DNA from: an uncultured Microthrixaceae bacterium
Lineage (GTDB): Bacteria > Actinomycetota > Acidimicrobiia > Acidimicrobiales > DATDAH01
NCBI GenBank assembly: GCA_964635055.1
Contig: CAZWMT010000006.1
Coordinates: forward strand, 70,896-134,895
Length of the DNA: 64,000 nt
Reading direction: 5' to 3'
The notes under the pieces are model-generated. The model was given only the letters and a program-made list of their open reading frames with translations, had not been told where the DNA came from and did no database searches. Positions 1 through 64,000 of this stretch are shown here, in pieces (positions within the stretch are counted from its first letter, which is position 1; each line of letters starts with the position of its first letter). The translations under genes and the position numbers were made by a program.

Positions 1-2
1 TG

Positions 3-2261
3 TTGGGCACCGAGACCCGTCGTCGGGCGTGCCGGGTGCTGCTCGCACCCACCGTCAACCTGCACCGCTCACCCCTCGCCGGCCGCAACTTCGAGTGCTA
101 CTCGGAGGACCCGCTGCTGTCCGGCCTCCTCGCGGCCGCGTTCGTCCGTGGCGCCCAGTCGCAGGGTGTGGCCACGACCGTGAAGCACTTCGTGGGCAAC
201 GACGCCGAGTTCGAGCGCCTGACCATGAGCTCGGTGATCGACGAGCGCACCCTCCGTGAGCTCTACCTGGTGCCGTTCGAGATGGCCGTTCGCCAGGGCG
301 GCAGCCTCGGGGTGATGACCGGCTACAACCGGGTGAACGGCACCTGGTGCGCCGAGCACGGGCCGCTGCTGTCGACGCTGCGCGACGAGTGGGGATTCGA
401 AGGATTCGTGGTGACCGACTGGTACAGCGTGGCCTCGGCCACCGCCTCGTCCGCCGCGGGCCTCGACCTCGAGATGCCGGGACCGGCGCGGGCCTACGGT
501 GACGCCCTCGCCGAAGCGGTGCGGTCGGGCGTGGTGGACGAGGCGACCGTCGACGCCATCGTGAGCCGCCTGCTGTCGGTCTACGAGCGCATCGGGGCCC
601 TCGACGACACCGGCGACGAGCCCGCGACCTCCGTCGACGACCCCGCCGATCGGGCGCTCACCCGGGAGGCCGCCGTCGCCTCGATCGTCCTGCTCACCAA
701 CAACGGCCTGCTCCCGCTCGACGCCACCGCGCTCACCCGGGTCGCGGTCGTCGGCCCCAACGCCGACCGGGCGGTGATCATGGGCGGCGGGTCGGCCCGG
801 GTCATGCCGGCCTACCTCACCACACCCCTCGAGGCCATCCGCCGGCGGCTCGGCGACGACGTGGAGATCGTGCACGAGCCAGGCGTCGACATCACCCGCA
901 CCGCGCCCACGCTCGCGCTCGATCTCACCTACGAGTTCTGCGCCGGTCCGGACGATCCCGAGCCCAGGAAGGTCCTGAGGTCCGAGTCGCGGGCCACCGC
1001 CGAGCTGTTCGCGTTCGGGCCGCCGACGGGCGTGCCGGAGGGGTTCACCCTCCGGGCGACCGGGCGCTGGACACCCCCGACCGGCGGGCCGTTCGAGCTC
1101 TCGCTCATCCAGGCGGGCGGCACCCGCCTGACGGTGGACGGCACGGTGGTCATCGACGGCATCGCCGACCCCCCGCCGCCCGGGCGCAGCTTCTTCGGCG
1201 GTGGCAGCGCCCAGGCCACCGCCACCGTCGAGCTCGAGGCCGGCACACCGGTCGACGTGGAGATCGACTTCGAGGCCACCAGCCCGCACGGCATCCACGC
1301 CTTCAAGGTCGGCGGCCGCCCGCTGCTGCCAGACGATGCGCTGGAGCGGGCCGCCCGCGCCGCCGCCGGCGCCGATGTGGCCATCGTCGTCGTCGGCACC
1401 GACCACGAGTGGGAGTCGGAGGGTGCCGACCGCGAGTCCTGGGCGCTGCCGGGCGACCAGCACGCCTTGATCGACGAGGTGTGCCGGGCGAACCCGAACA
1501 CGGTCGTGGTGGTCAACGCGGGGTCGCCGGTCGACCTGTCCTGGGTCGACTCGGGGGTCGCGGTGGTGCAGGCCTGGTTCGGCGGCCAGGAGATGGCCGC
1601 GGCGGTCGCCGCGGTGCTGGTCGGCGACGTCGACCCGGGCGGTCGCCTGCCCACGACCCAGCCCATGGCCATCGAGCACAACCCGGCGTTCGGCAACTTC
1701 CCCGGCGAGAGCGACGAGGTGCGCTACGGCGAGGGCCTGCTGATGGGGTACCGGTGGTACGAGGCCCGCCGGCTGCCGGTGCGCTTCCCGTTCGGCCACG
1801 GCCTGTCGTACACCACCTTCACGTTCGGTGAGCCCGTGCTGTCGTCGGCCACGTTCGCCGAGGGCGACACCCTGACCGTGGGGGTTCCCGTCACCAACAC
1901 GGGCGACCGGCCGGGCTCGGAGGTGGTGCAGTGCTACGTCGAGCCGGGGCGGACGCGGGTGCAACGCCCCGTCAAGGAGCTGCGGGCGTTCGCCAAGGTG
2001 CATCTCGACCCTGGCCAGTCGACCACCGTCGCGCTGGCCCTCGACGACCGTGCCTTCGCCTACTGGGACGTCGGCACGCGCGACGGGCCGGAGATCCGTG
2101 AGCGCCTGCCGATGGGTGGGTCCCCGGCCGCCGACGCCCCCCGTCGCACCCCTGGATGGCGCGTCGACCCGGGCATGGCGACCGTGCACATCGGCCGCTC
2201 GTCGGCGGACATCTGGCACCGAGTGCCGGTCGAGATCGTGGCGCCGGCCGCCGGCGGCTGA
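3..2261 (+). CDS. Glycoside hydrolase family 3 beta-glucosidase, 5' end cut by window edge, with PA14-like insert
   Basis: The ORF runs off the left edge. GH3 motifs are present: 'SPLAGRNFECYSEDPLL', 'KHFVGND', 'GFVVTDW'. A second alpha/beta domain follows ('VAVVGPNADRAV', 'IVVVGTDHEWESEGADR'), with an inserted PA14-like segment and a C-terminal FnIII-like tail. Confidence 0.9.
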   Translation: MGTETRRRACRVLLAPTVNLHRSPLAGRNFECYSEDPLLSGLLAAAFVRGAQSQGVATTVKHFVGNDAEFERLTMSSVIDERTLRELYLVPFEMAVRQGGSLGVMTGYNRVNGTWCAEHGPLLSTLRDEWGFEGFVVTDWYSVASATASSAAGLDLEMPGPARAYGDALAEAVRSGVVDEATVDAIVSRLLSVYERIGALDDTGDEPATSVDDPADRALTREAAVASIVLLTNNGLLPLDATALTRVAVVGPNADRAVIMGGGSARVMPAYLTTPLEAIRRRLGDDVEIVHEPGVDITRTAPTLALDLTYEFCAGPDDPEPRKVLRSESRATAELFAFGPPTGVPEGFTLRATGRWTPPTGGPFELSLIQAGGTRLTVDGTVVIDGIADPPPPGRSFFGGGSAQATATVELEAGTPVDVEIDFEATSPHGIHAFKVGGRPLLPDDALERAARAAAGADVAIVVVGTDHEWESEGADRESWALPGDQHALIDEVCRANPNTVVVVNAGSPVDLSWVDSGVAVVQAWFGGQEMAAAVAAVLVGDVDPGGRLPTTQPMAIEHNPAFGNFPGESDEVRYGEGLLMGYRWYEARRLPVRFPFGHGLSYTTFTFGEPVLSSATFAEGDTLTVGVPVTNTGDRPGSEVVQCYVEPGRTRVQRPVKELRAFAKVHLDPGQSTTVALALDDRAFAYWDVGTRDGPEIRERLPMGGSPAADAPRRTPGWRVDPGMATVHIGRSSADIWHRVPVEIVAPAAGG

Positions 2262-2298
2262 CTGGCTCCACCCCGGGTGCCCTCCTAGGCTCGCCGGG

Positions 2299-4800
2299 TT
2301 GTCCTCCACCCTGGAAACCCCTGAAGACGCGCGCGTCCACATCGATGCCGATCCCGACGACTTCGACCGGCTCGACGCCGGCGACACCCGTCGGTACTAC
2401 TTCGAGATCTTCGCGGTCTCGATGGCAGGTCTGCTGATCGAGATCAGCTACACGCGCATCATCTCCTACAAGCTCTTCTACTACTGGGTCTACCTGGTGA
2501 TCGGCCTGGCCCTGTTGGGAATCGGCTCGGGCAGCGTGTTCGTCACCATCTCGAAGCGCCTGCGGCACTCGCCGACCCGGCCCATCATCATGTGGGGCTC
2601 GCTGGCGGCCGCGCTCAGCGTGGGCGTCGGCTACCAGGTGCTCGCCCGCACGCCGATCGACACCCTGAAGATCTGGCAGTACGGCACCGGCGACTCCGTG
2701 TTCAACCTGGGTGCGCTGGTGGTCATCTCGTTCTGCCTGTTCGCCTCGTTCGTGGCCATCGGCATCATGATCGCCACGCTGTTCGGACGGAAGTCCGAGC
2801 GCATCAACCGCCTCTACTTCGCCGACCTGGCCGGCGCCGGCCTGGCCTGTGCCATCGTCGTGACCCTGGTCGGCACCATCGGGCCGCCGTCGGTGGTGTG
2901 CCTCGCCGGTGTGCTGCTGGCCGCGGTGGGGCTCCGCCTGGCCTGGGGCGGGTCGAAGGTCGCGTTGATCGGCGGGGCCGTCCTCGCGGCGGTGCTGTTC
3001 GCCGGTGTGGTGGCGCCCAGCCTGCTGCCCGACATCCAGCTCGACGGCGTGAAGGACGAGGTCACCGGCAAGGACGACGCCTTCTCGGCGTGGAGCCCGG
3101 TCTTCCGTGTCGACGCGGTCCAGGTCGACGACGACACGAAGCTGCTCTATCACGACGGGCTGCCGGGCTCGGCAATCCACCGTTACGACGGCGACCCGGC
3201 GAGCCTCAGCCGGTTCGACGACGATCCGCGGTCGCTCCCGTTCGCGGTCACGGGCGAGTCGCCCGACGACGTGATGATCATCGGCGCCGCGGGCGGCAAC
3301 GAGATCCTCACGTCGCTGTACTACGACGCCGGCCACATCGACGCCATCGAGCTCAACCCGGTCACCTTCGACCTGCTGTCCGACCGGTTCGCCGACTTCG
3401 CGGGGAACATCGCCGACGACTCGCGGGTCAACTACGTCAACGGCGACGGCCGTTCCTTCCTGGCCCGCAGCGACGACGAGTTCGCCATCGTGTGGTTCCC
3501 CGCCCCCGACAGCTACGCCGCGACCAACGCGGCCAGCTCGGGGGCGTTCGTGCTCTCCGAGAGCTACCTCTACACGAAGGAGGCGGTGACGGACAGCCTC
3601 GACCACCTGCAGGACGACGGGATCCTCGCCGCCCAGTTCGGCGAGTTCGACTACGAGCGGCGGCCCAACCGCACCACGCGGTACGTGGCCACCGCACGCG
3701 AGGCGCTGGCCGACCGGGGCATCGACGACCCGCGCGACCACATCATGGTCGCCACCACCCCCGTCCCCGCCTTCGGCGGCCAACTCGCCACCATCCTCGT
3801 GAAGGAGGCGCCGTTCACCGACGAGGAGGTGGCCCGTTTCCTGGACGGCGTGGACGCGGTCGAGGGGTCGACGCTGCGCTACGCACCCGGGCATCCCGTC
3901 GAGGGTGAGCCGGTGAGCGACCTGGTGCTGGCCCAGGGCGACGAGGTGGACGCGTTCTTCGACGCCTACCCCTACGAGGTGGGCCCCATCACCGACGACG
4001 GCCCGTTCTTCTGGCACTTCACCTCGTTCAAGACCGTGCTCGGCGACTTCACCCACTCCGTGGCCGTGGACGACCCCGACGTGCTGGAGGTGGGCGGCAT
4101 CGGCGAGCGGGTGCTGATCCTGCTGCTGATCGTGGCCACCGGCTTCGCGGCGGTGTTCCTGCTGTTGCCGTTCGTGGCCATCCGCAAGATCTTCGTGGCC
4201 CTCCCGCGCAAGGGCCGCTCGGCGCTCTACTTCGCGTCGCTCGGGTTCGGCTTCATCTTCTTCGAGGTCACGTTGATCCAACGACTCACGTTGTTCCTCG
4301 GCTACCCCACGTACTCGCTCACGGTCACGCTGGCGTCGATCCTGTTGTTCACGGGTGTCGGCGCGCTCTTGAGCGGGCGCTACGCCGATCGACCCCACCA
4401 GGTGCTACCCGTGCTGGCCGGTGCCATCGCGGCGTTGACGCTGTTCTACGCCTTCGTGCTGCCGCTCATCACCGAGTCGCTGCTGACGGCGCCGCTGCCG
4501 GTGCGCATCGTGACCGCGTTCGTGGTGCTGGCGCCCCTCGGCATCTGCCTCGGCACCTTCATGCCCCTGGGTCTCGGCGCGGTGGCGGCCATGACCGACC
4601 ACCCCTCCGAGTACGTGGCCTGGGGCTGGGCGGTGAACGGCTTCGCCTCGGTGGTGGGCTCGGTGCTCACCACCATGTTGGCCATGACCTTCGGCTTCCA
4701 GGTGGTGCTCTTCGTGGCCCTGGCCGTCTATGTGGTGGCGCTGCTGGCCCTGCGGGGCCTCGTCGGTCCCGACCGGCCCGCCGCTACCGTGGCGGCGTGA
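2299..4800 (+). CDS. Polytopic membrane protein with central spermidine-synthase-like (aminopropyl/methyltransferase fold) domain
   Basis: From ORF 2050..4800. The first hydrophobic helix ('YYFEIFAVSMAGLLIEISYTRII') begins before the ATG at 2422, so the in-frame TTG at 2299 is preferred; the start is uncertain. SpeE-like core: 'VMIIGAAGGNEILTSLYYDAGHIDAIELNP'. Blocks of TM helices lie on both sides of the soluble domain. Confidence 0.75.
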   Translation: MSSTLETPEDARVHIDADPDDFDRLDAGDTRRYYFEIFAVSMAGLLIEISYTRIISYKLFYYWVYLVIGLALLGIGSGSVFVTISKRLRHSPTRPIIMWGSLAAALSVGVGYQVLARTPIDTLKIWQYGTGDSVFNLGALVVISFCLFASFVAIGIMIATLFGRKSERINRLYFADLAGAGLACAIVVTLVGTIGPPSVVCLAGVLLAAVGLRLAWGGSKVALIGGAVLAAVLFAGVVAPSLLPDIQLDGVKDEVTGKDDAFSAWSPVFRVDAVQVDDDTKLLYHDGLPGSAIHRYDGDPASLSRFDDDPRSLPFAVTGESPDDVMIIGAAGGNEILTSLYYDAGHIDAIELNPVTFDLLSDRFADFAGNIADDSRVNYVNGDGRSFLARSDDEFAIVWFPAPDSYAATNAASSGAFVLSESYLYTKEAVTDSLDHLQDDGILAAQFGEFDYERRPNRTTRYVATAREALADRGIDDPRDHIMVATTPVPAFGGQLATILVKEAPFTDEEVARFLDGVDAVEGSTLRYAPGHPVEGEPVSDLVLAQGDEVDAFFDAYPYEVGPITDDGPFFWHFTSFKTVLGDFTHSVAVDDPDVLEVGGIGERVLILLLIVATGFAAVFLLLPFVAIRKIFVALPRKGRSALYFASLGFGFIFFEVTLIQRLTLFLGYPTYSLTVTLASILLFTGVGALLSGRYADRPHQVLPVLAGAIAALTLFYAFVLPLITESLLTAPLPVRIVTAFVVLAPLGICLGTFMPLGLGAVAAMTDHPSEYVAWGWAVNGFASVVGSVLTTMLAMTFGFQVVLFVALAVYVVALLALRGLVGPDRPAATVAA

Positions 4801-5333
4801 CCGAGCCCTCGAGCCCCGACCCGCACGACGACCATACGGGCGACACCGGCGACGGTGACGCCGACGCTGCCGACAGCGCCGATGTCGTCTCGGTCGAGCG
4901 ACTGATCCCGGCGGCGGCGGGCGACATCTTCGCCCTGCTCGCCGACGCTCGGCGCCACAAGGACATCGACGGGTCGGGCACCGTGCGCGACGCCAAGGGC
5001 GACCCCGAGCCGCTGGTGCTCGGCTCGACGTTCGGCATGTCCATGAAGATGGGCATCCCGTACTCGATGCAGAGCACGGTGGTGGAGTTCGAGCCCGACC
5101 GGCGGATCGCCTGGCAGACGCGTGGGCCCGGCCCGATCGGCAAGTACGTCGCCGGCCGGATCTGGCGCTACGAGCTCGAGCCCACCGACGGCGGCACCCT
5201 GGTGCGCGAGAGCTGGGACATCACCCACGAGTCGATGTTCACCAAGCCCGTGGTGCGCATGGCCGCCGACAAGACCCGCGCCAACATGGCCGCCACGCTC
5301 GAGCGCATCGAGCAACTCCTGGCCGGCACCTGA
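4797..5333 (+). CDS. SRPBCC (polyketide cyclase/dehydrase-like) family protein
   Basis: The GTG start overlaps the upstream stop (GTGA at 4797-4800). Size and pattern ('VERLIPAAAGDIFALLADARRHKDIDGSG...') fit the SRPBCC ligand-binding fold. Family call is from memory. Confidence 0.6.
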   Translation: MTEPSSPDPHDDHTGDTGDGDADAADSADVVSVERLIPAAAGDIFALLADARRHKDIDGSGTVRDAKGDPEPLVLGSTFGMSMKMGIPYSMQSTVVEFEPDRRIAWQTRGPGPIGKYVAGRIWRYELEPTDGGTLVRESWDITHESMFTKPVVRMAADKTRANMAATLERIEQLLAGT

Positions 5334-5335
5334 CT

Positions 5336-6142
5336 TCAGTCGACGTAGTTCGGGGGGCGATCCTCCTTGCGGGACCGGATGTACTCCTCCAGGTTCTGGG
5401 TGGTGAGGCGGATGAGCAGCTGGTTGCGGTTCTCCAGGTCGATGGCCGCCTCGAGGCTGCCGATCTCGAGCGACGACCACAGCAGCTTCTTGGTCATGGC
5501 CACGCCGTGGGTGGAGAACCCGCAGATGCGCTCGGCCAGCTCGTAGCAGGTGTCGAGCAGCTCGCCGTCGGCCACGGTGCGCGACACCAGCCCGATGCGC
5601 TCGGCCTCGTCGGCGTGCACGTCGCGGCCCGACAGGCAGATCTCGAAGGCCCGGGACGAGCCGATGGCGCGGCTGAGCGTGTAGCTGAGGCCCAGCTCGA
5701 CCGCGCCGAGGCCGTTGTTGATGCCGGCGGCGCGCCAGTAGGCGGATTGCGCGGCCACCCGGATGTCCGCCCCGAGCGACAGGCACATGCCGCCGCCGAT
5801 GGCCGGGCCGTTGACCGCGGCGATCACCGGCTGGGGCATGTGGCGCATGATCGGCACCAGCTCGCTGAAGTGCTCCATGGCCCGGATGGCCATGCGCGAC
5901 AGCGGCAGGCCCTCGCTGTTGGGCGGCATGCCGGCATCCTCCAGGTCGAGCCCGGAGCAGAAGCCGGCCCCGGAGCCGGTGAGGACCACCGCCCAGGTGT
6001 CGTTGTCCTCCCCGGCCTCGCGCAGTGCGTCGCGCAGCGGCGTCACCGTGTCGAACGACATCGCGTTCATGCGCTCCGGCCGGTTCAACGTGAGCTGGCG
6101 CACGTGCGGGCGCGGCTCGGACACCTCGAGGTAGCTGGTCAT
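5336..6142 (-). CDS. Enoyl-CoA hydratase/isomerase (crotonase) family protein
   Basis: 'LTLNRPERMNAM', oxyanion-hole segment 'GSGAGFCSGLDL', 'AAVNGPAIGGG'. Clean 268-aa ORF. Confidence 0.9.
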   Translation of the reverse strand: MTSYLEVSEPRPHVRQLTLNRPERMNAMSFDTVTPLRDALREAGEDNDTWAVVLTGSGAGFCSGLDLEDAGMPPNSEGLPLSRMAIRAMEHFSELVPIMRHMPQPVIAAVNGPAIGGGMCLSLGADIRVAAQSAYWRAAGINNGLGAVELGLSYTLSRAIGSSRAFEICLSGRDVHADEAERIGLVSRTVADGELLDTCYELAERICGFSTHGVAMTKKLLWSSLEIGSLEAAIDLENRNQLLIRLTTQNLEEYIRSRKEDRPPNYVD

Positions 6143-6162
6143 GGACGCGGACCGTACTGCCC

Positions 6163-6208
6163 TCAGCTGCTCAGCTGCTCAGCTGCTCAGCTGCTCAGCT
6201 GCTCAGCT
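6163..6208. repeat. Tandem octanucleotide repeat (TCAGCTGC) x5.75
   Basis: Read directly: units at 6163, 6171, 6179, 6187 and 6195, plus a partial unit at 6203-6208. The array fills the gap between the stop of the serine hydrolase gene (TAG at 6207-6209, minus strand) and the crotonase start (6142). Each unit contains a CAGCTG palindrome. Confidence 0.95.
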
Positions 6209-7442
6209 ATGCCAGCAGCGCCTGCTTGACCAGTTGCTTGAACTGGGCGCGGAGGGTGTAGGTGCTCGACGGGAGCAGCTGGGTGAGGAACACGGCGGTG
6301 ACGTCCTCGACCGGGTCGACCCAGAAGCCCGTCGACGCGGCCCCGCCCCACGAGAACTCGCCCGGTGACGAGGGGGTCTTGGCCGCAGCCGGGTCGATCA
6401 CCACCGCGAAGCCGAGACCGAACCCCACGCCGTCGTAGGCCGTCTCGGCGAAGGTGGACTGGCCGAACTGCTCGAGGTCGACGCCGCCCGGCAGGTGGTT
6501 GACCGTCATGTAGGCGAGGGTGCGGGGGCCGAGCAGTCGGGCACCGTCGAGCTCGCCGCCGCGACGGAGCATCTCGGTGAAGCGCAGGTAGTCGTGGGCG
6601 GTCGACACCAGTCCACCGCCGCCCGAGAAGAACCGGGGCGGCTTGCGGGCCACGTCGCCGATGGGGTCGTAGCGGAGAGCCCGGCCGGTCGTGGGTTGGG
6701 GCACGTACAGCGCTCCCAGCCGGTCGCTCTTGTCGCCGTCGGCCCAGAACGACGTGTCGCGCATGCCGAGGGGCCCGAAGACTCGATCGGCCAGGAACCG
6801 GTCGAGGGGCAGGCCGGACCACACCTCGACGAGGCGCCCCACCACGTCCGTGGCGTGCGAGTAGTTGAACCGGGTGCCGGGCTCGTTGACCAGCGGCAGG
6901 CCGGCCCAGGTGTCGACGCAACCGGCGAGGTCTCGGTCCCGGGGCGACCCGAAGTCGAACCCGGCGTCGCGGTACAGCTCGTCGGTGGGGTGCACCCGGT
7001 GGAAGCCGTAGGTGAGGCCGGCGGTGTGGGTGAGCAGGTGCCAGACCCGCACCGGCTCGGTGGCGGGGACGGTGACCGGGTGCTCGGCGGTGCCGCCGGT
7101 GAACACCCGCACGTCGGCGAAGCTGGGGATGTAGCGGCTGACCGGGTCCTTCAGCTCGAACCGCCCTTCCTCGTAGAGCATCATCGCCGCCACCGACGTG
7201 ATCGGCTTGGTCATCGAGTAGATGCGGAACACGGTGTCGTCCTCGACCGGCAGGTCGTTCTCGACGTCGCGGTGGCCGTAGCGGGCGACGTGCACCCGCT
7301 TCCCGGCCCGCGTGACCACCAACTGCCAGCCCGGCAGCCGCCCGTCGTCCACGTAGCGGGCGAAGTGGGCGTCGATGCGGGCCAGGCGGCCGGCGTCGAA
7401 CCCGGCCTCGGCGGGGTCGACCTCGGGTGTGAGCGTGGTCAT
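6207..7442 (-). CDS. Serine hydrolase, beta-lactamase (class C-related) family
   Basis: The real start is the ATG at 7442 ('MTTLTPEVD...'). It carries the SxxK motif 'YSMTKPITS'. The upstream part of the 624-aa ORF is Arg/Gly-rich junk. Confidence 0.85.
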   Translation of the reverse strand: MTTLTPEVDPAEAGFDAGRLARIDAHFARYVDDGRLPGWQLVVTRAGKRVHVARYGHRDVENDLPVEDDTVFRIYSMTKPITSVAAMMLYEEGRFELKDPVSRYIPSFADVRVFTGGTAEHPVTVPATEPVRVWHLLTHTAGLTYGFHRVHPTDELYRDAGFDFGSPRDRDLAGCVDTWAGLPLVNEPGTRFNYSHATDVVGRLVEVWSGLPLDRFLADRVFGPLGMRDTSFWADGDKSDRLGALYVPQPTTGRALRYDPIGDVARKPPRFFSGGGGLVSTAHDYLRFTEMLRRGGELDGARLLGPRTLAYMTVNHLPGGVDLEQFGQSTFAETAYDGVGFGLGFAVVIDPAAAKTPSSPGEFSWGGAASTGFWVDPVEDVTAVFLTQLLPSSTYTLRAQFKQLVKQALLA

Positions 7443-7570
7443 GGCGTGTCGGGCCTCCTCGGTCGGCGCCCCGTCGGGTTCCGACCGACCGGTTGTCGGC
7501 GGGACTCGCCGCCAGGTGGTCTCGGGGCCATGGCGGCGACGGTACTCATCGGCGGGGCGGCCGCGGCCGC

Positions 7571-8476
7571 TCACTGACCGTTGGCGCTGAAGTGCTGGTA
7601 GTCCTTGAGACTGTTCCAGACGCCGCCCCAGCTCCAGCCGACGGCGGCGAAGGCGGCCACCACGGCGTCGCCGTCGTGGATCACACCCGGCGAGGTACGG
7701 GAGCGGTCGAGGTAGGCCGAGGCCAGTTCGGGCACCACCAGGTCGCCCTTCACGTACGGGTTCAGGAACGGGTTGACGTCGATGGCCAGGCCGTAGGCGT
7801 GCTGCGACCAGGAGGTGGCCCCGGTGGTCGCCCGGCACACGAACGCCGTCGTGTTGTTGCCGTCGCCGGTGGGCGGGTAGTCGAGCTCGGGGGCGTCGAC
7901 CACCCGCATCTCCTCGATCGGGTAGCGCAGGCCGTCGAGCGCTCGGAACACCGCGACCATGTCGTCGGCCGCGGCGGCGTTCACCAGCAGCTCGCCGCGG
8001 TGGTGCTCGCCGTCGAAGCCCCAGTAGGTGACCGTCAGGTAGCGGAGCTGGTCGAGGGTGACCGGGCAGCCGGGTGACCACGTGGACCGGGCCGCCACGT
8101 CGGCGGGCACCGGGTCGTTGGTGGACTCGAACGCGTCGGACGCGGGCGGCGGCAACGGGCCCTCGATCTGGAACCGGCGATCCACCAGCTCGGGTGGCGT
8201 GGGCTGGATCTCGCCGAACCCGTCGGGGCGCAACGGCAGGACCCGGGTGCCCAGCCAGGCCGGCGGCGCGAACGGGTCGACCGTCGTGGTGGTGGGTGCG
8301 ACGGTCGTCGTGGTCACCGGCGCGGCGGTGGTGGTCGTCGCTCCAGAGGTCGGTGGCGCCGCGGTGCGCTCGCCGGCGGCGCTGCGGTCACCGGCGCCGC
8401 ACCCGGTGAGCAGGAGCGCGCCGGCCAGGGTGAGCAGCGCCGTCCTGCGGCTGGCGGAGCGACGGCGCGGGCTCAG
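7571..8476 (-). CDS. M15 family (VanY/D-Ala-D-Ala carboxypeptidase-like) metallopeptidase, probable lipoprotein
   Basis: Peptidase core: 'SWSQHAYGLAIDVNP' and 'DYQHFS'. The first canonical start (GTG 8317) falls inside a Thr/Pro linker. The same frame upstream encodes a full lipoprotein signal, 'SPRRRSASRRTALLTLAGALLLTGCGAG'. The only start-like codon there is CTG 8476, which overlaps the upstream TGA as CTGA. The 5' end is therefore uncertain. Confidence 0.7.
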   Translation of the reverse strand: MSPRRRSASRRTALLTLAGALLLTGCGAGDRSAAGERTAAPPTSGATTTTAAPVTTTTVAPTTTTVDPFAPPAWLGTRVLPLRPDGFGEIQPTPPELVDRRFQIEGPLPPPASDAFESTNDPVPADVAARSTWSPGCPVTLDQLRYLTVTYWGFDGEHHRGELLVNAAAADDMVAVFRALDGLRYPIEEMRVVDAPELDYPPTGDGNNTTAFVCRATTGATSWSQHAYGLAIDVNPFLNPYVKGDLVVPELASAYLDRSRTSPGVIHDGDAVVAAFAAVGWSWGGVWNSLKDYQHFSANGQ

Positions 8477-9848
8477 GGGAAGCCGGTGCGGATCTCGCAG
8501 GTCTGCTGGGTGTCGGTGCCGCCGTTGCCCCGGCAGGTGTCGTTGCCCTTGCCGCCGACGGTGCGGTCGTTGCCGTTGCCGCCGTTGAGCGTGTCGGAGC
8601 CCTTGAACCCGAACATGCGGTCGTTGCCCTCGCCGCCGTTGACGGTGTCGCCCCGGTCGCCGGCGCAGATGCGGTCGTTGCCGCCGAGGGCGTTGATGGT
8701 GTCGGGCCCGGGGGTCCCGAGGATGACGTCGTCACCGTTGGTGGGTGTGTCGCCGTCGTTCAGGTCGACCGTGATCGCCAGGCCGTCGCACGAGGGCGGA
8801 TCCACGGCGATTCGGGCGATGCGACGAGTCGAGCTGCCGCCGCCGGCCGCCCACAGCGTGTTCCCCGGACCGGGGGCGATCTCGTGGGGGCTGGGCCCGA
8901 ACTGGAGGCCGCTGGCGGTGAACGTGGTGTAGCCGGTCCCCGCCGTGCTGATGCGGGCCACCGTGCCCGTGTTGCCGCGGATGAACCACAGGTTCCCGTC
9001 GTCGCCGGCGGTGATCCCCTTGGGGTTGCTGTCCGCGGGGATCGGGAAGGTCGTGAACGTGTTCGTGCCGATCACGTAGCGGGCCACCCCGGGGCTGCTG
9101 ATCCCGCCGTAGGTGAACCACAGGTTGCCGTCGGGGCCGATGGTGAGCTGGCGGGGGTTGATGTCGCCCTGGGGGATGTCGAAGGCCTGGGACTGGCCGG
9201 TGGTGGGGTTGATCCGCACCAGTTCGTGGTTGTCGTTCGCTTGGTGATCCAGATGTTCCCGTCAGGCCCGAGGGCGATGTCGCCGGAGGAGCCGTTGTTC
9301 CCGGTGGCGGCGCCGAGCGTCCCGGCCGTGCCGGTCCCACCGGTGTGCATGCGCTGCGCAGCGCTGCCGTCGAACCAGATGCTGCCGTCGGCTGCGGTGG
9401 TGATCTTGAACGGGAAGATGACGCTGCCGGGGGAGAAGAAGGTGAAGGCGTCGGTGGTCAGGTTCAGGCGGCCGATGCGACCGGTCTGCTGGCCGGGTGG
9501 GCCGGCGGTCGGGTCGGTGAACCAGATGTTCCCGTCGCCGCCGACGGTGAGGTCGGCGGGACCGTCGATGGCGGGATCGGTGTGGAAGGTGATGGCGCCC
9601 GACGGTGTGATCTCGCCGATGCCGTTGGTCGGGCCCGATCCCCACGGGTTGGCGAAGTACATGTGGCCGTCCGGCCCCTCGACGATGCCGCCGGTGGGGA
9701 AGAGCCCTGATGTCGAGGCGCCGAACAGGGTGATCGACCCCGTCGCAGCCATGGCGGAGGGTCCCGACCCGCCGATGGGAAGCACCGCGGCGGCCAGTGC
9801 CGCGACGGTCAGCGCGGCGAGCGCGCGTGCCCTGCTCCGTGTCGACAT
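8473..9848 (-). pseudogene. Secreted Vgb-like beta-propeller repeat protein with C-terminal RTX (GGxGxD) calcium-binding repeats, split by a frameshift near 9225-9240
   Basis: ORF 9072..9848 has a signal peptide ('MSTRSRARALAALTVAALAAAVLP') and 'GPDGNIWFT'-type repeats. It leaves the repeat pattern after 'DIALGPDGNIWIT'. The -1 frame (ORF 8473..9219) continues with 'QANDNHELVRINPTTG...GPDGNLWFT' and ends in 'GGNDRICAGDRGDTVNGGEGNDRMFGFKGSDTLNGGNGNDR'. Confidence 0.65.
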
Positions 9849-9905
9849 CTCTCACCTTCCCTCGTCGCTGGTGACGATGAGGCTAGCGAGCGACGGTGCA
9901 CGGTT

Positions 9906-10631
9906 TCAGGCGGACTCGGTGAAGCGGAGCGCGAACTCGATCGCGCCGCTGTCCTCCACCTGGGCCGGGCCACCGCTGGGGTCGTTGATGGAGAAGTCCG
10001 ACCAGGTCACCGGGATGCTGCCGGTCACCTCGATGGCCGCGCCGTTCCTCCGGGTGGTCAGGTCGACGGTGACGGCCTGGGTCACGCCGTGGGCGGTCAG
10101 GTCGCCGGTGGCGGTCACCGTCACCTCCTGCTGGTCCTCGGGTTCGCTACCGATCTCGATCGGGTCGGTGAGCTCGAACGTGGCGGTGGGGAATTGGCCG
10201 GTCTCGAGGATGCGGTTCTGCACCTGGCCGTCGCGGATGTCCTCGTCGCTGCTCAGGCCGGTGAGATCGACCTCGAGGCTCGTGGCGGTGACGGTGGTGC
10301 CGTCGATCTCGAGCGTGCCGGTCACCCCCTCGGTGCGGCCGGCGGCCTCGTTCGACTGCCCGAACAGCACCTCGGTGGCCCGGTAGCCCGCTGTCGAGCC
10401 GTCGGCGACCGCCCACGAGCCGTCGATGGTCCCGTCGTCGACGGCGGTCGAGCCGGCGCTGGTGGTCGTGGTGATGTCCGAGAAGCCCAGCGGGTCGGGC
10501 GCGTCCTCCTGGATGAAGTTGAAGTACACGAAGGGGCCCACGACGACCGCGAGCAGGATCACCACCGGCACGGCGATCAACCAGGTGCGGGGCTTGCGGA
10601 GCTGGTCTTTGAACGACATGGCCGACAGCAT
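9906..10631 (-). CDS. YceI family periplasmic/secreted protein with N-terminal membrane anchor
   Basis: TM helix 'WLIAVPVVILLAVVVGPFVYF', then a YceI-like pattern ('STAGYRATEVLFGQSNEAAGRTEGVTG', 'ATFELT', 'TATGDLTAHGVTQAV'). Confidence 0.85.
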   Translation of the reverse strand: MLSAMSFKDQLRKPRTWLIAVPVVILLAVVVGPFVYFNFIQEDAPDPLGFSDITTTTSAGSTAVDDGTIDGSWAVADGSTAGYRATEVLFGQSNEAAGRTEGVTGTLEIDGTTVTATSLEVDLTGLSSDEDIRDGQVQNRILETGQFPTATFELTDPIEIGSEPEDQQEVTVTATGDLTAHGVTQAVTVDLTTRRNGAAIEVTGSIPVTWSDFSINDPSGGPAQVEDSGAIEFALRFTESA

Positions 10632-10767
10632 GCCCCATCGACCTCCGATTTCCCTGAGAATCCCGTGAAATCCTGGCGCCTACCTCTCCCCTCGGCGCAT
10701 CCACCCACCGCTCGGGTAGGTCGGTGCGCCGAGCTCGGGCGGTTCAGGGTGCCGGCGTCAACCGGTG

Positions 10768-12978
10768 TCAGGGCTCGTCGACCTCGACGGGCAGCCGCCG
10801 GTCGGTCAGGGTCTGGTCGCCGAGCTGGCCCTGGAGGTTTCTGCCCCAGCAGCGCACCCGTCCGTCGTCCAGCACGGCACACGCATGGCCGATGCCGCCC
10901 ACGCTCACGTCGGACGCGGTGGGCAGGCCGGTACCCCCGCCCACCGCGGTGGGGAGGTACCGCAGGATGCCCGCCGTGCCGTCACCGATGGTGCCGTACG
11001 AGTTGTCGCCCCAGCACCAGGTGCGTCCGTCCTCGGTGACCGCGCAGGTCGCGTACCACCCGGCGGCGAGGTGTCGGACGCCGGTGAGTGGCCCCGATCC
11101 CGACGGATCGAGGACCACGACGGGGCGATGGGTGGGTTGTACGCCGCTGCCCGGTTCGATGATCACCGGGGGGCGACCGAGCTGACCCTGGTCATTGCCC
11201 CAGCAGCGAGCCTGCCCGTCGGTCAGCCGCGCACAGGTGTGGTCCCAGCGAGCGGTGATGTCGATCACGCCGGTGAGCGGGCCCGTGCCCTCGGGGTTGA
11301 CGACGGTGACGGGCGTCAGGGAGCCGGCGGTCGTCCCATCGCCCAGGCGTCCGGACCCGCCGTCGCCCCAACAGCGCACCTCACCGCCGGCGAGGGCGGC
11401 GCAGCTGAACCCGAGACCGGCGGCGACGCGTTGCACGCCGGTGAGCGGGGCCCCGCTCGCCTCCCGGACCACGACCGGGACCGAGGAGGGGGTCGTGGTG
11501 CCGTCCCCGAGCTCCCCGTCGACGTTGTCGCCCCAGCAGACCGCATGGCCGGAGGTGAGCCGGCCACACGCGTGGGTGAAGCCGGCGGCGATCTGGGTCA
11601 CGCCGAGGAGGGGACCCGTGCCCTCGGGAGCGACGACCGGCGTCGGCAGGTCCCGGTCACCGGTGGAGCCGGTGCCGAGGCGACCGTGCCAGCCGGAGCC
11701 CCAACACCGTGCCTGGCCGTTCCCGAGCACCGCGCAGGCGAACGCGGGGCCGACGGAGAGGTCGGCCACGTCGGTGAGCGGCCCGTCGCCGCCCTCGTCG
11801 AGCACGGCGACGGGCCAGGTGGTGTGAGCGCTGGACGGGCGGCCCAATGCGTAGGAGCCCCAGCATCGGGCCTGGCCGCCGGCCACGACGGCGCACGTGG
11901 CGAAGTAGCCGGTGTCGATGCGGGTGGCCCCGGTGAGCGGGGGTCCGGCGCGGTTGGCGAACGTGCACGTGGCCTGTTCGCCCGCTGCCAGCGTGATGGT
12001 GGCGCGCCGTGCTGCGAGGTCGACGGCTTCGCCAGGGCAGGTCAGGTCAGCCAGCCGGTGGTCGGGCACCTCGTCCTGGGTGACGGTGTAGGTGCCGCTG
12101 GGAATCGGGCCCGAGTGCAACCGATCGGTGCGGGTGGCATCCGTGCCGGCGTCGTCGTCGAGGGCGAACGTGCTGCAGCCGCTGCCGAGGCAGCCGGTGA
12201 ACGTCAGGTCCGCTCCGGTGTCCAGGAGGTCGTCCTCGACGATGGTGAGGGTCTGGGTGACGTCGGTGAAGGTGCACGTGCGGTGGTCGCTCGGCCCGCT
12301 GAGGACGATGGTGACCTGCCGGTTGGGAAGGTCCGTGGTGATGCCGGTGGTGGTGTTGCAGGTGACGGCGGTGAGGGGCCAGGTGGCGTCGGCGGATTGG
12401 GTGACGGTGTAGGTGCCGGGGGCGAGGCCGCCGCCGGTGACGGTGTCGGGCAGGGTGGGATCGGCGTCGTCGTCGAGGGCGAAGGTGCTGCAGCCGGTGC
12501 CGAGGCAGCCGGTGTAGGTCATGTCCTGGCCGTGGTCGGGGCTCGTGTCCTGGACGATGGCGATCGAGGGGGACTGGTCGGTGAAGGTGCAGGTGACGGC
12601 CTTGCCGTCGGTGAGGGTGATGGTGGCGCGGCGGGTTGCGAGGTTGGTGGCGCCGCCGCTGGTGCACGTGAGCGAGGTGAGCGTCCAGCCGGGGACGACG
12701 TCCTGGGTGATGGTGTAGGTGCCGGGGGCGAGGCCGGTGGCGGTGACCCGGTCGGGCAGGGTGGGGTCGGTGTCGTCGTCGAGGGTGAACGGCCCGCACC
12801 CGGCGCCTTGGCAGCCGGTGAACCCGACGTCGGTCCCGTCGGCCGGGTTGGCGTCGAGCACGATCGTGATGGTCCCCCCGGTGGCCGCCGCCACGGGAGT
12901 GGGTTGGCTCACCGCCAGCGCGGCGGCGACAGCCGCCAACGCCGCGACCACCGCGACGAGGTGGCGGCGCCAGCGCAT
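10768..12978 (-). CDS. Secreted protein: signal peptide + 4 Cys-containing prealbumin/SpaA-like modules + 7 RCC1 repeats
   Basis: Signal 'MRWRRHLVAVVAALAAVAAALAVSQPTPVAAA'. Four modules of about 90 aa ('FTGC..GC..F.LDDD...PGTYT.TQ...W.L..L.C....C.F'). Seven 'RCWG.N..GQLGDGT' blades. Confidence 0.85.
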   Translation of the reverse strand: MRWRRHLVAVVAALAAVAAALAVSQPTPVAAATGGTITIVLDANPADGTDVGFTGCQGAGCGPFTLDDDTDPTLPDRVTATGLAPGTYTITQDVVPGWTLTSLTCTSGGATNLATRRATITLTDGKAVTCTFTDQSPSIAIVQDTSPDHGQDMTYTGCLGTGCSTFALDDDADPTLPDTVTGGGLAPGTYTVTQSADATWPLTAVTCNTTTGITTDLPNRQVTIVLSGPSDHRTCTFTDVTQTLTIVEDDLLDTGADLTFTGCLGSGCSTFALDDDAGTDATRTDRLHSGPIPSGTYTVTQDEVPDHRLADLTCPGEAVDLAARRATITLAAGEQATCTFANRAGPPLTGATRIDTGYFATCAVVAGGQARCWGSYALGRPSSAHTTWPVAVLDEGGDGPLTDVADLSVGPAFACAVLGNGQARCWGSGWHGRLGTGSTGDRDLPTPVVAPEGTGPLLGVTQIAAGFTHACGRLTSGHAVCWGDNVDGELGDGTTTPSSVPVVVREASGAPLTGVQRVAAGLGFSCAALAGGEVRCWGDGGSGRLGDGTTAGSLTPVTVVNPEGTGPLTGVIDITARWDHTCARLTDGQARCWGNDQGQLGRPPVIIEPGSGVQPTHRPVVVLDPSGSGPLTGVRHLAAGWYATCAVTEDGRTWCWGDNSYGTIGDGTAGILRYLPTAVGGGTGLPTASDVSVGGIGHACAVLDDGRVRCWGRNLQGQLGDQTLTDRRLPVEVDEP

Positions 12979-13039
12979 GAACTCCCCATCGGCAGGTAGG
13001 ACAGTCGTTCAACGGGAACCCGGCCCTCGTCCCTCGGGC

Positions 13040-15292
13040 TCAGGGCTCCGGGTCGCCCACCGCCACCGGGAAGACGCGGTCGACGGCGGTGCCGTCGCCC
13101 AGCACGCCGCCGTAGTTGTGTCCCCAGCACCGGGCCTCGCCGTTGCGGAGCAGCGCGCAGACGTGGTTGTAGGTGCCGCTCAGGGCGGTGACCTCGCCCA
13201 GGGTCCCCACGCCGCCGATGCCGGCCACTGGGACGGGGATCGCGGTCGAGCCGGAGCCGGCGGACCCGAGCGACTCCCCGGCGCACCGCGCGACGGCATC
13301 CGTCGTGACGACGCAGAGCCGGAGGTAGCCCGCCTCGATGGCATCGCTGTCGGACCGGGCGTTGGTGCCGTCCTCGGCGAGGATCGCGCTCGGGAGTGTG
13401 TGCGACCGGCCACCGCCCTCCGGGGTCTGTCCCCAACACCACGCCCGGCCGTCGGTGTGGCGCCCGCAGGAGAGGACGAAGCTGGACGAGATCTGCTCGA
13501 TCCCCGTCAGCGGTCCGGTTCCGGCGGCGTTCTGGACGACCACCGGTCGTGGCGACGCCACCTTGGTGCCGTTGCCCAGAGCGCCCTGGCTGTTCGACCC
13601 CCAGCACCGCACCTCGCCGGATTCGAGCAGTGCGCACGAGTGCCAGTAGCCGCTGGCCACCGAGGTGACGTCGGTCAGGGGGGTGTCGCCGTCGACGGCG
13701 ACGACCGCTGCAGGACGTGAGCGGTCCGTCGACGTACCGTCGCCCAACTGGCCGAACGTGTTCCGGCCCCAGCAGAGCGCTCTGCCGTCGTCGAGCACGG
13801 CGCAGGTGTGCTGGTTCCCGCGGGCATCGATCTGAGCGATCCCGGTGAGCGGGCCGGAACCGTCGATGCTCCGCACCACGACCGGCAGGCTGGCATTGGC
13901 GGAGGTCCCGTCGCCGAGCTGACCGTAGGAGTTCGCCCCCCAGCACACCGCTCGACCGGAGCCGAGCAGCGCACAGGTCCGGGCCCATCCGGCAGAGAGC
14001 CGGGTGATGTCGGTGAGCGGCCCCGAGCCCTCGGGATCCAGCACCACCACCGGGCGCATCGAGTCGGTCGTGGTTCCGTTCCCCAGTTGCCCGTGATGGT
14101 TGATGCCCCAACAACGCGCCTGGCCGCTGGTCAAGAGCGCGCAGGTGTGTTGCTCGCCGGCGGCGATCTGCTCGATGCCCGTGAGCCGGGGCGGGATGGG
14201 TCGGTTCGAGAAGGTGCAGGTGACGTCGTCACGGGGGCCGAGCGTGATGGTGGCCCGGCGGGCGGCGAGGTCGACCGTCTCGCCGGGGCACGAGATGGCG
14301 GTGAGCTCGTGCCCGGGGACGTCGTCCTGGGTGATCGTGTAGGTGCCCGGCACCAGGCCGTGAGAGGTGATCGTGCGGGGCAGCCCGGCATCGGCGTCAT
14401 CGTCCATCGAGAACGTGCTGCAGCCCGACCCGAGGCAGCCCGTGAACCCGAAGTCCTGCCCGGAGTCGGGCGCGGTGTCCTCGACCAGGGTGATCGACTG
14501 GCTCCGGTTGGTGAAGGAGCAGTACACCGCCTCACCCGGATGCACGGTGATCGTGACCCGTCGGCGGGCAAGGTCGATCACCTCCGTCTCGTTGCACGTG
14601 AGCTCGGTCAGGTCCCATGCGGCGTTCGGTGCCTGCGTGACCGTGTAGGTGCCGGTCGGAAGGGCGTTCGTCTCCACGCGGACCGGGAGGCCGGGATCGG
14701 TGTCGTCGTCGAGCGAGAACGTGCCGCAGTTCGACGACTCGTCACACCCGGTGAAGGCGAAGTCCTGAGGGCCGTTCGGTTCGGTGTTCTGAGTGATCCG
14801 GATCGTCTGCGTGCGGTTGGCGAACGTGCAGAACACACCTTGCCCGGCCTGGAGGTCGACGGTGACCTGTCGTCGGGCCAGGTCGACCACCTCGGTCGTG
14901 GTGTTGGAGCACGAGATGCCCACCAGCGGCCAGTTCGCCGTCGGCGCCTGGGTGATCACGTAGGTGCCGGGGGAGAGCCCCATGCCCGTACGGGCGCCGG
15001 GGACCGTCGGATCCGAGTCGTCGTCGAGGACGAACGAGTCACACGCCGTGCCCGAGGTGCCCATGCAACCGGTGAACGTGAAGTCCTGCGCGTGCGAGGG
15101 TGACGACGACTGGCTCACCGACAGGAACGGCAACGTCACGATGGACGGCCGTGCGCCTCGCACGAACTCGGGCGCGCCGGCGGCGGGCTCGGGGCCGGCC
15201 GCCGCCACCGGGGTGGGCTGGCTCACCGCCAGCGCCGCGGCCACGGCCGCCAGCGCCGCGACCACCGCGATGAGGTGGCGGCGGAGGCGCAT
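13040..15292 (-). CDS. Secreted RCC1-repeat protein, tandem paralog of 10768..12978
   Basis: Same architecture as its neighbour and a nearly identical signal peptide ('MRLRRHLIAVVAALAAVAAALAVSQPTPVAAA'). DNA of 15214-15292 closely matches 12900-12978. Confidence 0.85.
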   Translation of the reverse strand: MRLRRHLIAVVAALAAVAAALAVSQPTPVAAAGPEPAAGAPEFVRGARPSIVTLPFLSVSQSSSPSHAQDFTFTGCMGTSGTACDSFVLDDDSDPTVPGARTGMGLSPGTYVITQAPTANWPLVGISCSNTTTEVVDLARRQVTVDLQAGQGVFCTFANRTQTIRITQNTEPNGPQDFAFTGCDESSNCGTFSLDDDTDPGLPVRVETNALPTGTYTVTQAPNAAWDLTELTCNETEVIDLARRRVTITVHPGEAVYCSFTNRSQSITLVEDTAPDSGQDFGFTGCLGSGCSTFSMDDDADAGLPRTITSHGLVPGTYTITQDDVPGHELTAISCPGETVDLAARRATITLGPRDDVTCTFSNRPIPPRLTGIEQIAAGEQHTCALLTSGQARCWGINHHGQLGNGTTTDSMRPVVVLDPEGSGPLTDITRLSAGWARTCALLGSGRAVCWGANSYGQLGDGTSANASLPVVVRSIDGSGPLTGIAQIDARGNQHTCAVLDDGRALCWGRNTFGQLGDGTSTDRSRPAAVVAVDGDTPLTDVTSVASGYWHSCALLESGEVRCWGSNSQGALGNGTKVASPRPVVVQNAAGTGPLTGIEQISSSFVLSCGRHTDGRAWCWGQTPEGGGRSHTLPSAILAEDGTNARSDSDAIEAGYLRLCVVTTDAVARCAGESLGSAGSGSTAIPVPVAGIGGVGTLGEVTALSGTYNHVCALLRNGEARCWGHNYGGVLGDGTAVDRVFPVAVGDPEP

Positions 15293-15336
15293 GAAGCCCT
15301 ATCGGGCAATTCGACCTCGCTCTGAGCGGCCGATTG

Positions 15337-15391
15337 CACGAAGTCGGCGCCGTTGATCCGCCGACAGCGGACTGGATGCGCCGACTTCGTG
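15337..15391. promoter_or_regulatory. Perfect 14-bp inverted repeat (CACGAAGTCGGCGC / GCGCCGACTTCGTG) with nested CCGC/GCGG stem, in divergent intergenic region
   Basis: Arms at 15337-15350 and 15378-15391, separated by a 27-nt spacer. It sits between the RCC1 gene start (15292, minus) and the methyltransferase ATG (15419, plus). The structure is read directly; its function (operator or 5' UTR hairpin) is inferred. Confidence 0.5.
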
Positions 15392-15418
15392 GGGTCACGG
15401 GCCAGACTCGGCCGCAGG

Positions 15419-16462
15419 ATGATCAAGTACCTGGGGTCGAAGCGGCGGCTGGTGCCGGTGCTGGGCGAGCTGTTCACCGCGTCCGGGGCCCACACCGCGC
15501 TCGACCTGTTCACGGGCACCACCCGGGTCGCCCAGGAGCTCAAGCGCCGCGGCGGGGTGGTCACGGCCGTCGACACCGCCCGCTACGCCGAGGTGTTCGC
15601 CCAGTGCTACATCGCGCTGTCGGCCGACGAGGTGGACGACCGAGCGCTCGACGACGCGCTGGCCGACCTCGCGGCGCGACCAGGGTCCCCCGGGTACTTC
15701 ACCGACACGTTCTGCGTGCGGTCCCGGTTCTTCCAGCCGTTCAACGGCGAGCGGGTCGACGCCATCCGCGACGCCATCGAGGCCGACCACCGCGACAGCG
15801 CGCTCCACCCGGTGCTGCTGACCAGCCTGATCGAGGCCGCCGACCGGGTCGACTCCACCACCGGTGTGCAGATGGCCTACGTGAAGCAGTGGGCCAAGCG
15901 GTCGTACAAGCCGCTCGAGCTGCGCCGGCCCGAGTTGCTGTCGGGCACCGGCACGGCGCTGCGGGCCGACGCCCTCGAGGTGGCGGGCTCGCTCGGCCCG
16001 TTCGACTTCGCCTACCTCGACCCGCCGTACAACCAGCACCGCTACTTCACGAACTACCACGTGTGGGAGACGCTGGTGGCCTGGGACGCCCCCGAGCACT
16101 ACGGCGTGGCCTGCAAAAGGGTCGACGCGCGCGACCCCGCCACGAAGAGCGTGTTCAACGCCAAGCGGGCCATGCCTGACGCCCTGCGGGCGGTGATCGA
16201 GGCGATCGATGCCCGCCTGGTCGTGGTGTCGTACAACGACGAGTCGTGGGTGGGCCTCGACGACCTCGTCGAGGCCTGCTCGGCCCACGGCCGCGTCGAG
16301 GTGCTGGCGTTCGACTCGAAGCGCTACGTCGGCGCGCAGATCGGCATCCACAGCCCCACCGGGGAGCGGGTGGGCGAGGTGTCGCACCTGCGCAACGTCG
16401 AGTACGTGCTGGTGGCCGGCGCCGACGCCGAGGTGCAGCGGGCGCTGGCGCCCCGCACCTGA
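15419..16462 (+). CDS. D12-class N6-adenine DNA methyltransferase (Dam-like)
   Basis: 'MIKYLGSKRRL' N-terminus, 'DLFTGTTRVA' (AdoMet motif I variant) and the catalytic 'YLDPPYNQH' (DPPY). The ATG at 15419 is preferred over the ORF-track start at 15353. Confidence 0.85.
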   Translation: MIKYLGSKRRLVPVLGELFTASGAHTALDLFTGTTRVAQELKRRGGVVTAVDTARYAEVFAQCYIALSADEVDDRALDDALADLAARPGSPGYFTDTFCVRSRFFQPFNGERVDAIRDAIEADHRDSALHPVLLTSLIEAADRVDSTTGVQMAYVKQWAKRSYKPLELRRPELLSGTGTALRADALEVAGSLGPFDFAYLDPPYNQHRYFTNYHVWETLVAWDAPEHYGVACKRVDARDPATKSVFNAKRAMPDALRAVIEAIDARLVVVSYNDESWVGLDDLVEACSAHGRVEVLAFDSKRYVGAQIGIHSPTGERVGEVSHLRNVEYVLVAGADAEVQRALAPRT

Positions 16463-16509
16463 CACGGAGGAAGCTGACACGAGCGCGGTCACGAGGGCAC
16501 AATGGGTGC

Positions 16510-18549
16510 GTGCGGGTGGGGGACACCAGGGGCGCGCGTCGCTGCCGGATCATCGTTGCCGGTGCAGTCGTGTCGCTGTGCGCTTCCGTGCTGGCGGTCG
16601 CCGCGCCCGCACCGACCCCCGCACTGGCCACCGGCACCCGCTACGTCGCCCTCGGCGACTCGTACACCTCGGGCCCCCTCATCCCCAATCAGTCCGGGCA
16701 GCCGCTCGGGTGCCTCCGCTCCGACCGTGACTACCCGCACCTGGTCGCGAGCGCGCTGGGCCTCTCGCTCACCGATGTGAGCTGCAGCGGCGCCGAGACC
16801 GAGGACATGACGAACGCCCAGGGGGTGACCCCGGGCCCCAACCCGCCTCAGTTCGACGCCCTCACCGCCGACACCGACGTCGTCACGGTCGGCATCGGCG
16901 GCAACGACATCGGCTTCTCCTCGATCGTGAAGGACTGCGTGGCCATCCTGCCGATCACCGCGGTCTGCCAGCCCGACTACGTGCGCAACGGGGTCGACGA
17001 GATCAGCAACCGCATCGCCGCGACCGCACCGAAGATCGCCGCGGTGATCCATGGGATCCGGGCGCGTTCGCCGCGCGCCCGCATCTACGTGGTGGGCTAC
17101 CCGGCGATCCTGCCCGAGACCGGCGGCGGGTGCTGGCCCTCGCTGCCGCTGTCCAACGCCGACCTCCCCTGGTTGCGGGCGAAGAACAGGGAGCTCAACA
17201 CCATGTTGGCCACCCAGGCGGCGGCCAACGGTGCGCACTACGTGGACGTGTACACGCCGGGCATCGGCCACGACGCCTGCCAGGGCGACGGCACCCGTTG
17301 GGTCGAGCCGATCATCCCCAGCGGCCTCCAGGCGGCGCCGGTGCACCCCAACGCGACGGGCATGGCCGGCATGGCCGCGGCGGTCGCGGCCAGGATCACC
17401 GCCACGCCGAACGCCCCGTCCGCGCCTCGCGGCCTGACCGCAGTGGCGGGCGACGGCCAGGTGTCGTTGTCGTGGACGGCCCCGGTCGACGACGGGGGTG
17501 GCGCGGTCTCGGCCTATCGCGTGTTCCGCGATGGCGTCCTGGCCCACACCACCGCGAACGGGGCGACGAGGTCGTTCGTCGACACCGGCCGCACCAACGG
17601 TCAGACCTACCGCTACACGGTCGTCGCGGTGAACGGGGCGGGCCCAGGCCCCGCATCGGCGGCGGCGTCGGCCACCCCACTGGGGTTGCCGTCGGCTCCC
17701 GGCACCCCCACCGCGACCGGGGGTGACGGTCAGGTGACCCTGTCGTGGACGGCGCCGTCCTCGACCGGGGGATCGCCGGTCACCGGGTACCGGCTGTACC
17801 GCGACGACACAGCACTTGCGGCCACGCTCGGCGCGACCGACCTCGACTACGTGGACACCGATGTGGCCAACGGCCAGGCCTACCGGTACCGGGTGGCGGC
17901 CCGCACCGCGGTCGGTGAAGGCGCCCGCAGCGGGGAGGCCTCGGCCACGCCGGTGGCCGCCTTCACCTGCTGCCCGCCCAATGGCTACACCGACGTCGGC
18001 CCCGACCTCGACGGAGCGGTCGACTGGGCCACCTACTTCGACGTGGCCACCGGGTTCGGCGACGGCACCTTCCGGCCCGCCCGGGCGTTGAAGCGCAAGC
18101 AGGTCGTGTCGATGCTCTGGCACCTCATGGACGAGCCGAGCGGTTCGCCCCACATGTCGTACCTCGACGTGGCGACGACCGCGCCCTACGCCGAAGCCCT
18201 CGACTGGGCCACCGCGCAGGGTCTCGTGTCCGGGTACCGCGACGGTTCCTTCCGCCCGACCACCGCGGTCACGCGCGCCCAGCTCGTCGTCATGATGTGG
18301 CACCTGGTCGGCGCCCCTGCCGGGAGCCCACCGCACCCCTACACCGACACCCGCCCGGGTGCCTTCTACCAGGTGGCGCTGGACTGGGCCGCCGACCACG
18401 GGCTGGTCGACGACCCCGCCGGCGGGACGCGGTTCCGTCCGAAGGACACCGCCACCCGCGGGGTGATCGTCACCTGGCTGCACAACCTTGCCTGGACGGC
18501 CGAGGCGTGGGGTGACGTCTCGCCGCTGCCCGACGCCGTCCTGTTCTGA
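16510..18549 (+). CDS. Secreted SGNH/GDSL hydrolase - 2x fibronectin type III - 3x SLH domain protein
   Basis: GTG start at 16510 (or 16516), followed by a signal peptide. 'YVALGDSYTSG' is the GDS block. Two FN3 units ('PSAPRGLTAVAGDGQVSLSWTAP', 'PSAPGTPTATGGDGQVTLSWTAP'). C-terminal SLH-like units (e.g. 'GYRDGSFRPTTAVTRAQLVVMMWHL'). Confidence 0.8.
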   Translation: MRVGDTRGARRCRIIVAGAVVSLCASVLAVAAPAPTPALATGTRYVALGDSYTSGPLIPNQSGQPLGCLRSDRDYPHLVASALGLSLTDVSCSGAETEDMTNAQGVTPGPNPPQFDALTADTDVVTVGIGGNDIGFSSIVKDCVAILPITAVCQPDYVRNGVDEISNRIAATAPKIAAVIHGIRARSPRARIYVVGYPAILPETGGGCWPSLPLSNADLPWLRAKNRELNTMLATQAAANGAHYVDVYTPGIGHDACQGDGTRWVEPIIPSGLQAAPVHPNATGMAGMAAAVAARITATPNAPSAPRGLTAVAGDGQVSLSWTAPVDDGGGAVSAYRVFRDGVLAHTTANGATRSFVDTGRTNGQTYRYTVVAVNGAGPGPASAAASATPLGLPSAPGTPTATGGDGQVTLSWTAPSSTGGSPVTGYRLYRDDTALAATLGATDLDYVDTDVANGQAYRYRVAARTAVGEGARSGEASATPVAAFTCCPPNGYTDVGPDLDGAVDWATYFDVATGFGDGTFRPARALKRKQVVSMLWHLMDEPSGSPHMSYLDVATTAPYAEALDWATAQGLVSGYRDGSFRPTTAVTRAQLVVMMWHLVGAPAGSPPHPYTDTRPGAFYQVALDWAADHGLVDDPAGGTRFRPKDTATRGVIVTWLHNLAWTAEAWGDVSPLPDAVLF

Positions 18550-18550
18550 C

Positions 18551-19237
18551 GTGGCGATCACCAGGCGGCCTTGCGCCGCGGCTGCAGCGGTCATGCTCGC
18601 GGGGTCGCTCACGATGGTCTCGCTCGTCGGCCCGGCGCTGCTGGCGGCGGGCGCCGAGCAGGTCGGCGGCGCCGACGGGGTCGACCAGGGTGACTTCGAG
18701 ACGCCGTTCCCCTGCGGCCAGGTCTGGGGGGCCAGCACCCACGCCGACCACCCGGCGGTCGACTGGAACGGCGTCGGCCCCGCCGCCGGGTCGGCCGACC
18801 TCGGCCTGCCTGTGGTGGCCGGCCTGGACGGCACGGTGATCGACGCGGGTGAGCAGAGCGGGTACGGACAACGCGTGGTCGTCGACCACGGCGACGGGTG
18901 GACCACCCTGTACGCCCACCTGTCGGCAATCACCGTGCTGGTCGGCCAGCACGTCGTGATGGGCACGACCCTCGGCAACGTGGGCGACACCGGCACCTCG
19001 GGCGGCCCCCACCTGCACTGGGAGCAGCGGTTCCTCGGGCAGCCGGTGCCGGTGCTGTGGGCCGGTGGCGCACCGATCGACACCACCTACGGCTCACCCG
19101 GTCCCACCTACGTCAGCGGCAACTGCGCCTCCCACAGCTACGGCGTGTCGGTGGTCGCCCCGCCCGGCGCCGGTCCGCCGCTGGTGGCCGTCGGGCCTGC
19201 TGCCTGCGCCCCCGGCGGCGGCTGCGCCTACGGCTGA
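18551..19237 (+). CDS. M23 family (LytM-like) metallopeptidase, secreted
   Basis: The GTG at 18551 lies 2 nt after the upstream stop. Signal/TM 'AAAAVMLAGSLTMVSLVGPALLAAGA'. M23 motifs 'VVVDHGDGWTTLYAHLS' and 'GPHLHWE'. Confidence 0.85.
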   Translation: MAITRRPCAAAAAVMLAGSLTMVSLVGPALLAAGAEQVGGADGVDQGDFETPFPCGQVWGASTHADHPAVDWNGVGPAAGSADLGLPVVAGLDGTVIDAGEQSGYGQRVVVDHGDGWTTLYAHLSAITVLVGQHVVMGTTLGNVGDTGTSGGPHLHWEQRFLGQPVPVLWAGGAPIDTTYGSPGPTYVSGNCASHSYGVSVVAPPGAGPPLVAVGPAACAPGGGCAYG

Positions 19238-19254
19238 ACGCAGGGCAGGGCGCG

Positions 19255-19302
19255 TTCTGGCACCGGATTCCGGTGCTACCGCCCCGAAGTCCGGTGCCAG
19301 TT
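19255..19302. repeat. Family-A palindromic element, diverged copy (A1)
   Basis: TTCTGGCACCGGATTCCGG...CCGAAGTCCGGTGCCAGTT. The arms CTGGCACCGGA (19257-67) and TCCGGTGCCAG (19290-300) pair perfectly. It lies between convergent genes (M23 stop 19237, VOC stop 19341). Confidence 0.75.
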
Positions 19303-19340
19303 CACCAGTTCAGGGGGCGGCGCCCCACCTCTGGGGCGGC

Positions 19341-19793
19341 TCAGAGCCGGAGCGGGCGGACGGGGCTCATCATCAGCTCGGGCTGGTTGGCCCAGTCGAC
19401 GCCCGGGACGTCGATGTAGAGCTCGATCTCGTTGCCGTCGGGGTCGAGGATGTAGAGGCTGTGGGTGACGGTGTGGTCGCTGGCCCCCGCGATGGGCACG
19501 CCGGCGGCCTCGACCGTGGCCAGCGCCTCACGCAGCTCGTCGTCGGTGTCGCCCACCTTCAGGCCGAAGTGGTACAGCCCGACACGGCGGCCCTGTGGCA
19601 CCGCGGTGGCGTCGGGGCCGACCTCGATCAGGAGCAGCTCGTGGTGGGTGCGGCCGCTCGTGAAGGCAGCCGCCCCCCGGATGGGGGCGTCGGCGTCGAC
19701 CGGTGCCCACCCGAGCACGTCGCGGTAGAACGCGACCGACCGCTGCAGGTCTCGCACGTAGAGCACCAGATGCCCGAGCTCCTTGATCTCCAT
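19341..19793 (-). CDS. VOC/glyoxalase family protein
   Basis: Start at ATG 19793 ('MEIKELGHLVLYVRDLQRSVAFYRDVLGW'). 'HHELLLIE' and 'LYILDPDGNEIELY' are typical VOC modules. Confidence 0.8.
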   Translation of the reverse strand: MEIKELGHLVLYVRDLQRSVAFYRDVLGWAPVDADAPIRGAAAFTSGRTHHELLLIEVGPDATAVPQGRRVGLYHFGLKVGDTDDELREALATVEAAGVPIAGASDHTVTHSLYILDPDGNEIELYIDVPGVDWANQPELMMSPVRPLRL

Positions 19794-19883
19794 CGACCTC
19801 TCCTCGTCCTCGGCGTGGCGTCCGGCACGGCCACGGTTCTGCAACACGGTCTGCAACACCGGGCGCCGCCCCGGTATGCCGGA

Positions 19884-20330
19884 TCAGCGACGACCGCGGG
19901 TGGCCGTGGCGTGGGCCACGAACTCGTCGACCGGTGTGGCCGCGATCATCTCGCCGATCACGTCGAGCGGCAGCGCGTCCAGCCGTCTGAACCGCACACA
20001 ACTGGCACCCATGTCGGGCTTCAGGCCGGCGTCGGCGAATCCCTGTTCCAGGCGCGCTCGCAACGCGGGATCGGCGTACACGTTGCTGAGGTAGACGGCC
20101 ATGTGGCGCTTCTGCGAGGCCAGGCCCGCATACGACAGTGGCTCGCCGTTGTAGGTGTCCGGACAGATGGCCAGCGGTACCTCGTAGCTGATCATCCCCC
20201 AATTCATGACCTCGACGTACCCGGCGGGCAGGTTCTCCAGGATCACCGCGCGCACGGCCTCGAGTGCCTGACGCCGATCGGCCGGCAACTGCTCGAGGTA
20301 GGCCTCGACCGAGGTCGCATCGCTGTGCAC
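19884..20330 (-). CDS. DUF1801 (YdhG-like) domain protein
   Basis: 'VEAYLEQLPADRRQALEAVRAVILENLP' and 'FASQKRHMAVYL'-type pattern. Family call is from memory. Confidence 0.6.
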   Translation of the reverse strand: MHSDATSVEAYLEQLPADRRQALEAVRAVILENLPAGYVEVMNWGMISYEVPLAICPDTYNGEPLSYAGLASQKRHMAVYLSNVYADPALRARLEQGFADAGLKPDMGASCVRFRRLDALPLDVIGEMIAATPVDEFVAHATATRGRR

Positions 20331-20340
20331 GGCGCGGAGG

Positions 20341-21456
20341 TTACCGGTGGGTGGCCACCTGGTTCAGGGCGCCGAGGGTGTCGAGGTCGGATGTCGCCGT
20401 CGCCGCCCGGTCGAGGCCCGCTCGCCACTGGGCTTCGGGCTGGAGGCGGTCGCCCATGGCCGCGGTGAACACGGCGCCCCGCAGCGCGTCGAGGGCGTAG
20501 AGGCGGTAGTGGAGCCAGGCGTCGTCACGGTCGGGTGGGTCGACGCCGAGCCGGCGCAACTCGCCGAGGTAGTGATCGACCCAGTCCCGCTCGTGCGCCC
20601 GCCGCATCTCCACCGGGGTGGACAGCACCGAGAAGTAGGCCACGTCCCGCAGGCCGTGGCCCTGCTGGAGCACCTGCCAGTCGTACAGACCGGCGCGGCC
20701 GTCGGGCAGGGCGTAGGTGTTGCCGAGGTGGGTGTCGCCGTGCAGCAGCGTCGTCGGTCCGGTGGCCCGGTGGTCGTCGAGGGCGTGGTCGAGGGCCTGG
20801 GCGCGCTCCAGGAGGCGGGCGTTGCTGTCGCCGAGCTCGTCCGCGAGTCGCGACCGGGCCCGGCGCAGCGCGGTGCTGAGCAGCAGGCGCTGGAGGCGGC
20901 GCACCCGGTCGTTGTCGGCTGGCCGGAACACCCAGCGCAGGTCGCCCCCGAACCGGCGGCTGCCCCAGAGCGGCGCGTGCACCCGGGCCAGGGCGGTCAT
21001 CACCGCGTCGGCGTGGTCGGCCGAGCATCCACCGGCGACCGTGGGGAAGTGGGCGCCGGTACCGGCCAGGTCCTCGAGCAGGAGGGCGAAGCGCCCGGCC
21101 CGCCCGCGGTCGGCGACGTACCCACGAGGCGCGGGCAGGTCGACGTGGGGTCGGATGGTGGCGTAGAAGCCCACCTCGTTGGCGCCGAGCCCGATCAACG
21201 TGCCGAACAGGCGGGCACCGGCGCCGTCGGCGGGCAGCTTCACGAACATCGACGCCGGCGGTTCGGCGACCGGATCGTCATCGCCCTCGGGTGCCGGGCC
21301 CCAGGTCAGGTGGAGACGGGCCCGAGAGGTGGTGCCTGACTCGAGCGGTTGCACGCCGACCGCGCGGAGCCGCGCCGGGTCGAGGCCGGTCTCCGGGCCG
21401 GCGCCGGCCAGTGCCGCGCGCAGCCAGGTCAGGTCGAGGTCCCCCGTGGTCAGCAC
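20341..21456 (-). CDS. Phosphotransferase (APH/choline-kinase-like) family protein
   Basis: 'LLHGDTHLGNTY' catalytic loop and 'LYDWQ' (DxD-type) segment. 371 aa. Confidence 0.8.
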   Translation of the reverse strand: MLTTGDLDLTWLRAALAGAGPETGLDPARLRAVGVQPLESGTTSRARLHLTWGPAPEGDDDPVAEPPASMFVKLPADGAGARLFGTLIGLGANEVGFYATIRPHVDLPAPRGYVADRGRAGRFALLLEDLAGTGAHFPTVAGGCSADHADAVMTALARVHAPLWGSRRFGGDLRWVFRPADNDRVRRLQRLLLSTALRRARSRLADELGDSNARLLERAQALDHALDDHRATGPTTLLHGDTHLGNTYALPDGRAGLYDWQVLQQGHGLRDVAYFSVLSTPVEMRRAHERDWVDHYLGELRRLGVDPPDRDDAWLHYRLYALDALRGAVFTAAMGDRLQPEAQWRAGLDRAATATSDLDTLGALNQVATHR

Positions 21457-21485
21457 CGCACCGTCACCATGGGGGAGAGTGAACC

Positions 21486-22139
21486 ATGCCCCGACTCCGA
21501 GAGATCCCCCGCAGTGAGGTGACGGCCCCGATCGTCACGATGATGTACGACCACCTGTTCGGCGATCGCGACCCCGTCGCCGAGCCCGGCACCACCACCG
21601 GCACCCCCGGCGACTGGTGGACCGTCTTCGCCGCGGTGCCCGACGTCTTCGAGCACGCGGTGGCGGGCTTCGGCCTCTACCAGAGCCCCAAGCGGGTGCT
21701 CGACCCCGTGCTGCGCGAGCTGGGCCAGACCCGTGCGGGCTGGGTGGTGGGCAGCCAGTTCGTGTTCTCGCAGCACTGCAAGTCGTGCCGCCTGCTGGGC
21801 ATGAGCGAGGCCAAGATCGCCGCCATCGCCCACTGGCCGGCGTCGGACGAGTTCACCGAGGTCGAGCGGCTCGTGCTGGCCTACACCGACGCGCTGGCGC
21901 TGCAGGGTGGGCGCATGCACGAGGGACTGTTCCGGGCCCTCCACGATCACCTGGGCGAGGCCGAGATCCTCGAGCTCACCTACATCACGGCCATGTACAT
22001 CATGCACGCCATCATGAGCCGCGCCCTTCGCACCGAGTGGGACGACCGCGACGACCCGATCGTCGAGATCGCCGGCCCCGACGGCTTCACCGGCTACGAC
22101 GTGGGCGCCGAGATCAGCGCCCCGCCCGCGGACGACTGA
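21486..22139 (+). CDS. Carboxymuconolactone decarboxylase (AhpD-like) family protein
   Basis: 'LRELGQTRAGWVVGSQFVFSQHCKSCRLLGMSEAKI' and 'ERLVLAYTDAL' fit the CMD/AhpD-like fold. Confidence 0.75.
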   Translation: MPRLREIPRSEVTAPIVTMMYDHLFGDRDPVAEPGTTTGTPGDWWTVFAAVPDVFEHAVAGFGLYQSPKRVLDPVLRELGQTRAGWVVGSQFVFSQHCKSCRLLGMSEAKIAAIAHWPASDEFTEVERLVLAYTDALALQGGRMHEGLFRALHDHLGEAEILELTYITAMYIMHAIMSRALRTEWDDRDDPIVEIAGPDGFTGYDVGAEISAPPADD

Positions 22140-22150
22140 TGTATCCCTCG

Positions 22151-22198
22151 TTCTGGCTCCCGATTCGACCGCGATAGCGATCGAATCGGGAGCCAGAA
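22151..22198. repeat. Family-A palindromic element (A2), perfect 18-bp stem; probable bidirectional terminator
   Basis: TTCTGGCTCCCGATTCGA (22151-68), a 12-nt loop, then TCGAATCGGGAGCCAGAA (22181-98). It sits between convergent stops at 22139 (+) and 22215 (-). Confidence 0.85.
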
Positions 22199-22214
22199 GC
22201 ACGGAGGTCCGAGG

Positions 22215-24464
22215 TCAGGCGGGGGTGACGGTGACGGGGACGCCGTTCAACACGGCGTTGCCCGACAGTGGGTCGAGCGCGCCGTCGTCGGTCAGGACGT
22301 TGGTGTTCACGCCGGCGTGGGCCGCGGCCACCGCCATCTGTGCGCCGGAATCGTCGTGGCCCCACCCGTGGGGCAGGCTGACCACACCGGCCAGGATCTC
22401 GTCGGTCACCTCGACCGGCGCCACCACCTTGCCCACCCGTGAGGTCACCTCCGCCTGGCCGCCGTCGCGGAGGCCCAGCCGATCGGCGTCGTCGGGGTGC
22501 ACCTGCAGCGTGCACCGGTCCTTGCCCTTCACCAGCACGTCCACGTTGTGCATCCACGAGTTGTTCGAACGCACGTGGCGCCGGCCGATCAGGGTGAGGT
22601 GCCCGTTGCGGGGCGCGCCCAGCGCCTCCACGAGCCGGGGCAGGTCGGCGAGGAAGGCGTCCGGCGCCAGCTCGACCTGGCCGGTAGGGGTCTTGAGCAC
22701 CTCGGGGATGCGAGGTTGGAGGGGCCCGAGGTCGAGGCCGTGGGGGTGGTCGAGCAGGGTCTGGAAGGTGACCCCGTCGGGGTTCGCCCCGAACCCGTCG
22801 CCGTACGCCCCGGTGCGAACCATGGCTTCGAGCACCTGCTCGGGGCCGTCCTCGGCCACCATCAGGGCGAGCAGGTCGGCCACCGTCTTGCCCTCCGCCA
22901 CGCCGCCGGGCTTGGTGGCCCGGCCGAGCACCCGGTCGAGCACGAGGCCGTCGATGATGGCCGGATCCGCGGTGGCGCCCATCCCGCCCAGCACGAGCGC
23001 GAGGCGGGCGAGGATGGTGTGCTCGGGCAGCTGGTCGGCGGGGTCGGCGGGCAGCACCGCGGGCGAGTAGTTGGCCACGTTGCGCACCGACAGGGTGGTG
23101 AAGGCGAGGTCGTAGTGACTCTTCTCCAGGGCGTCGGGGGGCGGCAGGATCACGTCGGCGTGGCGGGTGGTCTCGTTGCGGTAGGGGTCGATGCTCACCA
23201 TGAACTCGAGCGACGCCAGCGCCGACTCGAGGTGGGTGCTGTTGGGCGCCGAGCGGGCCGGGTTGCCGGCGAGGGTGATGAGCGCCCGCACCTGCCCGTC
23301 GCCCGGTGTCTCGATCTCGTCGGCGAGGGTGGCGATGGGGAACTCGGAGCGGACCTCGGGGTGGCCCTTCACCCGGCTGGTGGACCGGCCGGTGCTGAAG
23401 CCGCGACCCTTGCCCGAGCCCTTCGCGCCGGTGAGGGCGAGTGGGAACATCATCCCGCCGGGACGGTCGAGGTTGCCGGTGAGGGCGGTGACGAGGTCAG
23501 ACGCCCAGGAGGCGATGGTGCCGAAGGCGACGGTGTTGGTGCCGATGCGCCCGTAGACCGCGGCGGACTCGGCGGCGGCGACCTCACGGGTGAGGCGGCG
23601 GATGGTGTCGGCGTCGATGCCGGTGTGCTCGGCGACGGCCTCGGGGGAGAAGGGCTCGACCGCGTCGCGCACGGCCTCGATCCCGCTGAACACCGCAGGA
23701 TCGAGCTCGGCCGACACGAGGTCCTCGGCGAACAGCACGTGGACCATGGCTAGGAGGAGGTGGCCGTCGGCACCGGGGCGGATGGGCACGTGCTCGTCGG
23801 CGTTCTTGGCCGTCTTGGTCAGCCGCGGGTCGACCACGACCACCTTCCCGCCGCGGGCACGGATGGCTTCGAGGCGGCCGGGGAAGTCGGGCGCGGTGCA
23901 CAGGCTGCCGTTCGACTCGTACGGGTTGGCACCGAGCATCAGCAGGTGGCTCGTGCGATCGAGGTCGGGGACGGGAATGGCGTCGGGGCTGCCGTACATC
24001 GCACCGCAAGAGACGTGCCGGGGCATCTGGTCGACGGTGCTGGCCGAGTAGAGGTTGCGGCTGGCCAGCGAGGTGATCAGGGCCCGGGCGTAGATGCCGG
24101 CGCCGAGGTTGTGCACGGTCGGGTTGCCCAGGTACAGCGCCACCGCATCTCGTCCGTGCTCCTCCATGAGGGGCAGGAGGCGGCGCTCGATCTCGGCGAA
24201 GGCCTCGTCCCAGCTCACCTCGGCCCAGGTGGCGTCGGCGCCCTCGCCGGAGCGGATGAGCGGCCGGCGGATTCGGTCGGGGTCGGTGTGGAGCTGCTTC
24301 AGGGTCGAGCCCTTGGGGCAGATGAACCCGTGGCTGAACACGTCGTCGCGGTCACCCCGGATGCGCACCACCTCGTCGCCCTTGGTGGTGATCTCCAGCC
24401 CGCACGTGGCCTCGCACAACGGACAGGTGCGGAAGTGCGTCTGCGTCTCGGCGCTGTCGGTCAC
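22215..24464 (-). CDS. Molybdopterin (bis-MGD) oxidoreductase, formate-dehydrogenase-like
   Basis: GTG start at 24464. The N-terminal 4Fe-4S Mo/W-bis-MGD motif is 'CPLCEATCGLE...FICPKG'. Length 749 aa. Confidence 0.9.
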   Translation of the reverse strand: MTDSAETQTHFRTCPLCEATCGLEITTKGDEVVRIRGDRDDVFSHGFICPKGSTLKQLHTDPDRIRRPLIRSGEGADATWAEVSWDEAFAEIERRLLPLMEEHGRDAVALYLGNPTVHNLGAGIYARALITSLASRNLYSASTVDQMPRHVSCGAMYGSPDAIPVPDLDRTSHLLMLGANPYESNGSLCTAPDFPGRLEAIRARGGKVVVVDPRLTKTAKNADEHVPIRPGADGHLLLAMVHVLFAEDLVSAELDPAVFSGIEAVRDAVEPFSPEAVAEHTGIDADTIRRLTREVAAAESAAVYGRIGTNTVAFGTIASWASDLVTALTGNLDRPGGMMFPLALTGAKGSGKGRGFSTGRSTSRVKGHPEVRSEFPIATLADEIETPGDGQVRALITLAGNPARSAPNSTHLESALASLEFMVSIDPYRNETTRHADVILPPPDALEKSHYDLAFTTLSVRNVANYSPAVLPADPADQLPEHTILARLALVLGGMGATADPAIIDGLVLDRVLGRATKPGGVAEGKTVADLLALMVAEDGPEQVLEAMVRTGAYGDGFGANPDGVTFQTLLDHPHGLDLGPLQPRIPEVLKTPTGQVELAPDAFLADLPRLVEALGAPRNGHLTLIGRRHVRSNNSWMHNVDVLVKGKDRCTLQVHPDDADRLGLRDGGQAEVTSRVGKVVAPVEVTDEILAGVVSLPHGWGHDDSGAQMAVAAAHAGVNTNVLTDDGALDPLSGNAVLNGVPVTVTPA

Positions 24465-24515
24465 GAGTGTCCCCCTCGATGGCGTACCCCTGATCCTGCC
24501 ACCGGTTCCCCGAAC

Positions 24516-24556
24516 TCAGCGCAGAATCCGGCGCGCGACGCCGGAAGTTGCGCTGA
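24516..24556 (-). terminator. Imperfect long hairpin downstream of ppk2
   Basis: TCAGCGCA-gaa-TCCGGCG-cgcga-CGCCGGA-agt-TGCGCTGA. It lies 38 nt after the PPK2 stop (24594) and 52 nt before the oxidoreductase start. There is no U-tract, as is usual in GC-rich actinobacteria. Confidence 0.45.
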
Positions 24557-24593
24557 CTTCGAGGCTGGCTCGTGGTCACGGGTGCGGGGGGCG

Positions 24594-25358
24594 TCAGCGC
24601 AGGAGGGTGCGGGCGGGGGCGGCGATCGCGGGGTCGGGGGCCACGGCCGCCGCCGGGTCCTTGCCGTCGTAGTCGAGGGAGTGGAGCACGTGGCGGATGG
24701 CGTGGAGGCGGGCGACCTTCTGGCGGTTGGCGTTCACGCCCGTCCACGGGGCCCACTCGGTGTCGGTGGCGTCGAGCATGGTGTGCAGCGCCTCGGTGTA
24801 GGCGTCGTACTTCTCCATGGCCACCTCGTCGATGGGGCTGATCTTCCACGCCTTGAGTGGATCCTCGCGGCGCTCTTGAAGGCGCTCGGCCTGCAGGTCG
24901 CGGTCCACGTCGAGGTAGAGCTTGAACAGGTGGACGCCGTCCTCGACCAGGGCCTGCTCGACCTCGGGGGCCTGACGCAGGAACAGGCGGTGCTGGTCGT
25001 CGGTGCAGAAGCCCATCACCGGCTCGACGCCGGCCCGGTTGTACCAGGAGCGGTCGAAGAAGACGATCTCGCCGGCGGTGGGGAGCTGCGCCACGTAGCG
25101 CTGGAAGTACCACTGGCCCTTCTCGGCGTCGCTCGGCTTCGGGAGGGCCACCACCCGGGCCTGGCGGGGGGCGAGGTGCTCGCGGAAGGCCTCGATGGTG
25201 CCGCCTTTGCCGGCGGCGTCGCGCCCCTCGAGCAGGATCACCACCCGCGCCCCCGAGGCGATCACCCACTGCTGCAGCTTCACCAGCTCCAGGTGCAGGG
25301 CGTGGAGTTGCTCGTCGTAGTCGTCGCCGTCGATCTTCGGGGGACGCGTCAGGGCCAC
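24594..25358 (-). CDS. ppk2: Polyphosphate kinase 2
   Basis: 'VVILLEGRDAAGKGG' (Walker A) and 'FDRSWYNRAGVEPVMGF'. The GTG at 25358 is chosen because the ATG at 25457 would overlap the upstream gene by 71 nt. Confidence 0.9.
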   Translation of the reverse strand: MALTRPPKIDGDDYDEQLHALHLELVKLQQWVIASGARVVILLEGRDAAGKGGTIEAFREHLAPRQARVVALPKPSDAEKGQWYFQRYVAQLPTAGEIVFFDRSWYNRAGVEPVMGFCTDDQHRLFLRQAPEVEQALVEDGVHLFKLYLDVDRDLQAERLQERREDPLKAWKISPIDEVAMEKYDAYTEALHTMLDATDTEWAPWTGVNANRQKVARLHAIRHVLHSLDYDGKDPAAAVAPDPAIAAPARTLLR

Positions 25359-25386
25359 GGTCGGCTCGCCTGGGGATCCGTGGCCG

Positions 25387-27123
25387 TCAGCGCTGGCCGC
25401 GCACGAGGCGGCCGGGACGGGCGCCCGTGTCGACGTCGTTGCGGCGGGTGACGGCACCGGCCACCACGGTGGCGGTGTAGCCGGACGCCTCCTGCAGCAG
25501 GCGCCGCCCGCCGCCGGGGAGGTCGTGGGCGAGCCGGGGTGAGCGCAGGGTGAGCGCGGCGTGGTCGATCACGTTGAGGTCGGCCCGTTGGCCGACCTCC
25601 ACCGTGCCCCGGTCGCCGAGGCCGTAGAGCTGGGCGGTGCGCTGGGTCTGCATCTGGATCACGCTCTCCAGCGACAACTGCGGCCCGCGGCTGCGGTCAC
25701 GGGCCCAGTGGGTCAGACCGTAGGTGGGGAGTGAGGCGTCGCAGATCATCCCGCAGTGGGCGCCCCCGTCCCCGAGCCCGAGCGCGGCCCGGGGATGGGT
25801 CATCTGCTCGCGGAGCACGTCGTGGTTGCCGTGGGTGTAGTTGAACAGCGGCAACATGAGCAGGGCCCGGCCCTCGTCCTCGCAGAGGAGGTCGTAGACC
25901 ATCTCGTCGGCGCTGACCCCGGCGGCCTCGGCCAGCGCCGCCGCCGACTGGTCAGGGGTGGGCTCGTACTCGGGTGGGTCGCCCATGACGAACAGCTTCT
26001 GGGGAATCGTGCGCAGGAAGGACGGGAGGCCGGCCCAGAGGCTGCCGTCGCCCGGCGCGTCCTCCTCGGTGAGGATGGCGGCGCGGACCTTCGGCTCGCG
26101 CAGTCGGCGCACGCGCTCGTCGAGGGGCAGGCCGGCGAGGGTCAGGTACGACGGTCGCAGCGCGAACGGGTGATGGGTCTGGAACCCGATCAGCATCCCG
26201 AACGGCCGGTTGGCGATCTGGGGGTAGATCTCGGCGCCCTCGTCGAGCGCCGTCATCGACTCCTCCATCTGCATCTTCCAGAGGTCCGGGGCGAGGTCGA
26301 CCTGCAGGACGATGAAGGTGACCGGGCGTTCGATCTCGGCGGACAGGCGGCGCATCCAGCTCATCTCCGCCGCGGCCGGCGAGAGATCGAGGCCGTCGAC
26401 ACCGGCGGGGGCGAGCTCGAAGATGGAGGCGCCGCCGCGGGCCATCGCCCGGCCGATGCCGAACAGCTCCTCTTCGGCGGCGTACGTGCCCGGGACGGGC
26501 TCGCCGTCGATGGCCCGGTGGGCGATGGTGCGCGAGGTGGAGAAGCCGAGGGCGCCGGCCTCCACCGCCTCCTGCACGATGTCGGCCATGGCCGCGATGT
26601 CCTCGGGGGTGGCAGGCTCGTTGCGGGCGCCGCGCTCGCCCATCACGTAGCCGCGCACGGCCCCGTGGGGGATCTGGGTGCCGATGTCGACCGCGAAGTG
26701 CCGGGCGTCGAGGGTGTCGAGGTACTCGGGGAAGGTCTCCCAGCCCCACGTCATCCCTTCCGCCAACGCAGTGCCGGGGATGTCCTCCACGCCCTCCATG
26801 AGCTGGATGAGCCACTCCTCCTGGCCGGGGTGGACGGGGGCGAAGCCGACGCCGCAGTTGCCCATGACGAGGGTGGTGACGCCGTGGCCCGCCGAGGGGT
26901 CGAGCGAGGTGTCCCAGGTGGCCTGGCCGTCGTAGTGGGTGTGGATGTCCACGAACCCCGGCGTGACCAGTTGGTCGGTGGCGTCGATGGTCTCGGCCGC
27001 CTCGGCCTCGATGGACGGAGCCACCTCCGTCACCAGGCCGTCCTTGACGCCGACGTCGGCGCGGCGGGCGTCTGCCCCCGTGCCGTCCACCAGCGTTCCC
27101 CCCGTGATGATCATGTCGAACAT
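25387..27123 (-). CDS. N-acyl-D-amino-acid deacylase (D-aminoacylase) family amidohydrolase
   Basis: 'MFDMIITGGTLVDGTG', 'TPGFVDIHTHYDGQATWD', 'GNCGVGFAP'. A strong SD (GAAGGAGGG) lies 11 nt upstream of the ATG. Confidence 0.85.
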   Translation of the reverse strand: MFDMIITGGTLVDGTGADARRADVGVKDGLVTEVAPSIEAEAAETIDATDQLVTPGFVDIHTHYDGQATWDTSLDPSAGHGVTTLVMGNCGVGFAPVHPGQEEWLIQLMEGVEDIPGTALAEGMTWGWETFPEYLDTLDARHFAVDIGTQIPHGAVRGYVMGERGARNEPATPEDIAAMADIVQEAVEAGALGFSTSRTIAHRAIDGEPVPGTYAAEEELFGIGRAMARGGASIFELAPAGVDGLDLSPAAAEMSWMRRLSAEIERPVTFIVLQVDLAPDLWKMQMEESMTALDEGAEIYPQIANRPFGMLIGFQTHHPFALRPSYLTLAGLPLDERVRRLREPKVRAAILTEEDAPGDGSLWAGLPSFLRTIPQKLFVMGDPPEYEPTPDQSAAALAEAAGVSADEMVYDLLCEDEGRALLMLPLFNYTHGNHDVLREQMTHPRAALGLGDGGAHCGMICDASLPTYGLTHWARDRSRGPQLSLESVIQMQTQRTAQLYGLGDRGTVEVGQRADLNVIDHAALTLRSPRLAHDLPGGGRRLLQEASGYTATVVAGAVTRRNDVDTGARPGRLVRGQR

Positions 27124-27126
27124 GTC

Positions 27127-27269
27127 GCTCTGTCCCTCCTTCGTCGGGACGGCTTCGCCATCCGGTTCGTCCTCGGTGCTGCTCCACTCCGTTGCGCAGC
27201 GTCGGTCCTGCGTCGGGACGGCTTCGCCATCCGGTTCGTCGGTGCTGCTCCACTCCGTTGCGCAGCGTC
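27127..27269. repeat. Family-B element, two tandem copies (B1, B2), supplying the 5' leader/SD of the D-aminoacylase gene
   Basis: Units 27141-27203 and 27211-27269 (CGGGACGGCTTCGCCATCCGGTTCGTC..GGTGCTGCTCCACTCCGTTGCGCAGCGTC). 27127-27169 is the reverse complement of 30744-30786, identical over 43 nt. Confidence 0.9.
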
Positions 27270-27305
27270 ACCGCCGCCGGGTGCTTCCCCCGTGACCCCA
27301 GTCTC

Positions 27306-27782
27306 TCAGGTGGTGGGGCCCGTGGGGTCCTCGGGGGTGTGGTCGATGCCCGTGGTCGAGTAGCCGTCCATGATGTGCTCCATCCACCACACCGGCGCGG
27401 CGTCGAGCAGCCCTTGGAGGTCGGGGTAGTCCCACCAGCGGGTGAGGCGGCCCTCGAAGTCGATCTCGTGCACCGAGACGAAGCGCACCGTGAAGGTCTC
27501 GCCGGTGTGCCAGTGCCACTCCTCGGCGTGCTCGGTCATCACGCACTGCTCGTCGGCGACGATGCGCCCGGGGTGGTGGAGGATGTCCTCCAGGGGCTCG
27601 AGGCCGAGGCGCAGACGCGCGGCGATCTGTGCCGGGCCGATGGCCACGTCCTCGTCGGGCGTGAACACGTCGGTGTACTGCCCGTCCGGCGTGAAGTACG
27701 CGCCCACCGCCTCGAAGTCGCGCCGGTAGAGGTCCTGCCAGAAGCGCTCGATCAGTTCCCTGTTGGCGTCGGCTGTCCGCAT
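27306..27782 (-). CDS. SnoaL/NTF2-like (limonene-1,2-epoxide-hydrolase-like) protein
   Basis: 'NRELIERFWQDLYRRDFEAVGAYFTPDGQYTD'. Size is 158 aa. Fold call is from memory. Confidence 0.7.
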   Translation of the reverse strand: MRTADANRELIERFWQDLYRRDFEAVGAYFTPDGQYTDVFTPDEDVAIGPAQIAARLRLGLEPLEDILHHPGRIVADEQCVMTEHAEEWHWHTGETFTVRFVSVHEIDFEGRLTRWWDYPDLQGLLDAAPVWWMEHIMDGYSTTGIDHTPEDPTGPTT

Positions 27783-27814
27783 GCCGCGACGTTAAGGCGT
27801 CCACGGCTGGGTCG

Positions 27815-27870
27815 GGAACTGGCTCCCGATTCGACGGTCCTGGCGGTCGAATCGGGAGCCAGGACGGATC
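27815..27870. repeat. Family-A palindromic element (A3)
   Basis: GGAACTGGCTCCCGATTCGAC-ggtcctggcg-GTCGAATCGGGAGCCAGGACGGATC. The 17-bp stem is perfect. It lies in the divergent region between 27782 (-) and 28016 (+). Confidence 0.9.
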
Positions 27871-28015
27871 TGCGGACGGCCACGCCGCGCGGTCCCTCGG
27901 CTCAGGGGTCCCGACCCGCCCTGGCGCCAGGAAGTGACTTTGCGCCCTAGGCCCACGAGGCGGACCGGTCGATCATGGGTACGGGCGGCCCGCAGTCACC
28001 CATGAGGAGCGAACG

Positions 28016-30553
28016 ATGCGAGCGATCCGGATCTCGACCTCGGTGGTGGCGACGACGGCGCTCGTCGCCCTGCTCACGTTGGCCTCGGGCCCTGCCGTGG
28101 CCGCACCGGCGCGGGCCCACATCGTCACCGCGTCGCCGGAGGTGACCGTCGTGTCGGTCGCGAGCGCCGGCGATTACCGGCGGGCGCTCGCTGACCTCTC
28201 GCGCCTGGTGGGGACGGGCTCCAGTCGCATCGAGGTCACCGCCGACTTCGCCATGAGCGGCTCGGCGTGGCCCACCTACGACGGGTCCCGCTCGCTCACC
28301 GTCGACGGCAACGGCCACCGGGTGGACGGGGGCCCGGCCCTGCGCCCGTTCCTGCTGGTCGAGGGCGGTCCGGCGGTGAAGGTGCAGGACGTCACCCTCG
28401 CCGGCTTCCGCAACTCGGCGATCATCGCTACGCCCGATGTGCTCGACCGGTGGGGCCAGCTGATCGTGCGGCGCAGCCGGTTCAGCGGGAACTCGGCCTC
28501 TGGACCGGGTGGCGCGATCGCCGCGGCGTGGGTGGACGTCAACCAGAGCACGTTCGACGGCAACCACGCGACCGGTGAGGACCACTGGGGCGGCGGCGCC
28601 GTCTACGCGCAGTACTACCTGACCGCCACCCGCAGCACCTTCACCGGGAACTCGTCCGACTTCGACGCGGGCGCGCTCCAGTCGTCGGGCGACCTCTTCC
28701 TGAACGCATCGACCGTCGTCGACAACACCTCCCCGGCCACGTCCGTACACGTCGACGACACCCTCGAGTCGATGGGGTCGGTCGTCGCCAACACCCTCGG
28801 CGGTGGTGAGGGCTGCGCGGTCGGAACCACCAATGACCACGGCAGCTTCTCGTCCGACGCATCGTGCGGCTTCGACATCACCGACGCCACCGATCCCGGC
28901 CTGGCACCGCTGGCCGACAACGGCGGCGCCACGCCCACCCGCATGCCTGGCGAGGACTCGCCCCTCGTCGATGCCGGGCCCGGCGGTGACCCGCTGTCCG
29001 ACCTGTTCTGCTACCCGACCGACCAGCGTGGGGTGCGCCGCCCGGTGGGCGGGGCGTGCGACCTCGGTGCGGTCGAGCGGGGCTGGGGCCAAGTGGTGAC
29101 GACCGGTGCCGACGCCGGGCCGGGCTCGTACCGCCAAGCCGTCGTCGACGCGTCGGCCGCGACCCTGCCGGTGCGCATCGACCTCGACCAGCAGCAGGTG
29201 TCACTCACCAGCGGGGACGTCGTCTACAGCGGCGTTCAACCGCTGGAGGTGCACGGCGTGCCGGGCGCGGGGATCGACGGTGGCGGTGCCGGTCAGATCC
29301 TGCGGGCCACGGTCTCGCCGTCGGTCTCGGTGGTGGACCTGGTCCTGCAGCACGGGGCGTCGGACGACTCGGGCGGCGCGGTCGAGGTCGAGGCCACCGG
29401 CGGGGACCTGACGATCGAGCGCTCCGCCCTCCTCGACAACTCGGCCGACGTGTACGGGGGCGCGGCCGGCTCGCAGGGCACCCTGGTGGTGCGCAACTCG
29501 ACGGTGTCGGGCAACGAGGCCGGCATCGGCGGCGGCGGGGTCGCCGCCGCGGGGGTGCTCACCCTCGAGCACGCCACGGTCACCGACAACACCTCGGGCG
29601 TGGGGGCCAACGCTGCGGGCTTCTCGGCCATCCACTCCTTCGGCTCCGTCCTCGCCGAACCGCACGGCCCGTCGAACTGCTCGTTCTCCGGGGCCACCGT
29701 GTCGGAGGGTCACAACTACTCGACCGACACCACCTGCAACCCGGGCACCGGCACCGACGTGGCCAGCGGTGCCGATCCCCGCCTCGGACCGGCGCGCGAC
29801 AACGGGCGGGCGACCCCCACACGTTTCCCGCTGGCGGGATCACCGCTCGTCGACGCCATCCCCGTCGAGGACTGCCGGGCGCCGTTCGACCAGCGTCAGG
29901 TCGACCGCCCGTTCCCGGTCGAGGGCCCGTGCGACATCGGTGCCATCGAGGGCGTGTACCCGGGCCACCACTTCACCGACGTCCCGGACAAGTACGACGC
30001 CGCCGTGCGCTGGATCTCGAGCGACGTCAACGATCCCGCGCTGATGACCCCCTACGCCGGCGGGGCGTTCCTCCCGAGGCTCAGCCTGACCCGCGGCAAG
30101 CTGGCGCTCACGCTCTACCGCCAGGCCGGTACGCCCGACGTGTCGTCGTTGCCGCCCGTCGCCTTCACCGACGTGCCCGCCGCGCAACGAGACGCCGTGC
30201 GGTGGGCGGTCGGCACCGGCATCCTCGCCGGGCGCACGCCGACCCGCTTCGGGACCGGCGACCCCAGCACACGTGTCCAGGTGGCCGGTGCCCTCTACCG
30301 TGCCGCCGGGTCACAGGACGTCACCCCGTTCCCGTTCCACGGGCTCGATGACGTCCCCGCATGGGCCGACGACGCGGTCACGTGGGCCGTGCACCACGGG
30401 ATCATGGTCGGGTCCGGAGGGTCGTTCCACTCCCGGGAGCCGGTCACCCGCGGCCAGTTCGCCCGATCCGACTACCGGATGGTCATCGACCCGGGAGCCT
30501 GGGCCGACCCGTCGGCGGCGCCGTCGACGGTGCCGTTCCGCCCCTCACCCTGA
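28016..30553 (+). CDS. Secreted right-handed beta-helix (PMP/choice-of-anchor-Q-like) protein with 3 C-terminal SLH domains
   Basis: SD GAGGAG is followed by ATG 28016, then a signal peptide 'ALVALLTLASGPAVAAPA'. Beta-helix repeats ('GGAI..', 'F.GN.A') are present. The motifs 'DQRGVRRPVGGACDLGAVE' and 'DQRQVDRPFPVEGPCDIGAIE' follow. SLH units: 'FTDVPDKYDAAVRW', 'FTDVPAAQRDAVRW', 'LDDVPAWADDAVTW'. Confidence 0.75.
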   Translation: MRAIRISTSVVATTALVALLTLASGPAVAAPARAHIVTASPEVTVVSVASAGDYRRALADLSRLVGTGSSRIEVTADFAMSGSAWPTYDGSRSLTVDGNGHRVDGGPALRPFLLVEGGPAVKVQDVTLAGFRNSAIIATPDVLDRWGQLIVRRSRFSGNSASGPGGAIAAAWVDVNQSTFDGNHATGEDHWGGGAVYAQYYLTATRSTFTGNSSDFDAGALQSSGDLFLNASTVVDNTSPATSVHVDDTLESMGSVVANTLGGGEGCAVGTTNDHGSFSSDASCGFDITDATDPGLAPLADNGGATPTRMPGEDSPLVDAGPGGDPLSDLFCYPTDQRGVRRPVGGACDLGAVERGWGQVVTTGADAGPGSYRQAVVDASAATLPVRIDLDQQQVSLTSGDVVYSGVQPLEVHGVPGAGIDGGGAGQILRATVSPSVSVVDLVLQHGASDDSGGAVEVEATGGDLTIERSALLDNSADVYGGAAGSQGTLVVRNSTVSGNEAGIGGGGVAAAGVLTLEHATVTDNTSGVGANAAGFSAIHSFGSVLAEPHGPSNCSFSGATVSEGHNYSTDTTCNPGTGTDVASGADPRLGPARDNGRATPTRFPLAGSPLVDAIPVEDCRAPFDQRQVDRPFPVEGPCDIGAIEGVYPGHHFTDVPDKYDAAVRWISSDVNDPALMTPYAGGAFLPRLSLTRGKLALTLYRQAGTPDVSSLPPVAFTDVPAAQRDAVRWAVGTGILAGRTPTRFGTGDPSTRVQVAGALYRAAGSQDVTPFPFHGLDDVPAWADDAVTWAVHHGIMVGSGGSFHSREPVTRGQFARSDYRMVIDPGAWADPSAAPSTVPFRPSP

Positions 30554-30579
30554 CGGGCCGCGCGGACCGGCTGTCAGCA

Positions 30580-30635
30580 GATCCGTTCTGGCTCCCGATT
30601 CGACCGCCAGGACGGTCGAATCGGGAGCCAGTTCC
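30580..30635. repeat. Family-A palindromic element (A4), inverted relative to A3/A5
   Basis: The reverse complement matches A3 at all but about 4 positions over about 66 nt, flanks included. It starts 27 nt after the stop at 30553. Confidence 0.9.
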
Positions 30636-30710
30636 CGATCTGTCCGCTCGACCCGTCCTGGGTCGTGGGAGGGTGGTGGTGATCGGCGGGGTGGGGCGTG
30701 GGGACGTGGG

Positions 30711-30786
30711 AGGCTGCGCAGCGGAGCGGAGCAGCGGCGCCGTCGAACCGGATGGCGAAGCCGTCCCGACGAAGGAGGGACAGAGC
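30711..30786. repeat. Family-B element (B3), inverted relative to B1/B2, supplying the 5' leader/SD of the downstream gene
   Basis: GCTGCGCAGCGGAGCGGAGCAGCGGCGCCGTCGAACCGGATGGCGAAGCCGTCCCGACGAAGGAGGGACAGAGC, followed directly by agcATG (30790). Confidence 0.9.
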
Positions 30787-30789
30787 AGC

Positions 30790-31509
30790 ATGGAGAAGCT
30801 GATGTACGTGGTGCGGGACCCGGCACGGGGGAGTGGTGACGGACTGCGCGACGCGCTGATCGGGGCCACCGACCGTTTCGTCGCCGCGGGCGCACGGGCG
30901 CTGACCGTCGACGCCGACGACTCGGCGTCGGACGTGGCGCCACCCCTGCCGCCCCCCGAGGACGAGCCGAGCTTCCGAGCGCTCGTGTCGGTGTGGCTCG
31001 CGAGCTACGAGCGGCGGGGCCCGATCGAGGCGCTGCTCGACGAGCTGGTGCCCGACTACGACGGCTACCTGGTGGTCGAGTCGCTCTACACCGACTACGG
31101 CGAGAACGCCCACGCCGCGCCCCGCGACTGGCCCGACGGCCGGCGCTCGCCCGGCCTGCTCACCGTGACCCTGCTGCAGAAGCCCGATGCCCTGTCGTAC
31201 GAGGAGTGGATCGACCACTGGCACGGGCACCAGTCACCCATGTCCGAGGCCATGCAGCCCCGCTCCCGCTACGTGCGCAACGAGGTGGTGCGGGGCGTGA
31301 CCCACGACGCCCCGCCGTGGCGGGCCATCGTCGAGGAGGCGTGGCCCAGCCCGGAGCACATCACCGACCCGTTCCTCTTCTACTCCGCCTCCTCGCAGGA
31401 CGAGCTGAACGCCAACCTGGCCACGATGCTCGACAGCGTCAACACCCTGACCGACCTGTCCACCCTGCGGGTCGCCACGATGAGCGAGTACCTCCTCCGC
31501 TCGCTGTGA
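30790..31509 (+). CDS. Hypothetical protein, possibly EthD-like dimeric alpha/beta-barrel
   Basis: ATG 30790 follows a strong SD. Codon bias is high. 'MEKLMYVVRDP...' and 'LLTVTLLQKPDALSYEEWIDHWHGHQSP' resemble EthD-type halves. The function call is weak. Confidence 0.6.
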   Translation: MEKLMYVVRDPARGSGDGLRDALIGATDRFVAAGARALTVDADDSASDVAPPLPPPEDEPSFRALVSVWLASYERRGPIEALLDELVPDYDGYLVVESLYTDYGENAHAAPRDWPDGRRSPGLLTVTLLQKPDALSYEEWIDHWHGHQSPMSEAMQPRSRYVRNEVVRGVTHDAPPWRAIVEEAWPSPEHITDPFLFYSASSQDELNANLATMLDSVNTLTDLSTLRVATMSEYLLRSL

Positions 31510-31526
31510 GTCGAGCCGAGCCGAGC

Positions 31527-32372
31527 TCAGTCGCTCACGGCGTCGAGCCATGCGACCGCGGCGTCGAGGTGGTGGTGGATCCGGTCGTGGCCGCCTCCGG
31601 CGCTGGCGCGCGCCGCTGCCGCCAGGGCGTGGGCCACGTCCGGGCGGGCCGCCAACACGCCAAGGGGCACCACCTGCACGCGGATGGTGAACAGCACCGC
31701 GCCCGAGCGGGGAAGGCGTCGCAGGGTCTGGCGCTCGCTGCGCAGCCACAGCCGGTCGCCGGCGCTCGCGGGGGTCACCCCGGCGGCGGGTGGCGGGTGC
31801 TCGGGGGCGAACAGCGTGGGGTGGTCGTGCACGCCCCAGTTGCGGCGCACGACGATGCGGCCCTCGGGGAGGCGCTCGAGGAAGCGGTCCACCTTGGTCG
31901 ACAGCTCGGTGGCGTAGTGGGGGACGGGGCCGTGGATGGCCGCCGCCGAGCCGCCGATCTTGTCGGCCAGGCGCCAGTGCGACGGGAAGCTGAGCGACGC
32001 GGCCACGAGCCGGGACGCCCCGTCGCGCTCCGCCATCAGGCACAGGTCCTCCTGCACCAACAGCCCCGCGGCCTCGAGCGGGTGCCGGTCGGGGTCCACC
32101 GCCAGGGCTGCCTGCGGGTGATGGGTCGACAGGGCACCGACGATCAGGTCGAGCGCCTCCTGCCCGGCCGCCTCGGTGCGGGCGAGGGCGGCGAACACGT
32201 CGTCGCGACGTTCGGCGAGCAGCCGGCGCTTCAGGGCCAGCTCGTCACCTCGTCGATCGTCCACCTCCAACCAACGGTCCTCGGCGATGGTGCGCAAGCC
32301 CATGTGCAGCCAGGGTGGCCCGGGCTCGAGCACCAGCTCGTCCAGCCACGCCGGCGGGGGCGTGTGCGACAC
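31527..32372 (-). CDS. DUF3445-like (heme-dependent oxidative N-demethylase family-like) protein
   Basis: 'MGLRTIAEDRWLEVDD', 'LVQEDLCLM', 'SLSFPSHWRLADKIG', 'VRRNWGV'. The GTG at 32372 is chosen; the alternative is the ATG at 32303. Family call is from memory. Confidence 0.6.
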   Translation of the reverse strand: MSHTPPPAWLDELVLEPGPPWLHMGLRTIAEDRWLEVDDRRGDELALKRRLLAERRDDVFAALARTEAAGQEALDLIVGALSTHHPQAALAVDPDRHPLEAAGLLVQEDLCLMAERDGASRLVAASLSFPSHWRLADKIGGSAAAIHGPVPHYATELSTKVDRFLERLPEGRIVVRRNWGVHDHPTLFAPEHPPPAAGVTPASAGDRLWLRSERQTLRRLPRSGAVLFTIRVQVVPLGVLAARPDVAHALAAAARASAGGGHDRIHHHLDAAVAWLDAVSD

Positions 32373-32381
32373 TGACCTGCG

Positions 32382-32822
32382 ATGGCCGAGCCGCGGGGTG
32401 TCACCGTCAACCATGTGGGGCAGTGTGTCAGCGATCTCGACCGGTCCCGGGCCTTCTACGAGGGTGTGTTCGGCTTCCGCGCGGTGCGCGAGCTGGCCGT
32501 GCCGGACGGCGCCTCGCCCCTCCTGCGGTTGACGCCGCCCGTGGGCATGACCGCCCTCTACCTCGAGCTCGACGGGTTCGTGCTCGAGCTGTTGCACTTC
32601 GCGGCGGCGGGGACCGTCGACGCACCCGAGCGGGTGATGAACCACCTGGGCCTCACCCACCTGTCCATGGGCGTGGACGACCTCGACGCCGCGCTCGGAG
32701 CGGTGCGGGCCCACGGCGGCGAGGTGCTCGACGACACCAACGTCGGGGTCGCCGCGTTCGTACGCGATCCCGACGGCCAGTTGATCGAGTTGCTCACCGT
32801 TTGGACGAAGCCGACCGGCTAG
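32382..32822 (+). CDS. VOC/glyoxalase family protein
   Basis: 'VNHVGQCVSDLDRSRAFYEGVFGF', 'GLTHLSMGVDDLDAA', 'FVRDPDGQLIELL'. Confidence 0.8.
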   Translation: MAEPRGVTVNHVGQCVSDLDRSRAFYEGVFGFRAVRELAVPDGASPLLRLTPPVGMTALYLELDGFVLELLHFAAAGTVDAPERVMNHLGLTHLSMGVDDLDAALGAVRAHGGEVLDDTNVGVAAFVRDPDGQLIELLTVWTKPTG

Positions 32823-32834
32823 CCCTGCCGGCGG

Positions 32835-33293
32835 TCAGTGGGTGAGGCCCGCCAGGGCCGACAGCGCCTTGTCGGCGTGGGTGTTCATGTTCAGCTCGCT
32901 CGACACCACCTCGAGCAGCACATGGTCGGTACCGATCACGAAGGTCGACCGCTTGTTGGGGAGCGGCCCCCGACGGGCGACGCCGTAGGCGGCGGCGACC
33001 GCACGGTCGGGGTCCGACAGGAGCGGGTACCCGAGGCCGTGCTTGTCGTCGAACTCGGCCTGCTTGTCCACCGCGTCGGCGCTGATGCCGATGCGTTGCG
33101 CTCCGGATTCCGCGAACTCGGCGTCGAGGTCGCGGAAGTGGCAGGCCTCACGAGTGCACCCGGTGGTCATCGCCTGGGGGTAGAAGAACAGCACCACCGG
33201 CCCATCGGTCAACAGTGATTCGAGCGTCAGCGTCGTGCCCGTCTGGTCGGACAACTCGAAGTCAGGGGCACGATCGCCCGGTTTCAGCGCCAT
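32835..33293 (-). CDS. bcp: Thiol peroxidase Bcp (peroxiredoxin)
   Basis: 'GDRAPDFELSDQTG', 'VVLFFYPQAMTTGCTREAC', 'GISADAVDKQAEF'. Confidence 0.9.
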   Translation of the reverse strand: MALKPGDRAPDFELSDQTGTTLTLESLLTDGPVVLFFYPQAMTTGCTREACHFRDLDAEFAESGAQRIGISADAVDKQAEFDDKHGLGYPLLSDPDRAVAAAYGVARRGPLPNKRSTFVIGTDHVLLEVVSSELNMNTHADKALSALAGLTH

Positions 33294-33369
33294 GGGTGCA
33301 GGCTACTGCCGGTTCCGGCGAGGGCTACCCGACGATGGCGCCGTTGACGCCCTCGGTACCCTGAGGGCG

Positions 33370-34149
33370 ATGTCGAAGCGGCGCCGCACCCTCGCGGTCT
33401 CTCTGGTCGGGCTCGTGCTCGCGGGGGCGACGATCGCACTCCGCTTGAGCGGCACCACCTCGGTCGAGACCTCCGCGCTGGCGCAGAGCCTGGCCGGCGT
33501 CGAGCCCGCCCCCCCGTCGTCCTCCACCACCAGCACCACCGCCGACCCTGCGACCGAAGGGTTCATGGCCGCGCACGCCGGGGTCCCGTCGGTCGCCCTC
33601 TACGACTCACCCACCGCCACCCAGCCCGTGGGGACACTGGCCAACCCGACGGCGGAGAACGTGCCCCTGGCCTTCCTGGTGCGGGCCGAGCAGGGCACCC
33701 GCTATCGCGTGGCCCTGCCCGAACGACCGAACGGCGCCGAGGCCTGGGTGGACAAGCAGGCGGTGTTCACCAACCCGGTGCCCAACCGGATCGTGGTGGA
33801 GGTGGGCGCACGCCGTCTCACCGTGTACCGCGGCCACAGTGACGAGGTCGTGATGGCCACGAACGTGGCCGTCGGCAAGGACGCCACGCCCACCCCGCTC
33901 GGCCACTTCTACGTCGACATCTCCGTGGCCCAGAACACCTACACCCCGTGGATCCTGAGCGTGGCCGGCTTCTCCGACGTGCTGCAGAGCTTCGGGGGCG
34001 GAAGGGGCCAGATCGCCATCCACGGGTGGAGCGACACGTCGGTGCTGGGCCAGAACGTCAGCAACGGCTGCGTGCGGGTGAGCTTCGACGACCTGTGGCG
34101 CCTGCGCGATCTCGCGCCCGTGGGCACCCCGGTCGACATCGTCGCGTGA
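33370..34149 (+). CDS. L,D-transpeptidase (YkuD domain), membrane-anchored
   Basis: ATG 33370 ('MSKRRRTLAVSLVGLVLAGATIAL'). Catalytic motif 'IAIHGWSDTSVLGQNVSNGCVRV'. Confidence 0.85.
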   Translation: MSKRRRTLAVSLVGLVLAGATIALRLSGTTSVETSALAQSLAGVEPAPPSSSTTSTTADPATEGFMAAHAGVPSVALYDSPTATQPVGTLANPTAENVPLAFLVRAEQGTRYRVALPERPNGAEAWVDKQAVFTNPVPNRIVVEVGARRLTVYRGHSDEVVMATNVAVGKDATPTPLGHFYVDISVAQNTYTPWILSVAGFSDVLQSFGGGRGQIAIHGWSDTSVLGQNVSNGCVRVSFDDLWRLRDLAPVGTPVDIVA

Positions 34150-34203
34150 CACTGGTTCCGACTCCGTCGGAACGGCTTCGCCATCGGGGCTCGTCGGCGT
34201 CGG
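34150..34203. repeat. Family-B element, partial copy (B6), filling the gap between convergent stops
   Basis: CACTGGTTCCGACTCCGTCGGAACGGCTTCGCCATCGGGGCTCGTCGG. It starts 1 nt after the TGA (34147-49) and ends 2 nt before the kinase stop (34205). It aligns with 58648-58700. Confidence 0.8.
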
Positions 34204-34204
34204 G

Positions 34205-35383
34205 TCAGTAGCCGAAGGGCACCAGCAGTCGCCCGTCCACCCAGGCCTCCCAGCCGTTGGAACAGCGGATGTGGGCCCAGTCGCCGTGCCAACCCAGCAC
34301 CCCGACGTCCAGGTCGGGGTCGAGGATCGCGGTCACCGGCAGGCGCAGGTCGGGCCCGGCCCACGCGTGCATGCCGGTCCAGGGCACCCGGTGGGTGGGC
34401 TGGTAGGTGTGCGAGGGCGACGCCACCGTGGCGTAGCCGGCATCGGCCACAGCGGTGTTCGAGGTGATCACGCGCTCGACCGCGGTGGCGGCCAGCCCCC
34501 CACCGTCCACGTCCTCGGCGGTCCGGGGAGGCGCCACCCCGTCGGCGGGCGCCACGTCGAGGCGGCGCGACAGCTCCTGGAGCGACCGGGCCACCTCCGC
34601 CACCGACGACGGACGTCGGGCCGCGTCCTTGGCCATGGTGGACCGCACCAGCGTGGCCACCTCGTCGGGCACGCCCGACGCCCGGAGATCGGCCGGCTCC
34701 TCGTCCAGGATGCGCCGGAGCAGCGACGGGAGGGCCTCGTCGCGGTGGGACGGGAAGGGCGGTCGCCCGCTGATCAGCTCGTACAGGGTGGCCCCGAACG
34801 AGTAGATGTCCGAGGCCGCCGAGGGTGAGTGGCCGTTGATCACCTCGGGCGGCGCGTAGAGGAAGCTGGCGGTCACCCCAGCGGTGTGGGTGGTCTGCTC
34901 ACCGGCGATGCGAGCGATCCCGAAGTCGGCGAGCTGCGGGGAGCCGTCGGCGGTGGTCAACACGTTGGCCGGCTTCAGGTCGCAGTGCGTCACGCCGGCG
35001 TCGTGAGCTGCCGCCAACGCCCCGGCCAGTTGGCCTCCCACGCGGAGGGTGTCGGCCCAGCCCAGCGCGCCGGTCCGGGCCAACCGATCGGCGAGTGAGC
35101 CGCCCGAGAGGTACGCCATCACGAGGTAGGGGCGGCCCTCGGCGTTGAAGCCGGCGTCGTGCACCGTGACGATGCCGGGGTGCTCGGACAGCACCCCCAG
35201 TGCCTCACATTCGCGTTCGAAGCGTCGCCGGGCCCGGTCGTCGACGTCGACCGTGATCACCTTCACCGCCACCGGCCGTTTGAACGCGGGCTGGAAGGCC
35301 TTGTACACGACCGCGAACCCGCCCGAGCCGATGCGCACCGGGTCGGAGAGCCCCGGGATCCCCAGATCCGTCGGGTCGGTCAC
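34205..35383 (-). CDS. Ser/Thr protein kinase with C-terminal SH3-like domain
   Basis: GTG start at 35383. 'IGSGGFAVVYKA', 'VAVKV', 'HCDLKPANVL', 'DFGIA', 'YAPPE'. C-terminus 'GWHGDWAHIRCSNGWEAWVDGRLL'. No TM segment seen. Confidence 0.9.
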   Translation of the reverse strand: MTDPTDLGIPGLSDPVRIGSGGFAVVYKAFQPAFKRPVAVKVITVDVDDRARRRFERECEALGVLSEHPGIVTVHDAGFNAEGRPYLVMAYLSGGSLADRLARTGALGWADTLRVGGQLAGALAAAHDAGVTHCDLKPANVLTTADGSPQLADFGIARIAGEQTTHTAGVTASFLYAPPEVINGHSPSAASDIYSFGATLYELISGRPPFPSHRDEALPSLLRRILDEEPADLRASGVPDEVATLVRSTMAKDAARRPSSVAEVARSLQELSRRLDVAPADGVAPPRTAEDVDGGGLAATAVERVITSNTAVADAGYATVASPSHTYQPTHRVPWTGMHAWAGPDLRLPVTAILDPDLDVGVLGWHGDWAHIRCSNGWEAWVDGRLLVPFGY

Positions 35384-35482
35384 GACGAGATCCTCGTCTG
35401 CTGTCCGGTCGGGGGAACCGCTTCCGTGCGACCAGGGACGTCGTGCGGCGTTGGGCGGCCGAGCGAGAGGATGGGCATCCTC

Positions 35483-36940
35483 CTAGGAGACGCTGAACTC
35501 CACAGGTGTGGAGTCGGTGCCGCCGCCGCTCAGCGTCCCACCGTCGCTGGTGACCTCTTGGCCCCCGACCAGGACGGTGAGCGTGAAGTCGGTGGTGTCG
35601 CCCAGGTTGCGTGCAAATGCCGAGTAGCTGCCCGACGGTGCCGTGCCGGTCGGCCAGAAGATGTTCTCGACGTGCGGGCCGGAGTCGGCGCACGTGCTGC
35701 CCGGGATGCAGTCCACGTCGAGCTGGCCACCGCTGGAGGACGTGGGTGAGCTGAAGCTGATCTCCTCGCCGGAGGGGTCGATGACGTGCAGGTCGACGTC
35801 GGACCCGCCACTCCACCGCAGGGTCACCTGGACGTCGCCCGTCCCCAGCACCGGGCCCTCGGTGGTGGCCGTCGACGTGTCGGGCGGGCTGCTGGTGCTG
35901 GTGGTGCCTCCCGACCCCGGGGAGTCGTCGCCTCCATCGGTGCCGGTCGGCCGGTTGAAGGTGACCGTGGTGCTCACGTTGTTGGTGATGTTGGTGACCA
36001 CGAAGATGTCGATGTTCTGCACCACGGTGATCCGGGTGATGTTGGTCGGGGAGAACCCGGTCCATCGGGTGCCGGTGAACGTGGGTGTGGACGAGGTGGC
36101 GCGGGGCTCGAGCAGGGGGTTGCCGCAGGCGCACCGGGCGCGCGGAATGCCTCGGGCGTCGACCAGCACGGCGGTGCCCGCCTGCAGCACGGTCTGGTAG
36201 GGGGTGGCCCGCCCGTTGCGGAAGCCGTGGTTGGTGACACGGGTGTCGAAGCGCAGGCGCATGGGGGTGAGGGAGCGGATGAAATCGGGGATGTCGCCGA
36301 CCGCGATGCCCTGCACACCCGCCCAGGCCCGCGCTTTGTCCTGGTTCTCGGTGAGGAAGCTGATGAGCTGCTCGCGGTCGCAGGTGGACTGGTTCTGCGT
36401 GCCGCCGTACAGACCGGGCTGCGACCCGACCTGGCTCACGACCTCGATGGAGGAGTTGTTCCCCCCGGAGCCGCCACCGGTGGCGGTGCCGGTGATGCCG
36501 GTGTCCTGGCCGGATGCAGAGACGGTCTGGGTGAACGGGTCCCGGCCGACCTCACCCGCGGGATCGAGGAAGATCTCGCCCGCGGACGCCTCGTCGTCAT
36601 CGGTCAACACGAGGACGCCGACGATGAGCAGCACCACCAGCAGGGCGGCGCCACCGAGGATGCCCCACCGCGCGCCGGGGCTCATCCCGGGCTTGCGGGG
36701 CGGCGGTGCGCCGTAGCCGGGAGGTGCACCGTAACCACCGGGGGGTCCCCCGGGAGGAGCGCCGTAGCCCCCCGGCGCGCCGTAGCCGCCGGGTGCGCCG
36801 TAGCCCCCCGGCGGGCCGTAGCCCCCGGGTGATGGATAGCCGCCCGGCGGCGGCGTGGGCGTTCCCCCCGGCGGTCCGAGCGGGCCCGGCGGCGGTCCGG
36901 AGGGCCCTGACGGCGGCCCCGACGGGGGAGGCATGGACAT
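35483..36940 (-). CDS. Single-pass membrane protein: Pro/Gly-rich cytoplasmic N-terminus, extracellular conserved domain (DUF6777-like?) and C-terminal beta-sandwich
   Basis: ATG 36940 ('MSMPPPSGPPSGP...GGYGAPGGYGAPGGYGAP'). TM 'WGILGGAALLVVLLIVGVLVL'. 'TRVTNHGFRNGRATPYQTVLQAGTAVLVDARGIPRARCACGNPL'. Tail 'VQVTLRWSGGSDVDLHVIDPSGEEISF'. Domain names are from memory. Confidence 0.7.
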   Translation of the reverse strand: MSMPPPSGPPSGPSGPPPGPLGPPGGTPTPPPGGYPSPGGYGPPGGYGAPGGYGAPGGYGAPPGGPPGGYGAPPGYGAPPPRKPGMSPGARWGILGGAALLVVLLIVGVLVLTDDDEASAGEIFLDPAGEVGRDPFTQTVSASGQDTGITGTATGGGSGGNNSSIEVVSQVGSQPGLYGGTQNQSTCDREQLISFLTENQDKARAWAGVQGIAVGDIPDFIRSLTPMRLRFDTRVTNHGFRNGRATPYQTVLQAGTAVLVDARGIPRARCACGNPLLEPRATSSTPTFTGTRWTGFSPTNITRITVVQNIDIFVVTNITNNVSTTVTFNRPTGTDGGDDSPGSGGTTSTSSPPDTSTATTEGPVLGTGDVQVTLRWSGGSDVDLHVIDPSGEEISFSSPTSSSGGQLDVDCIPGSTCADSGPHVENIFWPTGTAPSGSYSAFARNLGDTTDFTLTVLVGGQEVTSDGGTLSGGGTDSTPVEFSVS

Positions 36941-37004
36941 AGCAGGAGAAGCTTTGCAGGTTTCGCCTTCTGCCGTACCGAAAAGCGCGTGCCCCGGCCG
37001 GCGC

Positions 37005-38111
37005 TCACGCGGCGGCCGTCGCACCTCCCTCGGCAACCACACCTGGCACCACGAACCGGTAGCCCTGGCGCCTCAGGGCCGTGATCACGTAGGGCAGCGC
37101 GTCGACGGTGGCCTGGCGGTCACCGCCGCCGTCGTGGAACAGGATCACCGCCCCCGGCTCGACCGCGGCGAGCAGGGAGGGAACGAGCGTGGTCGGCGCA
37201 GGGTGCTCGAAGTCCTCGGTGTCGACGGCCCAGCCGAGGGCCCGCATCCCCTGCGCGTTGGCCGTGGCCACCACGGCGTCGGTGAACGCGCCGTACGGTG
37301 CCCGGAAGAACGCGGGCCGCCGGCCGGTGATCCGGGCCACACGGTCCGCGGTGGGCCCGATCTCCGCGGCCAGTTGCGACGCGGTGGCGCCGTCCAGGTC
37401 GGGGTGGCCCACGCTGTGGTCGCACAGGCGGTGGCCCTCGGCGGCGATCCGAGCGACGAGGTCGGGGTGGACGTCGACCATCTCACCGACCACGCAGAAC
37501 ACGGCGCGCACGTGGCGCCGCCGCAGGATGTCGAGCACCTGTGGGGTCCACTCGGCGTGGGGACCGTCGTCGAAGCTCAGGGTGACCACCCGGCCGGTCA
37601 CCGCTCGCGGCGGTACCGGCGCCGTGACCAGCGTCTGGCGAACGGTCTCGCCACTGCGGGCGCCGACGACGACCTGCCGGGCCCCGTCGGACCCGGGCCG
37701 CCACACGTGGGTCTCCACGGCCGGCAGCCCCGTTGCGGGCACCACCGAGGTGCGGGCCAGCCCGGCCTCGATCCAGTCGTGACCGTCGGAGGTGTGCAGC
37801 CGGTCGCCGTCGCGCACCGGGTCGGTCGCAACCGCAGCGACGCCGTTGCGGGTCACCCGGGGCGGGTCGACGTGATGGCCGATCACCGTGTGGGTGACCG
37901 CGGCGCGGAGGCGCCCCGCGCGAAGGTGCACACCGGCCGCCGCGAGCACCCCTGCGACGGTCGCGGGCTGGCCGACCGTGACAGGCCGCCCGTCGACCCA
38001 CGCGTGGACGGTGACGGCCGGGGGTGGGGCGACGACCACGCCGAACCCCGCCAGCGCGAGGGGCACGGTCAGCCACGCGGCGACCGACCGCCGGGCGCGA
38101 CGCCGGCGCAC
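37005..38111 (-). CDS. Polysaccharide deacetylase (NodB/CE4) with N-terminal TM anchor and DUF348-like segment
   Basis: GTG 38111 lies 10 nt after the upstream stop. 'RRRRARRSVAAWLTVPLALAGFGVVV'. NodB motifs 'TLSFDDGP' and 'CDHSVGHP'. Confidence 0.8.
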   Translation of the reverse strand: MRRRRARRSVAAWLTVPLALAGFGVVVAPPPAVTVHAWVDGRPVTVGQPATVAGVLAAAGVHLRAGRLRAAVTHTVIGHHVDPPRVTRNGVAAVATDPVRDGDRLHTSDGHDWIEAGLARTSVVPATGLPAVETHVWRPGSDGARQVVVGARSGETVRQTLVTAPVPPRAVTGRVVTLSFDDGPHAEWTPQVLDILRRRHVRAVFCVVGEMVDVHPDLVARIAAEGHRLCDHSVGHPDLDGATASQLAAEIGPTADRVARITGRRPAFFRAPYGAFTDAVVATANAQGMRALGWAVDTEDFEHPAPTTLVPSLLAAVEPGAVILFHDGGGDRQATVDALPYVITALRRQGYRFVVPGVVAEGGATAAA

Positions 38112-38121
38112 GGCGCTCAGG

Positions 38122-38526
38122 TCACCGGGGGCCGACCCGTTGGCCACAGACGGGCCAGGGGCTCGCGCCGCGCTCGTCCCAGAGCGCGCGGGCCATCGCA
38201 TCCTGCTCGACCGGCGCCGCCTTGTGGGGGCCGAGGCCCGAGAGCCAGGGGTAGTAGCGGCCGGCCACGTCGTTCCACGTGGCCCGGGAGAACTGGTAGG
38301 CGCCGAAGTAGCGGTGGTTGGCGCTCTTGGCCTCGTAGTTGTCGCCCGACTCGCACAGCCGCAGCTGCAGCAGTTGGCGGTCGGTGAGCACGTCGTGGTG
38401 CCTCGGTTCCTCACGGAGGAAGGCGGCGAGCTGGTCGGAGGTGCAGCTCGACAGGCCGAGCACCAGTGCGATCACCACCAGGATGATCCGCCAGGAGTGC
38501 GAGCACCGGGTCGTCATGGCGTTCAT
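38122..38526 (-). CDS. Transglycosylase-like (Rpf/Sps-type) domain lipoprotein
   Basis: ATG 38526. Lipobox 'IALVLGLSSC'. 'CESGDNYEAKSANHRYFGAYQFSRATWNDV'. Only the last 134 codons of the 641-aa ORF look real. Confidence 0.75.
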   Translation of the reverse strand: MNAMTTRCSHSWRIILVVIALVLGLSSCTSDQLAAFLREEPRHHDVLTDRQLLQLRLCESGDNYEAKSANHRYFGAYQFSRATWNDVAGRYYPWLSGLGPHKAAPVEQDAMARALWDERGASPWPVCGQRVGPR

Positions 38527-38640
38527 GGGCTTCCGTCGGCGGGGCCACCAGGACCTTGAGCACACGGGGCGCGGGCACCCGTGCCACCGGGCGCGAGTGG
38601 GTAGGGTCGCGGGCTGCGCCGACGGACGAGAGCGGGAGCG

Positions 38641-40098
38641 ATGAGCGACATCACCAACCACGATCTGTTGATCGGTGGGCAGCGACGCCCGGCCCGTTCG
38701 GGAGCGACCTTCGCGGTCAACGAGCCCGCCGCCGGAGCGACGATGGCCACCGTTGCCCGGGCCGGCACGGCCGACGTCGATGACGCGCTCGGGGTCGCGA
38801 CCCGGGCCTTCGACGACGGCCCGTGGCCGAGGATGTCGCCCACCGAGCGGGGCAGGGTGCTCCTGCGGGCGGCCGCGCTGCTGCGTGAGCGCAGTGAGGA
38901 ATTCGCGCTCGTGGAGGCCCGCAACGCGGGCAAGCCCATCGGCGACGCCCGGTGGGAGGTGGTCGAGGCGGCCGCCGCGAGCCTCGAGTACTTCGGAGGG
39001 GCGGCCGACAAGCTGGCGGGCGAGGTGGCCCCGATCTCGGCGCCTGGCCTGGGCCTGATCCTGCGCGAGCCGGTGGGCGTCTGCGCCCTGATCGTGCCGT
39101 GGAACTTCCCGCTGATGATCGCGACCTGGAAGATCGCCCCGGCCCTCGCCTGCGGCAACTCGGTGGTGCTGAAGCCGGCGTCGTACACACCGCTGACCGC
39201 GCTGATGCTGGGCGAGCTGCTGATCGAGGCGGGCGTGCCCGACGAGGTGGTGTCCGTGCTGCCCGGACCAGGGGGTGAGGTGGGCAACGCCCTGGTCGCC
39301 GATCCACGGGTCGCCAAGATCTCGTTCACGGGTGAGACCGGTACCGGCGCATCGATCCTGGCTGCTTCGGCACCGAACATCGCACGGGTGTCGCTCGAGC
39401 TCGGGGGGAAGTCGGCGTGCATCGTGTTCGGCGACGCCGATGTGGACCGTGCGGTGGACGAGTTGGCCGGCGCGGTGTTCGGCAACGCCGGTCAGGACTG
39501 CTGCGCCCGCAGCCGGGTCCTGGTCGAGCGGTCGGTGTACGACCAGTTCCTCGAGGCGTTCGTGAGGCGCACGGAGGCGGTGAAGGTGGGCCAGCCGCTC
39601 GACGAGTCCACCCAGATGGGCCCGCTGATCTCCGAGGCCCAACGCTCCACGGTGCGGGGCTACGTCGATGCCGGCCTGGCGGACGGCGCCACGGTGGCCA
39701 CCGGTGGGGACGAGCCCGACGACCCGTCGCTGGCCGCCGGCTCGTTCCTGCGCCCGTGCGTCCTGAGTGGGGTCGCCAACGACATGACCGTGGCCCAGGA
39801 GGAGATCTTCGGGCCCGTGGCCGCGGTGGTGGCCTTCGAGGGTGAGCACGAAGCGGTCTGCCTGGCGAACGACTCGATCTACGGCCTGTCCGGGTCGCTG
39901 TGGACCCGTGACCTGGGTCGGGCCCTGCGGGTGGCCAAGGGGGTGCGCACCGGCGTCCTGTCGGTGAACTCGAACCGCAGCGTGCACCCCCAGATGCCCT
40001 TCGGTGGCCACAAGCGCAGTGGGCTCGGCCGTGAGCTGGGCATGCACGCGATGGCGGCCTACACCGAGGTGAAGAGCGTCTACCTGTCGGACCAGTGA
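38641..40098 (+). CDS. NAD(P)-dependent aldehyde dehydrogenase
   Basis: 'VPWNFPL', 'LELGGKSA', 'FGNAGQDCCARSR' (catalytic Cys), 'EEIFGPV'. Confidence 0.9.
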   Translation: MSDITNHDLLIGGQRRPARSGATFAVNEPAAGATMATVARAGTADVDDALGVATRAFDDGPWPRMSPTERGRVLLRAAALLRERSEEFALVEARNAGKPIGDARWEVVEAAAASLEYFGGAADKLAGEVAPISAPGLGLILREPVGVCALIVPWNFPLMIATWKIAPALACGNSVVLKPASYTPLTALMLGELLIEAGVPDEVVSVLPGPGGEVGNALVADPRVAKISFTGETGTGASILAASAPNIARVSLELGGKSACIVFGDADVDRAVDELAGAVFGNAGQDCCARSRVLVERSVYDQFLEAFVRRTEAVKVGQPLDESTQMGPLISEAQRSTVRGYVDAGLADGATVATGGDEPDDPSLAAGSFLRPCVLSGVANDMTVAQEEIFGPVAAVVAFEGEHEAVCLANDSIYGLSGSLWTRDLGRALRVAKGVRTGVLSVNSNRSVHPQMPFGGHKRSGLGRELGMHAMAAYTEVKSVYLSDQ

Positions 40099-40105
40099 GC
40101 CGTCG

Positions 40106-41176
40106 ATGGCACCGGTGAACCTGCGCTTCTGCTTCTACAACGCGTTCCTGTTGCGGGCGGGGCGGCTGCCGTTGCCCGGGCCGAAGCGCTTCCTCCACTC
40201 GGTGCCGGCGGTCGACGCCCGGGCGGCCGAGTTGGGGCGGCGGTTGGCCGGACGGTACGACGTGGCCGCCCTGTGCGAGGTGTTCGACCAGTCCGAGCGA
40301 CGGGCGATCATGGCGGGGTGGTACCGGCGGGACCGAGGAGGCGACCGCGGCGGCGGAGGACGGGCCGGGCACTGGAGCCGTGGTGGGCGGGGGCGCCGAC
40401 CCCGGCTGCGCACCGCCTCGGGCCCGCCGGTGCTCACCGGGCGGATGCCGCTGGTGAAGACCAGTGGCCTGCTCACGGTGGTGGACGGCCCGCGGGTGGC
40501 GAGGACCGCCACCCACCTCTACCGGGTGCGGGGCCACCGGTTCCTCGACGCCGACGCGTGGGCCAACAAAGGGGCGTTGCTCGTCGAGGTGGACGTCGGT
40601 GCCGGCGCCAACCTCGAGGTCTACAGCACCCACCTGATCTGGGGTGGCGACCTGCTGTTCCGCCGTGAGCGAGGCCATCGCTCGGCGGTGGCCGACTACC
40701 GCCAGGCGCAGGCCCACGAGTTGCTCGACTTCGTCCGGCGGACCCACGTCGACGGCAACGCCACCCTGATCGTCGGGGACTTCAACATCGATGCCCTGCA
40801 TCCCAGCCCCGCGTACGCGGACCTGACCGCGGCGATGGGCGACGCCGGCTTCGACGACGTCTGGCTCGAGCACGGTGTCGGCCCGGGCTACACCTGCGAC
40901 GCCCGGGAGTTGGGTGACGCCATCGCTGTGCCCGACCCTGCCGACCCCGACCTGTGCCTGGACCGCGACGGCGCTGACGCCCCCGAGATCACCGAAGCCG
41001 CGAAGCGCATCGACTTCGCGTGGCTACGCCGTCCGGGCACGGGCGACGGCGTGGCCGTGGAGGTGGCGGCGATGCGCCGTGCCTGCTTCCCTCGCACCCC
41101 GGGGGTCGAGGGCTACGACGACCTGCCGTACCTGTCCGACCATCTCGGCCTGCACCTCGAGCTCATCCTGTCCTGA
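40106..41176 (+). CDS. Endonuclease/exonuclease/phosphatase (EEP; sphingomyelinase-like) family protein
   Basis: 'DVAALCEVF', 'TLIVGDFNIDA' and terminal 'LSDHLGLHLEL' are classic EEP blocks. There is a Gly/Arg-rich insert near aa 70-110. Confidence 0.75.
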   Translation: MAPVNLRFCFYNAFLLRAGRLPLPGPKRFLHSVPAVDARAAELGRRLAGRYDVAALCEVFDQSERRAIMAGWYRRDRGGDRGGGGRAGHWSRGGRGRRPRLRTASGPPVLTGRMPLVKTSGLLTVVDGPRVARTATHLYRVRGHRFLDADAWANKGALLVEVDVGAGANLEVYSTHLIWGGDLLFRRERGHRSAVADYRQAQAHELLDFVRRTHVDGNATLIVGDFNIDALHPSPAYADLTAAMGDAGFDDVWLEHGVGPGYTCDARELGDAIAVPDPADPDLCLDRDGADAPEITEAAKRIDFAWLRRPGTGDGVAVEVAAMRRACFPRTPGVEGYDDLPYLSDHLGLHLELILS

Positions 41177-42290
41177 CCCGTTGGCGGACGAGGGCCAGTG
41201 CGGCGGCGGGCAGGAGCACGGCGACGGCCAGTACCGCGAGAGGGGCGAGCCACGGCGCGAAGGGGCCCGCCGGCCGGTCGTCGACCGCGGGTCGCGCCGG
41301 GTGCAGTGCGGCGGCGGCGGTGACCGCCGCGTCCGCGTCCACGAGGCCGGCGCCGAGCCGCGGGTCGTCGTCGGGGTTGCGGGCGGTGGTGATGAGCGTC
41401 TGGCGGACCTCGTCGGCCGAGAGGCCCTGGGCGAGGAGCAGGGCGGCGACGCCCGAGACGTAGGCCGCCGACATCGAGGTTCCGTCCATCGTCTCGTAGC
41501 CGTCGGTGCCGGTCGGCCACCGCATCGTGGGCGCGCGGGGGGCGGACGACACGATGTCGGTGCCCGGCGCCGCCAGCGCGCTGGGGTCGCCGAAGGTGGT
41601 GAAGGGCGCCGGGTTCCCCGAGCGGTCGGTGGCGTTCACCACCAGGACGGGCACGGTGGGCCGGTACGCATCCTCGTCGATGGCCTCGTTGCCGGCCGCG
41701 GCCACCACGACCACCCCCCGGGTCACCGCGTTGCGCACCGCTCGGCTGAGCGGCCCGTTCTGGAAGAGCGCAGGAGCGAGACCGTCGCCCCCGAGTGAGA
41801 GGTTGACCACCCCGGCCCCGTGGGCGACGGCCCAGTCGACGCCGTCGGCGATGGTGCGAGGTGACCCCGACCCGTCGGTGCGCAGCACCCGGATCGGGAG
41901 CAGCCGCGCCTCGGGTGCCGCGCCGGTGACCCCCTCGCCGTTGCCGCTCGTGGCCGCGGCGATCCCGGCCACGTGGGTGCCGTGTCCGTTGGGGTCGTCG
42001 GGGTCGTCGTCGCCGTCGACCAGGTCGACACCCGGCTCGACGTGGTCGATCAGGTCCGGGTGGGTCGGGTCGACACCGGTGTCGACGATGGCGATCAGCT
42101 GGCCGGCGCCGCGGGTCTGGGCCCACGCCTGGGGCAGGTGCAGGGCGTCGAGTGCGTACTGCTCGGACCGCAACGGATCACCGGCACGGCTGCGGCTGTC
42201 GAAGCGCCCGGTGCGGGCGGGGGCGGGCGTGGCGAGGAGGAGCAGCCAGATCGCAGTGACGAGCAGCGCCGAGGCGAGCCGACGGCCCAT
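41163..42290 (-). CDS. S8 (subtilisin) family serine peptidase with signal peptide and C-terminal TM anchor
   Basis: Triad blocks 'AIVDTGVDPTHPDL', 'HGTHVAGIAAA', 'GTSMSAAYVSGVAALL'. C-terminus 'WLAPLAVLAVAVLLPAAALALVRQRVRTG'. Overlaps the convergent EEP gene by 14 nt. Confidence 0.9.
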   Translation of the reverse strand: MGRRLASALLVTAIWLLLLATPAPARTGRFDSRSRAGDPLRSEQYALDALHLPQAWAQTRGAGQLIAIVDTGVDPTHPDLIDHVEPGVDLVDGDDDPDDPNGHGTHVAGIAAATSGNGEGVTGAAPEARLLPIRVLRTDGSGSPRTIADGVDWAVAHGAGVVNLSLGGDGLAPALFQNGPLSRAVRNAVTRGVVVVAAAGNEAIDEDAYRPTVPVLVVNATDRSGNPAPFTTFGDPSALAAPGTDIVSSAPRAPTMRWPTGTDGYETMDGTSMSAAYVSGVAALLLAQGLSADEVRQTLITTARNPDDDPRLGAGLVDADAAVTAAAALHPARPAVDDRPAGPFAPWLAPLAVLAVAVLLPAAALALVRQRVRTG

Positions 42291-42358
42291 GCTGCTCCGT
42301 CGGCGGGCGGGGACGGCGCGTGAGGGTCCGAGTCGTACCCGCCGCCGAGGGGTGGGCC

Positions 42359-42586
42359 TCAGGCGGCCTCGGAGCGGCGTGCCGGGTGGTCGTCCGCGAC
42401 GTCGACGTCGGCTCCGGGACCTTCCGCGGCGCCGGTGCGGGCCTCGCGAAGCTGGTCGAGGAGGCGCTCCCAGCGCAGCTCACCGGCCAGCCAGGCCGCC
42501 GCCTCCCGACGGCTGCTCTCGGGGGAGTTCGTGATCGTGTTCACAACCTCGACCGTACAGACGAGAACGCGTTCTAGTTCGGTCAT
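42359..42586 (-). CDS. Small hypothetical protein (75 aa), upstream of S8 peptidase
   Basis: ATG start and mostly G/C third positions. It lies 68 nt upstream of, and co-directional with, the S8 gene. No recognisable motif. Confidence 0.4.
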   Translation of the reverse strand: MTELERVLVCTVEVVNTITNSPESSRREAAAWLAGELRWERLLDQLREARTGAAEGPGADVDVADDHPARRSEAA

Positions 42587-42633
42587 GAGCGGTGATACCT
42601 GTCACACCTGCACCCGCCCCCGAGGAGCACGCG

Positions 42634-42666
42634 GAGGGAGCCTCGACGAATCGTCGAGGCTCCCTC
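42634..42666. terminator. Perfect 15-bp stem / 3-nt loop hairpin
   Basis: GAGGGAGCCTCGACG-aat-CGTCGAGGCTCCCTC, verified base by base. It lies about 70 nt downstream of the 42738 stop (minus strand) and about 50 nt upstream of the 42586 start. Confidence 0.6.
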
Positions 42667-42737
42667 GTGGTCCAGTCTGATCGTTGGTTCGTCCCGGGCC
42701 CGCCACCCCCGCCGGAGGCGTCAGGGAACCGCGACGA

Positions 42738-42941
42738 TCAGGCGGCGTCGCCTGCGGAGGGGAGGCGGACCGACGTGGCCGGGCTGACCCAACGCACCTC
42801 ACCCGTCTCCGACACCTGCAGCCGTCGATCTTGCAGCAATGCCCCCTTTGCGATCAGCGTGGAAACTCGAGGCACCATCTCATCAGCGACGTGCTTGTCG
42901 CCGATCAGAAGGTGCGTCCCCTCCTCTGTCCGCGTGTTGTC
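42738..42941 (-). CDS. Small hypothetical protein (67 aa)
   Basis: 'MDNTRTEEGTHLLIGDKHVADEMVPRVSTLIAKGALLQDRRLQVSETGEVRWVS...'. About 80% G/C at third positions, in a locally less GC-rich stretch. Followed by the strong hairpin. No SD and no family recognised. Confidence 0.35.
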   Translation of the reverse strand, partial: DNTRTEEGTHLLIGDKHVADEMVPRVSTLIAKGALLQDRRLQVSETGEVRWVSPATSVRLPSAGDAA

Positions 42942-43149
42942 CATGGGAAGGCAAACGACACGCCTCGGGGGCCTCTGAAGGCCTATGGGTCGGCCGGACC
43001 ATGGAAATGAACCGAACGGCCCATGCAGCCGCGCCCGCAGCACCCGACGGCGTCACCCGGCGTGGTCGCGGCAGCTGTTCACGCCTGTTTCACGCACCGG
43101 CAACGACGTGCCCGCTCTGGTGTCAGGCGAGCGACGTACCGTCCGGGCC

Positions 43150-43347
43150 ATGAGCGAAGCCGACAACCTGACAGGGCGTGAGCGGGCCGTCGTCGCGGCC
43201 GTCGCCGCGCTGATCGCGGTGCTGGCCATGCTGCGGCCGACCCCGTCGCTGGGCGACCAGGACGACCGCGTCGACGTCGTGCCGATCGACGCCACCGCGC
43301 TCAGCGGCGCCGGCCCGCGCGCCTCGGCGGCCCCGTCTGCGGGCTAG
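43150..43347 (+). CDS. Small membrane protein (65 aa)
   Basis: '[30 protein letters not shown]...'. One TM helix and near-saturated GC3. Its end overlaps the convergent gene by 4 nt. Confidence 0.45.
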
Positions 43348-43871
43348 CCCGCGCGGTTGCGCCGCTTGCGCCGTAGCGCCCAGCTGAGCGCGAACAGCAC
43401 CGCGGTGAGGGCCACGCCGATGCCCACCTTCTTGGCGGGCCCGGACCTGGCTGCGTCGTCGCGGGGGCTGGGCGCCGTCGTGGCGCCGGAGGCGGGCACG
43501 GGGGCGGCCCCGGTCGTGACCGGCTCGGGCTCGGCGACCGGCTCGGCCTCGGGCTCCGCGACAGCCTCGGGCTCGGCGACAGCCTCGGGCTCGGCGACAG
43601 CCTCGGGCTCGGCGACAGGCTCTGGCTCTGGCTCTGGCTCTGGCTCGGGCTCGGGCTCGGGCACGGCGAGAGCCTCGGCGGCCGGTTCGGATTCGGCAAC
43701 CAGCTCGGGTTCGGGCTCGGCGATCGTCTCGGGCTCGGCGACCGGCTCCGGGTCGTCGGCCGCAGGGTCGGAGTCGTCGGCGGCGACGTCGAGCAGGTCG
43801 TCCACGGGTGCGGGCTCGTCGCTCGCCGGCTTGGGGCGGGCGTGGCCCTTCTGGGGGTCGTAGGTGGCCAT
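43344..43871 (-). CDS. Acidic, Pro/Glu/Ala repeat-rich protein with C-terminal TM anchor (tail-anchored), ParA-associated
   Basis: The start is 7 nt after the ParA stop. 'AEPEAV' x4 and 'EP' x8 repeats. It ends with '[27 protein letters not shown]'. Confidence 0.7.
43558..43660. repeat. In-frame coding tandem repeats: 18-mer (GCGACAGCCTCGGGCTCG) x3 then hexamer (GGCTCT/GGCTCG) x7
   Basis: Read directly: 18-mers at 43558, 43576 and 43594, and hexamers over 43617-43658. Confidence 0.9.
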
Positions 43872-43877
43872 CTGCTG

Positions 43878-44654
43878 CTAAGTGTGGTCGGGGACGACCT
43901 GGCCGAGCAACGTGGCGAACTCCGCGGCCGCGGTGTCGGCCCCGGGGCGGTGGCCGAGCGCGTGCAACGGCATCGACTGCGCCGACGCCTCGGCGATGGC
44001 CGCGCGCAGGTGGATCGGGCCGAGCACGAGCGGGCCGTACGACTCCACGAGCTGGTCGTGCCAGTAGCGGGCGTCGCGGGTGCGTCCCAAGCGGTTCACC
44101 ACCACGCCTGCGGTGGTGAGGTCGATGCGCTGGCGCTCGCGCACCCGGTCGATGGTGCGCAGCATCTGGGCCACACCGTCGGAGGCCCAGGCGGCCGGCT
44201 CGCTGACCACCACCACCCGGTCGGCGGCGACCAGCCCGTTGACCGTGAGCAGCCCCAGCGACGGCGGGCAATCGATGATGACGAGGTCGTGGGGGATGCC
44301 CTTGAGGGCGGTGCGCAGCCGGTCCTGGGCACCCACTGCGTCCGTGGCCAGCTGCAGCTCACGCCCGGCCAGGGCCGGCGTGCTGGGCGCGACGTCGGGC
44401 ACCGTGCCCTCGCCACCGGGCCATGCGGCAGGGATCACGACACGCTCGAGGCCACCGGGCTGGTCGACGGCCAACGCGTCGTCCACCGTGGTGGACGCGT
44501 CCCACACGCCGAGACCCGTGGTGGCGTTGGCCTGGGGGTCGAGGTCGACCACCAGCACCCGCCGGCCCTGGAGGGCAGCGGCGGCGGCGAGTCCGAGGGC
44601 GACGGTGGTCTTGCCCACCCCACCCTTCTGGTTGGCCACGGCGAGGACCGGCAT
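43878..44654 (-). CDS. ParA/Soj/MinD-family P-loop ATPase
   Basis: Deviant Walker A 'VANQKGGVGKTT', 'VLVVDLDPQANAT', 'DLVIIDCPPSLG'. 258 aa. Confidence 0.9.
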   Translation of the reverse strand: MPVLAVANQKGGVGKTTVALGLAAAAALQGRRVLVVDLDPQANATTGLGVWDASTTVDDALAVDQPGGLERVVIPAAWPGGEGTVPDVAPSTPALAGRELQLATDAVGAQDRLRTALKGIPHDLVIIDCPPSLGLLTVNGLVAADRVVVVSEPAAWASDGVAQMLRTIDRVRERQRIDLTTAGVVVNRLGRTRDARYWHDQLVESYGPLVLGPIHLRAAIAEASAQSMPLHALGHRPGADTAAAEFATLLGQVVPDHT

Positions 44655-44745
44655 GGCGAAACGCTACCAACCGCACTCCCGCGCCCAGGGGACCCGCAGG
44701 TCGCCGGGGCGCACATCCCGGTGTCAGGTGCGATGATCGTCGGCG

Positions 44746-46773
44746 ATGAAGGGGACGCTGGTCGTGGGGGTGGCCATAGCGCTGCTCGCCGCGGCGTGCG
44801 GCAGTGACAGCGTCGGCGGTGGTGGGGCAGCCGACGACGGCCCCGATGACGCCGCCGTCGGCCAGTGCGACTGGCCGATGTGGGGCCAGTCGCCGGAGCG
44901 TCGCTTCGCGTTGCCGGACGCGTGTGCGACCGACCTGTCCCCCGACTCCGTCGGTGGGCTCGAAGAGGCGTGGTTCTTCAACACCGAGGACGTGGTCACG
45001 GCCACGCCGGCCGTCGTGGGGGACACGGTCTACGTCGGTGACTGGACCGGGCGGTTCTACGCCCTGGACCGTGACGACGGCGACCCCCGATGGACCTTCG
45101 ACGCCCCGCGTCACGAGCGCGTCTACGCCGGTCAGATCGTCTCCAGCGCGGCGGTGGCCGACGTCGCCGGCGCCCGCACGGTGTACTTCGGGGCCGGCAA
45201 GACGCTCTTCGCGCTCGACGGCGCGTCGGGCGAGGAGATCTGGCGCCACGAGCTGAACCCCGACGGCGAGGACGACGACCCCACCGAGATCGAGACCTCA
45301 CCGGTCGTGGTCGACGGTGACGACGGCCCGATGGTGCTCGTGGGATACGACGGTCACAACACGCCGGGCGTGCGCGCCGGCGTGGTCGCCCTCGACGCCG
45401 CCACCGGCGCCGCGCTCTGGACCTTCGACCCCGATCGGGGTCGTGCCCCCACCGGTTGCGTGGACGTGTGGTCCTCACCGGCGGTCGACGTGGGTCGCGG
45501 CCTCGTGTACTTCGGCACCGGGAACTGCAACACCTCCCCGGACGACTGGACGCGGTTCACCGAAGCCCTGATCGCGGTCCATCTCGACAGCGGACGGCCG
45601 GCGTGGACCTACCAGCCCCACGAACCGAACAACGACGACCTCGACTTCGGCGCGACGCCGAACCTCTTCTCGGCCGGTGGCCAGGACCTGGTCGGCATCG
45701 GCAACAAGGACGGCGACTACTACGCGGTCGACCGCGACAGCGGCGAGCTCGTGTGGCGGGCCGATGCCACCGAGCCGGGGCTGAACGAGCCGGGGAGCAA
45801 CTTCTCGACGGGGGGCTTCATCGGCCCGGCGGCGGTGCTCGGCGTGCTGGACCGCCCGTCCCGGCGGGGCGACGTGCTCGAGGGTGGCGAGCAGGTCATC
45901 GTGGGCGGCACCGCAGTCGGCCCGTGCCCGTGCCTCCACGGCATCGACGCCGCCACCGGGGACGTGGCCTGGCAACAGGACCTGGCGTCCCCGACCTACG
46001 CGGCGACCGCCGGTGTGCACGGCGTGGCGTTCTCCGGCGGCACCGACTTCACCTTCCGGGCGATCGATGCGGCTCGGGGTGACGTGCTGTGGGAGCACGA
46101 GATGAGTGGACCGGTGGCGGGGGGCGCCGCCATCTCGGGCAACGACGTGTTCGCGGTGGCCGGCCTCCGCGAGCCCGGGCAGGACATCCGGGCCGAGAAC
46201 AGCGGTGTCTACCGCTTCACCCTGCCGGGTGACGACGCCCCGACGACCACCACCGAGGCGGCCGCGCCCACGACGACGGCGGTGCCCATCGACGCGTTCA
46301 TCGACGAGGGCCAGGACTGCGTGGGCGAGCCGTGCGACTTCTCGTTCTCGCTGAAGGACCCTCCGGCGGGCATCGACCCTCGGATGTCGCTGCGGATCAC
46401 GGCCGACCCGGCCTCGGTGACCGTGCAGGCGAGTGGGCTCGGTCCGCCACGAGAGTGGCTGCGACCCGGCAGCCCGGCGGACAACGCCGGCGCGTCCAGC
46501 TACGCGGTGTTCCTGTCGAAAGGCGTCGACAACCCCAACGGGGCCCTCGTGTGCGTGCTCACGCCCGTGGACGACACCGCGGGCGGCGACGGCGACACCG
46601 AGCCGGGCGCGATGTCGTGCGAGAGCGACGCCATCGCCGATCTGGGCAGTGACTTCGACCGCGTCAGCGTGCTGGCCGTCGACGACACCACCGCGCTCCC
46701 GCCCATCGCCGAGGGCTACGACCGCCTGGTCGACACCATCTCGTTCGACCCACCGTTGCGGCCGGCGCCGTGA
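44746..46773 (+). CDS. PQQ-like beta-propeller repeat lipoprotein with extra C-terminal domain
   Basis: Lipobox 'IALLAAAC'. Repeats of the type 'TATPAVVGDTVYVGDWTGRFYALDRDDGDPRW', 'LFALDGASGEEIW' and 'FRAIDAARGDVLW'. Confidence 0.8.
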   Translation: MKGTLVVGVAIALLAAACGSDSVGGGGAADDGPDDAAVGQCDWPMWGQSPERRFALPDACATDLSPDSVGGLEEAWFFNTEDVVTATPAVVGDTVYVGDWTGRFYALDRDDGDPRWTFDAPRHERVYAGQIVSSAAVADVAGARTVYFGAGKTLFALDGASGEEIWRHELNPDGEDDDPTEIETSPVVVDGDDGPMVLVGYDGHNTPGVRAGVVALDAATGAALWTFDPDRGRAPTGCVDVWSSPAVDVGRGLVYFGTGNCNTSPDDWTRFTEALIAVHLDSGRPAWTYQPHEPNNDDLDFGATPNLFSAGGQDLVGIGNKDGDYYAVDRDSGELVWRADATEPGLNEPGSNFSTGGFIGPAAVLGVLDRPSRRGDVLEGGEQVIVGGTAVGPCPCLHGIDAATGDVAWQQDLASPTYAATAGVHGVAFSGGTDFTFRAIDAARGDVLWEHEMSGPVAGGAAISGNDVFAVAGLREPGQDIRAENSGVYRFTLPGDDAPTTTTEAAAPTTTAVPIDAFIDEGQDCVGEPCDFSFSLKDPPAGIDPRMSLRITADPASVTVQASGLGPPREWLRPGSPADNAGASSYAVFLSKGVDNPNGALVCVLTPVDDTAGGDGDTEPGAMSCESDAIADLGSDFDRVSVLAVDDTTALPPIAEGYDRLVDTISFDPPLRPAP

Positions 46774-48101
46774 GCGACTCCATGAGCCACACCACGAGCC
46801 ACGCCACGAGGGTCCTGTCGCGCGGTCCCGCCCGCGGCCGTCGCCACACGCCACCGGTGGCCGTGGTGGCGCTGCTGCTGGCGGCGGCGGTCGCAGCGGC
46901 CTCGTGCTCGGGGGGCGACGACGGCGTCGCATCGACCACGACCCAGCCGACCACGGCGCCGGCCTCCACGCCGGCACCGACCACCACCGAGCCGGCACCC
47001 GCGGTGCCGCTGGTGTTCAGCCCGGAGGGCAACAACCTGTGGGTCTACGCCGACACACCGGGCTACCCGTCCCAGGAGGTCGACACCAACGCCACCGACG
47101 ACCCCGCCCGCGGGCGCGACATCAACGCCCAGGTGTGCTTCGTGCCCGATGGTTCCGGGCGCTTCATCGCGGGTGAGGACACGAACCAGCCTCACCCCCG
47201 CGCCGGGTTCGGGGTGTTCCGGCTCGAGGGCGACCGGGTGGGCGAATTCTCCGTCGAGCAGGTGGGCAAGCTCACGCCGACCTACCAGAGCCACCCGGAC
47301 AACTTCGGGTGCGGCTTCCTGTCCGACGGCTCGCTGGTGACGACCGACATCGGCAACACCGTGACCGGCCCGGGGGACGGCCAGCTGATCGTGTGGTTCC
47401 CGCCGTTCTCGGGTGGCGCGCTCGACGCGACGGCACCCAACGCCGGCTTCGACCGGGTGGCGTACTGCAAGGTCGACACCGGCATCGCCACCCCGGGCGG
47501 CATCTACGTGGACGCCGACGACAACGTCTACGTGGGCTCGGCCCGCCCGCCGACCGCCGGGGTGCTCCGCTACTCGGGCGATTGGCCGACCGGTGCGGAT
47601 GCCGCCGGTGGCTGTGGCCGCACCGACGCCACCGGCAAGCCGCTCGTCGACCGCGGCGCGATCGACCGCGAGGTGTTCATCCCGGCCGGCCCGCACCGCC
47701 TGGCGTCGCCGCACTCGGTGGCGCCGGCGCCCGACGGCGGGCTCTACGTCTCGAGCGTGATCAACGGGGTGATCGACGAGTTCGATGCCGACGGCGGCTT
47801 CGTGCGGACGATCCTCGCGCCGCCCGCCGGCGAGGAACTGGGCGCCGAGCCCTTCTCGACGGGGACGCCGCTCGGCCTGGCCACCGGCCCCGACGGCAGC
47901 CTCTTCTACGCCGACATCGGCATCGTGGCCGACCCGGTCGACGGCTTCGGGCCCGGCGAGCGCACCGGCTCGCTGCGGGTGATCCGCTTCGTGGACGGTG
48001 AGCCGCAGCCGCCCGACACCATCGCCGACCACCTCCGGTTCCCCGACGGTCTGGGTGTGGTCGCGCCGGGAGGCGGCACCGACGTGTCGTCGGTCCTCTG
48101 A
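46770..48101 (+). CDS. Beta-propeller (NHL/SMP-30-like) lipoprotein, paralog 1
   Basis: GTG start overlapping the upstream stop (GTGA). Lipobox 'AAVAAASC'. 'GIYVDADDNVYVGS', 'DGGLYVSSVINGVIDEFD', 'GPDGSLFYADIG'. Confidence 0.75.
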   Translation: MSDSMSHTTSHATRVLSRGPARGRRHTPPVAVVALLLAAAVAAASCSGGDDGVASTTTQPTTAPASTPAPTTTEPAPAVPLVFSPEGNNLWVYADTPGYPSQEVDTNATDDPARGRDINAQVCFVPDGSGRFIAGEDTNQPHPRAGFGVFRLEGDRVGEFSVEQVGKLTPTYQSHPDNFGCGFLSDGSLVTTDIGNTVTGPGDGQLIVWFPPFSGGALDATAPNAGFDRVAYCKVDTGIATPGGIYVDADDNVYVGSARPPTAGVLRYSGDWPTGADAAGGCGRTDATGKPLVDRGAIDREVFIPAGPHRLASPHSVAPAPDGGLYVSSVINGVIDEFDADGGFVRTILAPPAGEELGAEPFSTGTPLGLATGPDGSLFYADIGIVADPVDGFGPGERTGSLRVIRFVDGEPQPPDTIADHLRFPDGLGVVAPGGGTDVSSVL

Positions 48102-48150
48102 TCCCTCCAGCGAACCTACGCTGGCTGTCGACCACCCCACGGGAGCCACG

Positions 48151-49374
48151 ATGAGCCGATTCACGAAGCTGGCGCTGGTCGCCGTCGTCACGGTGCTGCT
48201 GGTCGCCGCCTGCAGCAGCAGTGACGCCGACGCCGGTGGCGAGGGCGGGGCGAGCGAGGGCGATGCGGCCGCGACCACCTCGTCGCTGCCGCCGCCGGCC
48301 CCGATCGTGTTCAGCGGGCAGGGCAACGACCTGCTGGCCTACGCCACCGACGGCAGCGGCGACTCCCAGGTCCTGTTCACCAACAAGGAGGACGACCCCG
48401 AGACGGGCCGCGACATCAACGCCCAGATCTGCTTCTTCCCCGACGACCCGAGCCAGTTCATCGCCGGAGAGGACACCAACCAGCCGGACCCCCTGCAGGG
48501 CTGGGGCATCTTCGAGGTCGACGGCGAGACGGTCGGCGACCTGGCCGCGACCCAGGTCGGCAAGCTCACCCCGACCTACCAGGGGTCGGGCGACAACGCC
48601 GAGAACTACGGGTGCGGCTTCCTGTCCGACGGCCGCGTCCTCACCACCGACGTGGGCAACCAGGCCAACGGGGACGGTGACGGGCAGCTCATCGTGTGGT
48701 TCCCGCCCTTCACCGGGGGCGAGTACGTCGACGGGGCCGACAACGCCGGCTTCGACGACGTCGCCTTCTGCAAGGTCGACATCGGCATCGCCACCGCGGG
48801 CGGCATCTACGTCGACGGTGACGACAACGTGTACCTGGGCTCGGCCCGGCCGCCCACGAGTGGCGTGCTGCGCTACTCGGGTGACTGGCCGACCGGGCCC
48901 GACGCCGCCGGCGGGTGCGGCCGTACCGACGGCACGGGGGCGCCGCTCGTCGACGACGGCGCGGTGACGCGCGAGGTCTTCATCCCCGCCGGGCCCCACG
49001 GGCTGTCCACCCCGCACTCGGTGGCGCCGGCACCCGACGGCGGGTTCTACGTGTCCAGTGTGATCACCGGGGTCATCAACGAGTACGACGCCGAGGGGGC
49101 GTTCGTCAGGACCGTCCTCGAGCCACCGGCCGGCGAGGAGCTGGGCCCCGAGCCGTTCTCGACCGGCACGCCCCTCGGCATCGGCGTCGCCCCCGACGGC
49201 ACCCTCTACTACGCCGACATCGGCGTGGTGGCCGACCCCGTCAACGGGTTCGGCCCCGGTGAGGACACCGGCTCGGTCCGGTCCATCACCTTCGTCGACG
49301 GCGAGCCCCAGCCCCCCGAGACCCTGGACGACGGCCTGGCCTTCCCCGACGGCATCGGCGTCTTCGCACCATGA
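48151..49374 (+). CDS. Beta-propeller (NHL/SMP-30-like) lipoprotein, paralog 2
   Basis: GGGAG SD followed by ATG 48151. Lipobox 'LLVAAC'. Collinear with 46770..48101 over nearly its full length, with many identical blocks (e.g. 'GRDINAQ.CF', 'DGQLIVWFPPF', 'GSARPPT.GVLRYSGDWPTG'). Confidence 0.8.
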   Translation: MSRFTKLALVAVVTVLLVAACSSSDADAGGEGGASEGDAAATTSSLPPPAPIVFSGQGNDLLAYATDGSGDSQVLFTNKEDDPETGRDINAQICFFPDDPSQFIAGEDTNQPDPLQGWGIFEVDGETVGDLAATQVGKLTPTYQGSGDNAENYGCGFLSDGRVLTTDVGNQANGDGDGQLIVWFPPFTGGEYVDGADNAGFDDVAFCKVDIGIATAGGIYVDGDDNVYLGSARPPTSGVLRYSGDWPTGPDAAGGCGRTDGTGAPLVDDGAVTREVFIPAGPHGLSTPHSVAPAPDGGFYVSSVITGVINEYDAEGAFVRTVLEPPAGEELGPEPFSTGTPLGIGVAPDGTLYYADIGVVADPVNGFGPGEDTGSVRSITFVDGEPQPPETLDDGLAFPDGIGVFAP

Positions 49375-50498
49375 GAGTGGTCGTCGTCGGTGGGGGCGCG
49401 ATGGGCAGCGCCGCCGCGTGGTGGCTGGCCCGGCGGGGCGCCGAGGTGACCCTGCTCGAGCAGTTCGAGCGTGGTCACGACCGGGGCTCGTCACACGGCA
49501 CCGTGCGCATCTTCCGCCTGGCCTACGCCGACGACCTGTACGTGCGGATGGCGAAGGCCGCCGAGCCGCTGTGGACCGAGCTCGAGGAGGAGGCCGACGA
49601 GGATCTGCTCGAGCGCACCGGTGCGTTGGACCACGGGGACGCCGGCCGCATCGCCGCGGTCGCGGAGGCCCTCGGGCGCAACGACGTGCGCCACGACCTG
49701 CTCGACCCCGACCAGGTCGTCGAGCGGTGGCCCGGCCTGCGGGTGGAAGGGCCCTCGGTGTTCCAGCCCGACGGCGGCGTGGTGTTCGCCGACCGCACCG
49801 TCCGTGCCGCCCAGCACGCCGCGACCGCACGGGGGGCCGAGGTGGCGTTCACCGAGCCCGCGCGGGCGATCCACCTGCGCGACGGCGGCGTCGTGGTCGA
49901 GACCGACCGACGCGAGCTGCGGGCCGACGTGGTGGTCGTGGCGGCGGGCTCGTGGGCCGCTCCGGTGGTGGGCGACCTGGCACCACTGCCGCCGCTGCGC
50001 GTCACGGTGGAGCAGCCGGGCTGGTTCGCGCCCCGCGACCCGGCGCTGCACTTCCCCTCGTTCATCCACTACCGGGACGGCGCCGGCTCGTCGCCCACCG
50101 CCTTCGGCGCCTACGGCATGGGCGACCCTGGGGTGGGCGGCCGGCGCACCACGTTCCCCGGCACCGCGGTGAAGGTGGGCGAGGAGAGCGTGCGCACCGT
50201 GGTCGACCCTGCCGACGGGCCCTTCGAGGTGAGCCACGACGCCCTGCGCCGGCTGGCCGACTACGTGGAGATCTGGCTGCCCGGTCTCGACCCCGTGCCG
50301 CTGCGGGCCGAGACCTGCCTCTTCACGTCCACCCCGAACGACGACTTCGTGCTCGACCGGCGGGGGCCTGTCGTGGTGGCGTCGCCGTGCTCGGGCCACG
50401 GCTTCAAGTTCACGCCCCTGATCGGCCGCATGGTGGCCGACCTGGCCCTCGACCCCGACGCCGGCTCGCCCGACCCCCGCTTCGCCCTTCCCCGCTGA
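49371..50498 (+). CDS. FAD-dependent N-methyl amino acid oxidase (monomeric sarcosine oxidase / MTOX family)
   Basis: ATGA overlap with the upstream stop. 'VVVVGGGAMGSAAAWWLARRG' dinucleotide fold. 'SPCSGHGFKF' is the covalent-FAD Cys block. Confidence 0.85.
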   Translation: MRVVVVGGGAMGSAAAWWLARRGAEVTLLEQFERGHDRGSSHGTVRIFRLAYADDLYVRMAKAAEPLWTELEEEADEDLLERTGALDHGDAGRIAAVAEALGRNDVRHDLLDPDQVVERWPGLRVEGPSVFQPDGGVVFADRTVRAAQHAATARGAEVAFTEPARAIHLRDGGVVVETDRRELRADVVVVAAGSWAAPVVGDLAPLPPLRVTVEQPGWFAPRDPALHFPSFIHYRDGAGSSPTAFGAYGMGDPGVGGRRTTFPGTAVKVGEESVRTVVDPADGPFEVSHDALRRLADYVEIWLPGLDPVPLRAETCLFTSTPNDDFVLDRRGPVVVASPCSGHGFKFTPLIGRMVADLALDPDAGSPDPRFALPR

Positions 50499-50544
50499 GG
50501 GGCCGAACGACGAAGGAGGGCAACGGGACCTGGCGGACAGGGCT

Positions 50545-50600
50545 GGAACTGGCTCCCGATTCGACGGTCCTGGCGGTCGATTCGGGAGCCAGAACGGATC
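50545..50600. repeat. Family-A palindromic element (A5)
   Basis: GGAACTGGCTCCCGATTCGAC-ggtcctggcg-GTCGATTCGGGAGCCAGAACGGATC. There is one stem mismatch. It lies between convergent stops at 50498 (+) and 50626 (-). Confidence 0.9.
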
Positions 50601-50625
50601 GTCCGGCGGCCAATCCGCGCGGCCC

Positions 50626-51855
50626 CTACGCCAGCAGGTTGCGGGCGATCTGGGAGACCTGGATCTCGTCGGTGCCGGCGTAGATCTGGAGGACCTTGGC
50701 GTCGCGGGCGAGCTGCTCGACGTGGTACTCGGCCATGTAGCCGTTGCCGCCGAAGACCTGGACGGCTTCGAGGGCGACCTCCATGGCGGCCTGGGCGGAG
50801 TAGAGCTTGCAGGCGCTGGCCTCGGTGAGGTCCATGCCCGAGCCGGCGGCCGCCATCTCGATCTGGCGGAAGACCAGGTTCTGGATGTTGAGGCGGGCGA
50901 CCTCCATCTTCGCCAGCTTCAGCTGGATGAGCTGGAACTCGCCGATGGGCTTGCCGAACTGCACCCGCTCCTTGGCGTAGTCGGTGCAGAGCTCGAGGCA
51001 GCGCTCGACGATGCCGAGCGCCATCGCCGCGACACCGGTGCGCTCCATGTTGAAGGTGGCCTTGGCGCCGTCCCGGCCGCCGGCGGGCAGGTCCTCGGTC
51101 TCGCCCAGCAGTCGGTCGATGCCCACGCGGACGTCGTTGAGGAAGAGCTGGCCCGTGGGGGAGGAGTGCATGCCCATCTTGCGGAGGGGCTTCGACTGCT
51201 CGAGGCCCGGCATGCCCGCATCGAGCACGAAGCTGAGGATCTTGCGCTCGTCGCTCGGGTTCCCTTCGTCGAGCTTGCAGATGAACACGATGGTGTCGGC
51301 GTAGGGGCCGTTCGTGATGAAGGTCTTCGAGCCGTTCAGCACGTACTCGTCGCCGTCACGGCGGGCGGTGGACTTCATGGAGCCGAAGGCGTCGGAGCCC
51401 GAGTCGGGCTCGGTGATGGCCCACGACCCGATCTTGTCGAACGTGAGGAGGTCGAGCGCCCAGCGCTCCTTCTGGGCGGTGGTGCCCTTGGACATGATCG
51501 CGGAGGCGGTGAGGCCCACGCTGACGCCCATGGCCGTCACCATGCCGGGGCAGTAGCGGCACAGCTCGATGATGGGGATGAGGGTGAGCGAGCCGTCGCC
51601 GCCCCCTCCCTCCCTCTTCTCGCCCGCCTCCACGGGTGTCTCGCCGTCGGCGGCCGCCTTCTCGCGGTCCATCTGGCGCTTGAAGCGGTCACGGGCCATG
51701 GCGTCCATGCCGAAGGTGGACCACAGCTTGCGCAGCACGTCGTAGGGCGGGGTGTCGCCGTGCTCGAGCTCCTCGAGGTTGGGGACGATCTCGGCCTCCA
51801 CGAACCGCCGCATGGCGTCGCGCAACATCAGGTGCTCTTCGGTCCACTCGTACAT
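50626..51855 (-). CDS. Acyl-CoA dehydrogenase
   Basis: ATG 51855 ('MYEWTEEHLMLRDAMRRF'). 'GSWAITEPDSGSDA', 'KTFITNG', 'QVFGGNGY', 'IYAGTDEIQ'. Confidence 0.9.
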   Translation of the reverse strand: MYEWTEEHLMLRDAMRRFVEAEIVPNLEELEHGDTPPYDVLRKLWSTFGMDAMARDRFKRQMDREKAAADGETPVEAGEKREGGGGDGSLTLIPIIELCRYCPGMVTAMGVSVGLTASAIMSKGTTAQKERWALDLLTFDKIGSWAITEPDSGSDAFGSMKSTARRDGDEYVLNGSKTFITNGPYADTIVFICKLDEGNPSDERKILSFVLDAGMPGLEQSKPLRKMGMHSSPTGQLFLNDVRVGIDRLLGETEDLPAGGRDGAKATFNMERTGVAAMALGIVERCLELCTDYAKERVQFGKPIGEFQLIQLKLAKMEVARLNIQNLVFRQIEMAAAGSGMDLTEASACKLYSAQAAMEVALEAVQVFGGNGYMAEYHVEQLARDAKVLQIYAGTDEIQVSQIARNLLA

Positions 51856-51931
51856 GTCGCCAGTATCGGCGTTCGTGCCCGGGCGGGCCAGACCGCGCCG
51901 ACGAGAGATCGGCGGTCGACGGTCCCGCGGG

Positions 51932-53269
51932 CTATGCGGGCGCGGCGAGCCGGGTGCCGCAGCCGGCGCAGAACGCCGCGCCCGGCCGGGCCGCGGCGGC
52001 GCACTCGGGACAGGTCGCGGCGGCGGTGACGGTGGCTGGTGTCGACGCGGTGGCTGGCGTCGCGGCGGGGGAGGGAGGCGTCGGCCCGTGTTGTGCGGGC
52101 GCCGTTCGTGGGTCCGCAGCCGGTGACGCCGGAGCAGGTGGTGACTCGGCCGGTGGTGGCGCAGGTGACGTCGCCGCGGGTGGCTGCGACGCAGGCGACG
52201 GAGTCGCGGGTGCCGCTGCTGGTGACGCCGGCGGTGGCGCCGGGTCAGGGGCCACCGGTGGCGGTGACGGCGCCGCACCGTCGGGCGGGTCGAGGACGAC
52301 GACGAGGCGCTCGGGCATCCGGGTGGGTGCGCTCGCCGGCGATGCCGTGGAGGTCGACGCCGATCCGGTCGCGGGTGCCGGCCCGAGCGTGATCTGCAGC
52401 GGCGGTGGTTCGGGAGGGGTCGCCGCGTGCGGTGCTGTCACGGGCGGTGCTGTTGCGTGCGATGGCGTCGCGCGCGGGGCTGTCGCCAGAGGTGCTGTCG
52501 CGGGCGGGGCCGCCGCCGCGGTGGGTGGGTCGACCGCCGCCGCCTCGGGGTAGGCGGTCTTGGCCGACACGAACCAGTAGTCCGGCATCGTGTAGAGGAC
52601 GAACTTCTTCGGCGCGGCCTCCCGAGGGGAGGTGACCGAGAGCGCTTCGTAGGCCTCCCGCTTCTCGGGGGTGAGCGTGTGGTCGTGCGCCAGCCGGTAG
52701 CCCGCGCAGCGGCGGGCGATGCTGTGGGCGACTCGGGCCGCGCTGGCCCCGCGGCCCAGCGAGAAGTCGAGGTACACCTTCTTGCGGCGGCCGTTCTCCG
52801 ACACGCCCACGACCACCCGCAGGTCCTCGGTGCTCAACAGCCCCGCCTTGGGGCTGAAGCCCACGTCAGAGATCCACGGGTAGCGGGCGTGGCCCACGAG
52901 CATCTTGCCCTTGCGGCGGTGTGCGGCCCGGGCCTTGCTGGCCACGTTCAACACGCCGGCGGTGACGAGGCCGGCGGCGCCGAAGCCCATCCAGCCACCG
53001 CCCTTGTCGAACTTCGCACAGGCCACGGCCACCCGGGCGTCGGTGACGTACAGGGTGGGCTCGACCTCGAGCAGCTTGCTCGTGGTGACCAGCTTGCCGT
53101 CGATCGACTCCCGCACGTAGATCGCCTTGATCGGTGCCTGATCGATGGCGGTGCCGTCGAGCGGCTCGACGGCGATGAGGTGCCGGCGGTCGTCGGCCGC
53201 GCCCAGGACCGGGTAGAGCGAGCCGTCGTCCTCCTCGGCGGTGCGTATGGCGAGGAATTGATAGCCCAT
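51932..53269 (-). CDS. Hypothetical protein: ~250-aa unknown N-terminal domain, ~170-aa Pro/Ala-rich linker, C-terminal zinc ribbon
   Basis: The 445-aa ORF has good codon bias. Its C-terminus is 'CPECAAAARPGAAFCAGCG'. No TM or signal peptide seen. Confidence 0.7.
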   Translation of the reverse strand: MGYQFLAIRTAEEDDGSLYPVLGAADDRRHLIAVEPLDGTAIDQAPIKAIYVRESIDGKLVTTSKLLEVEPTLYVTDARVAVACAKFDKGGGWMGFGAAGLVTAGVLNVASKARAAHRRKGKMLVGHARYPWISDVGFSPKAGLLSTEDLRVVVGVSENGRRKKVYLDFSLGRGASAARVAHSIARRCAGYRLAHDHTLTPEKREAYEALSVTSPREAAPKKFVLYTMPDYWFVSAKTAYPEAAAVDPPTAAAAPPATAPLATAPRATPSHATAPPVTAPHAATPPEPPPLQITLGPAPATGSASTSTASPASAPTRMPERLVVVLDPPDGAAPSPPPVAPDPAPPPASPAAAPATPSPASQPPAATSPAPPPAESPPAPASPAADPRTAPAQHGPTPPSPAATPATASTPATVTAAATCPECAAAARPGAAFCAGCGTRLAAPA

Positions 53270-53302
53270 CGCGCCACGACGCTACTTCAGGCGGTCGCCA
53301 CT

Positions 53303-53587
53303 TCAGGCTGGCGCGGGCGCATCGGTGACCCCACCGTCGCCCGCATGGCGGCGAGCGGCGATCGCACGGTCACCCTCGGGCGCGTCGTCGCCGGCCGGCG
53401 CCGGCGCGCCGTGCCACGATCCGGCCGACCGGACCGCCTCGTGCGAGCGCCGACGGGCCGCGGCGCCACGGTGCGCCCGCTGGGCATCGGGGTGCTCGCC
53501 GACGTCGCGGCCCCCCGGCGCATCGAAGTAGAACACCGCCTTACCCCGGTGGGGGGTGCCCGGTGCGCCCGTCGCCCATAGCGACAA
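53303..53587 (-). CDS. Possible small hypothetical protein (94 aa, TTG start)
   Basis: G/C-rich third positions. It is co-directional with, and 33 nt upstream of, 51932..53269. No motif. Weak call. Confidence 0.3.
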   Translation of the reverse strand: MSLWATGAPGTPHRGKAVFYFDAPGGRDVGEHPDAQRAHRGAAARRRSHEAVRSAGSWHGAPAPAGDDAPEGDRAIAARRHAGDGGVTDAPAPA

Positions 53588-53624
53588 AGCTACAGTAATT
53601 GTAATTTCAACTCAATCATTTTCC
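53585..53624. promoter_or_regulatory. 40-nt AT-rich island in divergent intergenic region
   Basis: CAAAGCTACAGTAATTGTAATTTCAACTCAATCATTTTCC. It contains a tandem GTAATT GTAATT and TANNNT hexamers (TACAGT, TAATTT). It is the only clearly AT-rich stretch I saw in the window. Confidence 0.4.
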
Positions 53625-53676
53625 ACCGCTCGCCCGCTCGCTCACAGTCCGCCCGCCACCGGCCGATGTAGTCCCT

Positions 53677-54762
53677 ATGGCCCATGGCGCGCGTCTGGTG
53701 GTGGTCCTGGCCGCCGCTGCCGCCCTCGTGGCGGCGGCCGGCTGCACCGCCGATTCGGGCCGCGACATCGACGCCCTGCAGAACCCGACCCCGACGACAC
53801 TGGCACCGTTCGTCGAGCCTCACTTCGACGACACCCGCGACGTGGCGCTCGACCCGGTCGCACCCGGGGCGCCGATCGCCTTCCCGGTGACGATCCACGG
53901 CGGCGACGCGTCGCTCAGCGGCACGTTGAGTGGCCCTGACGGGCCCGTCGAGCGCGGGCGGGTGCGCCTCGAGCGCTTCGTGGGCGAGGCGACCGCCGTC
54001 CTCGAGGTCGCCACCAACGGCGAGGGGCGCTGGAACGCCAAGGGCATCCTCGGGGGTCGTTACCGGGTGCGGGGCTGGCGGATGCCCGACCTGGCGATGA
54101 ACTCGTCCACGGTGCTGTTCCTGGGTGCTGACGAGACGCGTGCGGTCGATCTCGCCGCCACGGTGCAAGGTGGCGTCGACGTCCAGGCCGACCTGCTGAC
54201 CGCGGTCCCCACCGTCGACGTGGCCGTGACGGTCAGCGCCCTGATCACCCGTCACCAGGTCGACGGCGACGGCATCGTGCAGGGCGTGCCGCTGGCGGGC
54301 ACGGTCGCCACCATCTCCGGTCCCGCCGGATGGGACATCCCGGTGCCGCAGGCGACCGTGGACGGTGCCGGTGAGGCCACGTGGTCGGTCACCTGTCGGA
54401 CGGCACGTCCCGCAGACCTGGTGGTCTCGGCGGGCGGCGGCTCGGCGCGCCTCACGGTGGCCGCCTGCAACCGGCCCAGCCCGCCCACGACGGCGGTCAC
54501 CATCCCGGACCGGCCCGTGGCCGACTTCCCGGTGGGCTCGACCTTCACGCCGCCGTTCGCCGGCCCGCTGCCGGCCGGCACCTACACGGTGACGGGCGAC
54601 GCCGCCTCCTGCGCCCTGGTGTACGAGGTGTGGGACGGGACCGCGTGGAGCGACGACCGGGTGACCGCCACGGGCACGGACGCCGTGGTGCTCGACACGT
54701 TCGCCCGCAACCTGGAGACGATCGGCGACGCCCCGCCCTGCACCTACGAGCGCACCGCGTGA
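53677..54762 (+). CDS. Hypothetical lipoprotein with carboxypeptidase-regulatory-like beta-sandwich segment
   Basis: Lipobox 'LVAAAGC'. 'GRVRLERFVGEATAVLEVATNGEGRWNAKGILGGRYRVRG'. Confidence 0.7.
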   Translation: MAHGARLVVVLAAAAALVAAAGCTADSGRDIDALQNPTPTTLAPFVEPHFDDTRDVALDPVAPGAPIAFPVTIHGGDASLSGTLSGPDGPVERGRVRLERFVGEATAVLEVATNGEGRWNAKGILGGRYRVRGWRMPDLAMNSSTVLFLGADETRAVDLAATVQGGVDVQADLLTAVPTVDVAVTVSALITRHQVDGDGIVQGVPLAGTVATISGPAGWDIPVPQATVDGAGEATWSVTCRTARPADLVVSAGGGSARLTVAACNRPSPPTTAVTIPDRPVADFPVGSTFTPPFAGPLPAGTYTVTGDAASCALVYEVWDGTAWSDDRVTATGTDAVVLDTFARNLETIGDAPPCTYERTA

Positions 54763-54796
54763 GCCGGGAGCGCACCATGAGCCAGGGGCGTGCCGC

Positions 54797-56935
54797 GTGA
54801 GCAACGGTCGGACCGTCGCCTACCCGCCGCGCAAGCGGCGCCGGCGTTGGTGGGGGATCCCCCGGATGACGGTGAAGGTGGCGGTGCTGGCGGTGGTGGT
54901 CGTCGGCGTCTGCATCCCGGCCGCGGCGGCGACTGCGTTCTGGACGCTCATCAAGGCCGATGTGCCGGGGTCGCTCCCGACCGACCGCAACCCTCGTGTG
55001 CGCTCGATGCCCACCACGGTGTACGACGCCGCGGGGAACCCCATCAGCCAGTTCCGTGAGTTCGAGCTGACCGTGCCGACCCGCCCCGGCGACATCCCCG
55101 ACGTGCTGGAGAACGCAGTGGTGGCGGTGGAGGACCGCAACTTCTGGAGCCACGACGGCGTCGATCCCGAGGCCATCGTCCGAGCGGCGCTGACCAACTT
55201 CGAGAACGGCGAGACCGTCGAGGGCGGCTCCACCATCACCCAGCAGTACGTCAAGAACACCTACACGCACGGTGAGCGGAACCTGAGCCGCAAGCTGCGC
55301 GAGGCGTTGCTCGCCAGTCGGCTCGAGCGGGAGGTGCCCAAGGAGACGATCCTGTTCCGGTACCTCACGACCATCTACTTCGGCGACGGCGCCTACGGGG
55401 TGGGGGCCGCGGCCGAGTCGTACTTCCGCAAGCCCGTGTCGGAGCTGACCGCGTCGGAGGCGGCGATGTTGGCGGGCACCATCGCATCGCCGAACAACTA
55501 CGGCCCTCGTGGCAACGCAGATGTGGCCGAGCGCCGCCGGGTGCAGTCGCTGCGGGCCATGCGTGACCAGGGGTACCTCACCCGCGCCGAGTTCCGGGCG
55601 GCTCGAGCCGAGCACCTCTGGTACTCGCCCTTCGGTGACCCACCGGGGCCGGCCACCGTGGTGTACCCGCCACCGCAGAACGACGTGCACACCGTGCATC
55701 CGTACTTCGTGGACTACGTGCGCCGGTACCTGCTGGCCCGGTTCGGTCACGACACCCTCTACCGGGGCGGGCTGCGGGTGGAGACGACCATCGACCCGAC
55801 CCTGCAGGTGCAGGCCGAGCAGTCGGTGGCCCGGACGCTCGACGGCACGGCACCACCGCTGGAGATGTCCCTGGTCACCGTCGACCCGGTGACCGGCCAC
55901 GTGAAGGCCATGGTGGGCGGGCGCGACTTCGCCCAGAACCAGGTCAACCTGGCACTGGGTGGGACGCTGGGTGTCCAGCCGGGGTCGTCGTTCAAGGCCT
56001 TCGTGCTGGCGTCCGCGTTCGAGCGGGGCATCGAGCCGGACGACCGCTACCCGGCCCCGTCGTCGATCACCCTGCCGAACTGCACCGGCGAGTGCACGAT
56101 CTCGAACGCCGAGCCGGGCAACGGCGGGGTCGAGGACCTGCGCCAGGCCACCGCCCACTCGGTGAACACCGTGTTCGCCCAGCTGATCCAGGACGTCGGG
56201 CCGCAGAACGTGGCCGAGCTGGCCCACCGGCTCGGCGTGCGGTCCATCGACCCCGAGACCACCCAGTACGGCGTCTCGCTGGCACTGGGGGCCTACGAGA
56301 CGTCGCCGCTCGAGATGGCCGCCGGCTACTCGGTGTTCGCGAACCACGGCGTCCGGGTGCCGGCCAGCCCCATCCTGCGGGTGCTCGACCACCAGGGCCG
56401 GGTGCTCATGGACAACAGCGCACCCCAGGGCGATCAGGTGCTCGACCCTGCGGTGGCCGACACGGTCACGTCCTTGCTCGAGGGTGTGATCACCGGGGGC
56501 ACGGGCACGGCCGCCGACATCGGCCGGCCGGCCGCGGGCAAGACGGGCACCGCGCAGGAGCACCGGGCGGCCTGGTTCGTGGGCTACACGCCCCAGCTGT
56601 CCACCGCCGTGTGGATGGGCTACTCGGACGTGCCCCGGCCCCTGCTGGGCATCAAGGGTGCGGGCTCGGTGTTCGGGGGAGGGTTCCCCGCCCAGACCTG
56701 GGCCGACTTCATGCGGTCGGCCCTGGCCGATCAGCCGGTGGTGGCGTTCCCCGTCCCGGGCCCGTTGCCGACGCCGGTGGCACTCGCCCCCACCCCGGCG
56801 CCCGCCGCCGACCCGGAGGCCCCGCCGACGACGGCACCGTTCGTCCCGGAGCCGGGCGATCCGATGTCGCCGACCCAGATCCCCACCGATTGCGGGGGCC
56901 CGTGCGACCAGACCCCCGATCTGGGGTCACCGTGA
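54797..56935 (+). CDS. Class A penicillin-binding protein (GT51 transglycosylase + transpeptidase)
   Basis: GTG start at 54797, then a TM anchor. GT51 motifs 'VAVEDRNFWSHDGVD' and 'GGSTITQQYVKN'. TPase motifs 'GSSFK', 'SVN', 'KTGT'. Pro-rich tail. Confidence 0.9.
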   Translation: MSNGRTVAYPPRKRRRRWWGIPRMTVKVAVLAVVVVGVCIPAAAATAFWTLIKADVPGSLPTDRNPRVRSMPTTVYDAAGNPISQFREFELTVPTRPGDIPDVLENAVVAVEDRNFWSHDGVDPEAIVRAALTNFENGETVEGGSTITQQYVKNTYTHGERNLSRKLREALLASRLEREVPKETILFRYLTTIYFGDGAYGVGAAAESYFRKPVSELTASEAAMLAGTIASPNNYGPRGNADVAERRRVQSLRAMRDQGYLTRAEFRAARAEHLWYSPFGDPPGPATVVYPPPQNDVHTVHPYFVDYVRRYLLARFGHDTLYRGGLRVETTIDPTLQVQAEQSVARTLDGTAPPLEMSLVTVDPVTGHVKAMVGGRDFAQNQVNLALGGTLGVQPGSSFKAFVLASAFERGIEPDDRYPAPSSITLPNCTGECTISNAEPGNGGVEDLRQATAHSVNTVFAQLIQDVGPQNVAELAHRLGVRSIDPETTQYGVSLALGAYETSPLEMAAGYSVFANHGVRVPASPILRVLDHQGRVLMDNSAPQGDQVLDPAVADTVTSLLEGVITGGTGTAADIGRPAAGKTGTAQEHRAAWFVGYTPQLSTAVWMGYSDVPRPLLGIKGAGSVFGGGFPAQTWADFMRSALADQPVVAFPVPGPLPTPVALAPTPAPAADPEAPPTTAPFVPEPGDPMSPTQIPTDCGGPCDQTPDLGSP

Positions 56936-57198
56936 GGCACCGGCGCGCGATCCCCGTCGCCACCTCGCTGCTCGGTGGTGGCCCACCGCCGGGGTGGCTG
57001 CCCACCGCGAGCGGTCGCTGGCGAGACGACGGCGGGTGGCGGTTGGCGGTTGGCGCTCAGGGTGCCGGCGATCCCGCCGATGAGAGACACCATGAGTGAA
57101 GCGCGTGGCCCCGGCCGGCGTGGCCCGGACACCCGATCGACCACGGTCGCGGTCGACCGCCGACCGCTCGACCCGTGCTCTCGACGGGAGCGGGACGC

Positions 57199-58647
57199 AT
57201 GATCGACCGGGCCGAGCACGCCGCGACCAGGCGGCTGCACCGCGAGCTGCGCTCACCGCTTCCCGCCGAGGGCGACGCCGGCGGGGTCGACCACGTCGAC
57301 GACCTGCGCGAGCTGTGGGACGGTCTCGTCGCCGACGCCATGCCCGTGGAGCCGATCGTGGAGTCGATCCCTCCGGTCGAGTCGGCCACACCGGTGGCGC
57401 CGCTGCCCCCGCTGCCCACCCGGACCAACCGCAGGGGAGCCGAGACGGTGGCGCCCGAGTGGCCCGCGGTGGCGCCACGGGTGGCAGGCCGCACCGTGAT
57501 CCCCACCGGCGAGCCCGACCTGGTGATCCTGCCGTCGGGCGAGCCGGCCACGCGCACCGCGCCGCCCGGTCCCGCAAGCTCCCCCGGTCCGACGCCCGGC
57601 ACGATCGCCACACCCGCGGGCGACGCCCTCCGCCCCCCCGCCGGCGCGGCCGCTCCCACCGATGCCGGCGCAGACGCCGACGGGCCCGAGCCCGATCCGG
57701 AGGTCGGGGCGAAGAAGCCGTCGCGACGCGAGCGCCGGGCGGCCAAGCGGTTGGCGAAGGACGAGAAGCGTGGTGCCCGTCTCGAACTGCGCCGGCACCG
57801 CATCCTGCCCCGCACCGTCATCGGCATCACCATGATGCTCCTCGCCGCCGCGGTCGGCGCCGCGTTCTCGGGAGCGCTGCTCTACGCCTATTACGACTGG
57901 CGCCTCTCGACCAACGAGGACCGGGTGGGCGTCCTGGCCGAGAGCCTGCAGCAGCGGCTCACCGACGCGGGGGCCTCCATCGACGAAGCCCAGCAACAGG
58001 CGCTGGCCGAGTTGCAGGATCGGGCCGGGCCCCTGATCGACCAGAAGAGCGACGCCGTGGCCATGGCCGACCTCACCCCGGTGGTGCTGCCCTCCACCTG
58101 GTTCGTGTCGACCCTCGACGAGAACGGCCAGCCGTCGGTGGGCACCGCGTTCGTCGTGTCGTCCGACGACACCAGCACCCTCCTGTTGACCTCGTACCGG
58201 GCCGTGTCGGCATCGACCACCCAGCCCGGCCCGGAGATCCAGCTGACCAACGACGGTGGCGACCCGGTGGTGGCGCAGCTCTACAGCTGGGACCCCGAGC
58301 ACGATCTGGCCCTGCTCACCATCGACCGGGGCGGCCTGACGCCGTTGACTTGGGCCACCGGCGACGACGCCGCGGTTACGGGGGAGCGGGTGTACGCGGC
58401 CAGCGGCGTGGGGGCCGAGGGCGTGACCTTCAGCCCCGGGACCGTGCTCGACCAGAGCGCCGACGGCATCCAGATGACCGCACCGGTCGGCAGCTCGTGG
58501 CAAGGAGGCCCGGTGGTGACCCAGGACGGCAAAGTGGTGGCGGTGGCGTCGCTGGCCTACCAGCCGCTCGGCTTCAACCCCGGCCAGGTGCCCTTCGCCC
58601 CGCCCGTCGACGCCGCCTGCGAGCGCGTCCTCGACTGCGGCGCGTAA
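57199..58647 (+). CDS. Membrane-anchored trypsin-like (S1C-fold) domain protein, catalytic residues apparently degenerate
   Basis: GGGAG SD followed by ATG 57199. Pro-rich cytoplasmic region, then TM 'VIGITMMLLAAAVGAAFSGALLY'. 'GTAFVVSSDDTSTLLLTSYRAV', 'EHDLALLTI', 'GSSWQGGPVV'. Confidence 0.7.
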   Translation: MIDRAEHAATRRLHRELRSPLPAEGDAGGVDHVDDLRELWDGLVADAMPVEPIVESIPPVESATPVAPLPPLPTRTNRRGAETVAPEWPAVAPRVAGRTVIPTGEPDLVILPSGEPATRTAPPGPASSPGPTPGTIATPAGDALRPPAGAAAPTDAGADADGPEPDPEVGAKKPSRRERRAAKRLAKDEKRGARLELRRHRILPRTVIGITMMLLAAAVGAAFSGALLYAYYDWRLSTNEDRVGVLAESLQQRLTDAGASIDEAQQQALAELQDRAGPLIDQKSDAVAMADLTPVVLPSTWFVSTLDENGQPSVGTAFVVSSDDTSTLLLTSYRAVSASTTQPGPEIQLTNDGGDPVVAQLYSWDPEHDLALLTIDRGGLTPLTWATGDDAAVTGERVYAASGVGAEGVTFSPGTVLDQSADGIQMTAPVGSSWQGGPVVTQDGKVVAVASLAYQPLGFNPGQVPFAPPVDAACERVLDCGA

Positions 58648-58863
58648 CACTGGCTCGGACTCCGTCCGAGCGGCTTCGCCACCCGGTTCGTCGGTGCCGC
58701 TGCTCCGCTCCGCTGCGCAGCGTGGCCTCTCGCGGTGGCTCGGACCCGTGTGGTCGGCTTCGCCATCCGGTTCGTCGGTGCTGCTGCTCCGCTCCGCTCC
58801 GCTCCGCCGCGTGGCCTCTCGCGGTGGCTCGGACCCGTCCGCTGGACCCGTCGAAGGTCAGCG
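58648..58863. repeat. Family-B element, tandem array of ~89-nt units (B4, B5, partial B5')
   Basis: Units 58648-58736 and 58737-58825, plus a partial unit at 58826-58863. The array begins 1 nt after the TAA (58645-47) and lies between convergent genes. Confidence 0.9.
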
Positions 58864-58923
58864 TCGCTCGGATTGGCGCCTGATGCTCGTCCTGACCCTC
58901 GCGTCGGGCGCCGGTTCGCGTGC

Positions 58924-59982
58924 TCAGGGACCGGGCGCCGCCGTCGTCGGCGTGGTCGCCGGGGGCAGGGTGGTCGGCGTCGGGGCGCCGCCCGGCAGGT
59001 CGGCCTCGAGGGCGGCGAAGATCGCGTTGGCGGCGCGGTCGCCACCGGCCCGGGTGAGGTGGATGCCGTCACTGTTGCGCATGTTCACCAGCTCGCCGCC
59101 GGCGCCGGTCAGGTAGTCCGAGTAGCTGCCGTTCTCGTCCTCGAACAGGTCGTACAGCGACACCACGGTGGTGTTGGGGTGGTCGGCGGCCACGTCGGCG
59201 AAGATGCCGTTCATCAGCCGGAGTCGGGCCGAGTAGTCGGCGTCGCGGGCGATGGGCTGGCCGATCCAGTACACCCGGACCCCCTGCTGTTCGAGGTAGG
59301 TCATCACCGCGTCGACCCGGCGGGCGTACGCGGCGTTCCACTCGGGGTCGCCGGGCTGGAACACACCAGTGTCGAGCTCCATGCCCTGGCCGTCGTTGGC
59401 CCCGAACACCACCACCATCGCGTCGGGGTGGTTGGTCTCCACCACCGACTGGATCTCGGCGGGCCAGTTGTAGAAGTCGGGTCGGGTGAGGCCACTCGAG
59501 AACTCGAAGTCGAGCGTGGCCTCCATCACACCGGTGGAGTCGGCCCGCTCGATCAGCGACTGGCCGAGGACCTCGGCCTGCGAGTCGCCCACGATCCAGA
59601 TCGTGAGCGGGTCCTCGGCGGTGGGCTCACGGAGGGCGGCGGCGTCGGCTGCGGGGGGCGGGCCCTCGGTGGGCGCCTCGGCCAACTCGTCGAAGGCGGC
59701 GGCGTCGCCGAAGGTGTGGCCCAAGGCGTCGTCGGCGGTCTGCCGCGGGCGGTCCAGCAGCACGAGGTGGCTGAGCCCGTCGATGGGCCTCACCAGCGCC
59801 AACTCCACCGTCCGCTGCCAGCCGAACGGCTGGCGTTCGATGATGCGCAGCAGGCTCGAGGCGTTCATCAGCGTGAACAGGCCGAACGCCACGACGCCCA
59901 CGATCGTGACCTGCCGCAGGGTGAGCGGGCGGGTCTCGGGGGCCGGAGGCGGGCGCAGTGCGGTGCGTTGGTGCTCGGGCAT
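58924..59982 (-). CDS. SGNH/GDSL-like hydrolase (DUF459-type), membrane-anchored; partner of MBOAT
   Basis: TM 'VTIVGVVAFGLFTLM'. 'IWIVGDSQAE' (GDS block), 'VVVFGANDGQ', 'NSDGIHLT' (DxxH). Confidence 0.75.
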   Translation of the reverse strand: MPEHQRTALRPPPAPETRPLTLRQVTIVGVVAFGLFTLMNASSLLRIIERQPFGWQRTVELALVRPIDGLSHLVLLDRPRQTADDALGHTFGDAAAFDELAEAPTEGPPPAADAAALREPTAEDPLTIWIVGDSQAEVLGQSLIERADSTGVMEATLDFEFSSGLTRPDFYNWPAEIQSVVETNHPDAMVVVFGANDGQGMELDTGVFQPGDPEWNAAYARRVDAVMTYLEQQGVRVYWIGQPIARDADYSARLRLMNGIFADVAADHPNTTVVSLYDLFEDENGSYSDYLTGAGGELVNMRNSDGIHLTRAGGDRAANAIFAALEADLPGGAPTPTTLPPATTPTTAAPGP

Positions 59983-59997
59983 GAGACCTGGAGGGGA

Positions 59998-61422
59998 TCA
60001 GAACTGGAAGTAGATGAAGGGTACGGCCTCGCCGCCGCTGAAGAGGATGATGGCCACGATGAACGAGCCGTAGAGCATGCCCTGCACCGCCGGGCGCAGG
60101 GCCAGCATCGGGGTGTGGGTCTCGCGGTTGCGCTGGGTGAGGTCGATGGTGAGGCTGATCAGGGCCACCAGGGCCAGCAGGGGCACGAAGCCGGCCGCCA
60201 CGGTGCCGGACTGGAGGGTGAAGATGCCCCGGATCACGTCGAAGGCCTGGGTGAAGTTCGCGGCCCGGAAGAAGATCCAGGCGAAGCACACGAACTGGAA
60301 CGTGACGATCGCCGGGACGATGTCGACCCGGGTGAAGCGACCTGGCCGGTTGTGGGTACGGGACGAGCCGGTGCGCTCCTGGTAGTAGCGGTGGGCGCAC
60401 AGGTAGAGGCCGTGAAGGCCGCCCCACGCCACGAACGTCCACGCCGCACCGTGCCAGAGCCCGCCGATCAACATGGTGAGCATGAGGTTGCGGTAGGTGG
60501 TGCGGTCGGTGCCCCGGTTGCCCCCCAGTGGGATGTACAGGTAGTCGCGCAGCCAGTTCGACAGCGAGATGTGCCAGGTGCGCCAGAAGACGGTGGGGTT
60601 CCGCGACAGGTACGGCTGCTCGAAGTTGATGGGAAGCTCGATCCCCAGCAGGCGTGACGAGCCGCGGGCGATGTCGGAGTAGCCGGCGAAGTCGCCGTAG
60701 ATCTGCAGTGCGAAGCCCCAGGTCGCCGCCACCAGCGTGATCCAGGACTGCTCACCCGGACGGGCGAACGCCTCGTTCACGTAGGGCGCGATGGCGTCGG
60801 CGATCACCACCTTCTTGAACAGCCCGAGCAGGATGAGGGCGAGGCCCGACTTCACCTGCTCCCAGCGCAGCGGGGGCCGGTCGTGCTCGAACTGGGGCAA
60901 CTGGATGTGCGCCCGGCCGATGGGCCCCGCGACCAGCTGGGGGAAGTAGGCGACGAAGACGGCGAAGTCCAAGACGTTGTCCGCCGGCTCGATGTCGCGG
61001 CGGAACACGTCGAAGGTGTAGGAGATGCCGTGGAACGTGTAGAAGCTGATGCCCACCGGCAACAGCACCCGGAGGGTCGGCTCGTTGGCCTGGATGCCGA
61101 GGCCGTCGAGCAGGTCGACCGCCGAGCCGATGAAGAAGTTGAAGTACTTGAAGAAGCCGAGCACCACCAGGTTGAGGCCCAGGCTGATGGCGAAGGCCCG
61201 CTTGCGCTGCCGGTCCTCCTCGTGGGCGGCCAGGTAGCGGCCCACCAGGTAGTCCACCGCCGTGGTGAGCCACATCAGCCCGAGGAAGCGCCAGTCCCAC
61301 AGGCCGTAGAACAGCCAGGACGCGAAGAGCAGCAGCAGGTTCTGGCCGCGCCGCTTGAGCTGCCAGTAGACGGCGAAGACCACGGGCAGGAAGAGCGCGT
61401 ACTGGAGGGAGTTGAATACCAC
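59998..61422 (-). CDS. MBOAT family O-acyltransferase (AlgI/DltB/PatA-like)
   Basis: GTG start at 61422. Polytopic. 'FWRTWHISLSNWLRDYLYIPLGGNR' contains the conserved His. Confidence 0.9.
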   Translation of the reverse strand: MVFNSLQYALFLPVVFAVYWQLKRRGQNLLLLFASWLFYGLWDWRFLGLMWLTTAVDYLVGRYLAAHEEDRQRKRAFAISLGLNLVVLGFFKYFNFFIGSAVDLLDGLGIQANEPTLRVLLPVGISFYTFHGISYTFDVFRRDIEPADNVLDFAVFVAYFPQLVAGPIGRAHIQLPQFEHDRPPLRWEQVKSGLALILLGLFKKVVIADAIAPYVNEAFARPGEQSWITLVAATWGFALQIYGDFAGYSDIARGSSRLLGIELPINFEQPYLSRNPTVFWRTWHISLSNWLRDYLYIPLGGNRGTDRTTYRNLMLTMLIGGLWHGAAWTFVAWGGLHGLYLCAHRYYQERTGSSRTHNRPGRFTRVDIVPAIVTFQFVCFAWIFFRAANFTQAFDVIRGIFTLQSGTVAAGFVPLLALVALISLTIDLTQRNRETHTPMLALRPAVQGMLYGSFIVAIILFSGGEAVPFIYFQF

Positions 61423-61431
61423 GGGTCGCTA

Positions 61432-61456
61432 GGTGTCCGGGGGAGGGTGTCCGGGG
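61432..61456. repeat. Direct repeat GGTGTCCGGGG x2 (14-nt period) just upstream of the MBOAT start
   Basis: Copies at 61432-61442 and 61446-61456. On the coding (minus) strand the leader is C-rich, with no SD. Confidence 0.6.
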
Positions 61457-61477
61457 AGTGGTTCCGGTCGGGAGGCG

Positions 61478-63982
61478 TCAGGCCTCGGAGAGGGTGAGCG
61501 CGTTGTTGATGACGCCGAGGTGAGAGTACGCCTGCGGGTGGTTGCCGAGAGAGCGCCCGTGCTCGGGGTCGTACTCCTCGGGCAACAGGCCCGTGGGGCC
61601 GGCCAGTTCGACGAGGCGCTCGAACAGCTCGTGGGCGTCTGCGGTCCGCCCCACCAGGTGCAGGGCGTCGATCAGCCACGACGTCATGAGGTGGAAGCCA
61701 CCCTCGGTGCCGGGGAGCCCGTCGTCGTGGTGGTAGCGGTAGACGGTGGGCCCGACCCGGAGCTCGCGCTCGACGGCCTCGACCGTCGCCACGAACCGGG
61801 GATCGTCGGCCTCGACCAGCCCCGAGAGACCCACGGCGAGCACCGACGCATCGAGGTCGGTCCCGTCGTAGGCCGCGGTGAACGCGCCGACGTCGTCCTT
61901 CCAGCCGTGCTCGAGCACGTCGGTGGCGATGCGCTCGCGGAGGGCCTGCCACTCGTGCTGGTCGGGGTCGGTGAAGTGCTCGGCCACGGCGATGGCCCGG
62001 TCGACGGTGACCCAGCACATGACCTTCGAGTGCACGTGGTGGCGGGGGGCCTTGCGGATCTCCCAGATGCCGTTGTCGGGCTCGTGCCAGCGGCGCTCGA
62101 CCGCGCGCACCATGGCCTCGACCAGACGCCAGTGCTGCGACGACAGCGGGGCGCCGGCGTCGACGAGCAGCCGCACCAGGTCGACGATGGGGCCGAAGAC
62201 GTCGAGCTGCACCTGGCGCTCGGCCGCGTTCCCCACCCGCACGGGCCGGCTGCCGGCGTAGCCCGCCAGCTCCGCGATCTCGGCCTCGGGGGGCAGGTGA
62301 CGGCCCGTCACCAGGTAGAGCGGGTGGAGGCGCTCGGGGTCGTCGCGCTGCTCGAGGATCCGCAGCACCCAGTCGAGGTAGGCCATGGCCTCCTCGTCGC
62401 TGCCCAGGCGCACGAGCGCGGCGGCGCTGAGGGCGGCGTCACGCAGCCAGCAGTAGCGGTAGTCCCAGTTCCGCACGCCGCCCAGGTGCTCGGGCAGGCT
62501 GGTGGTGGGGGCGGCCAGGATGGCGCCGGTGGGCGCGTGGCACAGCGCCTTCAGGACCAGCGCGCTGCGCCGCACGAGCGGGCCCTGCACCTCGGGGTGG
62601 CGCAGCCGGTCGGCCCAGTCGGTCCAGAACCGGTCGGTGGCCTCCCGGCGGGCGGCCTCGTCGGCGGCCTCGGCCCGGAGGTTGGCGGTGCCGCAGCGCA
62701 ACTCGAGCACCCGGGGGCCGTCGCGCAGGTCGACCCGGGCGCGGGCGGTCTGGTGGGGGCCGTCCTCGACGATCTCCCAGTCGATCCCCGGGGCCCGGAG
62801 GACCATCAGGTCGGATGCACCCTCCACCTCGATGCCGTCGTCGCGGCGCCCGAGCCGTGTCGGGAACCGTCCGAAGTCGAGCCGCGGGGCGAATTCCACG
62901 ACCGCGTCGTCGTCGCCCTCGAGCACCCGGATGAGATCGCTGCGGCCGGCGAGCCGGCCGGGCCGACCCCCCGAGCAGTCGAGGTAGTCGGTGGTGGTCA
63001 TCCGGGGCCACGTCGTCTCGAGCACCATGGTGTCGCCCAGGTAGCGCTGGCGCGACGGCGCCCCTCCGTCGGCCGGCCCGACCCGGAACGCACCGGCCCC
63101 CGGCCCACCCACGAGCTCGGCGAACACGGCCGCCGAGTCGATGCGGGGCACACACCACCAGACGATGCCGGCGTCGGGGGTGACGATGGCCGCGGTGCGC
63201 AGGTCGGAGAGCATCGAGTGCTCGTCGATGGCGGCGATGCCGGCGCCGGCCAGCCACGACGACCGCTGCTCGTTCAACTGGGCCAGCAGCCGGCCGACCG
63301 CCACGGTGCCCCCGACCCGGAACTCGGCCATGGTGGGCGCGTCACCCACCTTCACCCCCACGTCGGGCCCGGTGAGGGTGGCGAAGGCATCCTCGTCGGT
63401 GACGTCGTCGCCGAGGTAGAGCACGGTCGAGGCGCCCACCTGGTGGCGGATGGCCTCGAGGGCCTTGCCCTTGTCGGTGGGTATGAGGGCCAGCTCCACC
63501 ACGTGGTTGAGGTGGCGCACGTGCACGCCGTCGAGCGCGCCGGGGCCGGCCTCGATCTCGGCCAGCGCGGCGTCGGCTGCGGCGGTTGCCACGGTGCGGT
63601 AGTGGAAGGCCACGGCCGCGGGCTTGGGCTCGACGATGGCGCCCTCGGTGCGCAGCGCGATGGCCCGCAGGGCCGTCTCGACCTTGGCCCGGACGGCGGT
63701 GGTCTCCGGGCTGAGCCCGGCGCCGAACCCGATGTCGAACTCGGTGCCGTGGCTGCCCACCAGATGTATCTCGGCGGGCATGCGGCTGAGGGTGGCGAGG
63801 TCGCGCAGCGAGCGTCCGGAGATCACCGCGACATGGGTCTGGGGCAACAGGGCCAGTGCCCGCATGGCCACGACCGTCTCGCGGTAGGGGTGCGCGGCCA
63901 TGGGGTCATCCACGAGGGGGGCGACGGTGCCGTCGTAGTCGCAGGCCACGAGGAGCTGCGGGGCGCGCGCCAGGTGGGCCAT
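61478..63982 (-). CDS. Fusion protein: trehalose-6-phosphate phosphatase (HAD-IIB, OtsB-like) + glycoside hydrolase family 15 domain
   Basis: N-terminus: 'LVACDYDGTVAP' (DxDGT), 'VISGRS', 'YLGDDVTDEDAF'. C-terminus: 'NWDYRYCWLRDAA' and a GH15-like (alpha/alpha)6 pattern running to 'YSHLGVINNAL'. Confidence 0.85.
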   Translation of the reverse strand: MAHLARAPQLLVACDYDGTVAPLVDDPMAAHPYRETVVAMRALALLPQTHVAVISGRSLRDLATLSRMPAEIHLVGSHGTEFDIGFGAGLSPETTAVRAKVETALRAIALRTEGAIVEPKPAAVAFHYRTVATAAADAALAEIEAGPGALDGVHVRHLNHVVELALIPTDKGKALEAIRHQVGASTVLYLGDDVTDEDAFATLTGPDVGVKVGDAPTMAEFRVGGTVAVGRLLAQLNEQRSSWLAGAGIAAIDEHSMLSDLRTAAIVTPDAGIVWWCVPRIDSAAVFAELVGGPGAGAFRVGPADGGAPSRQRYLGDTMVLETTWPRMTTTDYLDCSGGRPGRLAGRSDLIRVLEGDDDAVVEFAPRLDFGRFPTRLGRRDDGIEVEGASDLMVLRAPGIDWEIVEDGPHQTARARVDLRDGPRVLELRCGTANLRAEAADEAARREATDRFWTDWADRLRHPEVQGPLVRRSALVLKALCHAPTGAILAAPTTSLPEHLGGVRNWDYRYCWLRDAALSAAALVRLGSDEEAMAYLDWVLRILEQRDDPERLHPLYLVTGRHLPPEAEIAELAGYAGSRPVRVGNAAERQVQLDVFGPIVDLVRLLVDAGAPLSSQHWRLVEAMVRAVERRWHEPDNGIWEIRKAPRHHVHSKVMCWVTVDRAIAVAEHFTDPDQHEWQALRERIATDVLEHGWKDDVGAFTAAYDGTDLDASVLAVGLSGLVEADDPRFVATVEAVERELRVGPTVYRYHHDDGLPGTEGGFHLMTSWLIDALHLVGRTADAHELFERLVELAGPTGLLPEEYDPEHGRSLGNHPQAYSHLGVINNALTLSEA

Positions 63983-64000
63983 GCGTGCCCCGAGCGGCGC

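Follow-up and report, generated by a model that had tools for sequence, protein, structure and literature searches.

Family B, a short repeat found at four loci of the 64-kb stretch of DNA analysed here (the window), is best read as a lineage-specific DNA repeat of the broad class to which REP, MIRU and REP2 belong. It adds a new family to the small dispersed repeats already known from bacteria, is not a member of any named family and, by the measure of Rfam and of the literature on repeats in Microthrix and Acidimicrobiia, is previously undescribed in uncultured Acidimicrobiales/Microthrixaceae. Its history is probably that of a non-autonomous dispersed repeat that enters the genome at gene ends, expands there into tandem copies and is eroded by deletion, being tolerated or co-opted by way of the stop codon and ribosome-binding site that it carries. 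Almost everything known of the genomes of Microthrixaceae, a family that includes filamentous sludge-bulking bacteria, comes from metagenome assemblies.

The repeat units stand out clearly from the background of the window. The 19-nt core GGCTTCGCCAYCCGGTTCG has five exact matches (27151+, 27220+, 30744-, 58672+ and 58756+), and at no more than three mismatches six matches were observed against 0.14 expected from shuffles, a number reached by none of 100 shuffled sequences; one of the six, at 51946, is a chance match with three mismatches. A profile HMM built from family members and run on the window returned exactly six units at four loci, with E-values from 1e-7 to 1e-20 and the next-best match at E=0.05: five on the plus strand (27131-27203, 27206-27270, 34151-34201, which is truncated, 58649-58724 and 58751-58803) and one on the minus strand (30711-30782). 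Tandem Repeats Finder additionally delimits 27137-27269 (period 69, 2.0 copies) and 58651-58841 (period 89, 2.2 copies). Direct sequence reading and the profile HMM place the family at the same four loci as an initial sequence-only reading of this DNA, which put it at six to seven copies. Several details were corrected: a 26-nt block described as identical between two loci does recur as the reverse complement at 30713, with its other copy starting at 58696 rather than 58697; two CACTGG junctions said to lie 1 nt after a stop codon are both present, at zero distance from the stop (TGA 34147-34149; TAA 58645-58647); and a supposed 38-nt partial copy within 58648-58863 proved to be inter-unit linker and a degenerate hairpin.

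Beyond the window, the family is dispersed and taxonomically restricted. A core scan over one genome per species gave at least 110 loci, and full units were present in 23 of the at least 110 matches listed, all 23 from six Acidimicrobiales/Microthrixaceae assemblies (JBGAOY01, CAYYDZ01, CAZYPY01, JACJWK01, JAYRFK01 and CAVVNP01), while the remaining matches listed, about 87, consist of the 19-nt core alone within coding DNA of unrelated phyla. Adding orthologous metagenome contigs raised the collection to at least 64 units in 37 arrays, counted from the core matches listed, and all 64 units belong to the window, to Acidimicrobiales/Microthrixaceae metagenome-assembled genomes (at least six assemblies) or to related metagenome contigs. 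Among the matches listed, family B is accordingly restricted to Acidimicrobiales/Microthrixaceae. No family B match was obtained by BLAST against plasmids and phages or by a core-pattern scan of viral contigs; Rfam gave zero matches at the gathering threshold over the whole window and zero even at E<=10 over 58500-59000, around the main array; and literature searches on Microthrix or Acidimicrobiia repeats turned up no account of it. The possibilities raised at the outset, that the copies reflect local duplication only or belong to an already described repeat or RNA family, are therefore set aside by the presence of family B in the genomes of relatives and by the empty Rfam search, and the view of an unknown, dispersed family stands.

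Units are 70-100 bases long and are described here on their 'forward' strand, the C-rich strand, which is the plus strand at 58645 and has a composition of 43% C, 28% G, 22% T and 7% A. Their order is a terminus, a hairpin (P1), the core, about 8 variable bases and a (GCTCC)n tail, often with the end CGTCAC. The terminus reads (G)T(G/A)A-CAYTGG, with the variant TCACAYTGG; P1 has a 5-7-bp stem and the loop TCCTTCGTC, TCGTCCCTC or TCC; and the tail takes the form GC(T/G)GCTCCGCTCCGC and holds GCTCC in varying number, often followed by ...GCRNCGTCAC. The core, CGGCTTCGCCATCCGGTTCG, is near-invariant across units, a conservation that is inflated by the retrieval of units through the core pattern. 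Inverted termini are confined to GTGAC...GTCAC. Terminal inverted repeats of about 5 nt, the lack of a definable target-site duplication and the internal position of the most conserved part, which is unusual for transposase-driven miniature elements, are features that count against the repeat reading.

The structure attributed to the family by the sequence-only reading resides in P1, which spans 17-19 nt of the non-palindromic unit of 70-100 nt. Across 39 aligned units P1 is 99% paired, with compensatory double changes in all five pairs and a covariation matched by none of 500 shuffles. At least eight distinct compensated stems occur, including GCTCC/GGAGC, GTCCC/GGGAC, GGCCC/GGGCC and GCAGC/GCTGC as well as ATCCC/GGGAT, CCCC/GGGG, CTCGGAC/GTCCGAG and TTCCGAC/GTCGGAA. 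Within the core there is a 3-bp mini-hairpin, P2 (GGC-UUC-GCC), compensated to GCC...GGC in three copies; a possible third helix, CGGU/RCCG, pairs on the forward strand through G-U only and shows no double changes, and it is therefore not relied upon. On both strands, the folds of whole units are no better than those of shuffled sequence (z-scores +0.3 to -1.5), so that the unit is no RNA with a global structure. Read on the reverse strand, the P1 loop gives GACGAAGGAGG, which is a strong Shine-Dalgarno sequence.

Each of the four window loci places the P1 end of the element against a gene. The two-unit array at 27124..27270, for which the plus strand is the forward strand and the period is 69 nt, lies between a SnoaL-like gene (stop complement 27306-27308) and an amidohydrolase gene (25387-27123, minus strand; start-codon complement CAT 27121-27123). 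In its first unit P1 occupies 27132..27150 (+) as GTCCC-TCCTTCGTC-GGGAC, with covariation, followed by the core at 27151..27169 (+; GGCTTCGCCATCCGGTTCG, containing P2) and the tail at 27178..27203 (+; GCTGCTCCACTCCGTTGCGCAGCGTC); the second unit has its core at 27220-27238 and a plus-strand tail at 27244-27270 that ends in the terminus CGTCAC. Read on the minus strand, the first P1 is GTCCCGACGAAGGAGGGAC, which brings GAAGGAGG upstream of the amidohydrolase ATG at a distance of 8 nt from hairpin end to ATG. The single unit at 30711..30789 has the minus strand as its forward strand (tail 30712-30735, core 30744-30762, P1 30763-30781) and gives the plus strand GAAGGAGGGAC plus 8 nt before the ATG at 30790, where the plus-strand gene of a 239-aa protein (MEKLMYV..., no Pfam match) begins. 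The truncated unit at 34147..34204 (+) comprises the TGA stop of a YkuD-domain gene (34147-34149), CACTGG (34150-34155), P1 TTCCGAC-TCC-GTCGGAA (34156-34172) and a degenerate core (34174-34193), lacks a tail and is neighboured by a convergent kinase gene (stop complement 34205-34207). Finally, the array at 58645..58863 (+) consists of two units and a partial third, with a core-to-core distance of 84 nt and a Tandem Repeats Finder period of 89. Its first unit begins with the TAA of a trypsin-like protease (58645-58647) and CACTGG (58648-58653), continuing with P1 CTCGGAC-TCC-GTCCGAG (58654-58670), core (58672-58690) and tail (58699-58722); the second has a degenerate P1 (about 58738-58755), a core (58756-58774) and (GCTCC)4 (58786-58807); the remainder, linker and degenerate P1, runs to about 58863, and a convergent DUF459 gene follows (stop complement 58924-58926).

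This arrangement is general, as the P1 end adjoins a gene boundary, either a stop codon or the complement of a start codon, in almost every array. At 16 of the 37 arrays a long, high-GC3 forward ORF stops at the P1 end, and nine of these stops, at exactly 27 nt from the core, coincide with the T(G/A)A of the terminus and so belong to the element itself, the kind represented in the window by the loci 34147 and 58645; at L001, L013 and L102 frame analysis identifies the junction as the stop of a conserved ...RRILLA* protein. At least 14 of the 37 arrays have a start-codon complement 29-31 nt from the core, where the reverse strand reads GAAGGAGG(G/A)(A/G)C and then, at a spacing of 7-10 nt, ATG or GTG. 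The GAAGGAGG of the P1 loop precedes the ATG or GTG of at least eight independent genes, the start-adjacent loci of the window being those of the amidohydrolase gene and the 239-aa protein. Once orthologous sites are collapsed, about 12 independent stop-adjacent and 8-10 independent start-adjacent insertions remain. The C-rich strand provides, in its terminus T(G/A)A-CAYTGG, the stop codon of the upstream gene, and from the P1 loop the G-rich strand provides GAAGGAGG, with the start codons of real genes 8-12 nt downstream. The earlier description of all copies as intergenic holds insofar as they lie between ORFs, with the qualification that the hairpin end either meets or provides a stop codon or is separated by 8 nt from a start codon. 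The tail end lacks such precision, its distance to the next gene ranging between 0 and about 120 nt.

Comparison of orthologous sites, family B being present at some and absent at others, shows that the copies arrived by insertion. At the protease site, the element is present in the window and at L111, L114, L120 (JBGAOY01), L121 and L122, where the protein ends in ...LDCGA* and GC(G/A/C)-TAA or TGA is followed directly by CACTGG and units; the site is empty at L112, L113, L115, L116 and L123, whose proteins have a longer tail and continue, for example, as LDCGGTSPSAGG*, LECDTGTPEAGTTG* or LDCGAGAPDPAAPAG*. The Ala codon before the stop varies synonymously and is present in some of the long-tail forms, a pattern that therefore implies an insertion inside the 3' coding end by which the first triplet of the element became the stop codon. 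At this gene the element thus removed a tail of 8-10 residues from the protease and supplies its stop. Furthermore, the insertion is common to lineages with 68-97% identical proteases and is therefore old, and its arrays have since come to differ, with about two units and a partial third in the window, at least three units at L111, and a single unit with a core split by a 17-nt insertion at L114, L121 and L122. The P1 type differs as well (CTCGGAC in the window and L120, GCTCC in the others), and a CTCGGAC hairpin identical to the former is found at the unrelated JBGAOY01 locus L109, which together point to conversion between family B copies.

A second such site lies upstream of the amidohydrolase gene, where two units are found in the window and at L080, one at L110 and at L117, and a remnant (part of the core and a degenerate P1) at L099. 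The site is empty at L118 (80% protein identity), which has a 61-nt spacer, its own AAGGGGG and a GTG at the same codon, and at L065, which has a 12-nt spacer. The element has here replaced the native ribosome-binding site of the amidohydrolase gene. At the YkuD site, L110 has the same stop position and a 22-nt spacer without a unit. The site corresponding to 30711..30789, upstream of the MEKLMY gene, carries two units at L065, L099 and L117 and one at L110 and L118; since L118 is empty at the amidohydrolase gene and filled here, the insertions are of different ages. These filled and empty sites answer in favour of insertion the question of mobility that the sequence-only reading had tied to such comparisons. 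The exact insertion boundaries are not fixable because the intergenic flanks of filled and empty sites have diverged too far, and no direct repeat that could represent a target-site duplication flanks the filled sites, where divergence blurs the boundaries. Several insertions are old, and no clearly recent transposition was caught among the sites compared, which likewise counts against the repeat reading.

After insertion, the units multiply in tandem to 1-4 copies and decay through truncation and internal insertion. Arrays have periods of 67-98 nt, and adjacent units are direct, head to tail, in 27 of 27 pairs. In L051 and L073 the units of one array share 99-100% identity, a sign of recent tandem duplication, and copy number differs between orthologous sites (one versus two units); truncated copies, broken-core copies and internal insertions also occur. 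As had been noted from the sequence, there are no unique spacers, the units abutting directly and the inter-unit linker being itself repeated, and a CRISPR array was ruled out for want of spacers.

The proposed course of events is that the element lands at a gene end with its P1 end flush with the boundary, after which its units multiply in tandem and later decay by truncation or internal insertion. Since a stop codon opens one strand and a ribosome-binding site closes the other, insertions at gene ends may be harmless or useful, so that the element would be tolerated and sometimes co-opted, which could account for its persistence. P1 may be kept through recognition as single-stranded DNA by a putative mobilising enzyme or through stabilisation of mRNA ends, and the constancy of the core (about 92% versus about 72% at neutral positions) may stem from gene conversion among copies or from selection. 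Family B is presumably moved by an enzyme, and the mobilising machinery may be worth finding. Pfam domains of transposases or integrases are absent from all 46 ORFs of the window, in keeping with the sequence-only reading, which saw no transposase nearby; the missing transposase domain in the window ORFs is a further feature that counts against the repeat reading.

It is also conceivable, if rather doubtful, that the insertion mechanism actively targets translation boundaries, which may be a stop codon, directly followed or replaced by the element, or a start codon no more than about 10 nt away. Were this true, family B would be a mobile 'gene-end cassette' in which the anti-Shine-Dalgarno/Shine-Dalgarno hairpin and the terminal TGA serve target choice and repair, and its position would be more than a residue of selection after random insertion.

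Another question is what keeps the units constant. Identity between the window and L117 is 92% for the unit, 71% (range 71-80%) for the spacer beside it and 73% for third codon positions of the neighbouring gene; the unit is therefore held more constant than neutral sequence, through selection or concerted evolution, and this excess could mean selection by the host rather than selfish persistence. On such a view, for which the balance of evidence leaves a small but appreciable chance, family B would be a host-selected cis-acting signal whose copies are spread by recombination and kept by selection, the RNA of the C-rich strand forming after a stop codon a 3'-end hairpin with a Rho-loading or insulating tract between genes, and the G-rich strand acting as a strong ribosome-binding leader. 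Besides conservation above the neutral neighbourhood, P1 covariation fits this proposal, as do the possible third helix with G-U pairing on the forward strand only, the richness of that strand in C and G and its poverty in A, which places a C-rich tract after stop codons, the use of the Shine-Dalgarno sequence by real genes and the retention of orthologous copies across deep divergence. However, the copies occur in both orientations relative to transcription, which leaves no one RNA strand as the functional one: at some sites (e.g. L066 and L102) mRNA sense is open to the forward strand alone, and at others, such as the SnoaL-amidohydrolase operon, to the reverse strand alone, and a single-strand RNA function common to every copy is therefore unlikely. 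The proposal is likewise opposed by whole-unit folds that are no stabler than shuffled sequence, by the persistence of truncated and broken-core units, by a unit number that varies freely, by functionally unrelated neighbouring genes and by sequence scans that found neither U-tract terminators nor promoter hexamers.

Those neighbouring genes encode an amidohydrolase, a SnoaL-like protein, an L,D-transpeptidase, a Ser/Thr kinase, a trypsin-like protease and a DUF459 protein, and a shared regulon was ruled out on this ground. Intrinsic terminators were rejected as well, as a terminator scan gave no sites around the arrays and P1 is followed by CGGCTTCGCC and not by a T-run. Promoters were sought at the level of sequence only: a scan of the consensus returned no promoter-like site, and of 42 units none carries TANNNT on the forward strand and two carry it on the reverse strand.

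A function independent of orientation would suit a double-stranded DNA site, and the units might accordingly form a binding-site array for a nucleoid-associated or regulatory protein, a reading that is improbable. Each unit holds three YTTCG(Y)C motifs spaced 12-14 bp, one in the P1 loop and two in the core, which resemble the direct repeats that response regulators bind, or else the IHF sites known from BIME and Correia elements; direct sequence reading shows that TTCGTCGG recurs within the unit; and the near-invariant core of 19-20 nt is unexplained by pairing. Such a site, however, does not need the covariation of P1, and the array reading leaves the flush position at stop and start codons unexplained; orthologous copies with the core-splitting 17-nt insertion persist in three lineages, and no binding protein is known.

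Translation of the unit, whether as a small ORF, as a read-through extension past TGA or by way of a selenocysteine insertion hairpin after UGA, is close to refuted and can be given hardly any probability. The hairpin does begin 6 nt after an in-frame TGA, the frame continuing from that TGA is stop-free in 28 of 42 units, both other forward frames are stop-free in most, and a 16-codon ORF (MAKPSRRRRDR...) can be read on the reverse strand. Yet array periods are divisible by 3 in 10 of 27 cases, the chance expectation; the compensatory change of GGC..GCC to GCC..GGC would swap amino acids; proteins in empty orthologs end nearby without a unit; TAA takes the place of TGA at some filled sites; and no SECIS-type Rfam match appeared even at E<=10. 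The array periods and the compensatory changes, which would alter any encoded peptide, likewise uphold the original judgement that the family is non-coding.

With the reading as a dispersed repeat thus preferred, family B can be set beside the known small bacterial repeats as the review PMC3184786 describes them. Mycobacterial interspersed repetitive units (MIRUs) are 40-100-bp tandem intergenic units whose ends overlap neighbouring genes and for which filled and empty sites are known (Supply et al., 1997, as summarised in PMC3184786), and by description they are the closest analogue. Both families have an actinobacterial host, tandem intergenic units within that size range, copy numbers that vary between relatives, filled and empty orthologous sites that indicate insertion, and unit ends that overlap or touch flanking stop and start codons, an overlap seen in family B as a stop within the terminus in at least nine arrays and a start complement 29-31 nt from the core in at least 14. 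A covarying terminal hairpin and the (GCTCC)n tail set family B apart from MIRU, to which no relationship in sequence is expected; it lacks the in-frame mini-ORFs of MIRU, multiples of 3 not being favoured among its unit lengths; with respect to genes it is found in either orientation, whereas MIRUs are described as co-oriented within operons; and the tetranucleotide direct repeats of MIRU were not found in it.

The REP2 element of Neisseria, which together with MIRU comes closest to family B, is 120-150 bp long, bears a promoter, supplies a ribosome-binding site and is non-tandem (Morelle et al., 2003; PMC3184786). Like REP2 and the Borrelia IR-A/IR-B elements, family B is without long terminal inverted repeats, has internal stem-loops and lies directly upstream of unrelated genes, to which it donates a ribosome-binding site (and start context). 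In contrast to REP2, its units have no promoter-like site and are arranged in tandem, and REP2 is not reported to act on its other strand as a stop-codon-bearing 3' element, as family B does. The REP, BIME and REPIN elements share with family B a short GC-rich hairpin beside conserved bases, the absence of a transposase inside the element, and many intergenic copies, often after stop codons and between convergent genes. REP and REPIN, however, are imperfect palindromes of 20-40 nt, whereas the hairpin of family B is of only 5-7 bp and forms a minor part of a non-palindromic unit of 70-100 nt; REP and BIME form inverted pairs or clusters, whereas family B forms direct tandems (27 of 27 adjacent pairs); the flanking motif of REP is GTAG-like, that of family B CAYTGG; and no gene for a RAYT (Y1 HUH transposase), the enzyme that mobilises REPINs, is among the 46 window ORFs. 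With MITEs such as the Correia element, family B has in common that it is small, non-autonomous, dispersed, insertion-polymorphic and able to donate expression signals, but its terminal inverted repeats, at about 5 nt, fall short of the 10 bp or more, with target-site duplication, that characterise MITEs, and unlike these it forms head-to-tail arrays.

Family B does not found a new category of system; its interest lies in how one small element remodels both kinds of gene end, truncating the C-terminus of the protease and, as the orthologs indicate, replacing the ribosome-binding site of the amidohydrolase gene. A repeat this common also affects genome assembly, the calling of gene ends (through donated stops and ribosome-binding sites) and strain typing by unit number, the principle by which MIRU-VNTR types strains of M. 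tuberculosis by variable unit numbers. The window has a G+C content of 72% and shares 93% DNA identity with JBGAOY01 contig 2 where the two are syntenic; arrays occur once per 16 kb of the window, and the JBGAOY01 loci hold roughly one further array for every 13 kb, which suggests, by extrapolation from density and not by count, a few hundred arrays per genome.

Besides family B, the dispersed, hairpin-bearing repeat, the window also holds a second repeat family, A. Its 87-93-nt unit contains a palindrome, near-perfect and with a roughly 20-bp stem (CTGGCTCCCGATTCGACC...GGTCGAATCGGGAGCCAG), and is situated mostly between convergent gene pairs. Copies lie at 22149-22196, 27815-27862 (unit 27812-27898), 30584-30631 and 50545-50592, together with a weak copy at 19253-19300. 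In the close-relative assembly JBGAOY01, the orthologous spot (L080, 93% DNA identity) is without the copy at 27812-27898, indicating that family A, like family B, is insertion-polymorphic. Moreover, in the orthologous locus L123 the spacer between the trypsin-like protease and DUF459 genes is occupied by a family-A-related palindrome (about 2940-2990), and family B is absent there.

Family-A copies also flank the SLH-domain gene (28016-30553) on both sides, as an inverted pair of 87 nt with 90% complementarity. This gene is present in L080 and absent between the SnoaL-like gene and the gene for the 239-aa MEKLMY protein in the compared loci L110, L065, L099, L117 and L118. The segment of about 2.9 kb that carries it (window 27800-30700) appears to have entered a divergent promoter region as a lineage-specific insertion.

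At the protease site, an insertion of about 17 nt interrupts the conserved core (GCCACGTCGGCGGGCCTGGCGGnGGGTTCG) of orthologous family-B units in three lineages (L114, 4428-4526; L121, 2831-2924; L122, 3006-3098). The identity of this core-splitting insertion across all three implies that a broken-core copy can survive long divergence. In the closest relative (L120, JBGAOY010000002.1), the DUF459 gene is separated from the family-B array by a 130-aa ORF of lower GC (3118-3510), which has no Pfam match and no counterpart in the window.

Elsewhere in the window, CTCAGCTG recurs perfectly in tandem at 6162-6208 (5.9 copies, 100% identity), just upstream of where the enoyl-CoA hydratase gene (5336-6142, minus strand) starts. 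Two neighbouring minus-strand genes (10768-12978 and 13040-15292) encode secreted paralogues that carry SpaA-like and RCC1-repeat domains, their N-terminal signal-peptide DNA being 89% identical (12883-12981 versus 15197-15295). Finally, the gene for an acidic low-complexity protein (43344-43871, minus strand), which adjoins a ParA-like ATPase gene (43878-44654), is built from GGCTCG-based tandem repeats of 18, 36 and 42 nt.
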